From Verrucomicrobiota bacterium (GTDB taxonomy: Bacteria > Verrucomicrobiota > Verrucomicrobiia > Limisphaerales > UBA9464), in contig JARXAF010000123.1 of the NCBI GenBank assembly GCA_029865985.1, forward strand, positions 2,003 to 66,002: a stretch of DNA of 64,000 nucleotides. Direction: 5' to 3'. Both the position numbers and the translations under genes were made by a program. Below, piece after piece: positions 1 to 64,000 of this stretch (within the stretch, counting starts at the first letter, position 1; each line of letters starts with the position of its first letter). The notes beneath the pieces are model-generated. The model worked only from the letters and a program-made list of their open reading frames with translations. It had not been told where the DNA came from and searched no databases.

Positions 1-5
1 GGTTC

Positions 6-851
6 ATGGCGTGGATCTACCAGTTGGGAGATTTGGGAATCACTCCGTTCCAAGGGGACAAGCTCCAAGCCGACTTCCCGCGAAACTGGGAAAGTCCGCA
101 CACCATCCTCGGAAACCTGGAGGCACTGATCCGAGACTCGCTGGAACCGCTCTCCCAGAAACTGTTTTGGTTGGTGCCTCTCTTGGGCTTCTTGGCCTTG
201 GTGTCCATGGCACTTTGGGTGGTCCTCACGTGGCTGAGCAGTCGAGGCAGCTTCCTCTTCCTGAACGGGGTGGCCACAAATCAGACGCAGGTAGCAAGTC
301 CGTGGAACGAATTCGTCCGTGAGGGCAACAGCTTGTTCCGCTTCCGGCTGGTTCTCGGTCTGGGGGGCTGCGTGTTGACCCTCGCACTGGTGGTGGGAGC
401 AATCCTCATGCAGGCGTTGTCTTTCGGACCCAATGCCGGATCGGCTTGGCTCGCCTTCGGACTGCTGCTCACTCCAGCCCTGCTCTGCGCCCTGGGACTT
501 TGGCTCATTGGTTCACTGACAGAGGATTTTGTGGTGCCGATCCAGTACCTGCGTCGATGCGGATGTCGGACCGCATGGGGACTCCTGCTGGGCCACATGA
601 CCCGATTCCCCACCGCGTTTCTGCTCTACCTGCTGATCCAGATTCCGTTGTCGCTCGTTACCGCTCTAGCCGTGTTTGTCTTCGCGGTGATCACCTGCTG
701 CGGGTGCTGCCTTCTGTTCGTGCCGTATCTCAGCACCGTGATCCTATTGCCGGTCTTTGTACTGCACCGGGCCTACCCGCTGCACTTTCTGGCCCAACTG
801 GGCGCCGAGTGGAACGCCTTCGGATCAACCGATTCCCCGGCCGGAAGATAA
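6..851 (+). CDS. hypothetical polytopic membrane protein (may be 5'-truncated by the window edge)
   Basis: 281-aa ORF with ATG at 6. It has several long hydrophobic segments (LFWLVPLLGFLALVSMALWVVLTWL, LVLGLGGCVLTLALVVGAILM, LLYLLIQIPLSLVTALAVFVFAVITCCGCCLLFV). No family recognised by eye. Confidence 0.5.
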   Translation: MAWIYQLGDLGITPFQGDKLQADFPRNWESPHTILGNLEALIRDSLEPLSQKLFWLVPLLGFLALVSMALWVVLTWLSSRGSFLFLNGVATNQTQVASPWNEFVREGNSLFRFRLVLGLGGCVLTLALVVGAILMQALSFGPNAGSAWLAFGLLLTPALLCALGLWLIGSLTEDFVVPIQYLRRCGCRTAWGLLLGHMTRFPTAFLLYLLIQIPLSLVTALAVFVFAVITCCGCCLLFVPYLSTVILLPVFVLHRAYPLHFLAQLGAEWNAFGSTDSPAGR

Positions 852-899
852 GCTCCGCCGCCGCGGCCGGTGCAGGCACCGACGCGGGGGAATGCGTTC

Positions 900-3800
900 T
901 CATCGGCCTTCAGCCCGTGCCTGAAAGGTCTCGGCGGTCTCGAGGCGCAAATCGGCCCAGTAGCCAAATTCCCAGGACCAATCGGAGGCGGCGTTCTCGA
1001 GGCGAATGACCACGCGGCGGCCGGCGTAGCGTGTGAGATCGAGGGAGACATCTTTCCAGCGCGGAGCCTCGTGGGTCACCGCCTGCCGATGGATCACCTC
1101 GCCCTCGACCACCACGCGGAGCTCCCAATCGCCTTGGTCATGGGCGGCCACGGCGAATTTCAGAGCTGTCTTACCCTCCCGCGGCAAGTTGATCGCACGG
1201 ACCAAGGCCGCCGGACGTTGGGCGTCGATGGGATGGGTCATGAGCACGTTGCGGCGCCCCACCGCTTCCGGGTACTTGGCGGGCGCGCCTTCAAACTCCG
1301 GGCAATCGACCTGCCAACCTGGGGCCCAGAGTGCAATGGACTCGCCATCGGTTGCCACGGCTGGGCCCTTGCTGTTGGCATCGGGGAGAACGGCGGAGGT
1401 TTCACCAATGAGTTCCTTGCGGCGCTGCGGCGTCAGGGGCTTGCCGTCCTGCGGCGGTGCGAGGATGTACCAGATGAGATTGCGGAAATCGGCGTCGGGC
1501 ATCTCATCGAGCCCTTCAGGCATGGCCGAATTGGGGGTCACGCGCACCGCCTTCACGTTGGATCGATCGATCACCACTTCACTCGAAGCAGCCATGAGCA
1601 ATTTCACCCGGTTGGCGGTGTTCTCGACCATCCGCCCGCTGTGGGTCTGACCGTCGACGGTCTCGACCTCAACGTTCTCATAACCCTGACCAATGATCTC
1701 GTTGGGGTTGATGACATTGTGCAGGAGCGCATCGAGCGAACTGCGACCGACGCCTGTCAAATCGGGCCCGACGGCCGCGCCCTCTCCGTGGAGTTGATGA
1801 CAGACCAGGCACGTCTTGCGGGCAATTTCCTGACCGGCCTTGAGGTCTACCGGACCATCGATCACCACCTTCCGCTTGGCGGCGATGCGCTGAAGGATCT
1901 CGGGTCCCGAGGCTTGGAATCGCCCAAAGATTCGACCGGCCTTGTCCCGCTCATCCGCATTCCGCGAACTGAGAAGTGAGCGAACAGCAGTGGCCGGAAT
2001 GTCGCCTTTGGCAATCTCCCCACGGTCGATGGCATTGTAGAGAGCCCACTTCCAAGCGCCCCGGGTGGTGGAGAACTGGGCGGCGGCCGTGCGCACCGCC
2101 GGGGTCATGGTCTTCCAATGCACGAGCAACTGGCGGGCGGTTTCGTCGTTGCCCGTCTCGGACAACACCCGGACGGCGGCCACTCGAAGCGCATCGGACG
2201 CTGTCGAACCCGCCAGGCTCAAGAGAGCCAAGCGGCCATCCTCACCGCGCTGATTGCGAAGCCCTTGGATCGCCTCCAAGCGTTCAGCCTCCGGGAGGGC
2301 GGTGTCGCTCACGCGTGTCAACTGTGCCCGCAGCGCGCCGACATCGCCCCACAAGGCGCCCAGCTGACGGGCCTTGCCCACAGTGGCGAGGTTCGAACTG
2401 GAGAGGAGTTTCTGGAGCAGTGCCTCGGTGGGTTGAGTCGGCGCCAAGGCCTTGCCGCGCTGGCCATCAATCAGGCCGTCCAGCAAGTACGGGATGAGCG
2501 GAGAGGCCGAGTCGAGCGAGGCCACGATCTCCAGCGTCTTGTCCACGAGCCAATCCTTCCGGGCATCACAAAAGCGGCGGGCCAGCTTGTAGGCCAGCTT
2601 GCCCGACAAGGGGAGATAGCGTTCCCCCTTCTCCTGAAACCAGGCGGCCGTGATGTTGGGGTCGTAGAGCAAGTTGGGCTCGAGGGCCATCCACAGCAGG
2701 AAGGGCAAGTCGCGGTCGGTGGAAGCCTTGGCGGTTCCCAGAAGTTTCTCGGCCACGGCCGTCACCAAGGGCCCAAGGACCGCGATGTCGTGCGATGGCG
2801 GGGTGTTGACCGTGAGGGATCCGCCGGAGAACTGGCGTAGGGCCGTGGCGACAGCCGTGAGCACGGTTGGGTTCTCGTCGGTGGCCAGCAATTCGAGGCG
2901 CTTCTGAACTCGTTCGGTGAGGCGATTGTTCTCACCCGTGAACCGGGCCGCCCACATGCGCAGCGACGGCAAGGAGGCATCGGCCGCCTCGTCCAAGACA
3001 GCGTCATCGGCCAGGCCAGCACTGAACAAGGTCCACAAAGCGGCCAAACGGCCATCTTCAGAACCCGATGATTTCATGCGCGTGACCATGGCGCCTTTTT
3101 GCGAGGCAATGTCGGGGCGCTCCGACAGAATCCGTTGGGCCATGCGGCGGTGCCAACCGTTGGAGTGACCGAGGGTCTGGACGAGCTCGGCGGTGCTCCG
3201 CTCGGCCAATGCCAATCCCGCGGGTCGAGACGGCACGGGCCGACCGGGTTGGTCTCCGGCCCAGACAATGCGCCAGATGCGGCCACGCTCACGATCCACG
3301 CCTTCGGGATCGGCACCCGCGTTCTGGTAGCAGGGATACTTGTCGTACCAGTCCATGACCCACACCGCGCCATCGGGGCCGGTTTGCGTGCTCACCGGCA
3401 TGAACCACCCATCGTTGCCACGGAGGAAATCGCCGTTGGCCGAAGCGAGGAAGGTACTGCCCTGAGGTGTCAGACGATCGCGGTGAATGGCGTTGTCATG
3501 GATGTTCCCCTGAAGGGCCATGCCGCGGAACTCCGCCGGGTATTGGTCACCTTGATAAATGTCCACGCCTGCGTAAGCCGCCATGTGGTGCTTGTGATCG
3601 ACGATGCTGGGCAGCAAGTCGTAGGCGTAGGGATAGGGAGGTTGACCCGCCTGCCGTTGGTAGAGCCCGCCTGGGGCGAGGTGGAAAAAATGATCGATGA
3701 CACAGGCGCTGACGAAGGCGTTGCCCCGGGCGTCGAAGTCCACGCCCCAAGGATTGGATGTGCCCTCGGCGAAGATCTCCATGCGCCGAGTCTTCGGCTG

Positions 3801-4517
3801 AAAACGCGCCACTCCCGCTGTCAGCAACACGGGTTCTCCAGGCTTGGCCGGATCCACGGCTTGAGTCCGAGTGAACACCCCGTGGGTCATGTACATCTGG
3901 CCGTCGGGACCCCAGGTGAAGCCATTGAGGAGTTCGTGCCGGTCTTCGAGACCAAAGCCGGTTTGAACAATGGTTTGCTTGTCGGCAACGAGATCTCCGT
4001 CGGTGTCCTCGAGGAAATACATATTCGGGGCAGCCCCCAGGTACACGCCGCCATTGGCCACCAGAATGCCCGTGGCCAGCGTGAAGCCATCGGCGAACAC
4101 CTTGACCGAATCGGCACGACCGTCGCCGTCGGTGTCTTCGAGTACCTTGATACGGTCGCGTCCCTTCTCTCCCGGCTTGGTGCCCAGCGGATATTCGTAG
4201 AGTTCCACCACCCAAAGGCGTCCTCGATCGTCCCAGGTCATGGCCACGGGATTCACCACTTCGGGCTCCGAGGCAAAGAGCCTCGCTTCAAAGCCCGGCA
4301 ACAGCGTGAAGCGCTTGCGGGCTTCTTCGGGGCTGTAGGCGGGGTTGTCGGCCGGCTTGTGCTGGCCCGCCAACTGCCGTCCCGACGGGGCATTGGTATA
4401 CACCGGAAACCCGAACTTCGGATGCCGGGGCACCTCGGCCAAGAGGACCGAGGCGGTGACGGCTGAAAGTCCTGCGGCAATGAGTGCGGCGAGGGACAGG
4501 CTGGATCGAAGGATCAT
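900..4517 (-). CDS. PVC-type membrane-bound dehydrogenase domain / heme-binding (CxxCH) domain protein with HEAT-like repeats
   Basis: The ORF 900-4607 starts on TTG. The in-frame ATG at 4517 gives a signal-like N-terminus, MILRSSLSLAALIAAGLSAVTASVLLA. The N-terminal block resembles a glucose/sorbosone-dehydrogenase beta-propeller (DDRGRLWVVE, TDGDGRADS, TDGDLVAD). A central helical repeat region follows, then CLVCHQLHGEG, a c-type heme CxxCH motif, and an extra C-terminal beta-rich domain. Confidence 0.8.
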   Translation of the reverse strand: MILRSSLSLAALIAAGLSAVTASVLLAEVPRHPKFGFPVYTNAPSGRQLAGQHKPADNPAYSPEEARKRFTLLPGFEARLFASEPEVVNPVAMTWDDRGRLWVVELYEYPLGTKPGEKGRDRIKVLEDTDGDGRADSVKVFADGFTLATGILVANGGVYLGAAPNMYFLEDTDGDLVADKQTIVQTGFGLEDRHELLNGFTWGPDGQMYMTHGVFTRTQAVDPAKPGEPVLLTAGVARFQPKTRRMEIFAEGTSNPWGVDFDARGNAFVSACVIDHFFHLAPGGLYQRQAGQPPYPYAYDLLPSIVDHKHHMAAYAGVDIYQGDQYPAEFRGMALQGNIHDNAIHRDRLTPQGSTFLASANGDFLRGNDGWFMPVSTQTGPDGAVWVMDWYDKYPCYQNAGADPEGVDRERGRIWRIVWAGDQPGRPVPSRPAGLALAERSTAELVQTLGHSNGWHRRMAQRILSERPDIASQKGAMVTRMKSSGSEDGRLAALWTLFSAGLADDAVLDEAADASLPSLRMWAARFTGENNRLTERVQKRLELLATDENPTVLTAVATALRQFSGGSLTVNTPPSHDIAVLGPLVTAVAEKLLGTAKASTDRDLPFLLWMALEPNLLYDPNITAAWFQEKGERYLPLSGKLAYKLARRFCDARKDWLVDKTLEIVASLDSASPLIPYLLDGLIDGQRGKALAPTQPTEALLQKLLSSSNLATVGKARQLGALWGDVGALRAQLTRVSDTALPEAERLEAIQGLRNQRGEDGRLALLSLAGSTASDALRVAAVRVLSETGNDETARQLLVHWKTMTPAVRTAAAQFSTTRGAWKWALYNAIDRGEIAKGDIPATAVRSLLSSRNADERDKAGRIFGRFQASGPEILQRIAAKRKVVIDGPVDLKAGQEIARKTCLVCHQLHGEGAAVGPDLTGVGRSSLDALLHNVINPNEIIGQGYENVEVETVDGQTHSGRMVENTANRVKLLMAASSEVVIDRSNVKAVRVTPNSAMPEGLDEMPDADFRNLIWYILAPPQDGKPLTPQRRKELIGETSAVLPDANSKGPAVATDGESIALWAPGWQVDCPEFEGAPAKYPEAVGRRNVLMTHPIDAQRPAALVRAINLPREGKTALKFAVAAHDQGDWELRVVVEGEVIHRQAVTHEAPRWKDVSLDLTRYAGRRVVIRLENAASDWSWEFGYWADLRLETAETFQARAEGR

Positions 4518-4679
4518 GGCGTCGGTGGCTGGAGGCTTTGGAAAGATCGGAATGCGGAATATTGAGAGGGCACGTCCCACCGGACCCAGACCCGGCGGCT
4601 GAGACAACGGAACCCGTTAGAACGATGTATCAACGGTGCATCAAACCGCCCGCCGGTTCCCCGCGGGCCACCTCCGACT

Positions 4680-5555
4680 TCAGGAGGCAAAGATCTGATC
4701 CATCTCGGTGGAGAGCTTCTTGAGACCCTCCGGTGAACCGGCCCCGCCCTGCTCGGCGATGCCCCACCCTTGATAACCAATCTCGTCGAGGGCCTTCATC
4801 ACCGCGGGCCAGTTGTTGTCGCCCTTGAGGAACTCGGCATCGAAGCCAGCCCACTTGCCCTGCTTGTCGGACTTGGCGCGGCTGTACTCCTTGATGTGCA
4901 GCGTGGCGATGCGCTTGCCCAGGATGCGGACCCACTGCTCGGGCCATCCATAATGGATCAGGTTCCCCACATCGAGGTGCCAGCCTACCATCGGGCTCTT
5001 GAATTCGTCGACGTAGCGGGCGGCCTCGAGCGGGCTGAGGAGGAAATTGTTCCAGACGTTCTCGATGGCGATCTTGACGCCCAACTCCTCGGCCAGCGGC
5101 ACCACCTTGCGGATCTCGGCCTGGGATCGGGTGTAGGCGTCGGCATAGCTGATGGAGGCGTTGACCACGGCCGGCACCAGCAGCACCGCCGGAGCGCCGT
5201 AAGCCTTGGCGTCGCGCAGCGACAACTTGAGCCCCTCAACACCGACCTCGCGGACAGCCGGATTCGGGTCGGACAGCGGCTTGGCCCAGTGCGTGTGGCA
5301 GCACACCGAACCCGCCTTGAGACCGGTGGCCTTGAGGGCGGCATTCATCTCGGCATTGTCCATGCCGCCCATCGGCTCCACCCCGTCATAACCCGCCGCC
5401 TTGACCGCCTCCATTTTCTGCATCACCGAACCAGGCACTCCCACGGTGCCCCACATGATCCCCTTGAGGATCTTGCGCTTGGGTGCGGTTTGCGCGATGG
5501 CGGGCAACGAAGCTCCGAAGAGGGCAGCGGTCTGGAGAAAATGACGGCGATTCAT
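4680..5555 (-). CDS. sugar phosphate isomerase/epimerase (xylose isomerase-like TIM barrel), Tat-exported
   Basis: The ATG at 5555 gives MNRRHFLQTAALFGASLPAIAQ, a twin-arginine signal. The body (YDGVEP, GLKAGSVCCHTHW, KIAIENVWNNFL, GWHLDVGNLIHYG, HIKEY) is typical of the AP-endonuclease-2/xylose-isomerase-like TIM-barrel family. Confidence 0.8.
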   Translation of the reverse strand: MNRRHFLQTAALFGASLPAIAQTAPKRKILKGIMWGTVGVPGSVMQKMEAVKAAGYDGVEPMGGMDNAEMNAALKATGLKAGSVCCHTHWAKPLSDPNPAVREVGVEGLKLSLRDAKAYGAPAVLLVPAVVNASISYADAYTRSQAEIRKVVPLAEELGVKIAIENVWNNFLLSPLEAARYVDEFKSPMVGWHLDVGNLIHYGWPEQWVRILGKRIATLHIKEYSRAKSDKQGKWAGFDAEFLKGDNNWPAVMKALDEIGYQGWGIAEQGGAGSPEGLKKLSTEMDQIFAS

Positions 5556-5670
5556 GGCAATGGAGAAATCGGGGGGTTGGGGCAACGGATCCGGAACAAA
5601 CACAGCGGAGACCGACGAGAAAAAGACCAACTGGGCCCGATGAAAAGCCCAGTTGGTCTTCGATGGGAGG

Positions 5671-6972
5671 TTAGGACAACTTGGTCTTGCCCGGAACCGG
5701 CAGCGGCTCGATCGGGAGCTTCATGTCCCAAGACATGTTGTCCGGAACGAGCTGAATCTTCGAATTGAGGGCCTGCTCCCAGGTGACCTCCTGGCCGGTG
5801 TAAGCCGAAAGGCGGCCCATGATGCCAGCCAACGTGCTGTTGACCATGCGGTCGCCGTCGTTGTGGAACTCGCCGGCGCGAATGGCCCTGTAGAGGTGCT
5901 GGTGTTCGACAACGTACATGTCGGGATTTTCGCCCCGATAACGCCAGCCGTTCGATCCATCGGCATTCTTGAAGTAGGCGTTGGACCAACCGTTCCAGCC
6001 CTTGCCCTTGCCACCGAGCACGTAATCGCTGTTGTCGCTGTAGCAGTTGGCGATCTGGCGCTGGGCAATGACGCCGCGGGCGCCGTTGGCCCACTCGTAG
6101 GTGGCCGTCATGTGGTCGAAAATGTTGCCCTCGTAGTTCGGGTGCACCCGACCGCCGTTGGCCACGACCTTGGCCGGCGGCTTGTCGCCGAAGGCCCACA
6201 TCATCTTGTCCACCGTGTGGATGCACTGCTCAACGAAGCCGTCACCAGCCAGCCAGGTGAAGTTCATCCAGTTGCGCATCTGCCACTCGAGGTCGCCCAC
6301 GCCGTCCTTGCGTTGCGAGGGAGCCTGCATCGGTTTCACTGGGCCGGTCAGATAGGTGCCGTACATCGCCAGCACCTCGCCGATCTCACCCTCGTTGATG
6401 CGCTTGAAGAACTCGCGCCGCGGCAACGAATAACGCCAGCAGTAACCGGCCACAATGTTGAGCTTGGCTTCCTTGGACATGCGGACCGACTCCATCACGT
6501 GACGAATGCCGGCGCTGTCGGTGGCCATGGGCTTCTCACAGAAGATGTGCTTCTTCTTTTCGACCGCGTAGCGGAGGTGGGTCGGACGGAATCCCGGAGG
6601 CGAGGCCAAGAGCACCACGTCGACACCGGCATCGATCACCTTCTGGTAGGCGTCGAGACCCACGAAGCGCTTGGAGGGCTCCACCTGGACGCGGCCGGGG
6701 AACTGCTTGTCCAAGCTGGAGTGGCTCTGCTTGAGCTGATCATCAAAGGCGTCGCCCATGGCCACGAGGACCAGGTTCTTGTCGGCCTCCAGCGCATTGC
6801 CGGCAGCGCCGGTACCACGACCGCCGCAGCCCACGAGGCCGATGCGAATGGTATCGGTGTTGGCGGCGAAGGCGCGGTCCCGCATCAGCAAAGCCGGTGC
6901 GGCAAACGTCAGGGCAGCGGCGGTGGAGCTGGACTTGAGAAAGTCCCGGCGGTTCTCGAGGGGTGAATTCAT
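5671..6972 (-). CDS. Gfo/Idh/MocA family oxidoreductase, Tat-exported
   Basis: The N-terminus MNSPLENRRDFLKSSSTAAALTFAAPALL is a Tat signal. It is followed by the Rossmann motif IRIGLVGCGGRGTGAA and a KHIFCEKP motif characteristic of Gfo/Idh/MocA enzymes. Confidence 0.85.
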   Translation of the reverse strand: MNSPLENRRDFLKSSSTAAALTFAAPALLMRDRAFAANTDTIRIGLVGCGGRGTGAAGNALEADKNLVLVAMGDAFDDQLKQSHSSLDKQFPGRVQVEPSKRFVGLDAYQKVIDAGVDVVLLASPPGFRPTHLRYAVEKKKHIFCEKPMATDSAGIRHVMESVRMSKEAKLNIVAGYCWRYSLPRREFFKRINEGEIGEVLAMYGTYLTGPVKPMQAPSQRKDGVGDLEWQMRNWMNFTWLAGDGFVEQCIHTVDKMMWAFGDKPPAKVVANGGRVHPNYEGNIFDHMTATYEWANGARGVIAQRQIANCYSDNSDYVLGGKGKGWNGWSNAYFKNADGSNGWRYRGENPDMYVVEHQHLYRAIRAGEFHNDGDRMVNSTLAGIMGRLSAYTGQEVTWEQALNSKIQLVPDNMSWDMKLPIEPLPVPGKTKLS

Positions 6973-7187
6973 AGCTGGGAAATGACGACACTCTTGGTCC
7001 GAAATTCAACCCTCCCCGTCAAGCTTGGCCCCCGAAAACACGCAGAAAAATCAAGTGCCTCTCCGCAGCGATCCATGGGTAACGACGCTCGAAAGCACAG
7101 CACTCTCCGACCTCAAGCCCAGAACTCTTTCGAAAAGACTGCTTGCCGAAGCCTCCTTCCCCGATACCTTGCGCATCCGCTTTTGGC

Positions 7188-7262
7188 GGGTCGGTAGCTC
7201 AGCGGTAGAGCAGCGGCCTTTTAAGCCGTTGGTCCAGGGTTCAAATCCCTGCCGACCCACCA
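7188..7262 (+). tRNA. tRNA-Lys (anticodon UUU)
   Basis: GGGTCGGTAGCTCAGCGGTAGAGCAGCGGCCTTTTAAGCCGTTGGTCCAGGGTTCAAATCCCTGCCGACCCACCA. The acceptor stem GGGTCGG/CCGACCC pairs, the anticodon loop is CTTTTAA, the T-loop is GGTTCAAATCC, and CCA is encoded. Confidence 0.9.
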
Positions 7263-7332
7263 TCCGTTTTGGCGTGAAATTATAGCGTGACAAGTATGGC
7301 GATAGTCTGCGAAAGACTCGCCGCTCTTTTTA

Positions 7333-7407
7333 GACCCCATCGTCTAGCGGTTAGGACACCGCCCTTTCACGGCAGTAACCGGGGTTCGATTCCCCGTGGG
7401 GTCGCCA
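7333..7407 (+). tRNA. tRNA-Glu (anticodon UUC)
   Basis: GACCCCATCGTCTAGCGGTTAGGACACCGCCCTTTCACGGCAGTAACCGGGGTTCGATTCCCCGTGGGGTCGCCA. The acceptor stem GACCCCA/TGGGGTC pairs, the anticodon loop is CTTTCAC, the T-loop is GGTTCGATTCC, and CCA is encoded. Confidence 0.9.
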
Positions 7408-7412
7408 TTTAA

Positions 7413-7451
7413 AACCCTCGGAAACAGAACGTTTCCGAGGGTTTTTTATTT
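7413..7451 (+). terminator. rho-independent terminator after the tRNA-Lys/tRNA-Glu pair
   Basis: A perfect 13-bp stem AACCCTCGGAAAC / GTTTCCGAGGGTT with a 5-nt loop, followed by TTTTATTTT. Confidence 0.8.
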
Positions 7452-7510
7452 TCCACCGGCCCATCCGAACCGTTCTCACCCGGCCTGACTGCAACCACAT
7501 CCAAACCCAG

Positions 7511-9016
7511 TCAGGCCAAGATGCGCCGGATGACCTCGGGTTCCACAACGCCGGTGAGTTTCTGGTCGAGACCACCGTAGAAGTAAGTGAGCCGCTGGGG
7601 ATCCAGACCCATGAGGTGCAAGATCGTGGCGTGCAAGTCGCGGATGTGATGGCGATCCACGGCGGCCTCGTGGCCCAGTTCGTCGGTCTCGCCATAGCTG
7701 GTGCCACCACGAACGCCTCCGCCCGCCAACCAGTACGTAAAGCCCTTCGGATTGTGGTCACGGCCACCATTGCCGCCCTGTGAGACCGCCTGGCGCCCGA
7801 ACTCGCCGCCCCAAACGATGAGCGTCGAATCGAGCAGTCCCCTCTGTTCGAGATCGGCCAGGAGTGCAGCGATGGGGCGATCGATTTCCGGGCCGTGAAT
7901 GCGGAGGTTTTCCTCCACACCGTTGTGGGCGTCCCAGTTCTGCTGCTGGTGACCGCCGCCGTGATAGATCTGGATAAAGCGAACACCCCGCTCGACCAAG
8001 CGCCGGGCGATGAGGCATTGGCGACCGAAGGGCGCAGGCCCCAGGGCCAGCGGGTGATCATCGGGGCGCGACTGGTTGACGCCATAGCTCTCCAAAGTGG
8101 CGGCCGATTCCTGCGACAGGTCGAGAGCGTCGGGGGCGCTGCGCTGGAGTTGGAAGGCCAACTCGTAGCTGGCGATGCGGGCCTGCAATTCGCTGAACCC
8201 GGGACGCGAGGCCAGGTGCCCGGCGTTGAGCTCATTGAGCGTGGAAATGGTGTCGCGCTGGACCACCGAGGGCGAACCATCGGCTGGATCGAGGTTCAGG
8301 ATGGGATTGCCTGAGGCCCGGAAGACCGTGCCCTGGTAAGCCGCGGGCATGAATCCGCTGGACCAGTTGGCCGCCCCGCTGATGGGCCCGCCACGCGGAT
8401 CGAGCATGACCACATAGCCCGGGAGGTTCGCGTTGGCCGAACCCAGCCCATACGACAACCACGACCCCATCGACGGCCATCCCTGGAGGACACGACCGCT
8501 GTTCATCTGGATCATCGCCGAACCGTGGGCGAAGGAGTCGGCATACAACGACTTGACCACCGCCAACTTGTCCATGTGCCCGGACAGGTGCGGCAGCACA
8601 TCGCTGCACCAGAGACCGGACTGGCCGTATTGACGGAAAGTCCGCTTGGAGCCCAGCAGGGTTCCGGGCTTCACGTCGCGGCGACGCTGTTCGAGCGACG
8701 CAGTCTGCCCGTGGCGACGGTTCAACTCCGGCTTGTAGTCGAAGAGGTCCATTTGCGAGGGCCCTCCGTACATGAACAGAAAAATACAGGCCTTGGCCTT
8801 CGTTGGAAGGTGCGGCGGCTTCACCCGCATCGGATCCGACGACACGCTGGCGGCCACGTCGGGTCGCGCAAAGAACCCATCGGCTTCGAGCATTCCAGAC
8901 AGCGCCATGCCTGTGAAACCCGCACCGAACTGGGCCAGGAAATCACGCCGGGATCCGGCGCACAGGGGAGAACCTGAGCGGGAGGCGCTGGAAGACGCGG
9001 AGGATTCAATCGACAT
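7511..9016 (-). CDS. DUF1501 family protein (alkaline-phosphatase/sulfatase-like fold), Tat-exported
   Basis: The ATG at 9016 gives MSIESS...SRRDFLAQFGAGFTGMAL, a Tat signal. Family hallmarks are CIFLFMYGGPSQMDLFDYKP and a C-terminal GGRDHNPKGFTYWLAGGGVRGG. The start overlaps the stop of the upstream DUF1553 gene (ATGTCGATTGA). Confidence 0.85.
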   Translation of the reverse strand: MSIESSASSSASRSGSPLCAGSRRDFLAQFGAGFTGMALSGMLEADGFFARPDVAASVSSDPMRVKPPHLPTKAKACIFLFMYGGPSQMDLFDYKPELNRRHGQTASLEQRRRDVKPGTLLGSKRTFRQYGQSGLWCSDVLPHLSGHMDKLAVVKSLYADSFAHGSAMIQMNSGRVLQGWPSMGSWLSYGLGSANANLPGYVVMLDPRGGPISGAANWSSGFMPAAYQGTVFRASGNPILNLDPADGSPSVVQRDTISTLNELNAGHLASRPGFSELQARIASYELAFQLQRSAPDALDLSQESAATLESYGVNQSRPDDHPLALGPAPFGRQCLIARRLVERGVRFIQIYHGGGHQQQNWDAHNGVEENLRIHGPEIDRPIAALLADLEQRGLLDSTLIVWGGEFGRQAVSQGGNGGRDHNPKGFTYWLAGGGVRGGTSYGETDELGHEAAVDRHHIRDLHATILHLMGLDPQRLTYFYGGLDQKLTGVVEPEVIRRILA

Positions 9017-11795
9017 AGGCCACTTCGTTGAGGTTGAGCATGAGCAGACAAGCGCTCTCGAAAGCCCGGTGACGGGCCCAATTGGGCGGGCGCTCCGCCC
9101 ACAAAGGTCGAGGCGCACCACCCGATGGGGTCCACCGAAATTGATCCAAACTCACGCCGGATCCCCAGGCTCGAACACCCAAATGCCCCGAGGTCGAGAA
9201 ACCCGTGGCCGCAGTGGACTGCATCGCGGGGGCCGCATCGTCACCCAAATAGACCGCCATGCGCCCGCCTTCGAGACGAACCCGCACCTTCAATCGATCT
9301 CCCCGCAAGGCAACACCCCCTCTGGAAGCCAGCGACACCACCCCGGCGCCCGTCAACTGACGCAATGTCAACCGACCTTCCCGGGGCTCAAAGACCAACT
9401 CATGCCCGGTCTCGCCGGCACCACCCGATCCGACTAAAGCACGCAACAGCAGACCCACCTGGGAACAGCCCACCTGGGGTACTATTTCCACTGCCAGTTC
9501 GCCGTCGCTCACCGCAGCCCCACTCGAAAAAGCAAACGGACCGCGCCCTGGTTCCAATGCCCGATTGCCCTCGTATTCGCGCGGCCACAGACCTTTATGG
9601 CATTCCCAGTCAGGCCCGGGTGGCACAAGGAATCGATCTGGCGGAAGCGCATTGAAATAAGGCACCGACAACGTGTCGGGCACGTCCGGTCGGAAGGACA
9701 ACCGGTGGCGCAGGCCTTCCCAAACCGATTCCTGACGCCGCTGATATTGGGACATCCGAGCCAATTCCTCCGGCAAGGGTTTGCGGCCGGTGGCCCGAGT
9801 CCAGGCGTGTTGCAAGAGCGTCTCCGAGGACGCACCGGACCCGGCTTCGGTGCGGATGCGATGAGCCAGTTCAACGGCCTGCTCTTGCACGAAGGCGTCA
9901 TTCAGCAACATCAAGGCCTGCGGGGCCACCGTGGTGACGGGCCGTTCCGAGAGCGGGGAGGTCGCGTTGCTGTAATCGAAGGTCTCGAACATCGGCACCA
10001 TGGAAGTTCGCCGGATGTAGGCATAGACACTGCGCCGGGCCCGCTCACCGGTTCCGGACACCTGCCAGTCGGTGCCCGGTCGGGAGCCTCCCGCCAGCAC
10101 CTCGCCGCTGAGCGCCGGGAAAAAACCCCGACCACCGGCCTCCAAATTCAAAGCGCCCGAGATCGCCAGCAAGCTGTCGCGCAAGGCCTCGGCATCCAGG
10201 CGACGGAGATTCTGGCGCCACAAGAGGTCATTGGCTGGATCGGCCTTGAGGGCCTCTGGATTTTGCACCGCCGACGATTGCATCCAGGTGGCCGAGGTGA
10301 GAATGAGCCGGTGGAGGGATTTGATGGACCAGCCTTGGCGGATGAACTCGCTGGCCAACCAATCCAACAGTTCCGGGTGTGTTGGAAGGCTTCCTACGCG
10401 CCCGAAATCGGTGGTGGTTCGGACCAACCCTCGGCCGAAATGGTGGTGCCAGATCCGGTTCACCATCACCCGGGCCGTCAGCGGGTTGGCAGGGCTGGCG
10501 ATCCACTCCGCCAAGGACTGCCGACGACCCGCCGTGGGCATACCCTCTTTCCCGACCGGCGCATCGCCCCCTCCGGCTGCCCGCAGGAATCCAGGAGCCA
10601 CTTCAGCCCCCGGAGACCGCGGATTGCCGCGAGCCAACACCTGCACTGCCGGCGTCGGGCCACTGCGCTCGCGGGCCGCCAGAGCCCATTCGAAGGGAGG
10701 GCCCGCCTTCTGGATCGCTTCGATGCGGCGGGTGAGGTCCTTGCGGACCGCCTCGTCGGTCGCCGCCGCCCGTTGCGTCTCCAACTCCTGCCGCTGGCGT
10801 TCCTGCGTGGCTTTCCATTCGGCAATCTCGGTTGGTGAGGCCAGGGGCGCGAACGAGGGCGAGTCGAGGCCCGGGCCGCCATTGACGCCCGCATGCAGCG
10901 GCCTGAAAATGGCCATCATCGAATAGTAATCGCGCTGCGGAATGGGATCGAACTTGTGATCGTGACAACGGGCACAGGCCACGGTCATTCCCAGGAAGGC
11001 CGCTCCGGTGGTTCCCACGATGTCATCAAGCTCGTCATACTCGGCCTGGAGTTTATCATCGGGCTCATCGTCGTGGACGCCCATGCGCAGGAAGCCGGTG
11101 GCCACGACCGCGTCTTTCCAGGCATCCCCGGCTCGCCCCCCGTCTTCCAACAACGTCGAAGCCACCTCATCTCCGGCGATTTGCTCGCGGATGAACTGGT
11201 CGTAGGGCTTGTCCTGATTGAAGGCGCGGATCACGTAATCTCGGTAGCGCCACGCTTCGCGTTTTTCGCCATCCCGCTCATAGCCATTGCTCTGGGCGAA
11301 CCGAACCACATCCAACCAGTACCGACCCCACCGCTCGCCATAACGGGGGCTGGCGAGCAGCGTCTCCACCCAGCGGGACCAGACCTCCGGAGACGGATCG
11401 CGTTCAAAGGCCGCGATCTCGCTGGGCGTGGGGGGCAACCCGACCAAATCGAGATGCAGGCGGCGCAGGAGTTCCCGAGGGCTGGCTTGCGGACTCAGGC
11501 CGATTTTTTTCTCGGAGAGCTGCTGACGGACAAAGGCATCGATGGGGTTCGCACTCGCTGGCTGGTTTCCCCGAGGGATGCCCGGTGAGGTGATGGGACG
11601 GAAGGCCCACCAGTCTTTTCCAGCATCAGCAGAATTCTCCGCCTCCAATCGGATCAACCCCACCAACACGGCCACCACGATCCAGACGCACCGAACCCAG
11701 CGCCACTCGCATTGCCCGAAGACCACTTCCTTGCAGGCCCCTTCAGGACACACGCCCTGAGAGGTCCCTCCGGTTTGGATCAAGGAGAATGGCAT
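9006..11795 (-). CDS. DUF1549 (PSCyt2) / DUF1553 (PSD1) domain protein with an inserted jelly-roll (LamG/DUF1080-like) domain
   Basis: The ORF starts on TTG at 11831. The first ATG at 11795 gives MPFSLIQ... followed by the TM helix VRCVWIVVAVLVGLIRL. The CARCHDHKFDPIPQRDYY motif is typical of DUF1549. The DUF1553 core follows, then an insertion at about 9120-9625, then the family-typical C-terminal end LLMLNLNEVAYVD. Confidence 0.8.
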   Translation of the reverse strand: MPFSLIQTGGTSQGVCPEGACKEVVFGQCEWRWVRCVWIVVAVLVGLIRLEAENSADAGKDWWAFRPITSPGIPRGNQPASANPIDAFVRQQLSEKKIGLSPQASPRELLRRLHLDLVGLPPTPSEIAAFERDPSPEVWSRWVETLLASPRYGERWGRYWLDVVRFAQSNGYERDGEKREAWRYRDYVIRAFNQDKPYDQFIREQIAGDEVASTLLEDGGRAGDAWKDAVVATGFLRMGVHDDEPDDKLQAEYDELDDIVGTTGAAFLGMTVACARCHDHKFDPIPQRDYYSMMAIFRPLHAGVNGGPGLDSPSFAPLASPTEIAEWKATQERQRQELETQRAAATDEAVRKDLTRRIEAIQKAGPPFEWALAARERSGPTPAVQVLARGNPRSPGAEVAPGFLRAAGGGDAPVGKEGMPTAGRRQSLAEWIASPANPLTARVMVNRIWHHHFGRGLVRTTTDFGRVGSLPTHPELLDWLASEFIRQGWSIKSLHRLILTSATWMQSSAVQNPEALKADPANDLLWRQNLRRLDAEALRDSLLAISGALNLEAGGRGFFPALSGEVLAGGSRPGTDWQVSGTGERARRSVYAYIRRTSMVPMFETFDYSNATSPLSERPVTTVAPQALMLLNDAFVQEQAVELAHRIRTEAGSGASSETLLQHAWTRATGRKPLPEELARMSQYQRRQESVWEGLRHRLSFRPDVPDTLSVPYFNALPPDRFLVPPGPDWECHKGLWPREYEGNRALEPGRGPFAFSSGAAVSDGELAVEIVPQVGCSQVGLLLRALVGSGGAGETGHELVFEPREGRLTLRQLTGAGVVSLASRGGVALRGDRLKVRVRLEGGRMAVYLGDDAAPAMQSTAATGFSTSGHLGVRAWGSGVSLDQFRWTPSGGAPRPLWAERPPNWARHRAFESACLLMLNLNEVAYVD

Positions 11796-12019
11796 TCCAT
11801 GAAGCTCCGGTGGGGAACCCAATTCCGTCAAGAATCAGGACTCGAAATTCCCGACTTGAACACCTGTCCCTAAAGGAAATCCCCCGTGGACCGGGGAAAT
11901 CCCTGGGTTCTGTTAATCGGACCGATCCGGAACTGCGACCCCTTGAATCCTTCGACCTCCGAGCAACCTCGCCGGAAGGAGATTCGAAGACTCCCGATCC
12001 GATCCCTACGACACTCATC

Positions 12020-15000
12020 ATGAAGACAACACCTCCCGTCCACCCGGTTGTCGACTCCACCCTTCGAGCGATCCGGCGCATCGCGGAGCTTTGGGGATTG
12101 AGCCTGATGGGGCTGCTCACTGCACACGCACAGCCGTGGACCAGCACCAACCTGACCCTCTGGCTCAAAGCCGATGCCGGGATCACCTTGGATGGAAAGA
12201 ACGGAGTCAGCAGATGGGCTGATCAGTCGTCCCGGAGCAACCACCTCGAACAAATCGACGCAAACCGTCGCCCCACCGTGCTGACCAATGCACTCCATGG
12301 GCTGCCCACTCTGCAATTCCGCGATGACTGGTTGACCCGGGGCAACGTGCTCGGCACCAACCTCTTCAGCAGCAACTCCGTCAGCCTCTTCGTGGTTCAG
12401 CGGCAACTCGGCAGTGACACCCGAACGACCACGCTGGCCTGGCGCGGCGGCAACGAACAGCGCCTCTACCTGCACGCCACCTACGACGACACCCTCAGCT
12501 TTCAAGTCGGCAATCCCTCCGCCGGCGGCAATGTCTCCACCCTCCAACCAAGCGGCTGGGACGATGTCTGGCACGTGATTTCCTGCCACCGCAACGGAAC
12601 CAACGGAGTGATTCGGGTGGATGGGGTTGCCGTGACACCTCCGTCGGTGTTCACGGCCGAAGCCAACGTGAACCAAAGCGCTGATTTCATTGTCGGCAGC
12701 GATCACTTCGGAAACACCTTCAACGGCGACATCGCCGAGATTCTGATTTTCAACGAAGTGCTCTCCGTCACCGATCGCCAGACGGTCGAAGAAACGCTGC
12801 TCAACAAATGGGCGGTGGCACGCGCCCCAGCTGCTCTGCCCGATTTATTGATCAAGGCGGCCTCGGACGCGGCCGCCGCGGGAGATGGACTTTATCAACT
12901 GCAACCGGAGTCGGATCAGATCCGGAGGGAATCCGTGGCCGCTCTCCGATCCACCTCATTCACCGTCACCGTGCAAAATGATGCTTTGGTGGCCGGCCCC
13001 ATCTTGCTCCGGGCTTCCGAGAGCGCGACGCCGGGTTGGCGAACCACCTACTGGCATGGAAGCACCAACATCACCGCAGACCTCGTCGGATCCACCGGGT
13101 TCAGCACGGCTGTTTTGGCCGCAGGCAGCCAGATCGAACTCCGGATCGAAATCACCATGGCGGGAGTGGTTCCACCGGGCATCGAAAAGACCGTCACCCT
13201 GAAGGCTTATGACCTCTACCTTCCCAACCTCGTTCGGGATGTTGTCCAAGCCGTTGCCACCGCCACCGCTGGGGTTCAAGCCGACTTGACCGTGCGCCGC
13301 GACCGGGATCCCGCTCCTGCGGGAGATGGCCTCTACAACACCACCGGGTTGGGGCAATCCAAGTGGCAGGACGTCACCACCAATCAATCAGCGATTTACC
13401 ATGTCACCCTGGGCAACGACGGGAACACCAACGCGCCCTTTTCCGTCCGTGGAACCGCGGGCGAAGATCCGTGGGAGGTGCGTTATTTCGGCCAGTGGCT
13501 CGTGTTCGACGGTGTGGATGATGCTGTCGATGTAGGAGCCTGGTCCCCGGGGATCCGCTGGACGGTGGAAGCCTGGGTGAATCCCTCCGCCACGCCGGTG
13601 GTTCGTCGCAGCATTGCCGGCGGGGCCAATGAAGCGCGCGACTGGGGAATCGTATTGCAGGAAGGCCAATTCGGAATCGTGACGAAGCCGGCCGACGGCG
13701 GCGTGAGCGTGACCTACCTCTCCAAGGTCCCGGTCATCACCAACACCTGGTACCACGTGGCCGGCAGTTGTGATGGCACCAACGCGATTCTCTACATCAA
13801 TGGCGAGGCCAAGGTGTCCGGATTGGTGCTCACCAATTATTCAGGAACCGCCGCCGGGACGCGGATAGGCAGCGAGTCCTGCTGTGGGGGCAACAGCTTT
13901 CCAGGAATCATTCGCGAGGTGCGCATCTGGAACCGCGCCCTCCCCCAATCGGAGATCACCGCGGGCATACCGAAAACGCTTCTGGGGAGCGAACCCGGAC
14001 TGGAAGGGTACTGGCGACTGGACGGCGGTGGCACCTTCCCGATCTGGGACCTCGGCCCGAAAAAGCGTCATGGAACGCGAATGAACGGACTGGCCTGGGT
14101 CCCACGCGATTTGACCGACGCCATCACCGGAGCCGGATGGTCGGACCCCGTGATAGGCGGTGGCGCAGCCATGGAATTGGACATCGTGGTCACCCCCAAA
14201 CGCCTCGTGCCCGGGAGCCTTGCTCAAGTCGTCTCTGTGGTTGCCCAATCGATCAGCGATCCCCTGCGGTCGGACACCGTCTTGATGACAACGCAAGTGC
14301 GTGCGTCGACCAGTGCGACTCCCATCGCCGCGCAATACACGACCACCTCCGATTTTGAACGAGGCTGGATGAGTGGTTTGGAATCCTGGAGCACTCCCGA
14401 TCAACTCCAGTTGGGTGGGGCTTCCGGCGTCCTCCCCTACCTCTGGATTCCCAACGACAACGACAACTCCATTTCCAAGGTGGACACCCGCACCGGCCGG
14501 GAACTAGCCCGGTACCGGACCGGACCGAACTCCATCGTCGGCAACCCCTCCCGAACCACGGTGGACTTGCAGGGCAACTGCTGGGTGGCCAACCGCAATT
14601 CAGCGACGGTGGTGAAAGTAGGGCTACTGGAGCATGGCAATTTCGAGGATCGCAACGGAGACGGCCTCGTGCAGACGTCCCGGGATTTGAATGGAGACGG
14701 AGCCATCACCGGGGCCGAGCTGCTCGATTGGGGGAAAGACGAATGTGTCCTCCACGAAGTGCTGCTCACTCCGGGTTCCGAGAACCGCTATACCCCCGGC
14801 ACTTTCCGCGGAACCTACCCCAACAATTACTGGAACCCGGGTCCTCGCGGGATGGCTGTCGACGCGCGAGGCAACCTTTGGGCCGGCACTCATGATTCCA
14901 TGTGGTACTACTCCATCAACGGAGAAACCGGAGCCATCCTCCGGGCCATCGATGTCTCGACCGTCAACCACATGGCGTATGGCGCGGCCATCGATTCGCG

Positions 15001-18000
15001 CGGCATCCTGTGGTCGTCCGGTTACAAAGACTCCGGTGAGCAAAACCTGCTGCGCCTCGATCCGAGCGACGGCTCCTTCACCAAGACCGTTGTGGATTTC
15101 CACAGCTACGGAATCGCACCCGACCGCAACGACCACCTGTTTGTCTCCGGCCATCAGGAGTCGGTCCTGACCCGCTGGAACCTCCTCACCGGCACGCAGG
15201 TTTGGAAGATTTCGGTCGGGGCCAACCCGCGAGGCATTGCCATCACCGACGACCATGACGTCTGGGTCGTCAACTCCGGGGCCAATACCCTGACGCGCTT
15301 GTCCAATGACGGCATTCTCCGAGCGGTGATCCCGGTTGGACCCACACCCACGGGGGTGGCCGTAGACGCCAACGGCAAGGTGTGGGTTTGCGGTACCGGC
15401 GACGATTATCTCCGCCGCATCGATCCCGCCACCGACCGGGTGGACCTCGCGACGCGCGTGGCGGGAGCCCACTACGGCTACAGCGACATGACCGGAACCA
15501 TCGCGCGCAACAGCACGGTGCGTCTGGGACTGTGGTCCGACATCCATGATTCACGGGTCACCAACACGGCCTGGCAACAAGTGGTGTGGCAAGGTCAGGA
15601 CCCCACCGGGACCAACTTGCAAATCCGACTCCGCAGCTCCAACGACACCCTGCGCTGGTCCGGCTGGGAAACGGCGGTGAGCGGTTCCCCGCTCCTCAAG
15701 ACGCCGCCCGGTCGCTATCTCGAATTTGAAGTGACACTGCGGGCCGTTCCCGGAGCACCAGCTCCGGTCCTGTTGGACTTGTCGGCCACGGGACGGGCCC
15801 CATCGGCCACCGACCTGGCGTTGGTCCTGAACGCAACCCCGTCACCGGTGCTCAGCGAGTACCCGCAAACGCTGACGGTGACCGTCACCAATCGGGGGCC
15901 CAATTGGGCTTCCGGCGTCGTGGTCACCAACCTCTTGCCCAGCAATTTCGACGTCATCAGCGTCACCGTGCCCGGAGGGTTTTACACACGCTCCACCCAC
16001 CAAATCGTCTGCACCCTCGACGGTGTCGCTCCGGGTGGTTCTGGCGTCATCCGGTTGCACGGCAGCCCATTATCGGCGGGTGCGTTTCGACTGGAATCCA
16101 CAGTCACCGCCAACGAGTCGGATCCGGATCGCAGCAACAATACCGACCAAATCGATTGGGAGGCCCTACCCGTGGCCTGTGTGGCTCCCATGGCCGGATG
16201 GGTGGCTTGGTGGACCGCCGATGGCACCACCAATGACGTGACCCGAGATCACCCCTTCATTGTGCAAGGCGGACCCACGTTCATCGCTGGCAAAACCGGG
16301 CAGGCCTTCCTGTTCGATTCGAATGACGATCGACTCACCTCCGCCCATCAGGATGCCTTCAATCTCAATCGCAGTGGCTTCAGCGCCGTCTTCTGGATGA
16401 AGGGTGGCAAGGACCAACCCGGACAGTCGGAAGTGCTGTGCACGCTCCTGGAGAAGTCCCACGGATGGATCGACAACACCGGTTGGGCCTTTCAGGCCTA
16501 TCCCGCGACGGGTGAGCTGGGTTTCGGAGCAGGACAAGGTGGCGGCACCGGAAATGGATTCGTTTCGGCCAATTCCCTGGTCGATGTGCTCGACGAACGC
16601 TGGCACTGCATCGCAGGCACTTGGGACGGTTTCAACCTCCGGCTTTATGTCGACGGACAGTTGCAACGGGTCACGCCCCTGCTCATTCCTGCCAACAATT
16701 CCAGGCCTCTGAATCTGGGCTTCACTTGGGGCAACGGTGGCCCACGTCGCTTCTTCCGAGGATTGCTCGATGAGGTGGGCTTGCTGGACCGCGCCCTGAG
16801 TCTGACGGAAATCGAACGCATTTACTCCGCCCGTTCCGGTGGCCTGTGCCGCCAGAGCCCGATGATTCTCCACCCCTTCCGCATCGAAGACGCAGTGGTC
16901 GGAAATCCGCTGGAGGAAACCATTCTGGCAGCCCTGGGAACACCTCCCTACAGCTTCAAAGTTTCGGCCGGAACCTTGGCTCCGGGCCTGGTTCTTTCGC
17001 CACAAGGTGTTCTGGCGGGGCGCCCTGAAGTGGCCGGGCGGTATGGATTCACCGTCCGGGTCACCGATGCGTCCGGAGGCTTCATCGACAAGCCCTACCT
17101 TCACTTCATCGCCGCGTGTGTCGCTCGCCCCAGTGGATTGATCGGTTACTGGAATGCCGATGATGCCACGGACAATTTGAGCGGCACCCATCACGGCTCC
17201 TTGGAATACAACGCCGGATTCACGGCGGGCCGGGTCGGGAACGCCTTTGTCTTGGACGGCTCGGATGACGCCATCCGCCTCTTTGGCAGCAGCGCGGGCC
17301 CGCTGAGAATCACCACCAATCAAGTGACCGTTGCGGCCTGGATCAATCTCAGCGCCACCAACCCTCCGGCCACCGGCTACTCGATGATCTTCGACAAGGC
17401 CTTGGATGGCTCTCCGAACGGCTATCAACTGGCCGTGATCCAGGGAGAATTGGAGGCGTGGATCGCCACGGTGGATAGCCCGAAGGGACTCGGAGTCCGG
17501 TTCGCCCTCCCGCGCCAACGCTGGGTCCATGTCGCCACGACCTATGACGGTATTACGCTGCGCTTGTATCAGGATGGCATCGAAGTCGCCTCCGAACCGC
17601 TCACCGGCAACATCCTTCCCAACAACCACGAGGCCTGCATTGGCAATGACAATTGGCCGGGCTCGCGGGCCTACGCATTCAATGGCCTCCTGGATGAACT
17701 TCAGGTGTACGACCGGGCCTTGAGCGCCGCCGAAATCCTTTCGATCCAATCCGCTCAAGGGGCCGGCTTCTGCCCGTGGCTCTTTGCGGATTTGATGATC
17801 AAGGGTGGATCCCAACCCGATTCGGCCTTTTCAGGAGACAACGAATACCCCCCCATCCCGAACGCGGCACAAACCCTCGAACAGGGGGTCGATCCGTTGG
17901 CTTCCACGGCCTTCGAAGTCATGATCGAAAACGACGGACCGGTTCCCCGCTCCTACACCCTGCGATCCATCGAAGACTCGGCTCAAGATTGGACAATCGA

Positions 18001-21000
18001 TTACCGGGACTCGGCCGGTGCAGATCTCTCTGGAAAGCTTCGCCGCCCCGAGGGATTCACGACGGATATTCTCGCTCCTGGATCCACTCGCAAAATCCGC
18101 ATCACCCTGAGTCCCGGACTCAGCGTGCCAGCCGCCGGGACAAAATCGGCCGTGATTCAAGTCACCCTCGACTCCGGCGCCACCACCCTCCGGGATGCGG
18201 TTCGAATCGTGGCCAAAGTCAATCCCACTTACCAACCCGACCTCATGATCCGCCGGGATTTGGATGACAGCTTCGCGGGCCAGGGCGTTTTCAACACCAC
18301 CGGTCTCGGTCAATCCCGGCGGCTGGAAGTTTCTCCAGGCCAAAGCGCGACTTATCACCTCCAACTCAAAAACCACGGCAACACTACCAACCGGATGCGA
18401 TTGACAGCCTCCTCCACTGCGGTGGATTGGGCCTTCAATGTGTGTGGAGCGCGTCCTGCCCTGCATTTCGATGGATGGGACGATTACGTCAGCATCCCCA
18501 ATTCTACCAACCTTCACTCGGATCGCGGCCTGTCGATCAGCGCTTGGATCCGGACCGACGGGTTCCCACGCCAATGGCAGAACATCCTGTGGAAAGGCAA
18601 TACGCCCGACTGCACCGGTGGCTGCGAGAACCGCGAATACGCTCTGTGGCTCCATTCCAATGGGCACATCGCCTTGAGCTCCACGCCCACCTCCCGCATC
18701 GGGGCCGGAGAGCTGTTTTTGGAAACGGCCGCCGGAGGCATCCAAGCCAACCGTTGGCACCACATCGCCGCCGTCCTCAACAGCGACGACAACACCATGC
18801 GGATCTACATCGATGGGGACTTGAAAGCGTTGGGCGGCTATTCGACCAACAGCATCCGCACCACGACAGGCCCGCTTCAAATCGGCCTCAATGCTCCCGG
18901 CCAGTGGCCTTTCCTCGGGTCCATCCAGCAAGTCAGCCTCTGGGGCAAAGCCTTGCCGGCCGCTGATATCGCCCAATTGGGAATCCGAAACCCGATCGGA
19001 TCTGAAACCCAATTGAGGGGTTACTGGCCGCTCATCGACGGTGAAGGCCTGATCGCTCGGGACGCGTCGAAGAACCGCAACCACGGAACCATGACCAACG
19101 GACCTGCCTGGGGATTCGCCCCTGTGGATGGATCTTCCTGCTTTGATCTGGCCCCGTTCCTCGGTGCGGGTTGGACCAACCTGGTTCTCGAACCCAAGGG
19201 CGGTCTGGACTTCGTTGTCCAAGTCACTCCCGGCCCCCACGCGGCTGCCGGCAGCAGCCAAACCATCACCTTCACGGCCGAGTCCCTGACGGATCCCGAT
19301 CAACGGGATGTCGCGGCGAGCACCACCACCGTGAGCAATCCCAGCACGACCCCTCAACCGGGCACCTACACGTCGACCCAAGATTTCGACCTCGGGCGTC
19401 TCTCGGGCGTCGAAACCACCTCCACAACCGATCAGCTCCAACTCTCCAGCCAATCGGCCGCACTGCGTTTCCTGTGGGTACCGAACAGCGAGGGAACCAT
19501 TTCCAAGGTGGACACCTTGAGCGGCCGCGAACTCGGCCGATATCGCACCGGCCCTCCGGCGGTGAACAGCCAACCCTCACGCACGACGGTGGATTTGGTC
19601 GGCAATTGCTACGTGGCGAACCGGTACAGCGGAACCCTGGTCAAGGTGGGTTTGTTGGAGCAGGGACAGGGCATCGATCGCAACGGAGACGGAATCCTCC
19701 AAACCTCCCGAGACCTCAACGGTGACGGCGACATCACCGGCGACGAACTGCTGCCGTGGGGATCTGATGAGTGCGTGCTTTGGGAAACCTCTCTCATTCC
19801 GGGCGAGGAAGGATTCTTCACACCGGGCACCTTCACCGGAACCTACCGCAATGACTGGGGTACCCCCGGAGTCCGCGGGGTGGCCGTTGATGTCCAAGGC
19901 AATGTCTGGGTCGGGACTTTGGAGACCAAGAAGTTCTATTACATCGAAGGTTCCACCGGCCGCATCTTGAGGACCATTGATGTCTCATCCGTCAACCACC
20001 GGACCTACGGTGCGGTCCTCGACCGTTCGGGCATCCTCTGGGCGTCCTCGCACGACCGCAATGAAGTGCTGCGAATGGACCCGGCTTCCGGTGAGTTCCG
20101 CGTGCTGCCTCTGGGACATTTCTCCTACGGCATCGGCATGGATCGAAACGGGCATGTCTTTGTCAGCGGCTGGGAATCCTCGCGGTTGAGTCGCATCGAT
20201 ATCGCCACCGCCACCATCGAATGGAACGTTCCCACCGACACCCAGGCTCGAGGCATTGCTGTCACCGACGACGGGGATGTCTGGGTCGCCCACTCCAGTC
20301 CTGGAATCGTGGTCCGACGCAGCAATAGCGGTGCCCTCAAGGCCTCCATCCCGGTGGGCAATCAACCCACCGGTGTGGCGGTGGATTCCCGCGGCATGGT
20401 CTGGAGTGTCGGCGTCGGCGAGCCCTCCATTCGACGCATTGATCCCAGTCGAAACGTCGTGGATCTCATCAAACTCATCCGCTGCGACAATCGAGAAGGG
20501 TTCCATTACGGCTACAGCGACATGACGGGCAACATGGTGCGCAATTCCACGACCCGGATCGGTTTCTGGACGGTGATCCATGATTCCAAAGTCGCCGGAA
20601 CCCCTTGGGGCACCGTCTCCTGGGAAGGGCAAGAACCCCTCGGAACCAGCATCCAAATCCGGGTAAGAAGTTCGAATGACCAGCGGACTTGGTCTCTCTG
20701 GGAATCGGCCCGCAAGGGCACATCTCTTCGGGCCACGCCGCTGGGACGGTATCTCGAAGTTCAGGTCACCTTGCAAAGCCAGCAACCGGGCCTGACTCCC
20801 CTGTTCCAAAGCCTGACCGTGGTGCCGGCGCGCGAGGTTCAGTACGGAACGCTGCATTACAGTCAGGACTTCTCCCAAACCATCGGTCCGGAGTGGTCCA
20901 ACCAGCACACGGCCCTCACGCCGCAGGGCAACCGCCGTTTTCTCGGCGAGTTCGGCAACCAAACCGTCACACTCACCCTCACCAACCTGCCCCCGCATGG

Positions 21001-21619
21001 GGCGGCGACCGTGGTCTTCGACCAATTCGTGATTCGCAACTGGGAAGGCGGCGAATCGGAGGATGGTCCTGATTTATGGGAAGTGAACCTGGCTGGTGGC
21101 CTGCGTCTGGTTCGAGGCACGTTCAACAATGGAGGCAGCGAGGCAGCACCCACTCAGTCGTTTCCGGGTGCGTATCCGACCGATCAATTCCCTCCCCGCA
21201 CCGGGAGTAGCGAAAGCAACACGCTGGGATTCACTCTGCTTGGAGGGGCTGTCCGCGATTCGGTTTATCGCCACGTTCAGGTGTTCCCGCACACCACCTC
21301 CTCAATGGTTCTCAACTTCATGGGCTCCGGACTTTCTGAAAGTCCGACCGAAGAGAGTTGGGGAATCGACGACGTGAAGGTCTATCTGGTGCCGGAAACC
21401 GGATCCTTGGAAATCACCCGGGTCGCCCTGACCGCTCAGGGACTGCATTTGGAAATCATGGCCGCCGCCGGTTGGAGCTACGTCATCGAAGCCAGTCCGA
21501 ACCTCAAGGATTGGAACCCTCTGCGAACCACCACGGCCCAAGAGGTGCTCACCGAACACCTGGATCCGGAAGCTCTCGGATTGCCCACACGGTACTACCG
21601 CATCCGCCGCCTTCCCTGA
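12020..21619 (+). CDS. giant secreted multidomain protein (~3,199 aa): 5x LamG, 2x beta-propeller modules, DUF11-like and Ig-like domains
   Basis: One uninterrupted ORF (11789-21619). The ATG at 12020 gives a signal-like MKTTPP...RRIAELWGLSLMGLLTAHAQP. Approximate domain map in nt:
- LamG-1: 12150-12830
- module 1: 12836-15790, containing LamG-2 at 13490-13975 and a propeller at about 14330-15500
- DUF11-like: 15800-16150
- LamG-3: 16190-16860
- He_PIG-like Ig: 16860-17090
- LamG-4: 17110-17775
- module 2: 17786-20825, containing LamG-5 at 18455-18985 and a propeller at about 19370-20560
- unassigned region: 20830-21400
- terminal beta domain: 21400-21616. Confidence 0.85.
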   Translation: MKTTPPVHPVVDSTLRAIRRIAELWGLSLMGLLTAHAQPWTSTNLTLWLKADAGITLDGKNGVSRWADQSSRSNHLEQIDANRRPTVLTNALHGLPTLQFRDDWLTRGNVLGTNLFSSNSVSLFVVQRQLGSDTRTTTLAWRGGNEQRLYLHATYDDTLSFQVGNPSAGGNVSTLQPSGWDDVWHVISCHRNGTNGVIRVDGVAVTPPSVFTAEANVNQSADFIVGSDHFGNTFNGDIAEILIFNEVLSVTDRQTVEETLLNKWAVARAPAALPDLLIKAASDAAAAGDGLYQLQPESDQIRRESVAALRSTSFTVTVQNDALVAGPILLRASESATPGWRTTYWHGSTNITADLVGSTGFSTAVLAAGSQIELRIEITMAGVVPPGIEKTVTLKAYDLYLPNLVRDVVQAVATATAGVQADLTVRRDRDPAPAGDGLYNTTGLGQSKWQDVTTNQSAIYHVTLGNDGNTNAPFSVRGTAGEDPWEVRYFGQWLVFDGVDDAVDVGAWSPGIRWTVEAWVNPSATPVVRRSIAGGANEARDWGIVLQEGQFGIVTKPADGGVSVTYLSKVPVITNTWYHVAGSCDGTNAILYINGEAKVSGLVLTNYSGTAAGTRIGSESCCGGNSFPGIIREVRIWNRALPQSEITAGIPKTLLGSEPGLEGYWRLDGGGTFPIWDLGPKKRHGTRMNGLAWVPRDLTDAITGAGWSDPVIGGGAAMELDIVVTPKRLVPGSLAQVVSVVAQSISDPLRSDTVLMTTQVRASTSATPIAAQYTTTSDFERGWMSGLESWSTPDQLQLGGASGVLPYLWIPNDNDNSISKVDTRTGRELARYRTGPNSIVGNPSRTTVDLQGNCWVANRNSATVVKVGLLEHGNFEDRNGDGLVQTSRDLNGDGAITGAELLDWGKDECVLHEVLLTPGSENRYTPGTFRGTYPNNYWNPGPRGMAVDARGNLWAGTHDSMWYYSINGETGAILRAIDVSTVNHMAYGAAIDSRGILWSSGYKDSGEQNLLRLDPSDGSFTKTVVDFHSYGIAPDRNDHLFVSGHQESVLTRWNLLTGTQVWKISVGANPRGIAITDDHDVWVVNSGANTLTRLSNDGILRAVIPVGPTPTGVAVDANGKVWVCGTGDDYLRRIDPATDRVDLATRVAGAHYGYSDMTGTIARNSTVRLGLWSDIHDSRVTNTAWQQVVWQGQDPTGTNLQIRLRSSNDTLRWSGWETAVSGSPLLKTPPGRYLEFEVTLRAVPGAPAPVLLDLSATGRAPSATDLALVLNATPSPVLSEYPQTLTVTVTNRGPNWASGVVVTNLLPSNFDVISVTVPGGFYTRSTHQIVCTLDGVAPGGSGVIRLHGSPLSAGAFRLESTVTANESDPDRSNNTDQIDWEALPVACVAPMAGWVAWWTADGTTNDVTRDHPFIVQGGPTFIAGKTGQAFLFDSNDDRLTSAHQDAFNLNRSGFSAVFWMKGGKDQPGQSEVLCTLLEKSHGWIDNTGWAFQAYPATGELGFGAGQGGGTGNGFVSANSLVDVLDERWHCIAGTWDGFNLRLYVDGQLQRVTPLLIPANNSRPLNLGFTWGNGGPRRFFRGLLDEVGLLDRALSLTEIERIYSARSGGLCRQSPMILHPFRIEDAVVGNPLEETILAALGTPPYSFKVSAGTLAPGLVLSPQGVLAGRPEVAGRYGFTVRVTDASGGFIDKPYLHFIAACVARPSGLIGYWNADDATDNLSGTHHGSLEYNAGFTAGRVGNAFVLDGSDDAIRLFGSSAGPLRITTNQVTVAAWINLSATNPPATGYSMIFDKALDGSPNGYQLAVIQGELEAWIATVDSPKGLGVRFALPRQRWVHVATTYDGITLRLYQDGIEVASEPLTGNILPNNHEACIGNDNWPGSRAYAFNGLLDELQVYDRALSAAEILSIQSAQGAGFCPWLFADLMIKGGSQPDSAFSGDNEYPPIPNAAQTLEQGVDPLASTAFEVMIENDGPVPRSYTLRSIEDSAQDWTIDYRDSAGADLSGKLRRPEGFTTDILAPGSTRKIRITLSPGLSVPAAGTKSAVIQVTLDSGATTLRDAVRIVAKVNPTYQPDLMIRRDLDDSFAGQGVFNTTGLGQSRRLEVSPGQSATYHLQLKNHGNTTNRMRLTASSTAVDWAFNVCGARPALHFDGWDDYVSIPNSTNLHSDRGLSISAWIRTDGFPRQWQNILWKGNTPDCTGGCENREYALWLHSNGHIALSSTPTSRIGAGELFLETAAGGIQANRWHHIAAVLNSDDNTMRIYIDGDLKALGGYSTNSIRTTTGPLQIGLNAPGQWPFLGSIQQVSLWGKALPAADIAQLGIRNPIGSETQLRGYWPLIDGEGLIARDASKNRNHGTMTNGPAWGFAPVDGSSCFDLAPFLGAGWTNLVLEPKGGLDFVVQVTPGPHAAAGSSQTITFTAESLTDPDQRDVAASTTTVSNPSTTPQPGTYTSTQDFDLGRLSGVETTSTTDQLQLSSQSAALRFLWVPNSEGTISKVDTLSGRELGRYRTGPPAVNSQPSRTTVDLVGNCYVANRYSGTLVKVGLLEQGQGIDRNGDGILQTSRDLNGDGDITGDELLPWGSDECVLWETSLIPGEEGFFTPGTFTGTYRNDWGTPGVRGVAVDVQGNVWVGTLETKKFYYIEGSTGRILRTIDVSSVNHRTYGAVLDRSGILWASSHDRNEVLRMDPASGEFRVLPLGHFSYGIGMDRNGHVFVSGWESSRLSRIDIATATIEWNVPTDTQARGIAVTDDGDVWVAHSSPGIVVRRSNSGALKASIPVGNQPTGVAVDSRGMVWSVGVGEPSIRRIDPSRNVVDLIKLIRCDNREGFHYGYSDMTGNMVRNSTTRIGFWTVIHDSKVAGTPWGTVSWEGQEPLGTSIQIRVRSSNDQRTWSLWESARKGTSLRATPLGRYLEVQVTLQSQQPGLTPLFQSLTVVPAREVQYGTLHYSQDFSQTIGPEWSNQHTALTPQGNRRFLGEFGNQTVTLTLTNLPPHGAATVVFDQFVIRNWEGGESEDGPDLWEVNLAGGLRLVRGTFNNGGSEAAPTQSFPGAYPTDQFPPRTGSSESNTLGFTLLGGAVRDSVYRHVQVFPHTTSSMVLNFMGSGLSESPTEESWGIDDVKVYLVPETGSLEITRVALTAQGLHLEIMAAAGWSYVIEASPNLKDWNPLRTTTAQEVLTEHLDPEALGLPTRYYRIRRLP
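12836..15790 (+). repeat. intragenic duplicated module, copy 1 (beta-sandwiches + LamG + beta-propeller)
   Basis: This copy is colinear at the protein level with 17786-20825. Examples: ADLTVRRDRDPAPAGDGLYNTTGLGQSKW vs PDLMIRRDLDDSFAGQGVFNTTGLGQSRR, and ISKVDTRTGRELARYRTGP...PSRTTVDLQGNCWVANR vs ISKVDTLSGRELGRYRTGP...PSRTTVDLVGNCYVANR. Confidence 0.85.
17786..20825 (+). repeat. intragenic duplicated module, copy 2
   Basis: See copy 1. Both copies end in RYLEFEVTLRA / RYLEVQVTLQS. By eye, roughly half of the positions in the propeller part are identical. Confidence 0.85.
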
Positions 21620-21643
21620 AACCTCTCCGCTGAGTGGATGAGC

Positions 21644-24600
21644 TCAAGCTCGGGATCGGTGATGCGCCATGAAGTAGAGCACCGGCACGGCCATGCGACT
21701 GATGAGCAGTGAGGCAACCTCGCCGGCCATGAGAGAAATGGCCAACCCCTGGAAGATGGGATCCGCCAAAATGACTGCAGCACCCACGATCACCGCGGCG
21801 GCTGTGAGCACCATGGGTCGGAATCGGACCGCGCCCGCCTCGATCACCGCCCGATCGAGGGGCATTCCTTCGCGCAATCCCTGCTCGATGAAATCCACCA
21901 GAATAATGGAATTGCGAACCACGATCCCCGCCCCCGCCATGAAACCGATCATGGATGTGGCGGTGAAGAACGCCCCCATGGCGCCATGGGCCGGCAGGAT
22001 ACCGACCAAGGAGAACGGGATGGCCATCATCACCAGGAGCGGCGTCAGGAACGAGCGGAACCAACCCACCATGAGAACATAAATCAGCACGAGCACGGCG
22101 GCGAAGGCGGTCCCCAAGTCCCGGAACACCTCCAGCGTGATATGCCATTCGCCATCCCACTTCATGGAGGGTTCGGCATCACTGAAGGGCATCGACGCAT
22201 TGTAAATGCGGGGTTTCCCCGGTAGCGCTGCCAGCTTCTTGTTCATCTCGGCGATGGCGTACACGGGGCTTTCGATCACTCCGGCCACGTCACCGATCAC
22301 ATAGGTCACGGGCATGAGGTTCTTGCGATGGCGACTCTTGTCGACAATCCCCTTCTCGATGCGCACCAGTTCGCGGAGGGGCACCAAGGGCGGACCCGTC
22401 ATTGCGTCTCCCGGCTCGGGTAGTGCATAGGCATCACCACTGCGGACACGCAGGGCCAGCAACTCCTCCGGCAGCACGCGGGACGAGCGAGGCAATTGAA
22501 GCACCAGATTCACATCCTCCTTCTCACGAGGCACATGCAGTAAATCCACCGATTCACCGCTGACTGCGATGCGCAGGGTCTGGGACAAGGTCTCGGCGCT
22601 GATGCCGGCCAAGGCGGCTTTCTCCTTGTCGATGACGAAGCGGGTCTTGGGCTGGTCAGCCTCCACATACCAGTCGATGTCCACCACACCCGGGGTGGAT
22701 TCAAAAATGGACCGGACCTGTTTGGCCAAGGCCAACCGAGCCTCGTCGGTGGGGCCGTAGATCTCGGCGACCAGGGTCTGGAGCACGGGCGGCCCGGGCG
22801 GCACCTCGGTCACGGCCACCCGCGCCCCGAACCGCTGGGCCACGCGGGTTACGGCTGGTCGTATGCGCTTGGCGATATCGTGGCTCTGTGTCTTACGGGC
22901 GTGTTTCCCCACCAAATTGACTTGGATGTCGGCGACAGAGGCCCCGCGCCTGAGAAAGTAGTGCCGCACGAGTCCGTTGAAATTGAAGGGTGAGGCCACC
23001 CCCACATAGACCTGATAATCGGTCACCTCCGGTTCGTCGCGCACGGCCGACGCAATCTCCAGGGCAGCCTGAGCCGTGCGCTCCAGCGAACTCCCCTCGG
23101 GCATGTTGAGGATGATCTGGAACTCCGATTTGTTGTCGAAGGGCAGCATCTTCACGGTGACCCATCCGCCGACGACCGTGGCCATGGCTCCCAGAAGCAG
23201 GGCCGTAATGACACCTAAGAAGCTCCATTGCCACAGCGGGTGATGCAGCAAGGGATCCATCACCCTGCGATAAAGCCGCGTGAGCACATCTTCAGAGGCA
23301 GGAGACGGCCCCGCCGCACCCTGAACTCCCCCCGCATGCAAGGCGGCCAGACGAGCCTCACCACGGTACCATCGGAGCATGCGGATGCTGGCCCAAGGCG
23401 TGACGATGAAGGCGATGAGCAGCGACCAGAACATCGCGGCACCGGCACCGATGGGGATCGGGCGCATGTACGGTCCCATGAGTCCACCAACGAAGGCCAT
23501 GGGCAGGACGGCGGCGATCACCGCGAACGTCGCCAGGATGGTGGGATTGCCCACCTCGCTCACCGCCTCGACCGCGATGGTGTTCCAGGGCCGGTTCTGG
23601 TTCTGCGGCAGGTGGAAATGCCGCACGATGTTCTCGACCACCACGATCGCGTCATCGACCAAAATGCCGATGCTGAAGATCAGCGCAAAGAGGGTGATTC
23701 GGTTGAGCGTGAAGCCGTACAGGTAGAAGACCAAGAGCGTCAGGGCCAAGGTGGCTGGGATCGCTACCGCAACAATTCCGGATTCCCGCCACCCCAGAGT
23801 CAGCCAAATCAACAATGACACGCTGACCACGGCGATGCCCATGTGCAGGAGGAGCTCGTTGGATTTTTCAGCAGCGGTCTCGCCATAATGCCGGGTGATC
23901 GAAACCGACACATCGGCCGGAATCAGGACACCTTTCAGCAATTCCACCTTGCGCAGGACATCCTCGGCCACCGAGATGGCGTTGGCACCCGGGCGCTTGC
24001 CGATGGCCAGCGTCACGGCCGGTTGCTCTCGCAACGTGTTCACATTCGTGGAGGCCGCCCCCGTGCCATGGAACACATAGTTAGACGGTTCCTCGGCCCC
24101 ATCCACAACCTCGGCTACTTCTCGCAAATAGATGGGGCGACCCGACGACACGCCCACCACCACATTGCGGACGTCCTCGATATTCTGAAGAAAGGCGCCG
24201 GTCTCCAGCACCAGCGACTGATTCAGCGTGGTCAACTCCCCGCTACGGAACTGCCGATTGGCTTGCTGCAACATCGGGATAATACCCACCGGACTGAGCC
24301 CGCGGGAGGCCAGGCGCACGGGATCCAGGAGCACCCGTAGTTCTCGACGGGCTCCGCCGATAACCGTCGTCTCAGAAACCTGCGGAACTTGTTTCACCGC
24401 GTCGTCCACTTGCGCAACCAGGCGGCGCAACGTCAGGTGTTCATAGCGTCTACTGTGGAAGGTCAGCGCGAGGATGGGGACATCGTCGATCGATCGGGGT
24501 TTGATCAAGGGAAAGGCTATCCCATGCGGCATGCGGTCCTGATTCGAACGCAGCTTCTCGGAGACCTTTACCAGACTCGCGTCAGGATCGGAGCCCACCT

Positions 24601-24940
24601 TGAAGCGAACGATCGTCAGGGCCTCGCCTTCCCGCGATTGCGAATAGAGGTACTCCACTCCGGGCACTTCCCAGAGCAGTTTCTCCATCGGCCGCGCAGC
24701 TCGTTCCTCGACCTCTCCAGCCGATGAACCAGGCATTGCGACCAGGACATCGATCATCGGAACCTGGATCTGGGGCTCCTCTTCCCGAGGCAGCATCAGG
24801 ACGGCGAAGGCTCCCAAGAGCACCGAGGCGACTACGATGAGCGGGGTCAGCTTGGAATCGATGAACGCATGGGCGATCCGGCCAGCAAGACCATGGACCG
24901 AGGGGGCGCTCGACGGGCGACTCGGCGTGTCATGGCTCAC
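21644..24940 (-). CDS. RND efflux transporter permease (AcrB/CzcA superfamily)
   Basis: 1098 aa with the typical 12-TM / two-large-loop layout. The N-terminus reads [35 protein letters not shown], and [10 protein letters not shown] is the conserved TM4 region motif. The GTG start at 24940 overlaps the MFP stop (GTGA). Confidence 0.9.
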
Positions 24941-25989
24941 GGGGCGACCTCCACAGGCTGTCCATCGCGCAGCGTTTCCGGATCGCGAGCGACGACGATT
25001 TCCCCCGCCTCGACACCCGAGAGGACCTGCACGTCGTCACCCAAGCGCTTGCCGGTCCGGATGAGCCGAAGTTGACCCCGCCCGCCGGTCGCCACCACCA
25101 CGTACTCGAGTTGTCCACGCTGGAACACCGCCGTCGATGGAACATGGGGAACCGAAGCTTGTGCCGTGGGCACGGCCACCCTGCCGAACTGCCCTGATCG
25201 AAGCGCGGGGGCGGAAGTCAGGTCGAGTTTCACGCGGTAGGTTCGACTTGCCATCTCGGCCACCGGAGCCATCTCGACGACCGTTCCTTCGATCGATTCC
25301 TTCCGAGAGGCAATATGCACGGGCAATCGTGCACCGATGCGGATTTGATCGATCAAGGTTTCGGGAACATCGGCCTCGAAACGCAGATGTTCGGGATCCT
25401 CGACCTCCACCAGGGCTTTTCCCGGAATAGCCAAATCGCCGACATCGACCCGCTTGCTCGTGACAATTCCGTCAAACGGAGCGACCACGCGGGCATGCCC
25501 CAGCAGTGTCTCGGCCTCTGACACCGTGGCGGCCGCGACCCGATTTCGGGCATCCATCGTTTCAACCTCTGAAGGCGTCGCTGCGCCATCCTTCAGCAAT
25601 CTCCGCAACCGATCGAGATCCCGAACCGATTGTTCCAACAGGGCTTTGGCCGATTCGAGTCGCGCCTGAGTTTCCCGAGCATCGAGGACGACGAGGGTTT
25701 CTCCCTGGCGAACCCTTTGTCCGGGCGTCACCTGCACCGACTCGATGCGACCAGCCACCTTGGCCTCCACAGTGGCGTGCAATCGGGTCCTGACTGTTCC
25801 CACAACCTCCTCGGTGGCCGTGAGTCCGTGGTTCTCCACGACCACCACGCGCACTCGGGCTGCGAGCGGAAGCGATGACGCTGGCGCACTCGGCTTCGCA
25901 TCCGGCCCGCAACCGGCCGCAGCGATCAATACCCCAAGCGCTCCGGCGTGAACCCACTGGAACCCATTGTGCCTGACATTCGTGTTCAT
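24937..25989 (-). CDS. RND efflux periplasmic adaptor (membrane fusion protein, HlyD/AcrA family) lipoprotein
   Basis: The lipobox LIAAAGC lies near the N-terminus. Barrel-sandwich and coiled-coil segments are present ([24 protein letters not shown]), and [18 protein letters not shown] is typical of MFPs. Confidence 0.85.
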
Positions 25990-26001
25990 AACAGAAAACC
26001 G

Positions 26002-26463
26002 TCATTCGGCCGCCTGGACGATGAATTCTCTCAGGCGGGACGCGGACATCGCGCCTGAGGTCCTCGACACCTCCAATCCCCCCCGGAAAACCACGAAGGT
26101 CGGGATGGATTGTATGCGATGCAGGGCAGCCACCTCGGGCACCTCCTCGGTATTGACCTTCACGATGAGTGCCTGGTTCCCCATGAGGGCGGCCAGTCGC
26201 TCGATCTCAGGGGCCACACTCCGGCAAGGCCCGCACCACGGCGCCCAAAAATCCACGAACACCGGACACGGCACTTCAGCCACCAACGATCCAAAGCTTG
26301 CTGGATCGCGCACCTCCACCACCACGGCGGGCCTTACCAACTCCGCCTTGCAACGACCACAGCGGGTCACGGCCTCCCACTGACGATAAATCATCCGATT
26401 GGCTTGGGAGCACGAGGGGCACAACACGATCAACCCCCGGGGATCTGCGGTCAGGTGGTTCAT
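26002..26463 (-). CDS. trxC: thioredoxin, TrxC-type with N-terminal zinc-finger
   Basis: CPSCSQ...CGRCKAEL gives two CxxC pairs (zinc finger). It is followed by FWAPWCGPCR, the canonical WCGPC active site. Confidence 0.85.
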   Translation of the reverse strand: MNHLTADPRGLIVLCPSCSQANRMIYRQWEAVTRCGRCKAELVRPAVVVEVRDPASFGSLVAEVPCPVFVDFWAPWCGPCRSVAPEIERLAALMGNQALIVKVNTEEVPEVAALHRIQSIPTFVVFRGGLEVSRTSGAMSASRLREFIVQAAE

Positions 26464-26484
26464 GTTTCAATCCTTCTGACACGG

Positions 26485-26688
26485 TCAGGAACAGCAACTC
26501 CCTGAACCGATTCCCAGTTTCTTGAGAACGATCCCCGCCGGACAGAATCCGGTAAGTGCCGACTGGATGAGATTCACCCCCACAAAGCAGGTCATCAGCA
26601 ACCAGCGCTGACTGACGAAGTACGCCAAGGCAACGCTGATCAGGACCATCGATCCGGCCAGCACACGAATGATTTTCTCAGTGGTCAT
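26485..26688 (-). CDS. DUF2892 (YgaP-like) small two-TM membrane protein
   Basis: The 67-aa protein MTTEKIIRVLAGSMVLISVALAYFVSQRWLLMTCFVGVNLIQSALTGFCPAGIVLKKLGI matches the DUF2892 pattern (R..aG..l...l......w.l...vG.nl.qsa.tgfCP). Confidence 0.7.
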   Translation of the reverse strand: MTTEKIIRVLAGSMVLISVALAYFVSQRWLLMTCFVGVNLIQSALTGFCPAGIVLKKLGIGSGSCCS

Positions 26689-26808
26689 GATGATTTGAAT
26701 TTGATGCGGAGAGTCTTTTTCCTTTTTATGAGTGTATGATCATATTTATAAAATGCAATACCTCTTTGAACTCAACCCGACGGGAGGACACGCTGATGCA
26801 GACACGAA

Positions 26809-27177
26809 ATGAAGAGCTCCCGATCCTTCGTCACCGTCTGGGTGACCGTGCCACGTAGACCGCTGGCCGTGAAGTTGAGCCGACTGGCCGTGGAGTCGGG
26901 ACTCGCCGCCTGCGCCCAGATCTCCGGACCGGTGGAATCCATCTACCGCTGGCAGGGCATGGTAGAGTCCGGGAAAGAATGGCGGGTGGTGGTCAAGACC
27001 CGCTCCCAACTATTGCCCCAACTCGAAGCGTTGGTGATCGCCAACCACCCTTACGAGACCCCTCAGTTCCTCGTGCTACCCATTGTGGCAGGTTCCAAAA
27101 AATATCTGGATTGGCTGGGCGAGTGCACGACCACCCCCCCGAAACCCACCACCCGCAGACGCTCCAAGACAAACTGA
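26809..27177 (+). CDS. cutA: divalent-cation tolerance protein CutA
   Basis: LAACAQISGPVESIYRWQGMVESGKEWRVVVKT...HPYETPQFLVLPIVAGSKKYLDWL is colinear with E. coli CutA (LAACATL...SLYYWEGK...HPYQTPELLVLPV...YLSWL). Confidence 0.85.
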   Translation: MKSSRSFVTVWVTVPRRPLAVKLSRLAVESGLAACAQISGPVESIYRWQGMVESGKEWRVVVKTRSQLLPQLEALVIANHPYETPQFLVLPIVAGSKKYLDWLGECTTTPPKPTTRRRSKTN

Positions 27178-27181
27178 TCCC

Positions 27182-27796
27182 ATGGGTGTCAGCCCCAAAC
27201 AATTCGCCGCCATGGAAGCCCGGCTTTCCGGTCGCGCACCCACCGCCTCGGGCACATCTCCAGGGCTGCCCGAATCCGGATTGCACCTCCCTGAAGGCTC
27301 TCGGGTACTGGGCATTGACCCATCCTTGCGAGGGACAGGCTGGGGCGTGATCCAGATTGGAGCACAAGGCCCCATCTTTGTGGAGGCCGGGACCATCCAC
27401 TGCCCGAAATCCTGGGAACGCTCCCGCTGTCTGGGCGAAATCGGTCGCATCCTGACCGAAGTGGTCCAACGCCATCCCCCGACCCTCTGCGCCTGCGAAG
27501 GCCTGTTTTTCGCCCAAAACCTTCAGACGGCCCTCATCATGGGAGAGGCTCGTGGAGCCGCGCTCGCCGCTGTGGCACGAACAGGAATCGAGATCCATGA
27601 GATCTCCCCAAGAAAAGTGAAGCTGGCGATGGTGGGCTATGGAGCCGCGCAAAAGATTGCTGTCGCCAAGATGGTGCAACGGCAACTCGCGTTGGCCGAA
27701 ACACCCGATGCGGACGCGGCGGACGCCTTGGCGCTCGCACTGGTGATGGTTCAGGAACTGCGGAACCCGCTCGGTCCTGCTTCGAAGCGGGTTTGA
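27182..27796 (+). CDS. ruvC: crossover junction endodeoxyribonuclease RuvC
   Basis: VLGIDPSLRGTGWGVI contains the catalytic Asp motif. The sequence FAQNLQTALIMGEARGAALAA...ISPRKVKLAMVGYGAAQKIAVAKMV...DADAADALALAL follows. The ATG at 27182 lies 4 nt after the cutA stop and implies an N-terminal extension of about 40 aa. Confidence 0.85.
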   Translation: MGVSPKQFAAMEARLSGRAPTASGTSPGLPESGLHLPEGSRVLGIDPSLRGTGWGVIQIGAQGPIFVEAGTIHCPKSWERSRCLGEIGRILTEVVQRHPPTLCACEGLFFAQNLQTALIMGEARGAALAAVARTGIEIHEISPRKVKLAMVGYGAAQKIAVAKMVQRQLALAETPDADAADALALALVMVQELRNPLGPASKRV

Positions 27797-27858
27797 CGGT
27801 TCCTGCCATCCCCAATTCTGGTGCTGCGAGGTCGACCCGGTCCGGCTCTTATCTCCCC

Positions 27859-28341
27859 ATGCAACTCAACGTGGGCATCATCACCGTTTCCGATCGGGCC
27901 TCGAAGGGACTTTACGACGATCTGGGTGGACCCGCCCTTCAGCAAGCTTCCGCGAGCTACGGATGGAACGTTCTCGAGAGTGTCCTGGTGCCCGATGAAA
28001 TTCAGGACATCCAGCGGGCGATCCGTTCGCTCATCGGCAAAGGTTGTTCACTGGTGCTGACCACCGGTGGCACCGGTGTCGCATTGCGCGATGTCACCCC
28101 GGAAGCCGTGCGTCAAATCGCCATCCGGGAATTGCCCGGCTTCGGCGAGCAAATGCGCATGGAGAGCCTGAAGTTCACCCCCAACGCCATCTTGTCCCGC
28201 AATTTGGCCGCCGTGGTCGATCGTACGCTGGTGATTTGCCTGCCAGGCAAACCCAAGGGTGCAGTGGAATGCCTCGGCTTTGTGGTTCAGGCCATCCCCC
28301 ACTGTGTGGAGGTGCTGCAGGAAGTCCCGACCAGTTGCTGA
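27859..28341 (+). CDS. mogA: molybdopterin adenylyltransferase MogA
   Basis: MQLNVGIITVSDRASKGLYDDLGGPAL...LVLTTGGTGVALRDVTPEA...ELPGFGEQMR...LSR...LPGKPKGAVECL is colinear with E. coli MogA. Confidence 0.85.
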   Translation: MQLNVGIITVSDRASKGLYDDLGGPALQQASASYGWNVLESVLVPDEIQDIQRAIRSLIGKGCSLVLTTGGTGVALRDVTPEAVRQIAIRELPGFGEQMRMESLKFTPNAILSRNLAAVVDRTLVICLPGKPKGAVECLGFVVQAIPHCVEVLQEVPTSC

Positions 28342-28434
28342 ACCCTTTTCAATCCGGGTCCAGCCCCGGATCGGGACTTCGCAATTCAAACGCCCGCAGG
28401 GGAAGACGGGCTGAAACCCCTCAACCCTAACCCT

Positions 28435-30180
28435 TCAACCCTGAAGTCGGGCGGATTCGGCACGTACCCAAGCGATCACCTCGGCGGCGGCGTCCGCGAT
28501 GGGCACCATGCGCATCGTGCCGCCACGCGGCTTGAGCTCGATCTCGCCCTTGGCCAGCGACTTCTCGCCGAGGTTCACCCGGAGCGGGAATCCCACCAAT
28601 TCGCTGTCCTTGAACTTCACGCCTGGACGCTCATCGCGGTCATCCAAAATGACTTCGATGCCGGCTGCCTCCAGCGTGGCCGCCAATTCACGGGCCAACG
28701 TCATCGGCTGACTTTCAGGGGCCACCGTGAGGGGCGTGATGCACACCGTGAAGGGGGCCACGCTCACCGGCCAGCGGATGCCGTCCTTGTCATTGCACTG
28801 CTCGATGACCGCCTGAAGCGTCCGGGTCACGCCAATCCCGTAGCAACCCATCACCGCCGGATGACGAGAACCGTCCTCGGACAGGAAGGTCGCGTTGAGC
28901 TTCTCAGAATACTTGGTGCCCAGCTTGAAGACGTGGCCCACTTCGATGGCGCGGCGGATCTTCAGCGGTTGCTGGGTCTCCACGCATAATTCACCCACCT
29001 TCACGGTGCGGAGGTCGTACCAGGCCGTGACTTTCAGATCGCGATCCACCTCGACATGGCGCAGGTGGAACCCGTCTTCGTTGGCTCCGGTGGTCATGCC
29101 CCGGGCCCCGCGCAGGGCTTCGTCGGCATACACCGGCACCGCAGGCGTCTTGAGGGTGGCACTGACCGCGCCCAAGGAACCCGGGCGGGCACCGAGCAAA
29201 TCGACAATCTCGTCGGCGGTCGCCTGACGCACTTGGACCGCACCGGTCTTGGCCATGAGCTTGGCCTCATTGAGCGAGTCGTCACCCCGGATGAGCACCA
29301 GGATGGGCTTGGAATCCGCGACAAACACCAGGGTCTTGATTTGATGCCGGGCCGAAACTCCGTAAGGGGAAGCGGCGAGGGCTTCAATGGTGACCACACC
29401 CGGGGTGGCAACCTTCTCGGGCGCCACTCCGGTGGATTCCGAAGGGGTCGCTTCGGCGGGGCCACGGCTGATCGCCTTCTCGATGTTGGCCGCGTACTTG
29501 CCAGACTCGCAGTAAACCACGTCGTTCTCGCCCGTCTCTGCAGGCACCATGAACTCGTGCGAGTAATTACCGCCGATGACGCCGGTGTCGGCCTCGACGG
29601 GGAAGGCCTGCAAACCGCAACGGGCGAAGATGCGGGTGTAGGCGTCGTACATCTTGTGGTAGCTCGTCATCGCACCCGCATCGGTGGCGTCGAAGGAATA
29701 GGCGTCCTTCATGAGGAACTCCTTGGCGCGCATCAGGCCGAAACGCGGGCGGATCTCATCCCGGAACTTGGTCTGGATTTGATAGAAATTCTTCGGGAGC
29801 TGGCGGTAGGAGTTCAGCTCGTTGGCAGCCAGCGAGGTGATCACCTCTTCGTGGGTGGGCCCGAGAACCCAATCCTTCCGGGCAGAATCCCGCACCTTGA
29901 AGAGCACTCCGGAAGCCGTCTCGTAGCGGCCGGACTGCTGCCAGATATCGATGGGCTGCAAGGCGGGCATGAGCACCTCGATGCCCCCGGCCCGGTTCAT
30001 TTCCTCGCGGATGATTTGCTCGATCTTGCGCAGGACCTTCAGGCCGAGCGGCAGGAACGTGTACAGGCCACCGGTGAGCTTCCGGACCAATCCTGCACGC
30101 AGCAAGAGTTGGTGGGACACGATTTCTGCATCCGCGGGGGTTTCCTTGAGAGTCGGAATGAACGTTTGGGACCAAAGCAT
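28435..30180 (-). CDS. proS: proline--tRNA ligase (bacterial type with INS editing domain)
   Basis: MLWSQTFIPTLKETPADAEIVSHQLLLRAGLVRKL is the canonical bacterial ProRS N-terminus. Class II motifs (FRDEIRPRFGLMRAKEF, GCYGIGVTR) are present, and the 581-aa length fits. Confidence 0.95.
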   Translation of the reverse strand: MLWSQTFIPTLKETPADAEIVSHQLLLRAGLVRKLTGGLYTFLPLGLKVLRKIEQIIREEMNRAGGIEVLMPALQPIDIWQQSGRYETASGVLFKVRDSARKDWVLGPTHEEVITSLAANELNSYRQLPKNFYQIQTKFRDEIRPRFGLMRAKEFLMKDAYSFDATDAGAMTSYHKMYDAYTRIFARCGLQAFPVEADTGVIGGNYSHEFMVPAETGENDVVYCESGKYAANIEKAISRGPAEATPSESTGVAPEKVATPGVVTIEALAASPYGVSARHQIKTLVFVADSKPILVLIRGDDSLNEAKLMAKTGAVQVRQATADEIVDLLGARPGSLGAVSATLKTPAVPVYADEALRGARGMTTGANEDGFHLRHVEVDRDLKVTAWYDLRTVKVGELCVETQQPLKIRRAIEVGHVFKLGTKYSEKLNATFLSEDGSRHPAVMGCYGIGVTRTLQAVIEQCNDKDGIRWPVSVAPFTVCITPLTVAPESQPMTLARELAATLEAAGIEVILDDRDERPGVKFKDSELVGFPLRVNLGEKSLAKGEIELKPRGGTMRMVPIADAAAEVIAWVRAESARLQG

Positions 30181-30316
30181 GGGAAAGTCTGTGGGGGTGT
30201 GGGGTTGGGAGGCCAGTGGGAAAGAAAGAGGCCCCAGGGTTTACCCGAGGGGCCGATGGAGTCGGTGAGAGCCCCCGTTTCGGAGGCGTGTTCAGGAAAA
30301 AATCAGTCTGAGAAGA

Positions 30317-31072
30317 TCACTTCACCATGTTGACCAACGGGGCCATCCCCTGGATCCGAACCTCGAGACGGTCGCCGGATTCGATGGGGCCCACACCGCT
30401 CGGCGTGCCCGTCAGGATCACGTCGCCCGGGAGGAGGGTCATGTTGGTGGAAATGAAGCTCACCAGATGGAAACAGTTGAAGATCATCTGGCTGGTGTTG
30501 CCGTTCTGGCGCAACTGCCCGTTCTGGAAGAGCTGGATGCTCAAATCATGCGGATCGATCTTGGTTTCGATGTAGGGCCCGAGCGGCGTGAACGTGTCGA
30601 AGGACTTCGAGCGCGCGAACTGACTCTCGCTGCCTTGGATCGTCCGGTCGGTGATGTCCTGGGAGGCGGTGTAGCCGAAAATGTAGCGGGCAGCGGCTGC
30701 CGGGGTGACATTGCGCATCTTGCGACCGATCACCACGGCCAGTTCAGCCTCGAAGTCGTTGCGATGGTTGGCGAAGGGGATCTCGATCTTGGTGCCGTCA
30801 GGAATCAGTGAGGTCGGAGCCTTTAGCCAAAAAAGCGGTTCCTTCGGCAAGGCCATTCCAGCTTCGCGGGCGTGGTCGCCGTAGTTCAGGCCGACCGCGA
30901 TGATCTTGGACGGCTGCACCGGCGTCAGGGTCTTGACCCCTTTGAGCGGCGTCGGTTTTTTCTCGAAGGACGGCGAGCCAAAGACATCGCCTTGAAGCTT
31001 GAAAATCTCCCCGTCGACGACCTTGGCGTGGAAGATTTCCTCACCCTTTTGGAACCGCCCGATGGCTGCCAT
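30317..31072 (-). CDS. fumarylacetoacetate hydrolase (FAH) family protein
   Basis: The ATG at 31072 gives MAAIGRF.... IIAVGLNYGDHAREAG, EAELAVVIGR, ITDRT, KSFDTFTPLGP and LLPGDVILTGTPSGVG are FAH-fold signatures. Confidence 0.85.
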   Translation of the reverse strand: MAAIGRFQKGEEIFHAKVVDGEIFKLQGDVFGSPSFEKKPTPLKGVKTLTPVQPSKIIAVGLNYGDHAREAGMALPKEPLFWLKAPTSLIPDGTKIEIPFANHRNDFEAELAVVIGRKMRNVTPAAAARYIFGYTASQDITDRTIQGSESQFARSKSFDTFTPLGPYIETKIDPHDLSIQLFQNGQLRQNGNTSQMIFNCFHLVSFISTNMTLLPGDVILTGTPSGVGPIESGDRLEVRIQGMAPLVNMVK

Positions 31073-31181
31073 AGGTGTGCTTTGTACCACCGACCGTACA
31101 CCATTCGCAAGCCAAAGACTCAAACGCCGTCAAGGATGTTTTAGTCTTACCCCTCGACTGAAAATTCCCCAGTCCAGCCCA

Positions 31182-32900
31182 TCACTTTTTGTCGGCCGGC
31201 TTCGAGGGCATCGGAAGCACCGTCATCCACAGACGCGAGACCGATTCGACAACCAGACGACGAAACCCCTGAGGAACACCGTTGTTCTCCCCGGCGCTGA
31301 CCAATGAAAACTCAGCCTGCTGGACCCCTGCCAATCCCTGAACCGATTTTGGGGCCATGACCTCGACCTGAAAGGGACCCGAAAAGGAACCGGCGTTGGT
31401 GGCGGTGATCCATCGAAGGGTCGCCTCAAGCGCCTTCTCGGGAACCTCCACCGGATCCACTCGAACTCCTGGCGGCAAGCCGCGCACCGAGACTGTCAGG
31501 CGCGTTTCAGCGCCGAAGCGACGCGTGATCGCGACCTTCCATTCGTTGGTTTTACCGGGCTCGAGTGACAGGAAAGCCTCCGGCACCGAAGCGCTCCAAA
31601 CAGGCTGAGGCCGTTGCACGGACAACCGATACCGCTGATCCCGCCCACCCCGCTGGAGCAGGTTGCCCACCACCACCCGATATTCAGCGGACTCCGGAGG
31701 CGTCCAATCGAGCACAGGGTCGGCCCCGCCAGAGTCATCGTTGCGAACCAGTTCCTTGCCAGTGGCATCTTCGATCTTCAGCCAAGCATCCAAGGGAAAA
31801 CCCAAACCCGCCGCTTGCACCTTCAAATGCAGCGCTTCCCCCTTCCTGGCCGAAACCCGGTAGGGATCTTCGTCACCCGCACGATCCAAATCGCCGGACA
31901 CCGCCGAGGGGATCTCCAGCGCCTGAGCGGTGGCGACTGTGTCATTGGGTTCGACTTCCACCCACTCCTTCCCATCACCGACCGGCATCTCCAAGGGCAA
32001 CCGATGACCCGGAATTTGGAGGGAGTGCCCAACAGTTCCAGACGCAATCGCGGATGATGGCACCAGTGTCGATTCCGAGGACATCTCCGGAACACCCCAG
32101 TCACCCCACCTCACGCGCGTTTCGACTGACCGACTCACTCCCAGAGGCCAGCCATGCCGAGCCACGGGATCGGTGCTGACATGAAGCCGGTACACCGACT
32201 TGGCGCTCCCGCTGAAACGCAGGTCTGAATCGGCCGGATAGGCGAAACCGAATACTTGCAGCACATAAGTTCCGGCTTTCGGCGCGCGCCATGCCAACAG
32301 CGGATCCAGCGAACGCACCTCATCGTGGTTCCAAGCCACTTGAACGCCTTGGGCATCCAGCAATCGCAGCACCGGATCCAGCGGCGACTGAAGCGTGTAG
32401 GCTTCGAGTCGAGCCACCAAGGTCTGACCGGCTTGCAGCTCGACCGAGTAGCTGTCCACATCCCCATTCTTTTCGAGGCGACCGTTCACCTCGGCCGGAA
32501 GATCACTCAGCGCCTGGGCCGTTCGCATCTCGTCGTTGGGTTCCACCTCGGCCCGTTGCGGGTGCGACGAGAGGATCAAGAAGCGAGGTGCGCTCACTCC
32601 CTCTGGCGAGAAGGCTCGGATCACCTGGGGACCGACCGGGGCTTTCGGGGACACCCGCACCGTGATGACTCCTGTGTTGGTCGTGGCTTCCCAAGTGACG
32701 CCCGGGATGTCGAGGTCCAACCGCGTCGGCCAAGGATCGAACTTGCCCACCAAGGTCACCGACTGCGTGGACCCGATCTGGAGAGCGGCAGGAAAGACGT
32801 GATCCAACACCGGAACCGCGGCACGGAGCCCCATCACGGCGAGCAAAAACAGCGACACCCATCCTGCCTGCACCCAATTCCCCATCATGCTGCGGAACAT
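31182..32900 (-). CDS. secreted protein with two pre-peptidase C-terminal (PPC)-like domains
   Basis: The ATG at 32900 gives MFRSMMGNWVQAGWVSLFLLAVMGLRA, a signal peptide, and shares one nt with the DUF1501 stop (TGATG). Two copies of the PPC-type pattern are present: EVEPNDEMRTAQALSDLPAEVNGRLEKNGDVDSYSVELQAGQTL and EVEPNDTVATAQALEIPSAVSGDLDRAGDEDPYRVSARKGEAL. Confidence 0.7.
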   Translation of the reverse strand: MFRSMMGNWVQAGWVSLFLLAVMGLRAAVPVLDHVFPAALQIGSTQSVTLVGKFDPWPTRLDLDIPGVTWEATTNTGVITVRVSPKAPVGPQVIRAFSPEGVSAPRFLILSSHPQRAEVEPNDEMRTAQALSDLPAEVNGRLEKNGDVDSYSVELQAGQTLVARLEAYTLQSPLDPVLRLLDAQGVQVAWNHDEVRSLDPLLAWRAPKAGTYVLQVFGFAYPADSDLRFSGSAKSVYRLHVSTDPVARHGWPLGVSRSVETRVRWGDWGVPEMSSESTLVPSSAIASGTVGHSLQIPGHRLPLEMPVGDGKEWVEVEPNDTVATAQALEIPSAVSGDLDRAGDEDPYRVSARKGEALHLKVQAAGLGFPLDAWLKIEDATGKELVRNDDSGGADPVLDWTPPESAEYRVVVGNLLQRGGRDQRYRLSVQRPQPVWSASVPEAFLSLEPGKTNEWKVAITRRFGAETRLTVSVRGLPPGVRVDPVEVPEKALEATLRWITATNAGSFSGPFQVEVMAPKSVQGLAGVQQAEFSLVSAGENNGVPQGFRRLVVESVSRLWMTVLPMPSKPADKK

Positions 32901-34273
32901 CACGCGGTGAAGATTTCCCGGATGCGGCGCCCATTGTTCACCAACTGCACCGGTCGACCCGTGTTGGTGTGGAGCACCTGGTTGGGATCGATCCCCATCT
33001 TCCAATACAGGGAGGCAGCGAAGTCTTCGGGCCGATACACAGCTTCCGAGGCGGCATACCCCTTGGCATCGGTGGCACCCACCACTGCTCCCCGGGGGCA
33101 ACCGCCGCCGGCCATGAGGATGGACATCGCATGAGGCCAATGATCCCGACCGGCATCCTTGTTCACCTTGGGCGTACGGCCGAACTCACCCAGCAACACG
33201 ACGAGGGTCGAATCCAGAAGGCCCCGCTGGTCGAGATCCCGAATCAGCGCAGCGACTCCGCGGTCCATGTTGCGAACCGAATCGCCCTTGTACGCCTCGA
33301 AGAGTTTGGTGTGGTGATCCCATCCGCCGGAATTGACGGTGACCCACGACACCCCGACCTCCACCAACCGGCGCGCCATCAAGAGCCGCTGGCCAAAGTC
33401 ATTCCGCCCGTATTCGTCGCGGACCTTCTTATCCTCACGCGACAAATCAAACGCCGCCTGAGCCTGACTCGAAAGCACCAGATTCACCCCCTGCTGGAGG
33501 TATTGATCGAACGTGACAGCCGGATCTTCCGCCAAGCGATCGGCATACCGGGCCATGGAATCCAACGCTCCCCGCAATTCGCGTCGGTTGGTGGCACGCC
33601 CCTCGCTGATCTCGGTCGGCAGCACGACATCGCGCACCTTGAAGTCGGCCGAGTTGGGCTGACCATCGATCACGAAGGCCGAATGCTTGCCGCCGAGAAA
33701 ATTGGGGCCACCGCTGCGCGTGACCGAGGGCATCGACACGTAGGGCGGCAAACCCTGTCGCTGCCCGCGCTGCCAGGAAACCACCGACCCGAACGACGGA
33801 TGGAAGGTCACGAAGGCTCCGCAGGCCACCGGTACCGGTGTCGGAGAACCGGTCATCAGGTAGTGGTTGCCGCCGCCGTGATTCGGGTCTTTATGACACA
33901 CCGATCGAATCACCGTGGTCTTGTCTGCCACCTTGGCCAACTCGGGCACCGCCTCGCTGAAACGGATTCCCGGCACCGACGTGGCGATGTCCTGAAAACT
34001 GCCACGAATGTCCGAGGGGGCCCCGGGTTTGGGATCAAAACTCTCGTAATGGGACGGGCCACCATCGAGCCAGATGAGGATGCAGTTGACCGGCTTTTGG
34101 CCTGCAACCACACCCGGCGGGGTGACTTTGTTTGGGCCAGACTTGGCTGCCGAGGCCGCAGCCGCCTCGAGGCGTAGCAAGTCGCCGAAGCCGGCGCCCA
34201 GCAAGCCCCCCATCCCCAATTGGATGAAATCCCGGCGAGGCATTCCGGCGCAGTTTCCAGAGGTCGGTTTCAT
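32900..34273 (-). CDS. DUF1501 family protein, Tat-exported
   Basis: MPRRDFIQLGMGGLLGAGF is a Tat signal. NCILIWLDGGPSHYESFDPKP and the C-terminal AGRDHWPHAMSILMAGGG are also present. It is a paralog of 7511-9016. Confidence 0.85.
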   Translation of the reverse strand: MKPTSGNCAGMPRRDFIQLGMGGLLGAGFGDLLRLEAAAASAAKSGPNKVTPPGVVAGQKPVNCILIWLDGGPSHYESFDPKPGAPSDIRGSFQDIATSVPGIRFSEAVPELAKVADKTTVIRSVCHKDPNHGGGNHYLMTGSPTPVPVACGAFVTFHPSFGSVVSWQRGQRQGLPPYVSMPSVTRSGGPNFLGGKHSAFVIDGQPNSADFKVRDVVLPTEISEGRATNRRELRGALDSMARYADRLAEDPAVTFDQYLQQGVNLVLSSQAQAAFDLSREDKKVRDEYGRNDFGQRLLMARRLVEVGVSWVTVNSGGWDHHTKLFEAYKGDSVRNMDRGVAALIRDLDQRGLLDSTLVVLLGEFGRTPKVNKDAGRDHWPHAMSILMAGGGCPRGAVVGATDAKGYAASEAVYRPEDFAASLYWKMGIDPNQVLHTNTGRPVQLVNNGRRIREIFTA

Positions 34274-34274
34274 A

Positions 34275-37200
34275 TCAATGGTTCAGCACGAATTCAGGGG
34301 AGTTGAGGAGCGCCCAGAAGATATCCTCCACTGCAGTTTGTCGGGTGGCACCGGGCTGGGCGAATGCACGCAACGCCGCCTGACGCTCCGGCTCCGAAGG
34401 CAGGCGGTTGAGCAGAAGCAAGTACACCTCGCCCACCACTTCGGCTTCGCTGCGATCGCTGGCCGCCAGTTGGCGAACCCGCCCCTTGGGGTCTGCCAAT
34501 TTGGACTGCAAGACCTTCGAGTTCATCAGGTGCAGGCTTTGCACGACGCTCAATTGGGCATCGCGTTCACACGGACAATCGCTGCTGGAATTGGGGCGTC
34601 CAAAGGCGTCCAGGAAATGCGACGCGATCTTGTAGCTCCAGGTTTGCATGGCCCGACCACCGGGAGGCACCGCCGAAAAGATCTCCGGCACCCCGGTGGT
34701 ATCGGTCACTGCATCCACCAGCACCTCGGCGGGCAGTCGACGGCGGTAGGAACGGGAAAATTGTCGGGTGTCGCCTAGGTTGGTGGCGTTGGGCACCGAA
34801 CTCAGTTGGTAGGTCCGCGAAGCCATCACGGTTCGAAGCAGGTGTTTCAGGTCGTAGCCATGCGAGGCAAAATCCGCGGCCAGCGCCTCCAGCAGCGCCG
34901 GGTTCACACACGGATTGGAACTGCGAAAATCATCCACCGGATGAACCAGACCCCGTCCGAAGAAATGCCCCCACACCCGATTCACCGCCGCCTTGGCAAA
35001 AAAGGGATTCTCCGGAGCGGTCAGCCAATCGGCCAAATGCCGGCGTGGATCCCGAGATTCGTTCTTCGGGAGTTCCGGCCCCTCCGGTGGTCGAGGGGTC
35101 ATCGCCACTCCGCTCACCGGGTGCTTCACCTCGCCACCCGGTGCGAAAAAAAAGGTCTCCGTTCCTGCGGAGATCGGCGGAGACAAACCCGCCCCCTTCT
35201 GCTTCACCGGGCCGAAGTAGGCGGCCAGTTGGTAGAAATCATCCTGACTCCATTTTTCATTCGGATGGTGGTGACACTTGGCACACTCCAGTCGGGTACC
35301 CAGGAACAACTGGCTGAACTGAGTGGTCAGTTCCGGCGGATCCCGACGGTCACGATAAACCACGGCTGGACCCGCCCGATGGTTCGACCCTTCGGCCATG
35401 AGGATATCTCGAACAAACTGGTCATAAGGGCGATTGGCCCGGAACTGTTCGCGCAACCACTGATCGAGGAGGAACACGCTCTTCACCCCCACCCGATCGG
35501 GATTCGGCCTGAGAAGATCAGCCCACTGGTTGGCCCAATAATCGGCATAGGCCGGATGCTCCAGGATGGTGTCGATGAATCGCTGGCGCTTGTCCGGCGA
35601 AGGATCCGCCAAGAACGCACGCACCTCTTCCGGCGTGGGCAGGAGACCCACGGCATCCAGCTTGGCCCGCCGGAGGAATTCCGCATCGGTGCAGAGATCA
35701 GAGGGCATCAGTCCCAAACGCTGGAACTGCGCCAGAGCCAGGCCATCGATGAAATTGTGGGCAGGAATGGCTGAGTACGCCTTGGGTTTGAGCACCTTGT
35801 CGGCCGGCACCATGAGTGACGAGGCAGCCACCAATCCCATGTAGCGCGCTACGACCACGCCCTGCCCTGTCAGCTTGCCGATGGAAACCCGACCGGTCTC
35901 GTCCACGCGGGCCAACTCCTTGTCGCTCGAATCGTAGGCGGCCAAACGCGTGACATCGCGGACGCTCCCATCGGAATAGCGTGCCTCGACCTTCAGTCGC
36001 TGCTGCCCGCCCTTGCGATACCGCCCCTCGGCCGGAAACACCGCGACCGACTGGAGCACCGGCTCATTGGTCAGCGCATAGGGCATGCCTGCGCGAATCC
36101 AGCGGGTCAGCAATTGGTGGGTCGGGGATCCCGGCTGAAAACGCTGGCCTCCCTCATGCGGCACCCGTGTCAGGGCTTTGAGGAGAATCAGACTCTCTTC
36201 CGGAGCTGCCGGAAACACCCGCCGGCCGCGGGCATCCCGGACAATTTCAGCGTAGTCGCTGAGGGGGTCGTAGGAAAAAACGGACAGCTTGAAGCCGCTC
36301 TGGCCTTCCGGCTTGGAATGGCAACCGCCGGAGGCGCAGCCGGCCTGATTGAGCGCTGGCAACACATCGCGCACAAAACTCGGCGGCGGCACTTTTGCGG
36401 CCACTGTCTGCGGGGGCAGCGAAAGCTTCGCGGGCGTCGCCTCCAATACTGCACCCAACTCCCCCAAGACCTTGCCTTGCGCATCCCAGATCCGGACCAA
36501 CCCGTCCATGTCACCAGCGGCCACCCTCTGACCATCCGGCGTCACCGCCATGGTGAACACCACCGGCAGCAGTTGGGCCACCCGTCGATGCTCCGCGGTG
36601 GCCGAACTTTGTTCGCCCGTGTGCGACTTGAGCTGGGAATATCGGTCAATCGTCCCGCGATCAGTGGCCGCCCAAACCGAGGCACTGTCGCCCGGCCAAG
36701 CCACGGCCGTGATCGCCGCCATGGAATCACCCAGCGTGACGATCTTCTCGCGAGTGGCGATATCCCAGACCTTGAGCTGCCGGTCGGTGCCACCGCTGAC
36801 CACCTGAGTGGCGTTGGTGTTGAAAGCCGCGGCCATCACCTGGGAAGTGTGACCTTCCAGCACAGCGATCGGCGCTGCCTGGGCCACATCCCAGACCTTG
36901 ATGAGCGCGTCACCGCCGGCCGAGAGCAATCGGGAGCCATCCCGGCTGAACTCCAAATCAAAGATGGAGTCGGCATGCGCCTTCCAGGAACGCTGGATCC
37001 GACCATCCGCCACGCTCACCCACCGCAGATAACCGGGGAGACCAGAACCCCCGTCACCCAGAGCCAACTGCAAACCATCGGGAGAAAACTCCACACTCAG
37101 GACACGGCCAGAAAGACCATTCACGATCTCCCGCTCGACCGTGAGGGTCTCCGGGTTCCACAACCGCACCCGACGGAAGGATCCCGAAGCCAACCGGCGA

Positions 37201-37856
37201 CCATCCCGGCTCCAGGCGAGCGATTCCACCGGATCCATAGAAGCAACCGCCCGCGCCACGCGAGGAAACCCCGACTTCTGGAGGTCATGAATATCGATCC
37301 CACCCATGCGCGCCACCGCCAATCGATGTCCGGCCGGGTCGAGGGCCAGGGCGGCCACCGGCCGGAAGGAGGGAGCGGCTGACTCCAGCAACACCGGCCT
37401 TGGAACAGGCTCATCACTCAAGACACTGGCGTCCCAAGGAAGTCCGCGGCGAATCCAATCCCGGAGGGTCTTGATTTGGTCCGGCGTCAATTGCTTGCGG
37501 GGCGGCATGTGCGGTTCGGCTCCCAAAAGGACCGACGTCAGCAGTCGACTTTCCTTGGGCCGCCCCTCGAAAACCACCGGCCCCTCCTCGCTGCCCTTGA
37601 GCACCTGCTCCCGAGTCAGCAACGAAAGCCCTCCTTTTTGCTTGGTCTCGCCGTGGCACGAAAAGCACTCGTCGTGCAGCAGCGTCAGCGCACTCCGCGC
37701 CAGTGGATCACCAGGGCCTGCGGAACGAGGGGCCGCGGCCGACAGCAGCACCGAGGCCCAAAGGGCCCCGAACCAGAACCCGAATTGTCTTGGGATGCTG
37801 TGGATCACGGGAAAAAGGAGACCCTGAGATTGAAACCTCTCTTCCGCCAAAGGCAA
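34275..37856 (-). CDS. PSCyt1 - WD40 - PSCyt2/DUF1549 - DUF1553 multidomain protein with heme-c-like motifs
   Basis: The ORF has TTG at 37856. An alternative GTG at 37808 gives the signal-like IHSIPRQFGFWFGALWASVLLSAAA. CFSCHGETKQKGGLSL is the PSCyt1 motif. The WD40 region has repeats of the type LWNPE..., KVWDVAQ..., KVWDIAT... and RIWDAQG.... CASGGCHSKPEGQSGFKLS follows, then DUF1549, then CAKCHHHPNEKWSQDDFY and the family C-terminal end LLNSPEFVLNH. Confidence 0.85.
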   Translation of the reverse strand: MPLAEERFQSQGLLFPVIHSIPRQFGFWFGALWASVLLSAAAPRSAGPGDPLARSALTLLHDECFSCHGETKQKGGLSLLTREQVLKGSEEGPVVFEGRPKESRLLTSVLLGAEPHMPPRKQLTPDQIKTLRDWIRRGLPWDASVLSDEPVPRPVLLESAAPSFRPVAALALDPAGHRLAVARMGGIDIHDLQKSGFPRVARAVASMDPVESLAWSRDGRRLASGSFRRVRLWNPETLTVEREIVNGLSGRVLSVEFSPDGLQLALGDGGSGLPGYLRWVSVADGRIQRSWKAHADSIFDLEFSRDGSRLLSAGGDALIKVWDVAQAAPIAVLEGHTSQVMAAAFNTNATQVVSGGTDRQLKVWDIATREKIVTLGDSMAAITAVAWPGDSASVWAATDRGTIDRYSQLKSHTGEQSSATAEHRRVAQLLPVVFTMAVTPDGQRVAAGDMDGLVRIWDAQGKVLGELGAVLEATPAKLSLPPQTVAAKVPPPSFVRDVLPALNQAGCASGGCHSKPEGQSGFKLSVFSYDPLSDYAEIVRDARGRRVFPAAPEESLILLKALTRVPHEGGQRFQPGSPTHQLLTRWIRAGMPYALTNEPVLQSVAVFPAEGRYRKGGQQRLKVEARYSDGSVRDVTRLAAYDSSDKELARVDETGRVSIGKLTGQGVVVARYMGLVAASSLMVPADKVLKPKAYSAIPAHNFIDGLALAQFQRLGLMPSDLCTDAEFLRRAKLDAVGLLPTPEEVRAFLADPSPDKRQRFIDTILEHPAYADYWANQWADLLRPNPDRVGVKSVFLLDQWLREQFRANRPYDQFVRDILMAEGSNHRAGPAVVYRDRRDPPELTTQFSQLFLGTRLECAKCHHHPNEKWSQDDFYQLAAYFGPVKQKGAGLSPPISAGTETFFFAPGGEVKHPVSGVAMTPRPPEGPELPKNESRDPRRHLADWLTAPENPFFAKAAVNRVWGHFFGRGLVHPVDDFRSSNPCVNPALLEALAADFASHGYDLKHLLRTVMASRTYQLSSVPNATNLGDTRQFSRSYRRRLPAEVLVDAVTDTTGVPEIFSAVPPGGRAMQTWSYKIASHFLDAFGRPNSSSDCPCERDAQLSVVQSLHLMNSKVLQSKLADPKGRVRQLAASDRSEAEVVGEVYLLLLNRLPSEPERQAALRAFAQPGATRQTAVEDIFWALLNSPEFVLNH

Positions 37857-37909
37857 CCGTCATGCCACCAAAAAAAGGGGGTCCACTCGAGCCTGTTCCC
37901 CCAGCTTAC

Positions 37910-40900
37910 TCATCGGGCGGACGGGCTGGCCAAGACCTCGCGCTGCCCCGCCGTCACCGGCACCGTGGCCGATGAACCTCCGGGCCAATGAATCTCCACC
38001 GCATCGACCTTCTGGTCTCCGACGCCCAAGACCAGCACTGGGTCATCGCAGGACCCGTCGCCAGAACCCAGATGGATCTCCCGCCACGGACCGAAGCCCG
38101 AAGCCGATTTCCATCGAACCCGGGCGCCGACAGCCGTGGGATTGCCGCCTACTCCGGAAAGCCGAACCCGCAGCCCCGGACGCGCCGACACATTGCGCCA
38201 GAGGGTCGTCTCGGCGCCATTCTGGCCCACCGCCAAGTCCACCCGGCCGTCCGCATCGTAATCGCAAACCGCAGCCCCCCGGCCATCACCCTGTACGCGG
38301 ACGCCTGAGTTTTCTTCCGGCACAAAGCCACCCCGACCATCGCCGCGCAGCCACAATCCCCGCCCCGCATCGGAGCGTTCCGCAAAGGGATGTGCCGTGG
38401 ACAAGTTCTGCGAAAGAAACAAGTCGTCATGCCCGTCTCCGTCGAAATCGGCCACACAGAGCGAAGAAACCGGCGCGCGCTGCGCCACCGCCGGCAAGGG
38501 CTTCACCAGAAAGCGATCACCCCGATTGAGCAGCAGGACCGAATCCACCGTATCCACCGACACCGACCGGGCCGCCGACAACGCATCACCTAGGAGCATC
38601 GGCAAGGTGGCCTTGGAAAAAGCGACCAGGGATCCCACCCGTTCCCGTACCGCCGGATAGAGTGCGGCCCACAATCCCATTTCACGTTCCGGGCGATCCG
38701 CCTTGAGCGCGGGATCAAACCAACTCTCGGCCAGATCCAAGCCCTGACCGGAACCGAAATCGCCGTACCACAATCGGCGCGGCGCACTCCCCGAAGCGCT
38801 CCAGCGGGTGTTGCGACCCCAGTTGCCCAAGACCAAGTCCAATCGACCATCCTCATCGAAGTCACCCGCCACCACAGCATTCCAAAGCCCAGAGAACGAG
38901 CCGGAGGCCCCCTCGAGGACCGGCGCCCATTCCGTCAACCGACCCGATTCATTGCGGAAAAACCGGGGCGGAGCCCATTCCCGGGCCAGCACCAAATCAG
39001 GCCGAGCATCGCCATCGAGATCAGTGAAACACGCGGCCGTCACCAATCCCAGGTCGTCCCAACGGGTCACCGGTGTCAGGCGTCCGCCTTGATTGCGCAG
39101 CAACAACGAGGGGGCCGCCTCCGGATAACGACCCGCCACGGATCTCCCGCTGACAAACACCTCCAGAGATCCATCCCCGTCCACATCGGCCGCGGCCAGA
39201 GGACCGACGGCGAAGGCCGTGCCGACGAGCATTTCCCCGCTGCGTCCGCCGGCAGGGTCATACATGCGCAAGGCTCCGCCATTGGTCAGACCGTCCTCGT
39301 AATTCGAAATCCCCGCCAAGAGGACCCCATTGATGGGTAAAATCGAGGTCATGTCCCGACTGGTTGTCTTGTGGAAAGGCGGGGTTTCCCGAGCCTCGAA
39401 ACCGCCCTTCCCGTCCTGAATGCGAACCCCCGGCTTGCCGCCGCGACCGGAACCGATCACCAGATCGGGACGCCCATCCCCATTGAGATCCGTCCAGGTC
39501 AGGCTGGGCCCGAGTTGAGACAACCGATGGGGCATGGCTGGCTGGCGACCGAAATCATCGAAGGGCTCGTCCTCGTGCCGATGAGCCAAGCGCGCAGTCT
39601 GGTCCTCAAACCAGCGGACGGGCGGCTTTGACAAAGCAACGGTTGCGACGGCAGGCGCCTCGACTTCCGACACCTCCACCGCAGAACCAGCCGGCACCTC
39701 CCGCCATTCCGAGATCCGGCCCGAGGGCCATCGAACGCGCAACCCAACCGAAGCTGCGCGACCCGTGGCAAAGGATCGCACCGGCTCATCGCCGCTGAGG
39801 TAGCGCCCGCCGGCGATGATTTCCTGAGTCTGGTCCGGCAAGCCCGCGGCGCGAACCGTCACCGATGCGCCGATACCCCGGGTGTTGGAGTCCTTGCCTC
39901 GGAGGCCTACGAGGATCCGCGGAGCGCTCGCGTTGTTCCGATAAAACGCCGGCGCATCCATGAGGTCGTTCATCACGACGTCCAAATCACCGTCCCCGTC
40001 GAGATCGCCAATAGCGGCCCCTTGCGACATGGAATCCACGGTGAAGCCCCAAGCTTGGGAAACTTCTTCAAAAGTGGCATCCCCACGGTTGCGGAAGGCC
40101 ACGTTGGGTGTCGACAACTTGGGGAAGGATTTGACCATTTCGGTGATCTCCGCCGGAGACTTCAGGGCCCCGCGCCTCTGGGCCTCGGCGATGCGCCGCG
40201 CGCCGTCGCCATCCTGGAAATCGCGCCACTGTCCATTGGGGACGAGCAGGTCCTCGAACCCATCCAAGTCGATGTCCAGGATCACCGGCCCCCAGGACCA
40301 TTCGCTGGCTTCCACCCCAGCCTGCCAGGCGACATCCGCCCAGGTACCATCGCCGCGGTTGAGTTGCAGGACGTTCCGCTGGACCTGGGCCCGATCCGCA
40401 AACCGTCCGGGCTGGCGCATCACCGGGGACATGCCCGCCGTCTGAGTCTGCCGCCAGGATCGGTTGCGACTGAACATGTCCACGGCGAAGAAATCGACAT
40501 GGCCATTGCGATCGAGATCGCCGAAGTCGATGCCCATGGAAAACGTGGGATTGCTCCTCAAGGCCATCACCGACAGTTCGCGAAAACGCAGGCGATGATC
40601 CGGACCTGTCTCGTTGATCCAGATGCGGTCCGGGGTGTGCAAGTCGTTGCAGACATACAAGTCCGGTTTCCCATCGCCCGTCATATCTTGGAAGCGAGCA
40701 GCCAAGCCCCAGTCCCGCGGAGGGGCCAACAAGGCTTTGCCGGCCGAGTCCAAAAAGGTGCCGTCGGTCCACGAGGCCCGCACAAAACGACCCCGCCCCT
40801 CGTTCAGGAACATCGAGTCGACTTCACCCATTTCGACCACCTCACCGCCTGAATGGATCTCGAATCGGTTCGTGAGGTCCGGCGCGGTGGCCGGCCGTCC

Positions 40901-41623
40901 ATTGACAGCCACAACCACCGTCCCCGCATCGGTCTGTCGGAGTTGGTACCGGGTGTTCGGTTGATCAAGGACGGTGGTCGGGCGGAAGTGCGCCACGTAG
41001 AGGTCCAGGTCACCATCGCCATCCACGTCGGCCAAGGCCATCGAAGTCGCCCCACTGCGCGAACGTAACCCGGCCGCATCAGTGGTCTCCTGAAAACGAC
41101 CCGAACCCTCATTGAGCCAAAGGCGGGTGCCGCCGCCCAACTGATTGACCAACAAGTCGGAGTCTCCGTCCCCATCCACATCGGCAAAAGCCGCTCCGGT
41201 CGAATCGTTGGATCCTGAAGACGGGGTGAGCCAATTCACACCCGGCAAAGCTTGGGCCGTCACATTGGTGAAGCGCCAATTCCCCAAGTTGCGGTACAGG
41301 GCGTTGGTTGAATCCAACCCGCAGAAGAAGACATCGAGACGTCCATCGCCATCCACATCGGCCAGCGCCACTCCCGAACCGGAGACGAGATTGCGGTTGG
41401 TGACCGCCCGTTCTTCGGAGAGTCGGTTGGTGAAATCAATCCCCAGATCCGGAGCCGACAATCGGGTCAGACCGGGTGCGGACGGAGATACCGAGGGCAA
41501 GGTCTGGATCCGAAGACCTGTCTGGGCCGCTCGCAATCCCGGCATCGAAACCAAGGACATGACCAACACAGCGAACAACCTCTGGAGGTTCGCTAAAATC
41601 ATCGAGCGATGCGGATTCATCAT
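37910..41623 (-). CDS. FG-GAP/VCBS repeat + UnbV_ASPIC protein (CRTAC1-like), double module
   Basis: There are many DVDGDGxxDL FG-GAP calcium loops. Two UnbV/ASPIC-like blocks are present (RGIGASVTVRAAGLPDQTQEIIAGGRYLSGDEP...VRWPSG and NPTAVGARVRWKSASG...HLGSGDGSCDDP...IHWPGG). The start MMNPHR overlaps the upstream stop (ATGA). Confidence 0.85.
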   Translation of the reverse strand: MMNPHRSMILANLQRLFAVLVMSLVSMPGLRAAQTGLRIQTLPSVSPSAPGLTRLSAPDLGIDFTNRLSEERAVTNRNLVSGSGVALADVDGDGRLDVFFCGLDSTNALYRNLGNWRFTNVTAQALPGVNWLTPSSGSNDSTGAAFADVDGDGDSDLLVNQLGGGTRLWLNEGSGRFQETTDAAGLRSRSGATSMALADVDGDGDLDLYVAHFRPTTVLDQPNTRYQLRQTDAGTVVVAVNGRPATAPDLTNRFEIHSGGEVVEMGEVDSMFLNEGRGRFVRASWTDGTFLDSAGKALLAPPRDWGLAARFQDMTGDGKPDLYVCNDLHTPDRIWINETGPDHRLRFRELSVMALRSNPTFSMGIDFGDLDRNGHVDFFAVDMFSRNRSWRQTQTAGMSPVMRQPGRFADRAQVQRNVLQLNRGDGTWADVAWQAGVEASEWSWGPVILDIDLDGFEDLLVPNGQWRDFQDGDGARRIAEAQRRGALKSPAEITEMVKSFPKLSTPNVAFRNRGDATFEEVSQAWGFTVDSMSQGAAIGDLDGDGDLDVVMNDLMDAPAFYRNNASAPRILVGLRGKDSNTRGIGASVTVRAAGLPDQTQEIIAGGRYLSGDEPVRSFATGRAASVGLRVRWPSGRISEWREVPAGSAVEVSEVEAPAVATVALSKPPVRWFEDQTARLAHRHEDEPFDDFGRQPAMPHRLSQLGPSLTWTDLNGDGRPDLVIGSGRGGKPGVRIQDGKGGFEARETPPFHKTTSRDMTSILPINGVLLAGISNYEDGLTNGGALRMYDPAGGRSGEMLVGTAFAVGPLAAADVDGDGSLEVFVSGRSVAGRYPEAAPSLLLRNQGGRLTPVTRWDDLGLVTAACFTDLDGDARPDLVLAREWAPPRFFRNESGRLTEWAPVLEGASGSFSGLWNAVVAGDFDEDGRLDLVLGNWGRNTRWSASGSAPRRLWYGDFGSGQGLDLAESWFDPALKADRPEREMGLWAALYPAVRERVGSLVAFSKATLPMLLGDALSAARSVSVDTVDSVLLLNRGDRFLVKPLPAVAQRAPVSSLCVADFDGDGHDDLFLSQNLSTAHPFAERSDAGRGLWLRGDGRGGFVPEENSGVRVQGDGRGAAVCDYDADGRVDLAVGQNGAETTLWRNVSARPGLRVRLSGVGGNPTAVGARVRWKSASGFGPWREIHLGSGDGSCDDPVLVLGVGDQKVDAVEIHWPGGSSATVPVTAGQREVLASPSAR

Positions 41624-44600
41624 GGCTTCAACGTGATCTCAGCCACCCCGGCCGCGACCGGCACGCGTCGCACCGCGCCACCGGGCCAGCGCACCTCGAC
41701 CTCACCGGCCGCCCGATCCGAGGCGAGGATGGTCACCGGGCTGTCCACACTGCAGTAGCCTCCGCCCATCCGAATTTCACGACGCCCCCACGCCTTGCCG
41801 CCGGCCCACCATCGTAGGGATGTGCCGATCCCGGTCGGATTCCCGGGAGGCCCCTTGAGCCGAACCCGAAGACCCGGGCGCGCGGCGCGGTTGCGGAAGA
41901 GCAGCGTCGGTCCGCTGTTCTGACTCAAAGCCAAATCGGTGCGCCCATCGGCATCCAAGTCCGCCAAGGCCACACCGCGTTGCTCACCCCAGGCCACGAT
42001 GCCCGAGTGCTCGTCGGCCCGGAAGTCACCGCGCCCCGTTCCTCTCAGGAGCAATCCCCGCCCCGCGTCATAGCGGGCGTCATCTGAATGCACACCGAAG
42101 TGGTTTTGAGATAGGAACAAGTCCTCGGTTCCGTCGCCATCGAGATCAGACACCGCCAACCCATAGGCCGGCGCCAACTGGGCCCGCAGCGGCAACGGTC
42201 GCCATTCCAAATGGTCTCCCCGATTCAGGAAAACTCCCGAATCCAGATTGAGCGCTGACACGCTGGGCAATGGGCCCAGAAGCGGACCCAAGAGTTCCTC
42301 CATGGAAGACTTACCGAAGGTCCCCGCATCCGGGAAACGCTTCGCCACATCCGGGATGAAGGCCGCCAGTGCGGGCCGTTTGCGGACAGGCCAATCCCGC
42401 CCATCAGGCCCGATATAGCTCTCCAGAAGATCCCAGATACCATCGTCGAGCAGGTCCCCGGAACGGATCCGCAACGGTCGCCGGCGGGCATCGGCTCCCA
42501 GGAAGTGGTTCCGACCCCAGTTCCCCGCGGCCAAGTCCATGCGTCCGTCGCCATCAAAATCACCCGCTGTGATGCCCAACCAAAGACCCGTCCACTGGGA
42601 GAGGCGCTCAACACCGGCCGGCAATCCGGTGCCACGCAGTGGCGGATCCCAAGCCTCCAGAGCGCCCCCTCGATTGCGAAACAAGCGAACCGCCCCCCAG
42701 GCCGTGCTCACCACCAAATCAGGCCGCGCATCGTCATCCAGGTCGGTGAAAACCACGCCATTGACCAGACCCAGTTTTTCAAAAGCGTTCTGAATCCCCA
42801 AACGTCCGCCGCGGTTCTTCAACAAAAACGACGTCGCCGGCTCCGGATAACGCCCTGGCACTTCCCGAACACCAACAAACACTTCCAACTCGCCGTCTCC
42901 ATCCACATCGGCCGCCGCCATGGAACCCACCGGGCAGGCTCGACCGCTCAGGATTTCACCGCTCGCTCCGGACGCCAGGTCCACGATCCGGATCGCGCCG
43001 CCATTGGTGACCCCGTCCTCACCATTGCTGATGCCCGTCAGGATTACCCCACGCAACACCATCACGGTGGTCAGATCCCGAGGGGCGGGCTTGAGCAACG
43101 CTGGATTGGAAAAGGCCGAGAAGCCTCCATGGGAGTCGTTGGTGAACACCCCGAGCGTTCCACCCTGACCGGCGGAAATGAGGAGATCATCCCACCCATC
43201 CCCGTTGAGGTCGGCCCAGGTGACGCCCGGTCCGGTCTGGCTGAGATCGAAGGGTTTTAACGGCTGGCGTCCAAATTCATCAAATGGGGTATCGGTGTGG
43301 ACATGCGCCAAGCGGTCCGAAATCGACTCGAACAGCGGCGTTACCGGCGGTGGCGCAATGACAGCAACCGTCTCCTGCTCTGCAATCTCCACAACACCGG
43401 GGCCAACACCGGTGCGTCGGGTCACCCGTCCACTGCGCCAAGTCACCTCGATGTCCGCCGTTGTCGCCGTACCCAACGCAAAGCACCGAATCGCGTCATC
43501 CCCCGACAAGTAGCGACCGCCAGACATCATTTCTTGGGACTGCACCGGGAGCCCTTGAGCCACCACCCGGATCTTGGCTCCGATGCCCCGGGAATTCCCG
43601 GCAACTCCCCGCAATCGAACAGCCACCCTCGGTGCCGTGGTCCGATTGCGGTAGAGCTTCGGTGGGTCATTCAAGGCGTTCAGCACCAGGTCCATATCCC
43701 CATCGCCATCCAGATCGGCCGCGGCCATGCCTTGCTCGACCCCCGGCGCATCGAAGCCCCAGGCTTGAGTCACCTCTTCAAAGGTCAAATCCCCGCGATT
43801 GCGGAAGGCGGCATTGGGCGTATCGAGCCGGGCGAACATCCGACGCATGTCCAGGATTTCGAGGAAACCCATTTTTCGGCTCGATTTCATCGCCTCAGCG
43901 CGGGCCCCGACATCCACATCGAACATGTCCATCTCGTTGCCGTTGGAGATAAGGAGATCCTCGTACCCGTCCAAATCGACATCCAGGAATAGCGGCGTCC
44001 ACGACCAATCACTGGCACTGACCCCGGCCAAACGGCCGATCTCGGCGAAGGTTCCATCCCCACGCCCGAGAAACAGGGTATTGTGAGAAAACTGGGGCCG
44101 ATCGTCCCAGATTCCGGGCTGATAAAACCCGGGCGGCACCCCGTCCATCTGAACATTCCGCCGCTGATGATCGCGACTGAGCATGTCCAGCACCACAAAG
44201 TCATCCACGCCGTCGCGATCGATGTCGGCAGCGTCCACCCCCATCGAGAAGGCGCTGGTCTGCCGCAAGGCCAATTGGGGAGCCGCCCGAAATAGCAAGG
44301 GGCCACCGGGAGCCGTTTCATTGACCCAGAATCGGTCTTCCGACTGAAAGTCATTGCAGACGTACAAGTCCGGCCGCCCATCGCCGGTGAGATCCCGAAA
44401 CAGAACGCTCAATCCCCAATCTTGCGGTGCCGAGTCGAGCGGACGACCCGCGGTGTTCAGGAAAGCCCCACGCGTCCAAGGCACCTCCGTGAAAATCCCT
44501 TTGCCATCATTGAGGTATAAGGCATCCACCTCGCCGTTTTCACGAGGGCCCATCGGAGTCATGGTGAACCTCCCCACCAAATCGGGCTCCTCAGTCGAAC

Positions 44601-45261
44601 GGCCATTGTAGGCTACAATCCGCTGGCGCCCATTTTCCTCGCGCAGTGAATACTTGGCCTTGGGATCATCACGCACCGTCACCGTGCGGTAGTTGGCGAC
44701 GTACAAATCCAAATCTCCGTCCGCATCCACGTCGGCCAATGAAAGACTCGATCCCGCTCGGTTGGGATTGAGGACAACACCCGGTGTGAAATGCCCTTTA
44801 CCATCGTTGTGATAAATCCGGGTTCCTTGAGCGAGTGTGTTGAGCAAGAGATCCAGATCCCCATCGCCATCAATATCTGCCAGGACGACACCGGTTCCAT
44901 CGAGCGATGATAGGGCGGTTGTTCCAAAGGCTGCCTCTGTCATAGAGGCGAACCTCATCTGCCCCAGATTGCGGAACAATGCACTCCCGCCCGAATAAGC
45001 CGCCAAAAAGAGGTCAGGGCGACCATCTCCGTCCACATCACCCAAGGCCACACCGGAGCCATTGAGCGGAATTTGGTTGGTGAGATAACGTGAAGGCGGG
45101 ACCGAATTGGTGAACACCAGTCCAGTCAGGTCGGCCTTGAGCAATTCGAAGCCCACCGAGGCATCTCCCAGAACGACCCGGTTGGTCAGAAAACCAATCA
45201 GCAGCAGCAAGATGCAATGGAACCTGCGGGGTGACACGCCGCCAGCATTGCGGCTTCCCAT
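41620..45261 (-). CDS. FG-GAP/VCBS repeat + UnbV_ASPIC protein (CRTAC1-like), double module, paralog of 37910-41623
   Basis: It has the same architecture and is colinear with its neighbour. Examples are SRGIGAKIRVVAQGLPVQSQEMMSGGRYLSGDDA...VTWRSG and NPTGIGTSLRWWAGGKAWGRREIRMGGGYCSVDSP...VRWPGG. The N-terminal hydrophobic signal is FHCILLLLIGFL. Confidence 0.85.
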   Translation of the reverse strand: MGSRNAGGVSPRRFHCILLLLIGFLTNRVVLGDASVGFELLKADLTGLVFTNSVPPSRYLTNQIPLNGSGVALGDVDGDGRPDLFLAAYSGGSALFRNLGQMRFASMTEAAFGTTALSSLDGTGVVLADIDGDGDLDLLLNTLAQGTRIYHNDGKGHFTPGVVLNPNRAGSSLSLADVDADGDLDLYVANYRTVTVRDDPKAKYSLREENGRQRIVAYNGRSTEEPDLVGRFTMTPMGPRENGEVDALYLNDGKGIFTEVPWTRGAFLNTAGRPLDSAPQDWGLSVLFRDLTGDGRPDLYVCNDFQSEDRFWVNETAPGGPLLFRAAPQLALRQTSAFSMGVDAADIDRDGVDDFVVLDMLSRDHQRRNVQMDGVPPGFYQPGIWDDRPQFSHNTLFLGRGDGTFAEIGRLAGVSASDWSWTPLFLDVDLDGYEDLLISNGNEMDMFDVDVGARAEAMKSSRKMGFLEILDMRRMFARLDTPNAAFRNRGDLTFEEVTQAWGFDAPGVEQGMAAADLDGDGDMDLVLNALNDPPKLYRNRTTAPRVAVRLRGVAGNSRGIGAKIRVVAQGLPVQSQEMMSGGRYLSGDDAIRCFALGTATTADIEVTWRSGRVTRRTGVGPGVVEIAEQETVAVIAPPPVTPLFESISDRLAHVHTDTPFDEFGRQPLKPFDLSQTGPGVTWADLNGDGWDDLLISAGQGGTLGVFTNDSHGGFSAFSNPALLKPAPRDLTTVMVLRGVILTGISNGEDGVTNGGAIRIVDLASGASGEILSGRACPVGSMAAADVDGDGELEVFVGVREVPGRYPEPATSFLLKNRGGRLGIQNAFEKLGLVNGVVFTDLDDDARPDLVVSTAWGAVRLFRNRGGALEAWDPPLRGTGLPAGVERLSQWTGLWLGITAGDFDGDGRMDLAAGNWGRNHFLGADARRRPLRIRSGDLLDDGIWDLLESYIGPDGRDWPVRKRPALAAFIPDVAKRFPDAGTFGKSSMEELLGPLLGPLPSVSALNLDSGVFLNRGDHLEWRPLPLRAQLAPAYGLAVSDLDGDGTEDLFLSQNHFGVHSDDARYDAGRGLLLRGTGRGDFRADEHSGIVAWGEQRGVALADLDADGRTDLALSQNSGPTLLFRNRAARPGLRVRLKGPPGNPTGIGTSLRWWAGGKAWGRREIRMGGGYCSVDSPVTILASDRAAGEVEVRWPGGAVRRVPVAAGVAEITLKP

Positions 45262-45274
45262 CCGGGTTTCCAGT

Positions 45275-45310
45275 CGAGAACTCCAGCCGAGAACTCCAGC
45301 CGACCACTCC
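45275..45310. repeat. 13-bp tandem repeat (about 2.7 copies) upstream of the FG-GAP gene
   Basis: CGAGAACTCCAGC occurs at 45275-45287 and again at 45288-45300, followed by the partial copy CGACCACTCC. Confidence 0.7.
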
Positions 45311-45417
45311 GGGCCTGCCCGTGGCGAACCACAAGGCTAACGACAAGTGCACGAAACCCGCCGTTCACCCAAACAAGACCCGGAACCCGATCCCTGCTCC
45401 ACCGGCAGGAACCCAAT

Positions 45418-46818
45418 TCAGCGCGTGAGCTGCTTCTCGAGGTAACCCACGTCTTGACGCACCTTGGCCTCCACTTCCATCCGATCCCGCACCTGGCGGC
45501 AGGCATGCAAGACAGTGCCATGGTCACGCCCGCCAAAGGATTCACCGATCGCACTGAGCGAGTGCTCGGTGAGTTGACGGGTGAGGTACATGGCGATTTG
45601 CCGCGGGAAAGCGATGTTCTCGGGCCGCCGCTTGCTCGTCATGTCAGCCAGACGGATGTCGAAGTAATCGGCGACCCGCTTCTGAATCTCGCTCACTGAG
45701 ATGGCAACCTTGCCTTCTTCCTGGAGGATTTCCCGAAGCAGGGTCTCGACTGTTTCCAGATCAAGCGCCTTACCGGAAAGCTGTGCATAAGCCGCGACAC
45801 GCACCAAGGCACCCTCCAATCGACGGATATTGGTCCGGATGCGATGGGCCAAGAACGTGATGATCGGATCCGGCAACTTCACGCTGAGCGCCGCCGCCTT
45901 CTTGTTCAGGATGGCCAACCGAGTCTCGACGTCCGGGGCCTTGAGGTCGGCAGTCATTCCCCACTCGAAGCGGGAAATCAACCGCTGCTCCAAGCCCTGA
46001 ATCTCGTTAGCCGGCCGGTCGCAGGTCAGGACGATCTGCTTGTGAGCATCATGGAGAGCATTGAAGGTGTGAAAAAACTCCTCCTGGATGCGCTCTTTGC
46101 CCTGAAGGAACTGGATGTCATCGATCAACAGCACATCGAGTTCGCGGTGCTTCTTGCGAAACTTGGGCAACTGGCTGTTCTGCAGCGCTTCAATGAACTC
46201 GTTGGTGAACCGCTCGCAAGACAAGTAGCCGATACGGGCGTTCTTCTTGTTGGCCAGAACATGATGACCGATGGCTTGCAGTAGGTGTGTTTTACCCAAG
46301 CCCACGCCACCGAAGAGAAACAGCGGATTGTAAGTATGCCCCGGCTTCTGCGCCACCCCCATGCAGGCTGCGTGGGCATGATGGTTGTTGGAACCCACCA
46401 CAAAGGTCTCGAAACTGTTGTTCGGATTGAACAAAGGCTCCGACTTGCGAGGCAACTCCTTCACCAGCGGTTCGACGGCACGAACTTCAACCGGAGCAAC
46501 GCGTTCTGAAGCCGCTTCGGTAACCACCGGACGATCGGAGGCCGAATCAGCCGCAGCAACGGAATCTGCCGGGCGGATGGCAAAGGCCACTTGAATCGGA
46601 CGGATGGCCGCACGGCTGACAACCGATCGAAGGACATCCAGATAATTGTCCTTCAGCCAAAACTCACAAAATTCATCAGCCACCTCCAAAGTCAGAGTGT
46701 CTCCGTCCAGGCAGCGGGCCGTCACCGGGGCAAACCACAGGTTATACAACTCCGTTTTAAGCATTCCACGGAGGGTTTGCTGGGCGGCCAGCCACAGTGC
46801 TTGGGGTTGATCGGACAT
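45418..46818 (-). CDS. dnaA: chromosomal replication initiator protein DnaA
   Basis: YNPLFLFGGVGLGKTHLLQAIG is the Walker A motif. LLIDDIQFLQGKERIQEEFFHTFN, the VLTCDRPANEIQGLEQRLISRFEWG sensor region, and the C-terminal DNA-binding helix AFPRQIAMYLTRQLTEHSLSAIGESFGGRDHGTVLHA are also present. Confidence 0.95.
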   Translation of the reverse strand: MSDQPQALWLAAQQTLRGMLKTELYNLWFAPVTARCLDGDTLTLEVADEFCEFWLKDNYLDVLRSVVSRAAIRPIQVAFAIRPADSVAAADSASDRPVVTEAASERVAPVEVRAVEPLVKELPRKSEPLFNPNNSFETFVVGSNNHHAHAACMGVAQKPGHTYNPLFLFGGVGLGKTHLLQAIGHHVLANKKNARIGYLSCERFTNEFIEALQNSQLPKFRKKHRELDVLLIDDIQFLQGKERIQEEFFHTFNALHDAHKQIVLTCDRPANEIQGLEQRLISRFEWGMTADLKAPDVETRLAILNKKAAALSVKLPDPIITFLAHRIRTNIRRLEGALVRVAAYAQLSGKALDLETVETLLREILQEEGKVAISVSEIQKRVADYFDIRLADMTSKRRPENIAFPRQIAMYLTRQLTEHSLSAIGESFGGRDHGTVLHACRQVRDRMEVEAKVRQDVGYLEKQLTR

Positions 46819-47216
46819 GAGATATTTAATGGGGGCCTAAAATGGACAAGGTTCCGATTTATTCACTATCACCGTTTACAGAGCGATCGAGTCTTCCTGC
46901 AATTGTGACAGTTTCATGAAGCTTCCCGAACAGTCCATCGTGATCAAACCCGCGCCAGCACTCGCTGTGAACATATAAAACAGTTGAAAACACTGGGATT
47001 TCAACACATTTGCGAGCGCCTGGTGGAACATGATTGAGTGCGATTTCTTCTCGAGCTTGCCGTGATTCTTTCCACGGCGGGCGAGGCTTCTATGGCAAAG
47101 CAACGAGTACCGCGAGAACAAGTTTTTGGGTGTTGTTCCCAAGTTGTTCACAACCTGCAAAACGGCCCCAAATCCGGCGGATTTGACAAGCAAAACCGCC
47201 GGATTGGGCGACCCAT
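46819..47216. promoter_or_regulatory. dnaA upstream region with DnaA-box-like 8/9-mers (candidate dnaA promoter/autoregulatory region, possibly oriC)
   Basis: This is the locally most AT-rich stretch. TGTGAACAT at 46966-46974 (reverse complement ATGTTCACA), GGTGGAACA at 47022-47030 (reverse complement TGTTCCACC) and TTGTTCACA at 47144-47152 each differ from TTATCCACA at about 3 positions. A 10-bp inverted repeat AATCCGGCGG / CCGCCGGATT lies at 47171-47205. Confidence 0.3.
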
Positions 47217-47621
47217 TTACTTCTTGGCAGCAGCGGCCTTCTTCGCCGGGGCAGCCACCTTGGCAGGAGCAGCCTTCTTGGCCGGAGCCGCAGGCTTAGC
47301 AGGAGCAGCCTTCTTGGCCGGGGCAGCAGCCTTGGCAGGAGCAGCCTTCTTAGCCGGGGCAGCAGCCTTGGCAGGAGCAGCCTTCTTAGCCGGGGCAGCA
47401 GCCTTGGCAGGAGCAGCCTTCTTAGCCGGAGCCGCTGCCTTGGCAGGAGCAGCCTTCTTGGCCGGAGCTGCAGCCTTGGCAGGAGCAGCCTTCTTGGCCG
47501 GGGCCTTGGCAGCAGCCAGGGCGCAGGTCCGGACGAGACGGGATTCGGAGTTGGTTTCGGTTGGTTTCACTCTGAGTTTGTTGTTGTTGTGTTGTAGGTC
47601 TGACTCACCGCACCCATTCAA
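47217..47621 (-). CDS. histone H1/Hc2-like lysine/alanine-repeat DNA-binding protein
   Basis: The C-terminal ~95 aa are pure (KKAAPAKAAAPA)n ending AAAKK. The frame contains no ATG. Candidate starts are TTG at 47621 (ORF track) or GTG at 47570. The composition matches bacterial H1-like / chlamydial Hc2-type nucleoid proteins. Confidence 0.7.
   Translation of the reverse strand: MNGCGESDLQHNNNKLRVKPTETNSESRLVRTCALAAAKAPAKKAAPAKAAAPAKKAAPAKAAAPAKKAAPAKAAAPAKKAAPAKAAAPAKKAAPAKAAAPAKKAAPAKPAAPAKKAAPAKVAAPAKKAAAAKK
47257..47508. repeat. 36-bp tandem repeat, about 7 copies, coding for the KA repeat
   Basis: The unit is GCCTTGGCAGGAGCAGCCTTCTTAGCCGGGGCAGCA. Copies at 47329-47364 and 47365-47400 are identical, and flanking copies differ by a few substitutions. 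Confidence 0.9.
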
Positions 47622-47939
47622 TCCTCAGTTAAGAGGACCCAATGATTCGATGCTTCAGAAATTCAAGAAAGGGGGTGCGGCGATTCTGCAATATTTGAGC
47701 GAAGGCATTAAAAACCCGCGCTATCCGAGGACGAATCCAGAGCCGTCCAATCCGAGAAAAGGCGTCGGTTGGCCGGGGGGACGATGGTTGAATCGCTAGA
47801 ACCGGATATGGATTCATGAAGTCTCCGACCGGGGAACTCTGTCTGAGATAATGCCCCGAGGCGGGTCTTGACAACCGGATTTCACCAAATCACACGATTT
47901 CTTTCCGAAATTGGCACTCAGTGACATCCTGCAAGCACG

Positions 47940-49112
47940 GTGCGTGAGCGTTGGCAAAAAATGACGGAGGCTGCAGAGACTTACCTCTTGGCAGTCATTC
48001 TAGAGAATCTTCCTGGCCGCAAGGCCTCGTTGATTCGAGCCCTGCTGTCGATGTTGTCTCAAGTATTTGCGGTCATCGTGAAGCTGCGACGATTGCTCTA
48101 CAGCGTGCGTATCTTGCGCGATTCCACTCTCGGTGTTCAGGTGATCGCTGTGGGCAACCTCACGGTGGGCGGCACCGGAAAGACTCCCGTCGTTGAAAAA
48201 TTCGCGCGCGCGCTCCAGGACGCTGGACGCAAGGTGGCCATCCTTTCTCGCGGATACCGATCGAAACCCAAACCCGTCTCTGAACGACTCCTCGACAAGA
48301 TCTTGCTGCGCGAAGACACCACACCGCCGCGAATCGTCTCCGACGGCCACTCACTGCTGCTCGACTCCGAGACGGCAGGTGACGAGCCCTACATGCTGGC
48401 ATCCAACCTCCGGGATGTGGTGGTGCTGGTCGACAAAGACCGAGTGAAGGCCGGGCGTTATGCCGTGGAACATTTCGGCTGCGACACCCTGCTGCTGGAT
48501 GACGGCTTCCAGTACTGGAAATTGGCCGGACGCCGCACCGACGTGGTCCTCATCGACTGCCAACAACCCTTTGGCAACGAGCACCTGCTGCCGCGCGGAA
48601 CACTGCGAGAGCCCCCCTCCCACCTGGCCCGGGCCAGCGTCATCTTCTTGACCAAGAGCGATGGCAAGACGGCCGCGTTGCGGAACCGGATCGCCCAACT
48701 CAATCCACGAGCCGGTATTATCGAATGTGTCCATCACCCGCTGTACTTCGAGGATGTCTTCACCGGGGAACGGCGTGGCCTCGACCTCTTGCAGGGCCGC
48801 AGGGTGGCCAGCCTCAGCGGGATCGCCCAACCCGAGAGCTTCGAATCCAAGCTCTCGGAGCTGGGGGCCGACATCGTGTTGGCCCGCCGCTATGCCGACC
48901 ACCATCGGTTCACCCAACAAGAGGTGCTGGATGCCGTGAACCGCGGCAAGAAACGCAGGGCGGACATGCTGGTCACTACGCAGAAGGATGCCGTCCGTTT
49001 CCCTAAGCTCGACCGGCGCGACCTACCCATCTACTTCATGCGCGTGGAAATCAAGATCATCGCCGGAGCCCAAGGCTTCGACGACGCCGTGAGCCGAATT
49101 TGTTTCCGGTAG
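47940..49112 (+). CDS. lpxK: tetraacyldisaccharide 4'-kinase LpxK
   Basis: VIAVGNLTVGGTGKTPVVEKFARAL is the LpxK P-loop, and LLDDGFQ and HH motifs are present. The ORF starts on GTG at 47940, with an alternative ATG at 47961 (MTEAAETY...). Confidence 0.85.
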   Translation: MRERWQKMTEAAETYLLAVILENLPGRKASLIRALLSMLSQVFAVIVKLRRLLYSVRILRDSTLGVQVIAVGNLTVGGTGKTPVVEKFARALQDAGRKVAILSRGYRSKPKPVSERLLDKILLREDTTPPRIVSDGHSLLLDSETAGDEPYMLASNLRDVVVLVDKDRVKAGRYAVEHFGCDTLLLDDGFQYWKLAGRRTDVVLIDCQQPFGNEHLLPRGTLREPPSHLARASVIFLTKSDGKTAALRNRIAQLNPRAGIIECVHHPLYFEDVFTGERRGLDLLQGRRVASLSGIAQPESFESKLSELGADIVLARRYADHHRFTQQEVLDAVNRGKKRRADMLVTTQKDAVRFPKLDRRDLPIYFMRVEIKIIAGAQGFDDAVSRICFR

Positions 49113-49152
49113 AGCCTGCGAAGCTCCGTGCCCAGGCAGGCTCCCAAGGCCC

Positions 49153-50370
49153 CTACCGGCGGAAGATGCTCGAGATTTGCAGCGGGACCGCCGCGGGCAT
49201 GAACCCAAATTCCAAGCCGCCGCGTGGCGCTTCGATCAGGGCCTCATCGCCATCATTCGCCGAAACCTTCATCTCGAAACCCGAACGGCGCACCCGGAGA
49301 CGGTTCCAACCCTCCGCACGCAGCCCTGCCAGAGCCGGAATGCGAATGAGCCCCCCGCCACGGGCTGACCGGAACACCATCGGCGGCACCCGATCACCCG
49401 TCTTCCCCTCCCAACGCCAGTCGAAAACCAACTCGTCCCGCTGCAGCGTCCCATTCGACCAAAGGACCGCTTCTTCACTCGCGGGACCTGCCTGCCCCCT
49501 CAGGGTCCAATCGCTGGCTTTCCAGATCCCGGCTTGGGCCGGAACCCGCCACCCACGCAAGCTACGACCATCATACAAACTCTTCCAAGGTTGAGCATCG
49601 GGTGCCGAATCCGCGGCCGTCACCTGCGTCGAAGGCAACTCCTGAAGCCGCAGATTTCGCCAGTCCACGATGCCTCCTTCCGACTCCAGAGCGATGTACC
49701 CGCGACGCCAATGGCAATGGGTGCCACCGGAAACCTCCACTCCATTCACCGAGAGGCGGATCACTCCATTGGTCGCAACGATGCGGTACAGGTTCCAATC
49801 CGGGGCTCCCAGGCTTCGGGATTCCTTGGGAAAGCTCCGATCTCCGCGGTTGGGTGAGAATGGCTTCATGGTCGACCCGTGGATCGGGAAGATGTCGCCA
49901 TGGGTGGTGAACCAGTCGGATTTACCGTAGCCGTGATCCAGCACCTGAACCTCAATGGCCCGCAGGAAGGGTTGTCCCAGCGCTGGCATGGGGCCCGACC
50001 AAATGAAGACACCCGCATTACCTCCTGGCTTTAGGTGACGCCACTCCAGCTCCAGGATGAAATTCTCGTATTGGCGTTCCGTGCGCAGCGCCCCGGTGGG
50101 AATTCCATCGCAATGGATCATCCCGTCCCGGACGGTGAAGGTCTCCGGAGCACAGTTGACGTTCACCCAACCCCGAAGATCACGACCGTTGAAGAGCGGC
50201 TTGAATTCGGGTTCTGCGTGCAAGACCGGCACCGCGGAAAGCAGCACAGAACAAAGGATAGGAACCAACGCGAGGCACGAGGAGCGCAAGCCAAGGATCA
50301 TGGCCCGAGGCTCTCTCCGATATCGTCTCATGGGAAGACCGGAAGACTGCTCCCCCCAAGAACCCACCAT
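49153..50370 (-). CDS. secreted protein with two DUF1080 (3-keto-disaccharide hydrolase-like jelly-roll) domains
   Basis: The signal-like N-terminus is MILGLRSSCLALVPILCSVLLSAVPVLHA. FKPLFNGRDLRGWVNV...FTVRDGMIHC...NFILELEWR and WKSLYDGRSLRGWRV are the typical DUF1080 openings. Confidence 0.75.
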   Translation of the reverse strand: MVGSWGEQSSGLPMRRYRREPRAMILGLRSSCLALVPILCSVLLSAVPVLHAEPEFKPLFNGRDLRGWVNVNCAPETFTVRDGMIHCDGIPTGALRTERQYENFILELEWRHLKPGGNAGVFIWSGPMPALGQPFLRAIEVQVLDHGYGKSDWFTTHGDIFPIHGSTMKPFSPNRGDRSFPKESRSLGAPDWNLYRIVATNGVIRLSVNGVEVSGGTHCHWRRGYIALESEGGIVDWRNLRLQELPSTQVTAADSAPDAQPWKSLYDGRSLRGWRVPAQAGIWKASDWTLRGQAGPASEEAVLWSNGTLQRDELVFDWRWEGKTGDRVPPMVFRSARGGGLIRIPALAGLRAEGWNRLRVRRSGFEMKVSANDGDEALIEAPRGGLEFGFMPAAVPLQISSIFRR

Positions 50371-50441
50371 TCCCAGACAGGATCCAACCCCTGAGCCAAC
50401 GATTCAGTTGGGAGGCAAGGGATGGCGCCACCCACCCTCCC

Positions 50442-50957
50442 TCATCGCCCATTCCATTGCTGATTCCGCGCTTTCAGCCGCTCCGGTGCCGGCTTTTCTT
50501 GAGCCGACAGGGTGATGTTGGTGCCGGAAGTCCACGAAACCTCTTTGAAGTTCACAAACAAAGTCCGCGGGACCATTTCGATCACATGCCCAAACGCACC
50601 CAACGCAACGGTCCCGGGCAATTGGGTCGTATCCACAAAGTACATCGGACCAAACGGAGTCGAATTGGTGTCCGGACGACTGTAGACGTAGGTGATCGGC
50701 CCATTGGTCACCCGCGGCGCATTCTCACCGGGAAACCGGATGGATACCGGCCCGCCAGTCAGCAAGCGCGGGTGGTCGATGCGCAGGATGGGCGTTCCAT
50801 CCGGCTGCTTGTCAAAAGTCAGATGCCAAGCGCCATTGCGCACCCGATAGGCCTCGCACCCGCCATAAATCGTCACGTACAGAAACAACGTGCCAATGAA
50901 GATGCCGAAGAACTTCTTGAGAGTCCGTTCAGCGTCGGGTGGGAGGTCGTTTTGCAC
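50442..50957 (-). CDS. hypothetical single-pass membrane protein
   Basis: 171-aa ORF with a GTG start. It has one N-terminal TM (FFGIFIGTLFLYVTIYGG). It lies 31 nt downstream of gnd on the same strand. No recognisable family. Confidence 0.5.
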   Translation of the reverse strand: MQNDLPPDAERTLKKFFGIFIGTLFLYVTIYGGCEAYRVRNGAWHLTFDKQPDGTPILRIDHPRLLTGGPVSIRFPGENAPRVTNGPITYVYSRPDTNSTPFGPMYFVDTTQLPGTVALGAFGHVIEMVPRTLFVNFKEVSWTSGTNITLSAQEKPAPERLKARNQQWNGR

Positions 50958-50988
50958 GCAATTCGATGGGTGGGCAGACGAGGTCGCT

Positions 50989-52461
50989 TCAGGCGTTGTA
51001 GGTGCTGGAGCTCACATTGCCTCCGCGACCCGTCCAATTGGTGTGGAAGAACTGACCGCGCGGTTTGTCCACACGCTCGTAGGTATGGGCGCCAAAGTAG
51101 TCACGCTGAGCCTGGAGCAAATTGGCCGGAAGGGTGGCAGAGCGATACTGATCGAAGAAGGCCAGCGCCGTACTGAAAGCCGGCACGGGGATGCCCTTCT
51201 TGGCCGCCGAAGCCACCACATTGCGCCAGCCCTTCTGGCACTTCTTGATCTCGGCGCGGAAGTAGTCGTCGAGCAGCAAGTTGGCCAGCTTGGGGTTCGT
51301 ATCGTAGGCCTCCTTGATCTTGCCAAGAAACCGGGAACGGATGATGCAACCACCCCGCCACATCAGGGCGATGCCGCCATAGTTGAGTTTCCAACCATAC
51401 TCCGCGGCCGCCGCGCGCATGAGCATGTAGCCCTGCGCGTAACTGACGATCTTGGAGGCATACAAAGCGCTCTTGATGTCTTCGATGAAGGCTTGACGAG
51501 CCTTGGTGTTCTTGGCGGCGCTAAGCAGCGGTTTCGGCCCCTTGAGCTTGCGGGCGGCCTTCACGCGCTCCTCCTTCATGGCGCTGACGCAGCGACTGAA
51601 CACCGCCTCAGCGATCAACGTCACTGGTTGGGCCAGATTGGCCGAATCGATGACCGTCCACTTGCCTGTACCCTTTTGGCCGGCTGTATCGAGGATCTTG
51701 TCCACCAGCGGCCCTCCGTCGGTGTCCTTGAACCCGAGGATGTCCCGGGTGATCTCAATCAAGAAGCTGTCGAGCTCTCCCTGATTCCAGTCGGCGAAAA
51801 CCTGATGCATTTCATCGGCGGAGAGACCCAGACCATTTTTGAGGATGTTGTAGGCCTCGCAAATCAGCTGCATGTCACCGTACTCGATGCCGTTGTGCAC
51901 CATCTTCACGTAGTGACCTGAACCGCCGTCACCCACCCAGTCACAACAGGGGGCGCCACCCTCCACCTTGGCGGACACACCCTGGAAAATATCCTTCACC
52001 GCAGGCCAGGCCTTGGCCGAACCACCGGGCATGATGCTGGGTCCACGGCGAGCACCCTCTTCACCACCGGACACGCCGGTGCCGATGAAAAGGAGCCCCT
52101 TCGATTCGCAATATTTCACCCGTCGATTCGTGTCGCCATACAACGAGTTGCCACCATCGATGATAATGTCCCCGGGAGACAGGTGCGGCACCAGCTGTTC
52201 AATGAAGTCGTCCACGGCCTGACCCGCTTTGACCAACATCATGATCCGTCGCGGAGTCTTGAGCTTGGAAACCAGCTCCGGAATGGAATGAGCCCCTTGG
52301 ATGTTTGTGCCCTTCGCCTCACCGGCCAGAAACTCATCCACTTTGGAAGTCGTGCGATTGTAGGCCACGACGGTGAAACCGTGGTCATTCATGTTGAGGA
52401 TCAAATTCTGACCCATGACTGCCAAACCAATCAGTGCGATGTCTCCGGTGGGGTTGCTCAT
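50989..52461 (-). CDS. gnd: 6-phosphogluconate dehydrogenase, decarboxylating
   Basis: The ATG at 52461 gives MSNPTGDIALIGLAVMGQNLILNMNDHGF. IIIDGGNS, GTGVSGGEEGARRGPSIMPGG, HYVKMVHNGIEYGDMQLI and the C-terminal LLQAQRDYFGAHTYERVD are also present. Confidence 0.95.
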   Translation of the reverse strand: MSNPTGDIALIGLAVMGQNLILNMNDHGFTVVAYNRTTSKVDEFLAGEAKGTNIQGAHSIPELVSKLKTPRRIMMLVKAGQAVDDFIEQLVPHLSPGDIIIDGGNSLYGDTNRRVKYCESKGLLFIGTGVSGGEEGARRGPSIMPGGSAKAWPAVKDIFQGVSAKVEGGAPCCDWVGDGGSGHYVKMVHNGIEYGDMQLICEAYNILKNGLGLSADEMHQVFADWNQGELDSFLIEITRDILGFKDTDGGPLVDKILDTAGQKGTGKWTVIDSANLAQPVTLIAEAVFSRCVSAMKEERVKAARKLKGPKPLLSAAKNTKARQAFIEDIKSALYASKIVSYAQGYMLMRAAAAEYGWKLNYGGIALMWRGGCIIRSRFLGKIKEAYDTNPKLANLLLDDYFRAEIKKCQKGWRNVVASAAKKGIPVPAFSTALAFFDQYRSATLPANLLQAQRDYFGAHTYERVDKPRGQFFHTNWTGRGGNVSSSTYNA

Positions 52462-52623
52462 GCTTTCAGTCTTGTTGAAGGAGCACGGTATCGGTCGCCT
52501 TGAACTGCAGGCGAGACGGAATTTCAAACGGAACCGTGCGGCTTGCGCCCACAACGAAGATCGCTACCGTCACGTGCCCAGCCGGCGGTTACAGACAACA
52601 GAGCCGCTGAAGGAAAATCATTT

Positions 52624-53247
52624 ATGGCCCACGAACTTGCTCCCCTCCCCTACGCCAAGGATGCGCTCGAACCCCACATCGACGCGTTGACCATGGAAAT
52701 CCACCACGGCCGCCATCACAAGGCCTACGTGGACAACCTCAACAAGGCGATCGCCGGAACTCCGGTTGAAGGCCTCACCCTCGAAGCCTTGATCGGCGAT
52801 CTGGCCGGTGTCCCCGACGCCATCCGCGGCCCGGTCCGCAACAACGGCGGCGGCCATTGGAACCACACCTTCTTCTGGAACCTGATGGGTCCCGGCAAGG
52901 GCGGCACACCCTCCGGTGATCTGGCGGCTGCCATTCAGTCCACGTTCGGAACCTTCGCTGATTTCCAGGCCAAATTCGAAGCCGCCGGCATCGGTCGCTT
53001 TGGCTCCGGTTGGGCTTGGCTCGTGGTCAACGGCGGCAAGCTGGAGATCGTCTCCACGGCCAATCAAGACAACCCCCTGATGGGCAAGACCCTCGCCGGA
53101 TGCGAAGGCAAGCCCCTCCTCGGTGTCGATGTCTGGGAGCACGCCTACTACCTCAAGTACCAGAATCTGCGCGCCGCCTACCTGAAGGCCGTTTGGAACG
53201 TGATCGATTGGGACAAGGTGGCCGCGTTGTACGCCGCCGCGAAGTAA
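52624..53247 (+). CDS. superoxide dismutase, Fe/Mn family
   Basis: [40 protein letters not shown]...[11 protein letters not shown]...GSGWAWLV...[13 protein letters not shown] is present. The metal type is not resolved by eye. Confidence 0.95.
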
Positions 53248-53280
53248 TCCCAACACCGGCACACGGCAGAAACCAACAGA

Positions 53281-53319
53281 ACGGCGCCGATTCCCACTCC
53301 GGGTCCGGCGCCGTTTTTG
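53281..53319 (+). terminator. rho-independent terminator after sod
   Basis: ACGGCGCCG (53281-53289) pairs with CGGCGCCGT (53306-53314), followed by TTTTGT. The loop is fairly large (16 nt). Confidence 0.65.
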
Positions 53320-53381
53320 TGCCTACCCACGGACTCCATCTTGGCCACTGCCATCGACCGCAGAGCCCGCAGGTGTTCGTC

Positions 53382-54497
53382 TCAATGCATGGCCTCAGCG
53401 AGACACCTCAAATGCGGGCCCACAGCAAAGCGTTGCTCGTACTCCTGACGCAACCCCCTGCCGTCCACGTGTTCAACCACGGAGTGCAGGGCCTGAGCCA
53501 AAGCAGGAACATCTCTTGGAACGCAGAGCCCGGGATAATCAGCTCTAAAATACTCGGGGATGGATCGCCAACGAGTCGTGACACACGGTAAGCCGTATGC
53601 CAGCGCTTCGATCAAATTCAAGGGCTGCCCCTCGTTGGCAAAGTAGGTCGGAAACAAAAACACATCGGCCTCACGGAATAAGCGATCCTTCTCGGCACCC
53701 GAGACAAACCCGACCACCTCCACGCAACCAGCAACGTCCGCCTGATTCACCCGAGTTTGAAACTCAGCCTCTTCGCTCGCTGAAAGAAAACTCCCAGCCA
53801 CGGTCAGACGGAATCGACGGTCGGATCGGCTCATGCGATTGGCTGACACCACGGCTTCCAACGCTCCAAAGAGCCCTTTGTCTCGAGTGCAGTGCGCCAT
53901 GAACAAGACGCGCACATCAGCAAGAGCGGCAATGCCCACCCGCCTCGCAGCAAGACTTTGAGAAAAATCGGGGCACGGATCTGGAATCCCATTGCTCACC
54001 ACGACCACAGACCGAGGCCGGAGCACCTCCGCATCGGCACGATTGCTGGAAGCCAGGACAATAGCCCGATGCGCACGCCCGAGACAAATCTGCGCCAACC
54101 AGCGCTCCCAGAACCAAGCTTCCGACGCCAACCACGCTCCCAGACCCACAGCATGCCAATGCAAGATGACCCGCTCAAACCGCCAGCGAATCCATGTCAT
54201 CACCAGAAAATCACGATACAAAGAGGAACGCTTGGGCGGAGACGGTATGTAATACAACGTCTGGCACCCGTGTCGGTTCGCCAATCGAAGTGCGGTCCGG
54301 CAATATCCAACCAGCGCCTGAATTTTCCCGCCACGCACCGAACCAATATCGGTCAAGCCTGTCGACAACCGCGCATCCACATGAAGCACCTCGATCCCGA
54401 GGCCTGCCTCGGATCGAAAGCCATCCACCATGAGTTTCACCATCTGGCTCTGCCCATGGTGTGGCGGCGGCACATGTGCAAAGACGAGAAGCTTCAT
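53382..54497 (-). CDS. glycosyltransferase (GT-B fold, group 1/GT4-like)
   Basis: The N-terminus is MKLLVFAHVPPPHHGQSQMV. The C-terminal half, FLFPTYFANEGQPLNLIEALAYGLPCVTT, carries the EX7E-type region of GT4 enzymes. Confidence 0.75.
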   Translation of the reverse strand: MKLLVFAHVPPPHHGQSQMVKLMVDGFRSEAGLGIEVLHVDARLSTGLTDIGSVRGGKIQALVGYCRTALRLANRHGCQTLYYIPSPPKRSSLYRDFLVMTWIRWRFERVILHWHAVGLGAWLASEAWFWERWLAQICLGRAHRAIVLASSNRADAEVLRPRSVVVVSNGIPDPCPDFSQSLAARRVGIAALADVRVLFMAHCTRDKGLFGALEAVVSANRMSRSDRRFRLTVAGSFLSASEEAEFQTRVNQADVAGCVEVVGFVSGAEKDRLFREADVFLFPTYFANEGQPLNLIEALAYGLPCVTTRWRSIPEYFRADYPGLCVPRDVPALAQALHSVVEHVDGRGLRQEYEQRFAVGPHLRCLAEAMH

Positions 54498-54590
54498 CCA
54501 AAATCAGCACTTAGAGGAACAGGGACCCGGCCAATTGAATGGAAAAGCATTGCCTGATCCTGTCATCGAAGCGATGGTATTCCTCCGGTT

Positions 54591-54667
54591 CGGGACGTAG
54601 CTCAGCCCGGTAGAGCACTTGGTTTGGGACCAAGACGTCGCAGGTTCAAATCCTGTCGTCCCGACCA
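54591..54667 (+). tRNA. tRNA-Pro (anticodon UGG)
   Basis: CGGGACGTAGCTCAGCCCGGTAGAGCACTTGGTTTGGGACCAAGACGTCGCAGGTTCAAATCCTGTCGTCCCGACCA. The acceptor stem CGGGACG/CGTCCCG pairs, the anticodon loop is TTTGGGA, and CCA is encoded. Confidence 0.9.
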
Positions 54668-54677
54668 TTTGTCATAT

Positions 54678-54737
54678 TTTCAGCTTTCCTGATTTCAGCT
54701 TTCCTGATTTCGGCTTTCAAGGTTTCAGCATTCCTAA
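54678..54737. repeat. 15-bp tandem repeat x4 immediately 3' of tRNA-Pro
   Basis: TTTCAGCTTTCCTGA occurs at 54678-54692 and, identically, at 54693-54707. TTTCGGCTTTCAAGG (54708-54722) and TTTCAGCATTCCTAA (54723-54737) follow. Confidence 0.85.
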
Positions 54738-55096
54738 TAGCCCCACTCCCAGTTGGCGCATTAGGTCTGCATCCCTTCGATTTCGATCCTCTTGCCGCCA
54801 CCATTCTCGCCGGGGGCGTTTGAGCATCTCAAAGGGGCTCGCTGCAAACCCGCTCGCCTCCTAGTTGAATCCTCGGAGTAAAATGAGGTAGAAGGCAATC
54901 TTTGCGACCCCAATCGATTTATCCTCCTGCCTGAGATCAAATCCTGAACCTCAGCCCCACCACCCAGGGATTCCGCTACCCCAACGTGACCTTGGGCAAA
55001 CAAGCGCAACCCTGTCCAAGACTCGTACAGGATCCACGATCACGCTCGTGAATGGAGGTATCAGCCCCCGGGGCTCTAAGCCCGCTGCGCGAAAAC

Positions 55097-55127
55097 AAAA
55101 ACGCCGCCCTTGTGAGGCGGCGTTTTT
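55097..55127 (-). terminator. bidirectional rho-independent terminator downstream of rplQ
   Basis: AAAAACGCCGCC cttgtga GGCGGCGTTTTT has a GC-rich 7-bp stem flanked by an A-run and a T-run. It lies 22 nt after the rplQ stop. Confidence 0.8.
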
Positions 55128-55148
55128 CGAAAGGATTTGAATCCAGAA

Positions 55149-55682
55149 TCAGGCAGCGGCAGCCGGAGCAGGCGCCTCGGTCACCGGGGCGAAATCGACC
55201 CACTCCAAGATAGCCAACTGACCAGAATCACCTTGGCGCTGACCCAGACGCAAAATCCGGGTGTAGCCACCGTTCCGGCTCTTGAAAGCCGGAGCAATGG
55301 TATCGCACAAGATGTGAACCACATCGTGCTCCTGCTTCCAGGCTTCACGGAGTTCCTTACCCTTGGCGGTCGGGGTGCCCTTGAAGTGGCTGCGGGACTG
55401 CTGGCGCAGACGAGCGGCCACCAAACGGCGGTTGTGGACGTTGGCAGCGGTGGCTTCAGCCTTGCTAGCAGCATCCGAAGCAGAGCTCGCGGTAGCGAGA
55501 GCCTCGTTGGCCAACTTGCCCAAAGTCAGAAGCTTCTCAGCAACCGGTCGGGCCGCCTTCGCCTTGGCCAAGGTGGTGGTGACGCGCTTGTGCTTGATGA
55601 GAGAACTCACCAAGTTGGCCAGCATGGCATTGCGGTGGTCGCCTTTGCGACCCAGTTTCTTGTTGCGCTTAAGGTGGCGCAT
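55149..55682 (-). CDS. rplQ: 50S ribosomal protein L17 (with internal insertion and Ala/Pro tail)
   Basis: MRHLKRNKKLGRKGDHRNAMLANLVSSLIKHKRVTTTLAKAKAARPVAEKLLTLGK and the C-terminal GGYTRILRLGQRQGD are present. At 177 aa it is longer than the E. coli protein. Confidence 0.9.
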   Translation of the reverse strand: MRHLKRNKKLGRKGDHRNAMLANLVSSLIKHKRVTTTLAKAKAARPVAEKLLTLGKLANEALATASSASDAASKAEATAANVHNRRLVAARLRQQSRSHFKGTPTAKGKELREAWKQEHDVVHILCDTIAPAFKSRNGGYTRILRLGQRQGDSGQLAILEWVDFAPVTEAPAPAAAA

Positions 55683-55694
55683 AATTCAGTCGGG

Positions 55695-56705
55695 TTAAGG
55701 ATTCTTGTTTTCCGCCGGCATCTCCAATAGGGCCGGATCAATATTCATTCCGAGAGTCAGGTTCAAGCCGGTCAGCTTTTCCTTGATCTCGTTCAGGGAC
55801 TTCTTGCCGAAGTTCCGATACTTGAGCATTTCCTGCTCAGACTTCATCGCCAACTGACCCACCGTCGTGATGTTGGCGTTGTTAAGACAATTGGCAGCAC
55901 GAACGCTCAACTCGATCTCATTGACGCTCATGTTGAGCAGCTTCTTGAGCTTCGCCTTTTCGTCGTCCTGAGGCTTGATCTCGATCTCGAACTCCACGGC
56001 GTTCTTGTCGTAGCCGACAAACACGTCCAAGTGGTGCTGCAAGATCGCTGAAGCCTGAGTCAGCGCATCATCCGGAGAAATGCGACCATCGGTCCAAATC
56101 TCGATGATCAGCTTGTCGTAATCGGTGCGCTGGCCAACGCGAGCGGCTTCCACCGCATAGCGAACCCGGGTCACCGGAGAAAACAGAGAATCGATGGCGA
56201 TCACGCCAATCGGCTGGTCAATCTTCTTGTTCTCGTCACCCGGGCAAAAGCCACGGCCTACGCGAACTTCCAATTCCATTTCCAGCTTCTTCTTCCGATC
56301 CAGGGTGCAGATGATCTGGTCCGGATTAACGATCTCGATGTTCTGGTTGAGCTCGATGTCGCCAGCGGTCACCGCGCCTTCGCGGTTCACCGAAAGAAGC
56401 AGCGTCTGCGGCTCACGAGAGTGGGCCTTGAATTTAACCTGCTTCAGGTTCAACACGATGTCGGTCACGTCTTCAACGGCACCGTCCACAGTGGTGAACT
56501 CATGCATCGCCCCGTCAATCTTGACAGAGGTGATGGCAGCCCCCTCGAGAGAGGAGAGCAGCACACGGCGAATCGAGTTTCCGATCGTGTGGCCGTAGCC
56601 GGTTTCAAACGGCTCAGCAATGAACTTGGCGTATGTATCCGTTGCAGTTGTCTCTTCTTTGGACAACCGCTTCGGCATTTCGAAGCGTCCTAGACGAACA
56701 GGCAT
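55695..56705 (-). CDS. rpoA: DNA-directed RNA polymerase subunit alpha
   Basis: FIAEPFETGYGHTIGNSIRRVLLSSLEGAAITSVKIDG is present. The C-terminal domain reads ELSVRAANCLNNANITTVGQL...LKYRNFGKKSLNEIKEKL. Confidence 0.95.
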   Translation of the reverse strand: MPVRLGRFEMPKRLSKEETTATDTYAKFIAEPFETGYGHTIGNSIRRVLLSSLEGAAITSVKIDGAMHEFTTVDGAVEDVTDIVLNLKQVKFKAHSREPQTLLLSVNREGAVTAGDIELNQNIEIVNPDQIICTLDRKKKLEMELEVRVGRGFCPGDENKKIDQPIGVIAIDSLFSPVTRVRYAVEAARVGQRTDYDKLIIEIWTDGRISPDDALTQASAILQHHLDVFVGYDKNAVEFEIEIKPQDDEKAKLKKLLNMSVNEIELSVRAANCLNNANITTVGQLAMKSEQEMLKYRNFGKKSLNEIKEKLTGLNLTLGMNIDPALLEMPAENKNP

Positions 56706-56809
56706 AATTTATGGGTGCAATTTTAATCTGAACCTCATCCCAAAGGACTCCCACCGAAGGACAAGATTCCGTATAATTGCTTCTTTGGCCGAAGCGGCGA
56801 CCAAACCGA

Positions 56810-57418
56810 TTAGCGGGAGTAAAATTCGACGACAGCCTGCTCGTTGGCGATCGGAGCAATCTCATCACGGGAAGGAACCCGCAGTAGAGCTGCCGACAAC
56901 GCTTCGCGATCCAAGCGGATCCAATCAGGAACCACGCGGCTCGTGGAACCTTCGACATTCTTCTGAACGATCGTCTTGGAGATCGCATGATCCTTTACCT
57001 GGATCAAATCGTTCACCTTAACGGCATAGCTCGGAATGCTCACCTTGCGACCGTTGACACGGACGTGACCGTGTCCGACCAACTGACGGGCAGCCGGACG
57101 GGTCAGGGCGAAACCAGCGTGATACACGAGGTTGTCCAGACGAGTCTCAAGGATTTGGAGCATCTTCTCGCCGGTCACGCCGCGCATCCGAAGGGCGCGC
57201 TCGTAAACGTTGCGGAACTGCTTCTCCTGAAGACCGTAGAAGAAACGAAGCTTCTGCTTCTCCATCAAACCGATGGCGTAGTCGCTGTGCTTGCGACGTG
57301 ACTTCGGGCCATGGGCGCCAGGAGGATAAGGACGGCGCTCCAAATACTTGGAGGTGCCGAAAATCGGTGTGCCCAGCCGGCGGCTGATGCGAACGCGAGG
57401 ACCAGTGTAACGAGCCAT
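56810..57418 (-). CDS. rpsD: 30S ribosomal protein S4
   Basis: MARYTGPRVRISRRLGTPIFG...YGLQEKQFRNVY...RLDNLVYHAGFALTRPAARQLVGHGHVRVNGRKVSIPSY. Confidence 0.95.
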   Translation of the reverse strand: MARYTGPRVRISRRLGTPIFGTSKYLERRPYPPGAHGPKSRRKHSDYAIGLMEKQKLRFFYGLQEKQFRNVYERALRMRGVTGEKMLQILETRLDNLVYHAGFALTRPAARQLVGHGHVRVNGRKVSIPSYAVKVNDLIQVKDHAISKTIVQKNVEGSTSRVVPDWIRLDREALSAALLRVPSRDEIAPIANEQAVVEFYSR

Positions 57419-57442
57419 TGTCGGAAATAGTTGAAATTTGAA

Positions 57443-58051
57443 TTACACGCGGCGCTTCTTACGGGGACGGCAGCCATTGTGCGGGACCGGGGTCACGTCT
57501 TTGATCACGGTGATCTCGAGACCGATGGCCTGGAGAGCACGGATGGCCGACTCACGGCCGGAACCCGGACCATTGACCCGAACTTCGACCTCGCGCATGC
57601 CGTGCGACATCGCCTGACGAGCAGCGTCCTGAGCGGCCTGCTGAGCAGCAAAGGCAGTGCTCTTACGGGAACCCTTGAATCCAACCCGACCCGCTGTGCT
57701 CCAACCGATCAGGTTGCCCTGCATGTCGGTGATGGTCACCTGAGTGTTGTTGAAAGTCGCCATGACGTGCGCCACGCCCAACGCGATGTTCTTCGCACCC
57801 TTGGCGCGAATGATTTTCTTCGCATTAGGATCATCACCGAGCAGGTCGGCGGCAGTCGGAGCAGCCGCGGCTGCCAACGGTGCCGGAGCGGCCGATGCAG
57901 CGGGTGCTGCCGTCGCAGCTCCCTGGCCGTCTGCAGCAGCCTTCTTGCTCTTCGGAGCAGCCTTGGTGGTGGCCTTTTCTGCGGTTACCTCTGCGGTAGC
58001 CTCACCGGCCTCGGCCTTGGGGGCCTTCTTGGCCTTTGTCTCTTCTGCCAT
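57443..58051 (-). CDS. rpsK: 30S ribosomal protein S11 with ~70-aa Ala/Lys-rich N-terminal extension
   Basis: The core [30 protein letters not shown]...[12 protein letters not shown]...[17 protein letters not shown] is S11. At 202 aa it compares with about 130 aa in typical bacteria. No in-frame ATG/GTG/TTG lies between 58051 and the conserved core. Confidence 0.9.
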
Positions 58052-58070
58052 AATCAGTTAAACGATGAAA

Positions 58071-58457
58071 TTAAGCCTTGGCGGTCGGATTTCTCTGCAC
58101 ACCCACCGTCTTGCGGGGACCTTTTCGGGTGCGGGAGTTGGTCTGTGTGCGTTGACCGCGGACGGGCAAGCTTCGGCTGTGGCGCTGACCACGGTAAGAC
58201 TTGATCGCCTGAAGGCGCTTCAAGTTCATACCCAGCTCACGGCGAAGATCACCTTCGGTCACATACTTGCCTTCTTGGATCGCATTGACGATCAAAGAAA
58301 GCTGGCTCTCGTTAAGAGATTTGGCGCGAAGAGACGGATCGATGTTGGCCCGCTCCAATATTTCGAGCGCATTGACCGGACCGATTCCGTAGATGTAGCG
58401 GAGCGCGATATCGATTCGCTTGTCCGCAGGAATATCAACTCCCAAGATTCGTGGCAT
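58071..58457 (-). CDS. rpsM: 30S ribosomal protein S13
   Basis: The ATG at 58457 gives MPRILGVDIPADKRIDIALRYIYGIGPVNA...IKSYRGQRHSRSLPVRGQRTQTNSRTRKG. Confidence 0.95.
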   Translation of the reverse strand: MPRILGVDIPADKRIDIALRYIYGIGPVNALEILERANIDPSLRAKSLNESQLSLIVNAIQEGKYVTEGDLRRELGMNLKRLQAIKSYRGQRHSRSLPVRGQRTQTNSRTRKGPRKTVGVQRNPTAKA

Positions 58458-58473
58458 AAAACGTTTCCTATGA

Positions 58474-58587
58474 TCAGCCTTGCCGCTGCTTGTGGCGCGC
58501 ATTCGAGCAGATCACACGGATCACGCCCTTGCGTTTGACCATTTTGCAGTTCTCGCAAAGTTTCTTAACTGAAGCTCTGACTTTCAT
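58474..58587 (-). CDS. rpmJ: 50S ribosomal protein L36 (not in the ORF track, 37 aa)
   Basis: The reverse complement of 58474-58587 translates to [37 protein letters not shown]. This is the canonical zinc-ribbon L36 sequence in the expected position between map and rpsM. Confidence 0.9.
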
Positions 58588-58606
58588 TTTCGAAATCGTA
58601 AACCCG

Positions 58607-59377
58607 TCAATACAACTGACTCTCTTCGTCTCGTGTCAAAATTTCCGGTCCAGAATCGGTGATGAGCACCGTGTGCTCGAAATGGGCAGACACCTGCCGA
58701 TCCCGAGTGACGACAGTCCAACCATCGTCCAAAATTTCCACCGCTGCACTTCCCAGCGTGACCATTGGTTCAATGGCGATCGTCATCCCGCTCTTGAGCC
58801 GAGTCACGGATTTGTTGTCGACGTAATTAGGAACCTGAGGTTCCTCATGAACGCTGCGACCAACACCATGCCCGCAAAATTCGCGGACAATTCCATAACC
58901 TGACCCAGAAACACATCGCTCCACTGCGCGACCAATCTCCAATACCTTGGAGCCAGCCTGCGCTGCGGAGATGCCTTCATACAGCGCTTGGATCGTTGTA
59001 TCCAGCAACTTCTGAAAACGGGGCGAACCGCCACCAACAATCAAGGTCATCGCCACGTCGCCGATGAAGCCCTGATACCGCACGCCGACATCAATCTTGA
59101 GCAAGTCTCCGAATTGCAATCTCCGACCGTCACCGATGCCGTGAATCACGGCCTCATTGACAGACAGACAGCATTGCCCTGGAAAGCCCCTGTACCCGAG
59201 AAATGCACTCACGCCGCCGTGTGATGCGATTAAGCGACCCACTTCGACATCCAGCTCCCGAGTCGTCAACCCAGGCGCAGCAAAGGCTGCGGCACCCCGC
59301 AACACCTTGCTCGCAATGCGACCCGCAGCCCTCATAGCCCGGATCTCTTCGGCTGTCTTGATGATTGGTCGCCCCAT
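58607..59377 (-). CDS. map: type I methionine aminopeptidase
   Basis: [62 protein letters not shown] and [10 protein letters not shown] give the complete set of metal ligands. Confidence 0.95.
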
Positions 59378-59475
59378 AACTTCAGCGCTTACGCTTGTGA
59401 TTGAGGTGACCTTCCACCCTGCTTCAACCGATTGATATTGATTCTGTAACCGAAACTGACAAAGAACGAAAAAAA

Positions 59476-60855
59476 CTAGGCGCGCCCGCGAACCTTACCC
59501 TTTTTGAGGAACCCATCGTAGTGCCTCATCAACAAGTAGGACTCCATCTGCCGCATCGTGTCCAAAAGAACACCGACCGTGATCAGCAAGGATGTGCCTC
59601 CGAAAAACTGAGCGACCAACGGATCGATCTTGAGATACGCGCTCATCACCGTCGGAATGATCGCAATCACAACCAAGAACACAGCACCTGCCAACGTGAT
59701 GCGACTCATGGTGTTGTGCAGGAAATCGCTGGTCGCCGTACCAGGTCGAACTCCAGGAATATAACCACCATGCTTCTTCAAATCGTCAGCTACCTGAAGC
59801 TCGTTGAATTGGGTTGCAACCCAGAAGTACGAGAAGAACAGGATCATCAGACCATAGAGGAAAAGGTAGGTGAAACCCTGTCGCCCCAAGTGGCTAGCAA
59901 TGTAAATCGACACCTGCTTGGCAAAGCCAGCCGGGAGGATCGCTGCCAATTTTTCAAAAATCATCCCAGGGAACATCAAGATAGCTTGGGCAAAAATAAC
60001 AGGCATCACGCCGGCGTAGTTGACGCGCAGCGGCATGAAGGATGTGCCACCCGACATGATCTTTCGACCCACCGCCCTCTGTGCATACTGCACGGGAATC
60101 TTGCGCTGGCCTTGTGTGATCAACACGACACCTGCGACAACAATGGCCAAGACCAAGACAAGCAGTACGAGGTGCAGGAACTTGGAGTTCTCCTGTTGAA
60201 ACATCGACACCAACGATTTGCCCGCATTCGGCAGTCGGGCGAGGATGCCAACGGTGATCAACAACGATACTCCGTTACCAATTCCCCGCTCGGTGATTTG
60301 CTCACCCAACCACATCAAGAACAAAGTTCCCGATGTCAAAATCATCACAGTCTGGATGCGGTAGAGCCAAATGTACTCGGCAGTCACCAGCGAACCAGAA
60401 AATCCTTGGAACGCTTTCTCTGGATTTTCCCATCCGAGGGCGACGATGAGACCGTGGCCCAAACAAAGCAGAACCGTTAGGTAACGACCATAAGCCACCA
60501 ACTTCGCCCGTCCGCCCTCCTCGCGAGCCAACTTGCCCAAAGGAGCAACGACCGCGGTCAAAAGCTGGATGAAAATCGTGGCACTGATGTAAGGCATAAT
60601 TCCCAAGGCCCCGACAGCGCATTGTTCCAACGCGCCGCCCGTGAACATGGAATACAAACCAAACACACCCGCCCCGCCCGAGGTCTTAGCCGCCTCAGCG
60701 AAATAGGCCGCCAATTTGGAACCGTCCAAACCTGGAACCGGTGTCAAGGCAATGACTCGGGCGACAGCCAGAACCACAGCCGTGAAGATGATCCGAGACC
60801 GAAGTTCCGGAATCTTCAAGCAGTTCGCGAAGGTATTGAACAGTTGACCAATCAT
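59476..60855 (-). CDS. secY: preprotein translocase subunit SecY
   Basis: LRSRIIFTAVVLAVARVIALTPVPG, GALGIMPYISATIFIQLL, WLGEQITERGIGNGVSLLI, MPVIFAQAIL and the C-terminal LLITVGVLLDTMRQMESYL are present. 459 aa, 10 TM. Confidence 0.95.
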   Translation of the reverse strand: MIGQLFNTFANCLKIPELRSRIIFTAVVLAVARVIALTPVPGLDGSKLAAYFAEAAKTSGGAGVFGLYSMFTGGALEQCAVGALGIMPYISATIFIQLLTAVVAPLGKLAREEGGRAKLVAYGRYLTVLLCLGHGLIVALGWENPEKAFQGFSGSLVTAEYIWLYRIQTVMILTSGTLFLMWLGEQITERGIGNGVSLLITVGILARLPNAGKSLVSMFQQENSKFLHLVLLVLVLAIVVAGVVLITQGQRKIPVQYAQRAVGRKIMSGGTSFMPLRVNYAGVMPVIFAQAILMFPGMIFEKLAAILPAGFAKQVSIYIASHLGRQGFTYLFLYGLMILFFSYFWVATQFNELQVADDLKKHGGYIPGVRPGTATSDFLHNTMSRITLAGAVFLVVIAIIPTVMSAYLKIDPLVAQFFGGTSLLITVGVLLDTMRQMESYLLMRHYDGFLKKGKVRGRA

Positions 60856-60899
60856 TGGCGGATATTGTTGGGGGTTACCCTGAAACTAAGCTGTACCTT

Positions 60900-61346
60900 T
60901 CAGGATACAACCTCGGCCGTACCACCGAGCTTCTCGATGGCCGCACGGGCTGTTGCACTGAAAGCGTGTGCTCGAACGGTCAATTTCTGGGTCAATTCAC
61001 CACGCCCCAGAACCTTGATTCCGTCGTAGGTCCCATTGGCAAGACCTGCCTGCTGCAGCGCAGCGACGTCAACGACGGAACCAGCTTCAAACGTGTTGAG
61101 ATCAGAAAGATTCACCGGAACGAAGGCTACTTTGAAACGCTTGTTGTTGAAGCCGCGCTTCGGGATACGGCGAATCAAGGGCATCTGTCCGCCTTCGAAA
61201 CCGATACGGATCGAACTACCGGAACGCGCACTTTGACCCTTGCCGCCACGGCCGGAGGTCTTGCCTCGGCCGCTGGATTCGCCCTGGCCCAGGCGCTTTT
61301 TGCGGTGCTTGGCTCCCGGACGGGGTTTAAGATCGTGAAGTCTCAT
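60900..61346 (-). CDS. rplO: 50S ribosomal protein L15
   Basis: The ATG at 61346 gives MRLHDLKPRPGAKHRKKRLGQGESSGRGKTSGRGGKGQSARSG...FEGGQMPLIRRIPKRGF. Confidence 0.9.
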   Translation of the reverse strand: MRLHDLKPRPGAKHRKKRLGQGESSGRGKTSGRGGKGQSARSGSSIRIGFEGGQMPLIRRIPKRGFNNKRFKVAFVPVNLSDLNTFEAGSVVDVAALQQAGLANGTYDGIKVLGRGELTQKLTVRAHAFSATARAAIEKLGGTAEVVS

Positions 61347-61350
61347 AAAT

Positions 61351-62007
61351 TCAGGCAGTCTTGGTCGCAGCGATGCGGTTTTCGAGGCCACGGCCCTTCA
61401 GGATCTGCTCCCGGGTCCGCAGGCTCAACAGTGCGTTCAAAGTAGCCTTGGCCACGTTCGAGGCGTTCTTGGATCCAAGCGACTTGGAGAGAACGTCCTT
61501 GACGCCGGCGGATTCAACCACCGCACGGACGGTCTTGCCGCAGATCAGACCCGTTCCCGGACTGGCCGGACGGAGAAGAACCTTGGCTCCACCAAATTCG
61601 GAATAAACCTCATGAGGAATGGTGCTCGCCGACAAGGAGACCAACGCAATACGGGACTTGGCGTTTTCGCCACCCTTTTTGATAGCCTCGCTCACCTCGG
61701 CTCCCTTGCCCATGCCCATGCCGACTTTTCCTTGCTTGTCACCCACGATGATGAGGGCGCTGAAGGAAAACCGTCGGCCGCCTTTGACAACCTTGGAAGA
61801 GCGATTGATGTGAACAACCTTCTCGATCAGGCCATCCTTCGGCTCGTCATTGTCGCGCTGGTCCCGTGAGGAACGACGCGGACCACGGCCACGGCCACCA
61901 TCGGAATAGCCTCTGGATGGGCGGTCACCACCGAATGACTGGGTGCCACCTGACGCCGATCCGGCGGGTGCAGCCTGGGCTGCTGAAATGTCTTTTTGGT
62001 CTGCCAC
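61351..62007 (-). CDS. rpsE: 30S ribosomal protein S5 with Arg/Gly/Asp-rich N-terminal extension
   Basis: The core is LIEKVVHINRSSKVVKGGRRFSFSALIIVGDKQGKVGMGMGKGAEV...PASPGTGLICG. The GTG start at 62007 follows an AAGGA motif. An extra ~55 aa precedes the conserved core. Confidence 0.9.
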   Translation of the reverse strand: MADQKDISAAQAAPAGSASGGTQSFGGDRPSRGYSDGGRGRGPRRSSRDQRDNDEPKDGLIEKVVHINRSSKVVKGGRRFSFSALIIVGDKQGKVGMGMGKGAEVSEAIKKGGENAKSRIALVSLSASTIPHEVYSEFGGAKVLLRPASPGTGLICGKTVRAVVESAGVKDVLSKSLGSKNASNVAKATLNALLSLRTREQILKGRGLENRIAATKTA

Positions 62008-62021
62008 AAGATTCCTTCAGT

Positions 62022-62384
62022 TCAAAATTTGAGACCCGCTTCACGAGCGGCATCTGCCAGTGCCTTCACCTTGCCGTGGTACCGAGAGGCTCCGCGGTCG
62101 AAGACCACGGATTCAATGCCCTTTTCCTTGGCAGCAGCAGCAGCGCGCTGACCGGTCAAGATAGCATTCGACGCATTCGCACCCTTCACCTCGGTCGGGG
62201 CGGCCTTGTCGCGGGTGCCAACGGCAGCCAGCGTCTTACCCACCACATCGTCGATGAATTGCACGTAAATATGCTGCCCGGTGAACTTGACGCTCATGCG
62301 GGGCCGGGCGGCAGTGCCCGTAACGGTCTTTCTGACCCGCCAGTGGCGCAGTTGGGCCAACCGGTGTTTGTGCTCTGTTCTCAT
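62022..62384 (-). CDS. rplR: 50S ribosomal protein L18
   Basis: RHWRVRKTVTGTAARPRMSVKFTGQHIYVQFIDD...VVFDRGASRYHGKVKALADAAREAGLKF. Confidence 0.9.
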   Translation of the reverse strand: MRTEHKHRLAQLRHWRVRKTVTGTAARPRMSVKFTGQHIYVQFIDDVVGKTLAAVGTRDKAAPTEVKGANASNAILTGQRAAAAAKEKGIESVVFDRGASRYHGKVKALADAAREAGLKF

Positions 62385-62410
62385 TCTAGCAAAATTAACG
62401 ACAAACCGAA

Positions 62411-62947
62411 TTACTGGACAGTCTTGCCTTCCTTGCGGACGACCTTCTCGCCGGCGTAGCGGACACCCTTGCCCTTATACGGCTCCGGCGGGTAGAAGCT
62501 GCGGATCTCAGAGGCTACGCGGCCAACGAGTTCCTTGTCAGCGCCATCGATGGTCAGCTTGGTGCCTTCCTCGACAACCACCTTGATACCGGCGGGGACC
62601 GGATAATTGATCGGGTGGCTGTATCCCAAAGCAAGATTGATGACCGAACCCTGCAGAGCGGCCTTGAAGCCAACGCCCTGGATTTCCAGCTTCTTCTGGA
62701 AACCTTCGGACACACCCTTGACCATGTTATTGACCAGAGCGCGTGCCAAGCCGTGCATGGCGCGGGCCTCGGCGGTCTCAGCATTTCGGCCAAGACAGAC
62801 ATTGGTTCCGTCCACCTTGGCGCTGGTGAAACGCGGCAGCGAAAGACCAAGGCTACCCTTGGGTCCTTCCACCGTCACACGGTCCCCGCTGACGGAAACC
62901 TTAACCTTGGCCGGGATGGCTACCGGGCTTTTTCCAATACGTGACAT
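62411..62947 (-). CDS. rplF: 50S ribosomal protein L6
   Basis: MSRIGKSPVAIPAKVKVSVSGDRVTVEGPKGSL...LEIQGVGFKAALQG..LNLALGYSHPI...PEPYKGKGVRYAGE. Confidence 0.95.
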   Translation of the reverse strand: MSRIGKSPVAIPAKVKVSVSGDRVTVEGPKGSLGLSLPRFTSAKVDGTNVCLGRNAETAEARAMHGLARALVNNMVKGVSEGFQKKLEIQGVGFKAALQGSVINLALGYSHPINYPVPAGIKVVVEEGTKLTIDGADKELVGRVASEIRSFYPPEPYKGKGVRYAGEKVVRKEGKTVQ

Positions 62948-62958
62948 AACAAAATCTT

Positions 62959-63348
62959 TTACCAGACGTAACAGACAATCTCACCGCCCACATTCTGGCG
63001 ACGAGCTTGGGAACCGGTCATCACTCCTTGAGGAGTCGAGAGAATGGCGACGCCAAGTCCACCGAGCACACGCGGTGCATCAGAACCGGCCACATACCGG
63101 CGCAAACCCGGAGTGCTCACCTGCTTGAGGCCTTGGATCACCGCCTTGCGACCCTGATATTTCAAGCCCAGCTTAAGGGTCTTGAGCTTGTCGCCTTCAA
63201 CGGCGACATCGGAAATATAACCTTCGCTCTTCAGAACCCGGGCGATCGCTTCCTTGTAGATGGAGTGAGGGATCGAAACCGTCGGGTGCAATGCCATACC
63301 GGCATTGCGAATGCGGGTCAGCAGGTCAGAAACTGGATCAGCGTTCAT
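62959..63348 (-). CDS. rpsH: 30S ribosomal protein S8
   Basis: [29 protein letters not shown]...LKSEGYI...PGLRRY...[15 protein letters not shown]...GGEIVCYVW. Confidence 0.95.
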
Positions 63349-63367
63349 GGATGTAGATGGGCTCGGA

Positions 63368-63637
63368 TTACCAGCTGGACTTGGTGACGCCCGGGATCAA
63401 ACCCTGCAGGGCGGCCTCTCGGAACGAGAGACGAGACACGCCGTACTTGCGGATGAATCCGTGACGACGGCCGCTGACGAGGCAGCGGTTCACCACGCGA
63501 ACTGGGCTTGCGTTCTTGGGCAACTGGGACAAGCCAGCATAGTCGCCTTTAGCCTTTAATTCCGCGCGAAGAGCCGCAAACTTCTTGACGGTCTCCAACT
63601 TCTTCTTGTTCCGGGCAAGCCAGGATTTCTTGGCCAT
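63368..63637 (-). CDS. rpsN: 30S ribosomal protein S14 (long, non-zinc form)
   Basis: [28 protein letters not shown]...[40 protein letters not shown]. 89 aa, without the CxxC pairs. Confidence 0.9.
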
Positions 63638-63649
63638 AGGATAAATTGT

Positions 63650-64000
63650 TTATTTTGAAAACGGCATTCCCATCATCTTCAGGAGGTCGTAGGCCTCCTC
63701 GTTCGTGGGAGCAGAGGTGACGATGGTGATGTCCATACCCTGCTGTCTCTTGATCTTGTCGAGCTCGATCTCGGGGAAGATCGTTTGATCAGGGATGCCC
63801 AGAGAATAGGTTCCACGACCATCAAACTGACGGGATCCGACTCCGCGGAAATCGCGAATGCGGGGCAAAGCGGCCGAGACAAGACGGTCGAAGAATTCGT
63901 ACATCACCTCGCGGCGCAAGGTAACCTTGCAACCGACGGACTGGCCCTTGCGGAGCTTAAAATTGGCGATGCTTTTGCGGGCAATGTTCACGACTGCCTT
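63650..64000 (-). CDS. rplE: 50S ribosomal protein L5, 3' part (5' end beyond window)
   Basis: The frame is open to the window edge. [37 protein letters not shown]...[20 protein letters not shown]...[10 protein letters not shown] is typical L5. Confidence 0.9.

Follow-up and report, generated by a model that had tools for sequence, protein, structure and literature searches.

A small lysine-, alanine- and proline-rich repeat protein encoded upstream of dnaA in an uncultured Verrucomicrobiota clade

The window, by which we mean the whole 64,000-nucleotide stretch of Verrucomicrobiota DNA analysed here, carries upstream of dnaA, and on the same strand, a short gene made mostly of tandem repeats. 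We hold with high confidence that this ORF is a real gene, read in the lysine/alanine frame from a GTG start, and we lean towards the view that its product is a small free-standing polycation that binds a polyanion, most likely DNA, with a role in the nucleoid included. Judged by its sequence, the protein belongs most naturally with the K/A/P-repeat polycations, as a member of that class that is independent and restricted to its lineage. The gene, its parts and its neighbor are as follows:

47217 to 47570, minus strand: coding sequence of the Lys/Ala/Pro-repeat protein, from the GTG start at 47570 to the TAA stop at 47219-47217, 117 aa
47505 to 47570, minus strand: unique N-terminal segment (M)KPTETNSESRLVRTCALAAAK, 22 residues, with the sole predicted helix
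47223 to 47504, minus strand: 36-bp tandem array encoding (APAKKAAPAKAA)n, from Tandem Repeats Finder and the unit table
45418 to 46818, minus strand: dnaA (Pfam DnaA_N, Bac_DnaA and Bac_DnaA_C), the downstream gene, apparently on the same transcript

The window protein (117 aa, 11.0 kDa) has a pI of 11.05 and a net charge of about +26.5. Alanine (49%), lysine (23%) and proline (15%) together account for 86% of its residues, and arginine for two of the 117. The repeats, which the first-pass annotation had put at about 70 percent of the ORF, in fact make up about 80% of the protein, and in this tail of APAKKAAPAKAA repeats there is about one lysine per four residues. AlphaFold2, run on the single sequence, returned a mean pLDDT of 60.6, with one helix at residues 7-21 (block pLDDT about 76) and coil across all repeats from residue 22 to 117, without a fold; the protein is accordingly predicted to be an unfolded polycation. 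Neither Pfam nor NCBIfam has a family that matches it at threshold. The Pfam scan listed no Hc1, HC2 or linker-histone domain even at E<=10, where the only match was Plasmodium_HRP, sub-threshold with 10 bits where the cut-off is 45.8.

A single array came out of Tandem Repeats Finder, of period 36 and 7.8 copies, with 91% matches, 0 indels and a score of 445, which bears out the original description of a 36-bp tandem repeat coding for a Lys/Ala protein. Read in the coding register it consists of eight 12-codon units, of which units 4 (47396-47361) and 5 (47360-47325) are identical and unit 3 lies 1 nt away from both; these same two units, taken in a shifted register, are the identical copies at first placed at 47329-47400. 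Exact direct repeats reach 77 nt, at an offset of 36, so that 113 nt, from 47317 to 47429, are perfectly periodic.

The minus-strand ORF from 47217 to 47621 exists and, as had been noticed, holds no in-frame ATG. This absence had been thought unusual; a conserved GTG takes the place of the ATG, and the extent to 47621 has to be given up for the conserved ORF that runs from the GTG at 47570 to the TAA at 47217. Both GTG and TAA are kept, with the frame open throughout, in 58/58 orthologous copies, counting complete copies (a further one, L123, is cut by a contig end and was left out). The 58 copies comprise 42 distinct coding alleles of 14 lengths, between 69 and 141 aa, all of them multiples of 3 nt. 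Frame-breaking indels are restricted to just outside the GTG and the TAA: in the alignment of the lpxK-dnaA spacer, a 1-nt indel falls 22 nt upstream of the GTG, between it and the TTG at 47621, and a 2-nt indel directly follows the TAA in the clade that we call SELRF after its N-terminus. We rejected the TTG as start codon on account of that 1-nt indel and of the stretch upstream of the leader, about 220 nt of which are unalignable in the SELRF clade. With the start at GTG 47570, the window product is therefore 117 aa long.

47571 to 47593, minus strand: C/A-rich leader AACACAACAACAACAAACTCAGA, directly upstream of the GTG and without a Shine-Dalgarno sequence

The leader is nearly invariant in all clades, with the three bases just before the GTG variable, and the start region is unstructured, folding no more than shuffled sequence does (z = +0.41). 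The starts that we trust in the window, those of dnaA and of the 6PGD gene, likewise have no Shine-Dalgarno sequence. A 16-codon upstream ORF (ATG 47617, preceded by GAGGA) that would be coupled to the GTG through a GTGA overlap was considered and dropped, its ATG being ACG in L009 and L010.

The clade to which all this applies is narrow. The exact DnaA protein of the window is present on many environmental metagenome contigs. Among named genomes its nearest counterparts are in Verrucomicrobiota MAGs, the best of them a Limisphaerales MAG with 67% DnaA identity, in agreement with the membership in the PVC superphylum assumed at the outset. A word-index protein search yielded two true orthologs of the repeat protein, P0001 and P0002, which have the same arrangement of lpxK, repeat gene and dnaA and have the non-repeat motif HNNNKL.VKPTE.N.E.RL.RTCALAAAKAP in common; 47 further orthologous metagenome loci were reached with a degenerate DNA pattern for TCALAAAKAP. 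A protein-pattern scan of metagenomes with the 32-aa N-terminus confirmed nothing. A full HMMER scan of 1.84 billion representatives gave 157 matches at E<=0.001, in which the ortholog cluster and a truncated member are alone in aligning over the N-terminus, the others aligning from about residue 20, that is, over the repeat alone. By this sequence measure, full-length relatives are confined to a narrow Verrucomicrobiota clade. The flanks of 30 other Verrucomicrobiota dnaA loci, taken up to 4 kb where the contig allows, contain no repeat gene, lpxK or FG-GAP gene (the positive control, DnaA, was found in 30/30), and we discarded on these grounds the idea that the lpxK-gene-dnaA arrangement is conserved across other Verrucomicrobiota. 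The exact window protein is absent from the protein collection, both in its 134-aa, TTG-start form and in its 117-aa, GTG-start form; the collections mostly hold an antisense shadow ORF or upstream-extended versions of the real ORF.

Within the lineage of the window we found alleles of 69, 81, 93, 105, 111 and 117 aa, and the number of repeats differs between assemblies of near-identical strains. The first-pass annotation had foreseen that the gene would be prone to copy-number variation, and this range of lengths supports it, with the caveat that part of the differences may be short-read collapse of the 113-nt perfectly periodic stretch. Copy number changes in frame because near-identical 36-bp units slip or recombine unequally; such events would generate alleles that differ in length and charge.

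The Lys/Ala/Pro polycation of the H1-tail type announced by the first-pass annotation holds, and the relatedness to chlamydial Hc1 and Hc2 that went with it finds no support, as there is no profile match. Like the repeat protein, chlamydial Hc2 (HctB) is small, very basic, composed mostly of Lys/Ala-rich tandem repeats and devoid of a globular domain; it binds DNA and ranges from 165 to 237 aa through gain or loss of 36-aa elements (PMC2848022). In both proteins the number of repeats varies between strains, in ours from 69 to 141 aa. However, the Hc2 unit is 36 aa long and built of pentamers, whereas ours is 12 aa long (36 bp), richer in proline and almost free of arginine; the repeat protein has no match to Pfam HC2 at E<=10, it has a conserved N-terminus of its own that HMMER finds in one Verrucomicrobiota clade only, and it has no link to a developmental cycle. 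Chlamydial Hc1 (HctA) is no closer, as Pfam Hc1 does not match the protein at E<=10 either. Since there is no profile match, the N-terminus belongs to this clade only and 30 dnaA loci elsewhere in the phylum lack the gene in the flanks covered, the likeness to Hc2 is one of composition and architecture, and not of PVC ancestry.

Other polycations resemble it in other respects. The KPAA domain of AlgP and PhaF from Pseudomonas has the same K/P/A tandem repeats, predicted disorder, high positive charge and H1-tail composition; KPAA peptides bind DNA, and the repeat region of AlgP is a mutational hot spot (PMC9239181). In these proteins, the tail extends from a folded domain at the N-terminus (a helical one of 124 aa in AlgP, a phasin in PhaF; PMC9239181), whereas in ours it is preceded by about 22 unique residues in which no domain was found, and their repeat is a 4-mer, ours a 12-mer with a KK pair. 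The PAKKA motif of actinobacterial tails, as in Ku of M. smegmatis and in mycobacterial HU, recurs literally in each unit here (APAKKAAPAK), and PAKKA repeats modulate DNA binding by Ku (PMC3553676). Yet those tails are appended to a folded DNA-binding domain, while the repeat protein stands alone, and the phyla are unrelated. With the C-terminal domain of eukaryotic H1 the protein shares Lys/Ala/Pro richness, disorder, a length of about 100 aa and charge density; unlike H1/H5, it has no winged-helix globular domain according to Pfam and AlphaFold2, and its tail is a regular tandem repeat.

The order of genes at the locus is lpxK, the Lys/Ala/Pro-repeat gene and dnaA, with lpxK (47940-49112) on the other side of the repeat gene and transcribed in the opposite direction. 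From the stop of the repeat gene to the start of dnaA there are 398 nt, on the same strand. The position beside dnaA, which had been singled out from the beginning, is thus confirmed; it is specific to the clade, and it seems to reflect co-transcription. The elements that bear on this are:

47848 to 47874, minus strand: promoter-like block, with TTGTCA at 47874-47869, a 15-nt spacer and CATTAT at 47853-47848
47816 to 47830, minus strand: cluster of contig 5' ends, the probable approximate 5' end of the transcript
47157 to 47220, minus strand: stem-loop that begins at the stop codon, core stem AATCCGGCGG/CCGCCGGATT at 47205-47171, T4 run at 47162-47159
46819 to 47156, minus strand: conserved spacer between the stem-loop and the dnaA start, part of the putative shared transcript

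Only two blocks upstream of the gene are conserved across all clades: the leader with its GTG, and TGAAATCCGGTTGTCAAGA...CGGGGCATTAT, about 280-310 nt upstream of the GTG. The latter, which we call promoter-like, is kept even in the clade whose 5' UTR is unalignable. It was missed by the consensus promoter scanner because the scanner needs a spacer of 16-18 nt and the block has one of 15; its -10 element is weak, and it could serve lpxK instead, since a perfect TTGACA of the lpxK strand overlaps it. The first bases of twelve whole contigs, which come from different samples and represent three clades, fall 246-260 nt upstream of the GTG and 22-32 nt after the -10-like CATTAT; the clade with unrelated local sequence is among the three. 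Seven of the 12 extend across the repeat gene, its stem-loop and the 398-401-nt spacer and take in the whole of dnaA, to end 2-406 nt past the dnaA stop. Such clustering of ends has a probability of about 2e-15 if ends are spread evenly over 3 kb, and, rank for rank, contigs are much shorter in these data sets than in sister data sets, as expected of transcript assemblies. These assemblies are apparently unstranded, and the only guides to the strand of the transcript are where the promoter-like block lies and which way dnaA is read. Taken together, the conservation and the contig ends make it likely that one transcript, starting at the conserved block, covers both the repeat gene and dnaA. This apparent operon is the one mildly unusual feature of the gene, and it is confined to this clade.

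Between the two genes, the stem-loop has a minimum free energy of -35.4 kcal/mol (z = -4.24), and both its stem AATCCGGCGG/CCGCCGGATT and its loop TTTTGCTTGTCAAA hardly change over 16 distinct downstream sequences. The loop measures 15 nt between the arms of the core stem, and is reduced to 5 nt in the MFE fold, where a short inner helix forms as well; the U-run that follows is only 3-5 nt long and stands 3-4 nt past the stem. The terminator scanner passed the stem-loop over, and the transcript-like contigs continue across it into dnaA. It does not look like a canonical terminator, and may instead act as a partial one, stabilise the RNA, or be an inverted repeat bound by a protein at the DNA level. 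The whole spacer from stop to start (46819-47216) equals coding sequence in conservation, with 83% identity between the window and L009 where dnaA has 82.7% and lpxK 84.7%, and its length is 398-401 nt in all orthologs.

How would such a protein act? Transcription would start some 300 nt ahead of the GTG, from the conserved promoter-like block, and give a variable 5' UTR of about 260 nt ending in the conserved, unstructured C/A-rich leader, which would spare the GTG the need of a Shine-Dalgarno sequence for initiation. Some at least of the transcription would pass the stem-loop and the 398-nt spacer into dnaA, so that the repeat protein would be made together with the replication initiator. 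The evenly spaced lysines of its tail would then bind a polyanion without sequence specificity, chromosomal DNA being the likeliest partner. Charge would thereby be neutralised and the nucleoid bridged or compacted, as happens with the H1 tail, Hc2, the KPAA domain of AlgP/PhaF and the PAKKA tails. Compaction of DNA by the repeat protein is, on this analogy, a reasonable inference. Judging by composition, we consider it somewhat better than an even chance that the protein binds mainly to DNA or the nucleoid and not to some other polyanion.

The strongest alternative keeps the same protein and changes the partner: it would coat or organise polyphosphate granules, ribosomes or RNA. The chemistry of a polycation would bind RNA, ribosomes or polyphosphate too, and AlgP, which among the K/P/A-repeat proteins that have been studied comes closest, is located at polyphosphate granules and sets their spacing (PMC9239181). 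The company that the tail keeps elsewhere can be read in both directions. Among the 36 non-orthologous word-index matches, 25 bear a similar tail on a domain that binds nucleic acid, the ribosome or RNA polymerase: SWIB in nine, ribosomal L21 in nine, HU in three, and S1, ribbon-helix-helix, RsfS and DksA in one each. These matches by composition include many tails on ribosome-associated proteins (the nine of L21, plus S1 and RsfS), and S11 of the same genome bears a basic extension; however, fusions to HU, SWIB and ribbon-helix-helix are as common as the ribosomal ones, and co-transcription with dnaA leans slightly to a role related to the chromosome. We regard a non-chromosomal main partner as possible and the less likely of the two, roughly one chance among several. 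As an observation in its own right, the extension of ribosomal protein S11 in the window is N-terminal, about 75 aa long and rich in K, A and E.

A more specific proposal would make the repeat protein a replication-linked chromatin factor that acts at the origin or close to it, for instance by condensing or opening origin DNA or titrating DnaA, and not a general coat of the nucleoid. The stem-loop would then set the ratio of repeat protein to DnaA and, if this were true, repeat-number alleles would tune the timing of initiation in natural populations. We think it improbable. A replication origin at the locus was looked for and set aside, as the GC skew keeps its sign there and there are only two DnaA-box-like sites, each with one mismatch.

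A further reading has the array untranslated, either as repetitive sequence within a long leader RNA of dnaA or as a DNA element near the origin, such as iterons. The array does lie inside the apparent dnaA transcript, the stem-loop and spacer that flank it are conserved as sequence, and tandem repeats beside dnaA could suggest a replication origin. Against this, the DnaA-box-like sites are unclustered and the GC skew shows no switch of sign at the locus, and no Rfam family matches at threshold (a known RNA family was discarded, the Rfam matches being at chance level, E = 0.33 and 0.52). A repeat that is non-coding and varies in frame among strains, which the first-pass annotation had named as what would tell against a gene, was looked for, and the 42 alleles vary by multiples of 3 nt only, whereas adjacent non-coding DNA has indels of 1, 2 and 4 nt. 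The N-terminus, moreover, is under purifying selection on its protein sequence: pN/pS in the Lys/Ala frame is 0.25-0.43 between clades, and RTCALAAAKAP is invariant as protein, with DNA variation that is synonymous only. We consider an untranslated array very unlikely, and return to the repeat gene as a coding sequence to ask which of its strands is read.

47038 to 47799, plus strand: antisense shadow ORF with (AAFLAG)-type repeats, in a non-conserved frame and without a Pfam match

Annotation pipelines conflict on this point: JGI records give the Lys/Ala strand, and ENA records often give an antisense ORF of 199-223 aa, as they do in L004-L006 and L008, whose product forms a 49-member cluster in public collections labelled 'hypothetical protein'. 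The plus-strand ORF is open over 253 codons in the window, and a conserved GAGG/GGAGG stands before its ATG at 47092. That it stays open over the repeat is nonetheless automatic. The antisense frame shares its wobble positions with the Lys/Ala frame, AAG/GCN/CCN becoming TTN/GCN/GGN, and since these are never stop codons, an open antisense frame over the repeat is uninformative; the integrity of the ORF was for that reason abandoned as a strand test. Read from its conserved ATG, the antisense ORF is thrown out of frame with the repeat by the 2-nt indel of the SELRF clade, and it meets a stop codon after 42 aa in L127 and 92 aa in L099. From clade to clade its C-terminus shifts by about 70 aa, and in its N-terminal flank the differences from L009 are about equal at all three codon positions. 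The Shine-Dalgarno-like sequence weighs little where trusted genes dispense with one. Synonymous codon choice in the window favours the Lys/Ala frame (+5.3 bits, against -31.1 for the antisense frame), as it does in 12/15 alleles; the antisense frame is favoured in the other three (L009, L094 and L095), and we take codon usage as supportive evidence only because of them. We also tried to argue for high expression from Ala and Pro codons that end in T and gave it up, as the ribosomal genes S11 and S13 do not clearly show this preference and the orthologs use other wobble bases. That the plus-strand ORF is the real gene, as several pipelines have it, thus appears largely refuted by sequence comparison, and we leave it the slightest of chances.

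The biology of the Lys/Ala/Pro-repeat protein, as we read it, is expected rather than surprising. With this gene, an uncultured Verrucomicrobiota clade, known here from environmental metagenome contigs alone, joins the scattered bacterial lineages with independently evolved polycations that resemble the H1 tail, and it does so with a protein that is close to the minimal form, some 22 unique residues followed by repeats. Public annotation can be corrected at the same time, with the GTG-start ORF replacing the antisense shadow ORF and the upstream-extended forms. The apparent co-transcription with dnaA, together with an allele series that runs from 69 to 141 aa, would make this clade a convenient natural system in which to relate the length of such a tail to its binding to the nucleoid or to other polyanions.

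The locus of the Lys/Ala/Pro-repeat protein is systematically mis-annotated, because the mirror frame of Lys/Ala/Pro repeats is stop-free. The form mostly present in public protein collections is the antisense shadow ORF (47038-47799, plus strand), the frame that we judged not to be a gene, which appears there as a 49-member cluster whose sole name is 'hypothetical protein'. The real Lys/Ala/Pro ORF carries spurious upstream extensions in these collections, as in the orthologous proteins P0001 and P0002 (213-221 aa).

The flanks of the gene, from its stop codon to dnaA and from its start towards lpxK, contain the following elements:

47890-47915, minus strand: small palindromic block ATTTCGGAAAGAAAT, between the promoter-like block and the lpxK start
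47157-47220, minus strand: stem-loop beginning at the stop codon, loop TTTTGCTTGTCAAA
46819-47156, minus strand: spacer from the stem-loop to dnaA
47138-47116, minus strand: inverted repeat GAACAA-N11-TTGTTC, within the spacer
46966 and 47145: two TGTTCACA sites in opposite orientations, within the spacer

In the stem-loop, the loop is invariant to the same degree as the stem, and it has the motif ATCCGG...TTGTCAA in common with the promoter-like block (47869-47880). For both reasons the constraint looks like one on the sequence itself and not on RNA structure alone, and the element is perhaps a protein-binding site. The spacer that follows is as conserved as the adjacent coding sequences. Of the 105-aa ORF called there by JGI (46876-47193), the orthologous locus L009 keeps a stop-free stretch of just 64 codons; this ORF is probably spurious.

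Upstream of the gene, the palindromic block is mostly kept in all clades and its central TTCGGAAAG core is invariant; it could serve as a regulatory site, either of lpxK or of the divergent transcript. Two further short contigs (L124 and L136) start 79-80 nt upstream of the GTG, at about 47649-47650; their shared start may be due to chance, or it may mark either a processing site or a second 5' end.

Downstream, the neighbours of dnaA are FG-GAP/UnbV_ASPIC repeat genes, two large ones being called in the fetched loci, and not dnaN. Three long ORFs of the window look like a putative tandem set of such genes:

34275-37856, minus strand: long ORF
37910-41623, minus strand: long ORF
41620-45261, minus strand: long ORF

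The window also contains, at 11789-21619 (plus strand), one very long ORF (3276 aa). GC skew is negative throughout the 64 kb window, with no switch of sign at dnaA, and the replication origin is probably elsewhere than at the dnaA locus.

One other gene of the window deserves mention:

57443-58051, minus strand: ribosomal protein S11, 202 aa

Its product has an N-terminal extension of about 75 aa that is low-complexity and rich in K, A, E, T and P, and therefore in this lineage a basic, Ala-rich extension is also attached to a ribosomal protein.
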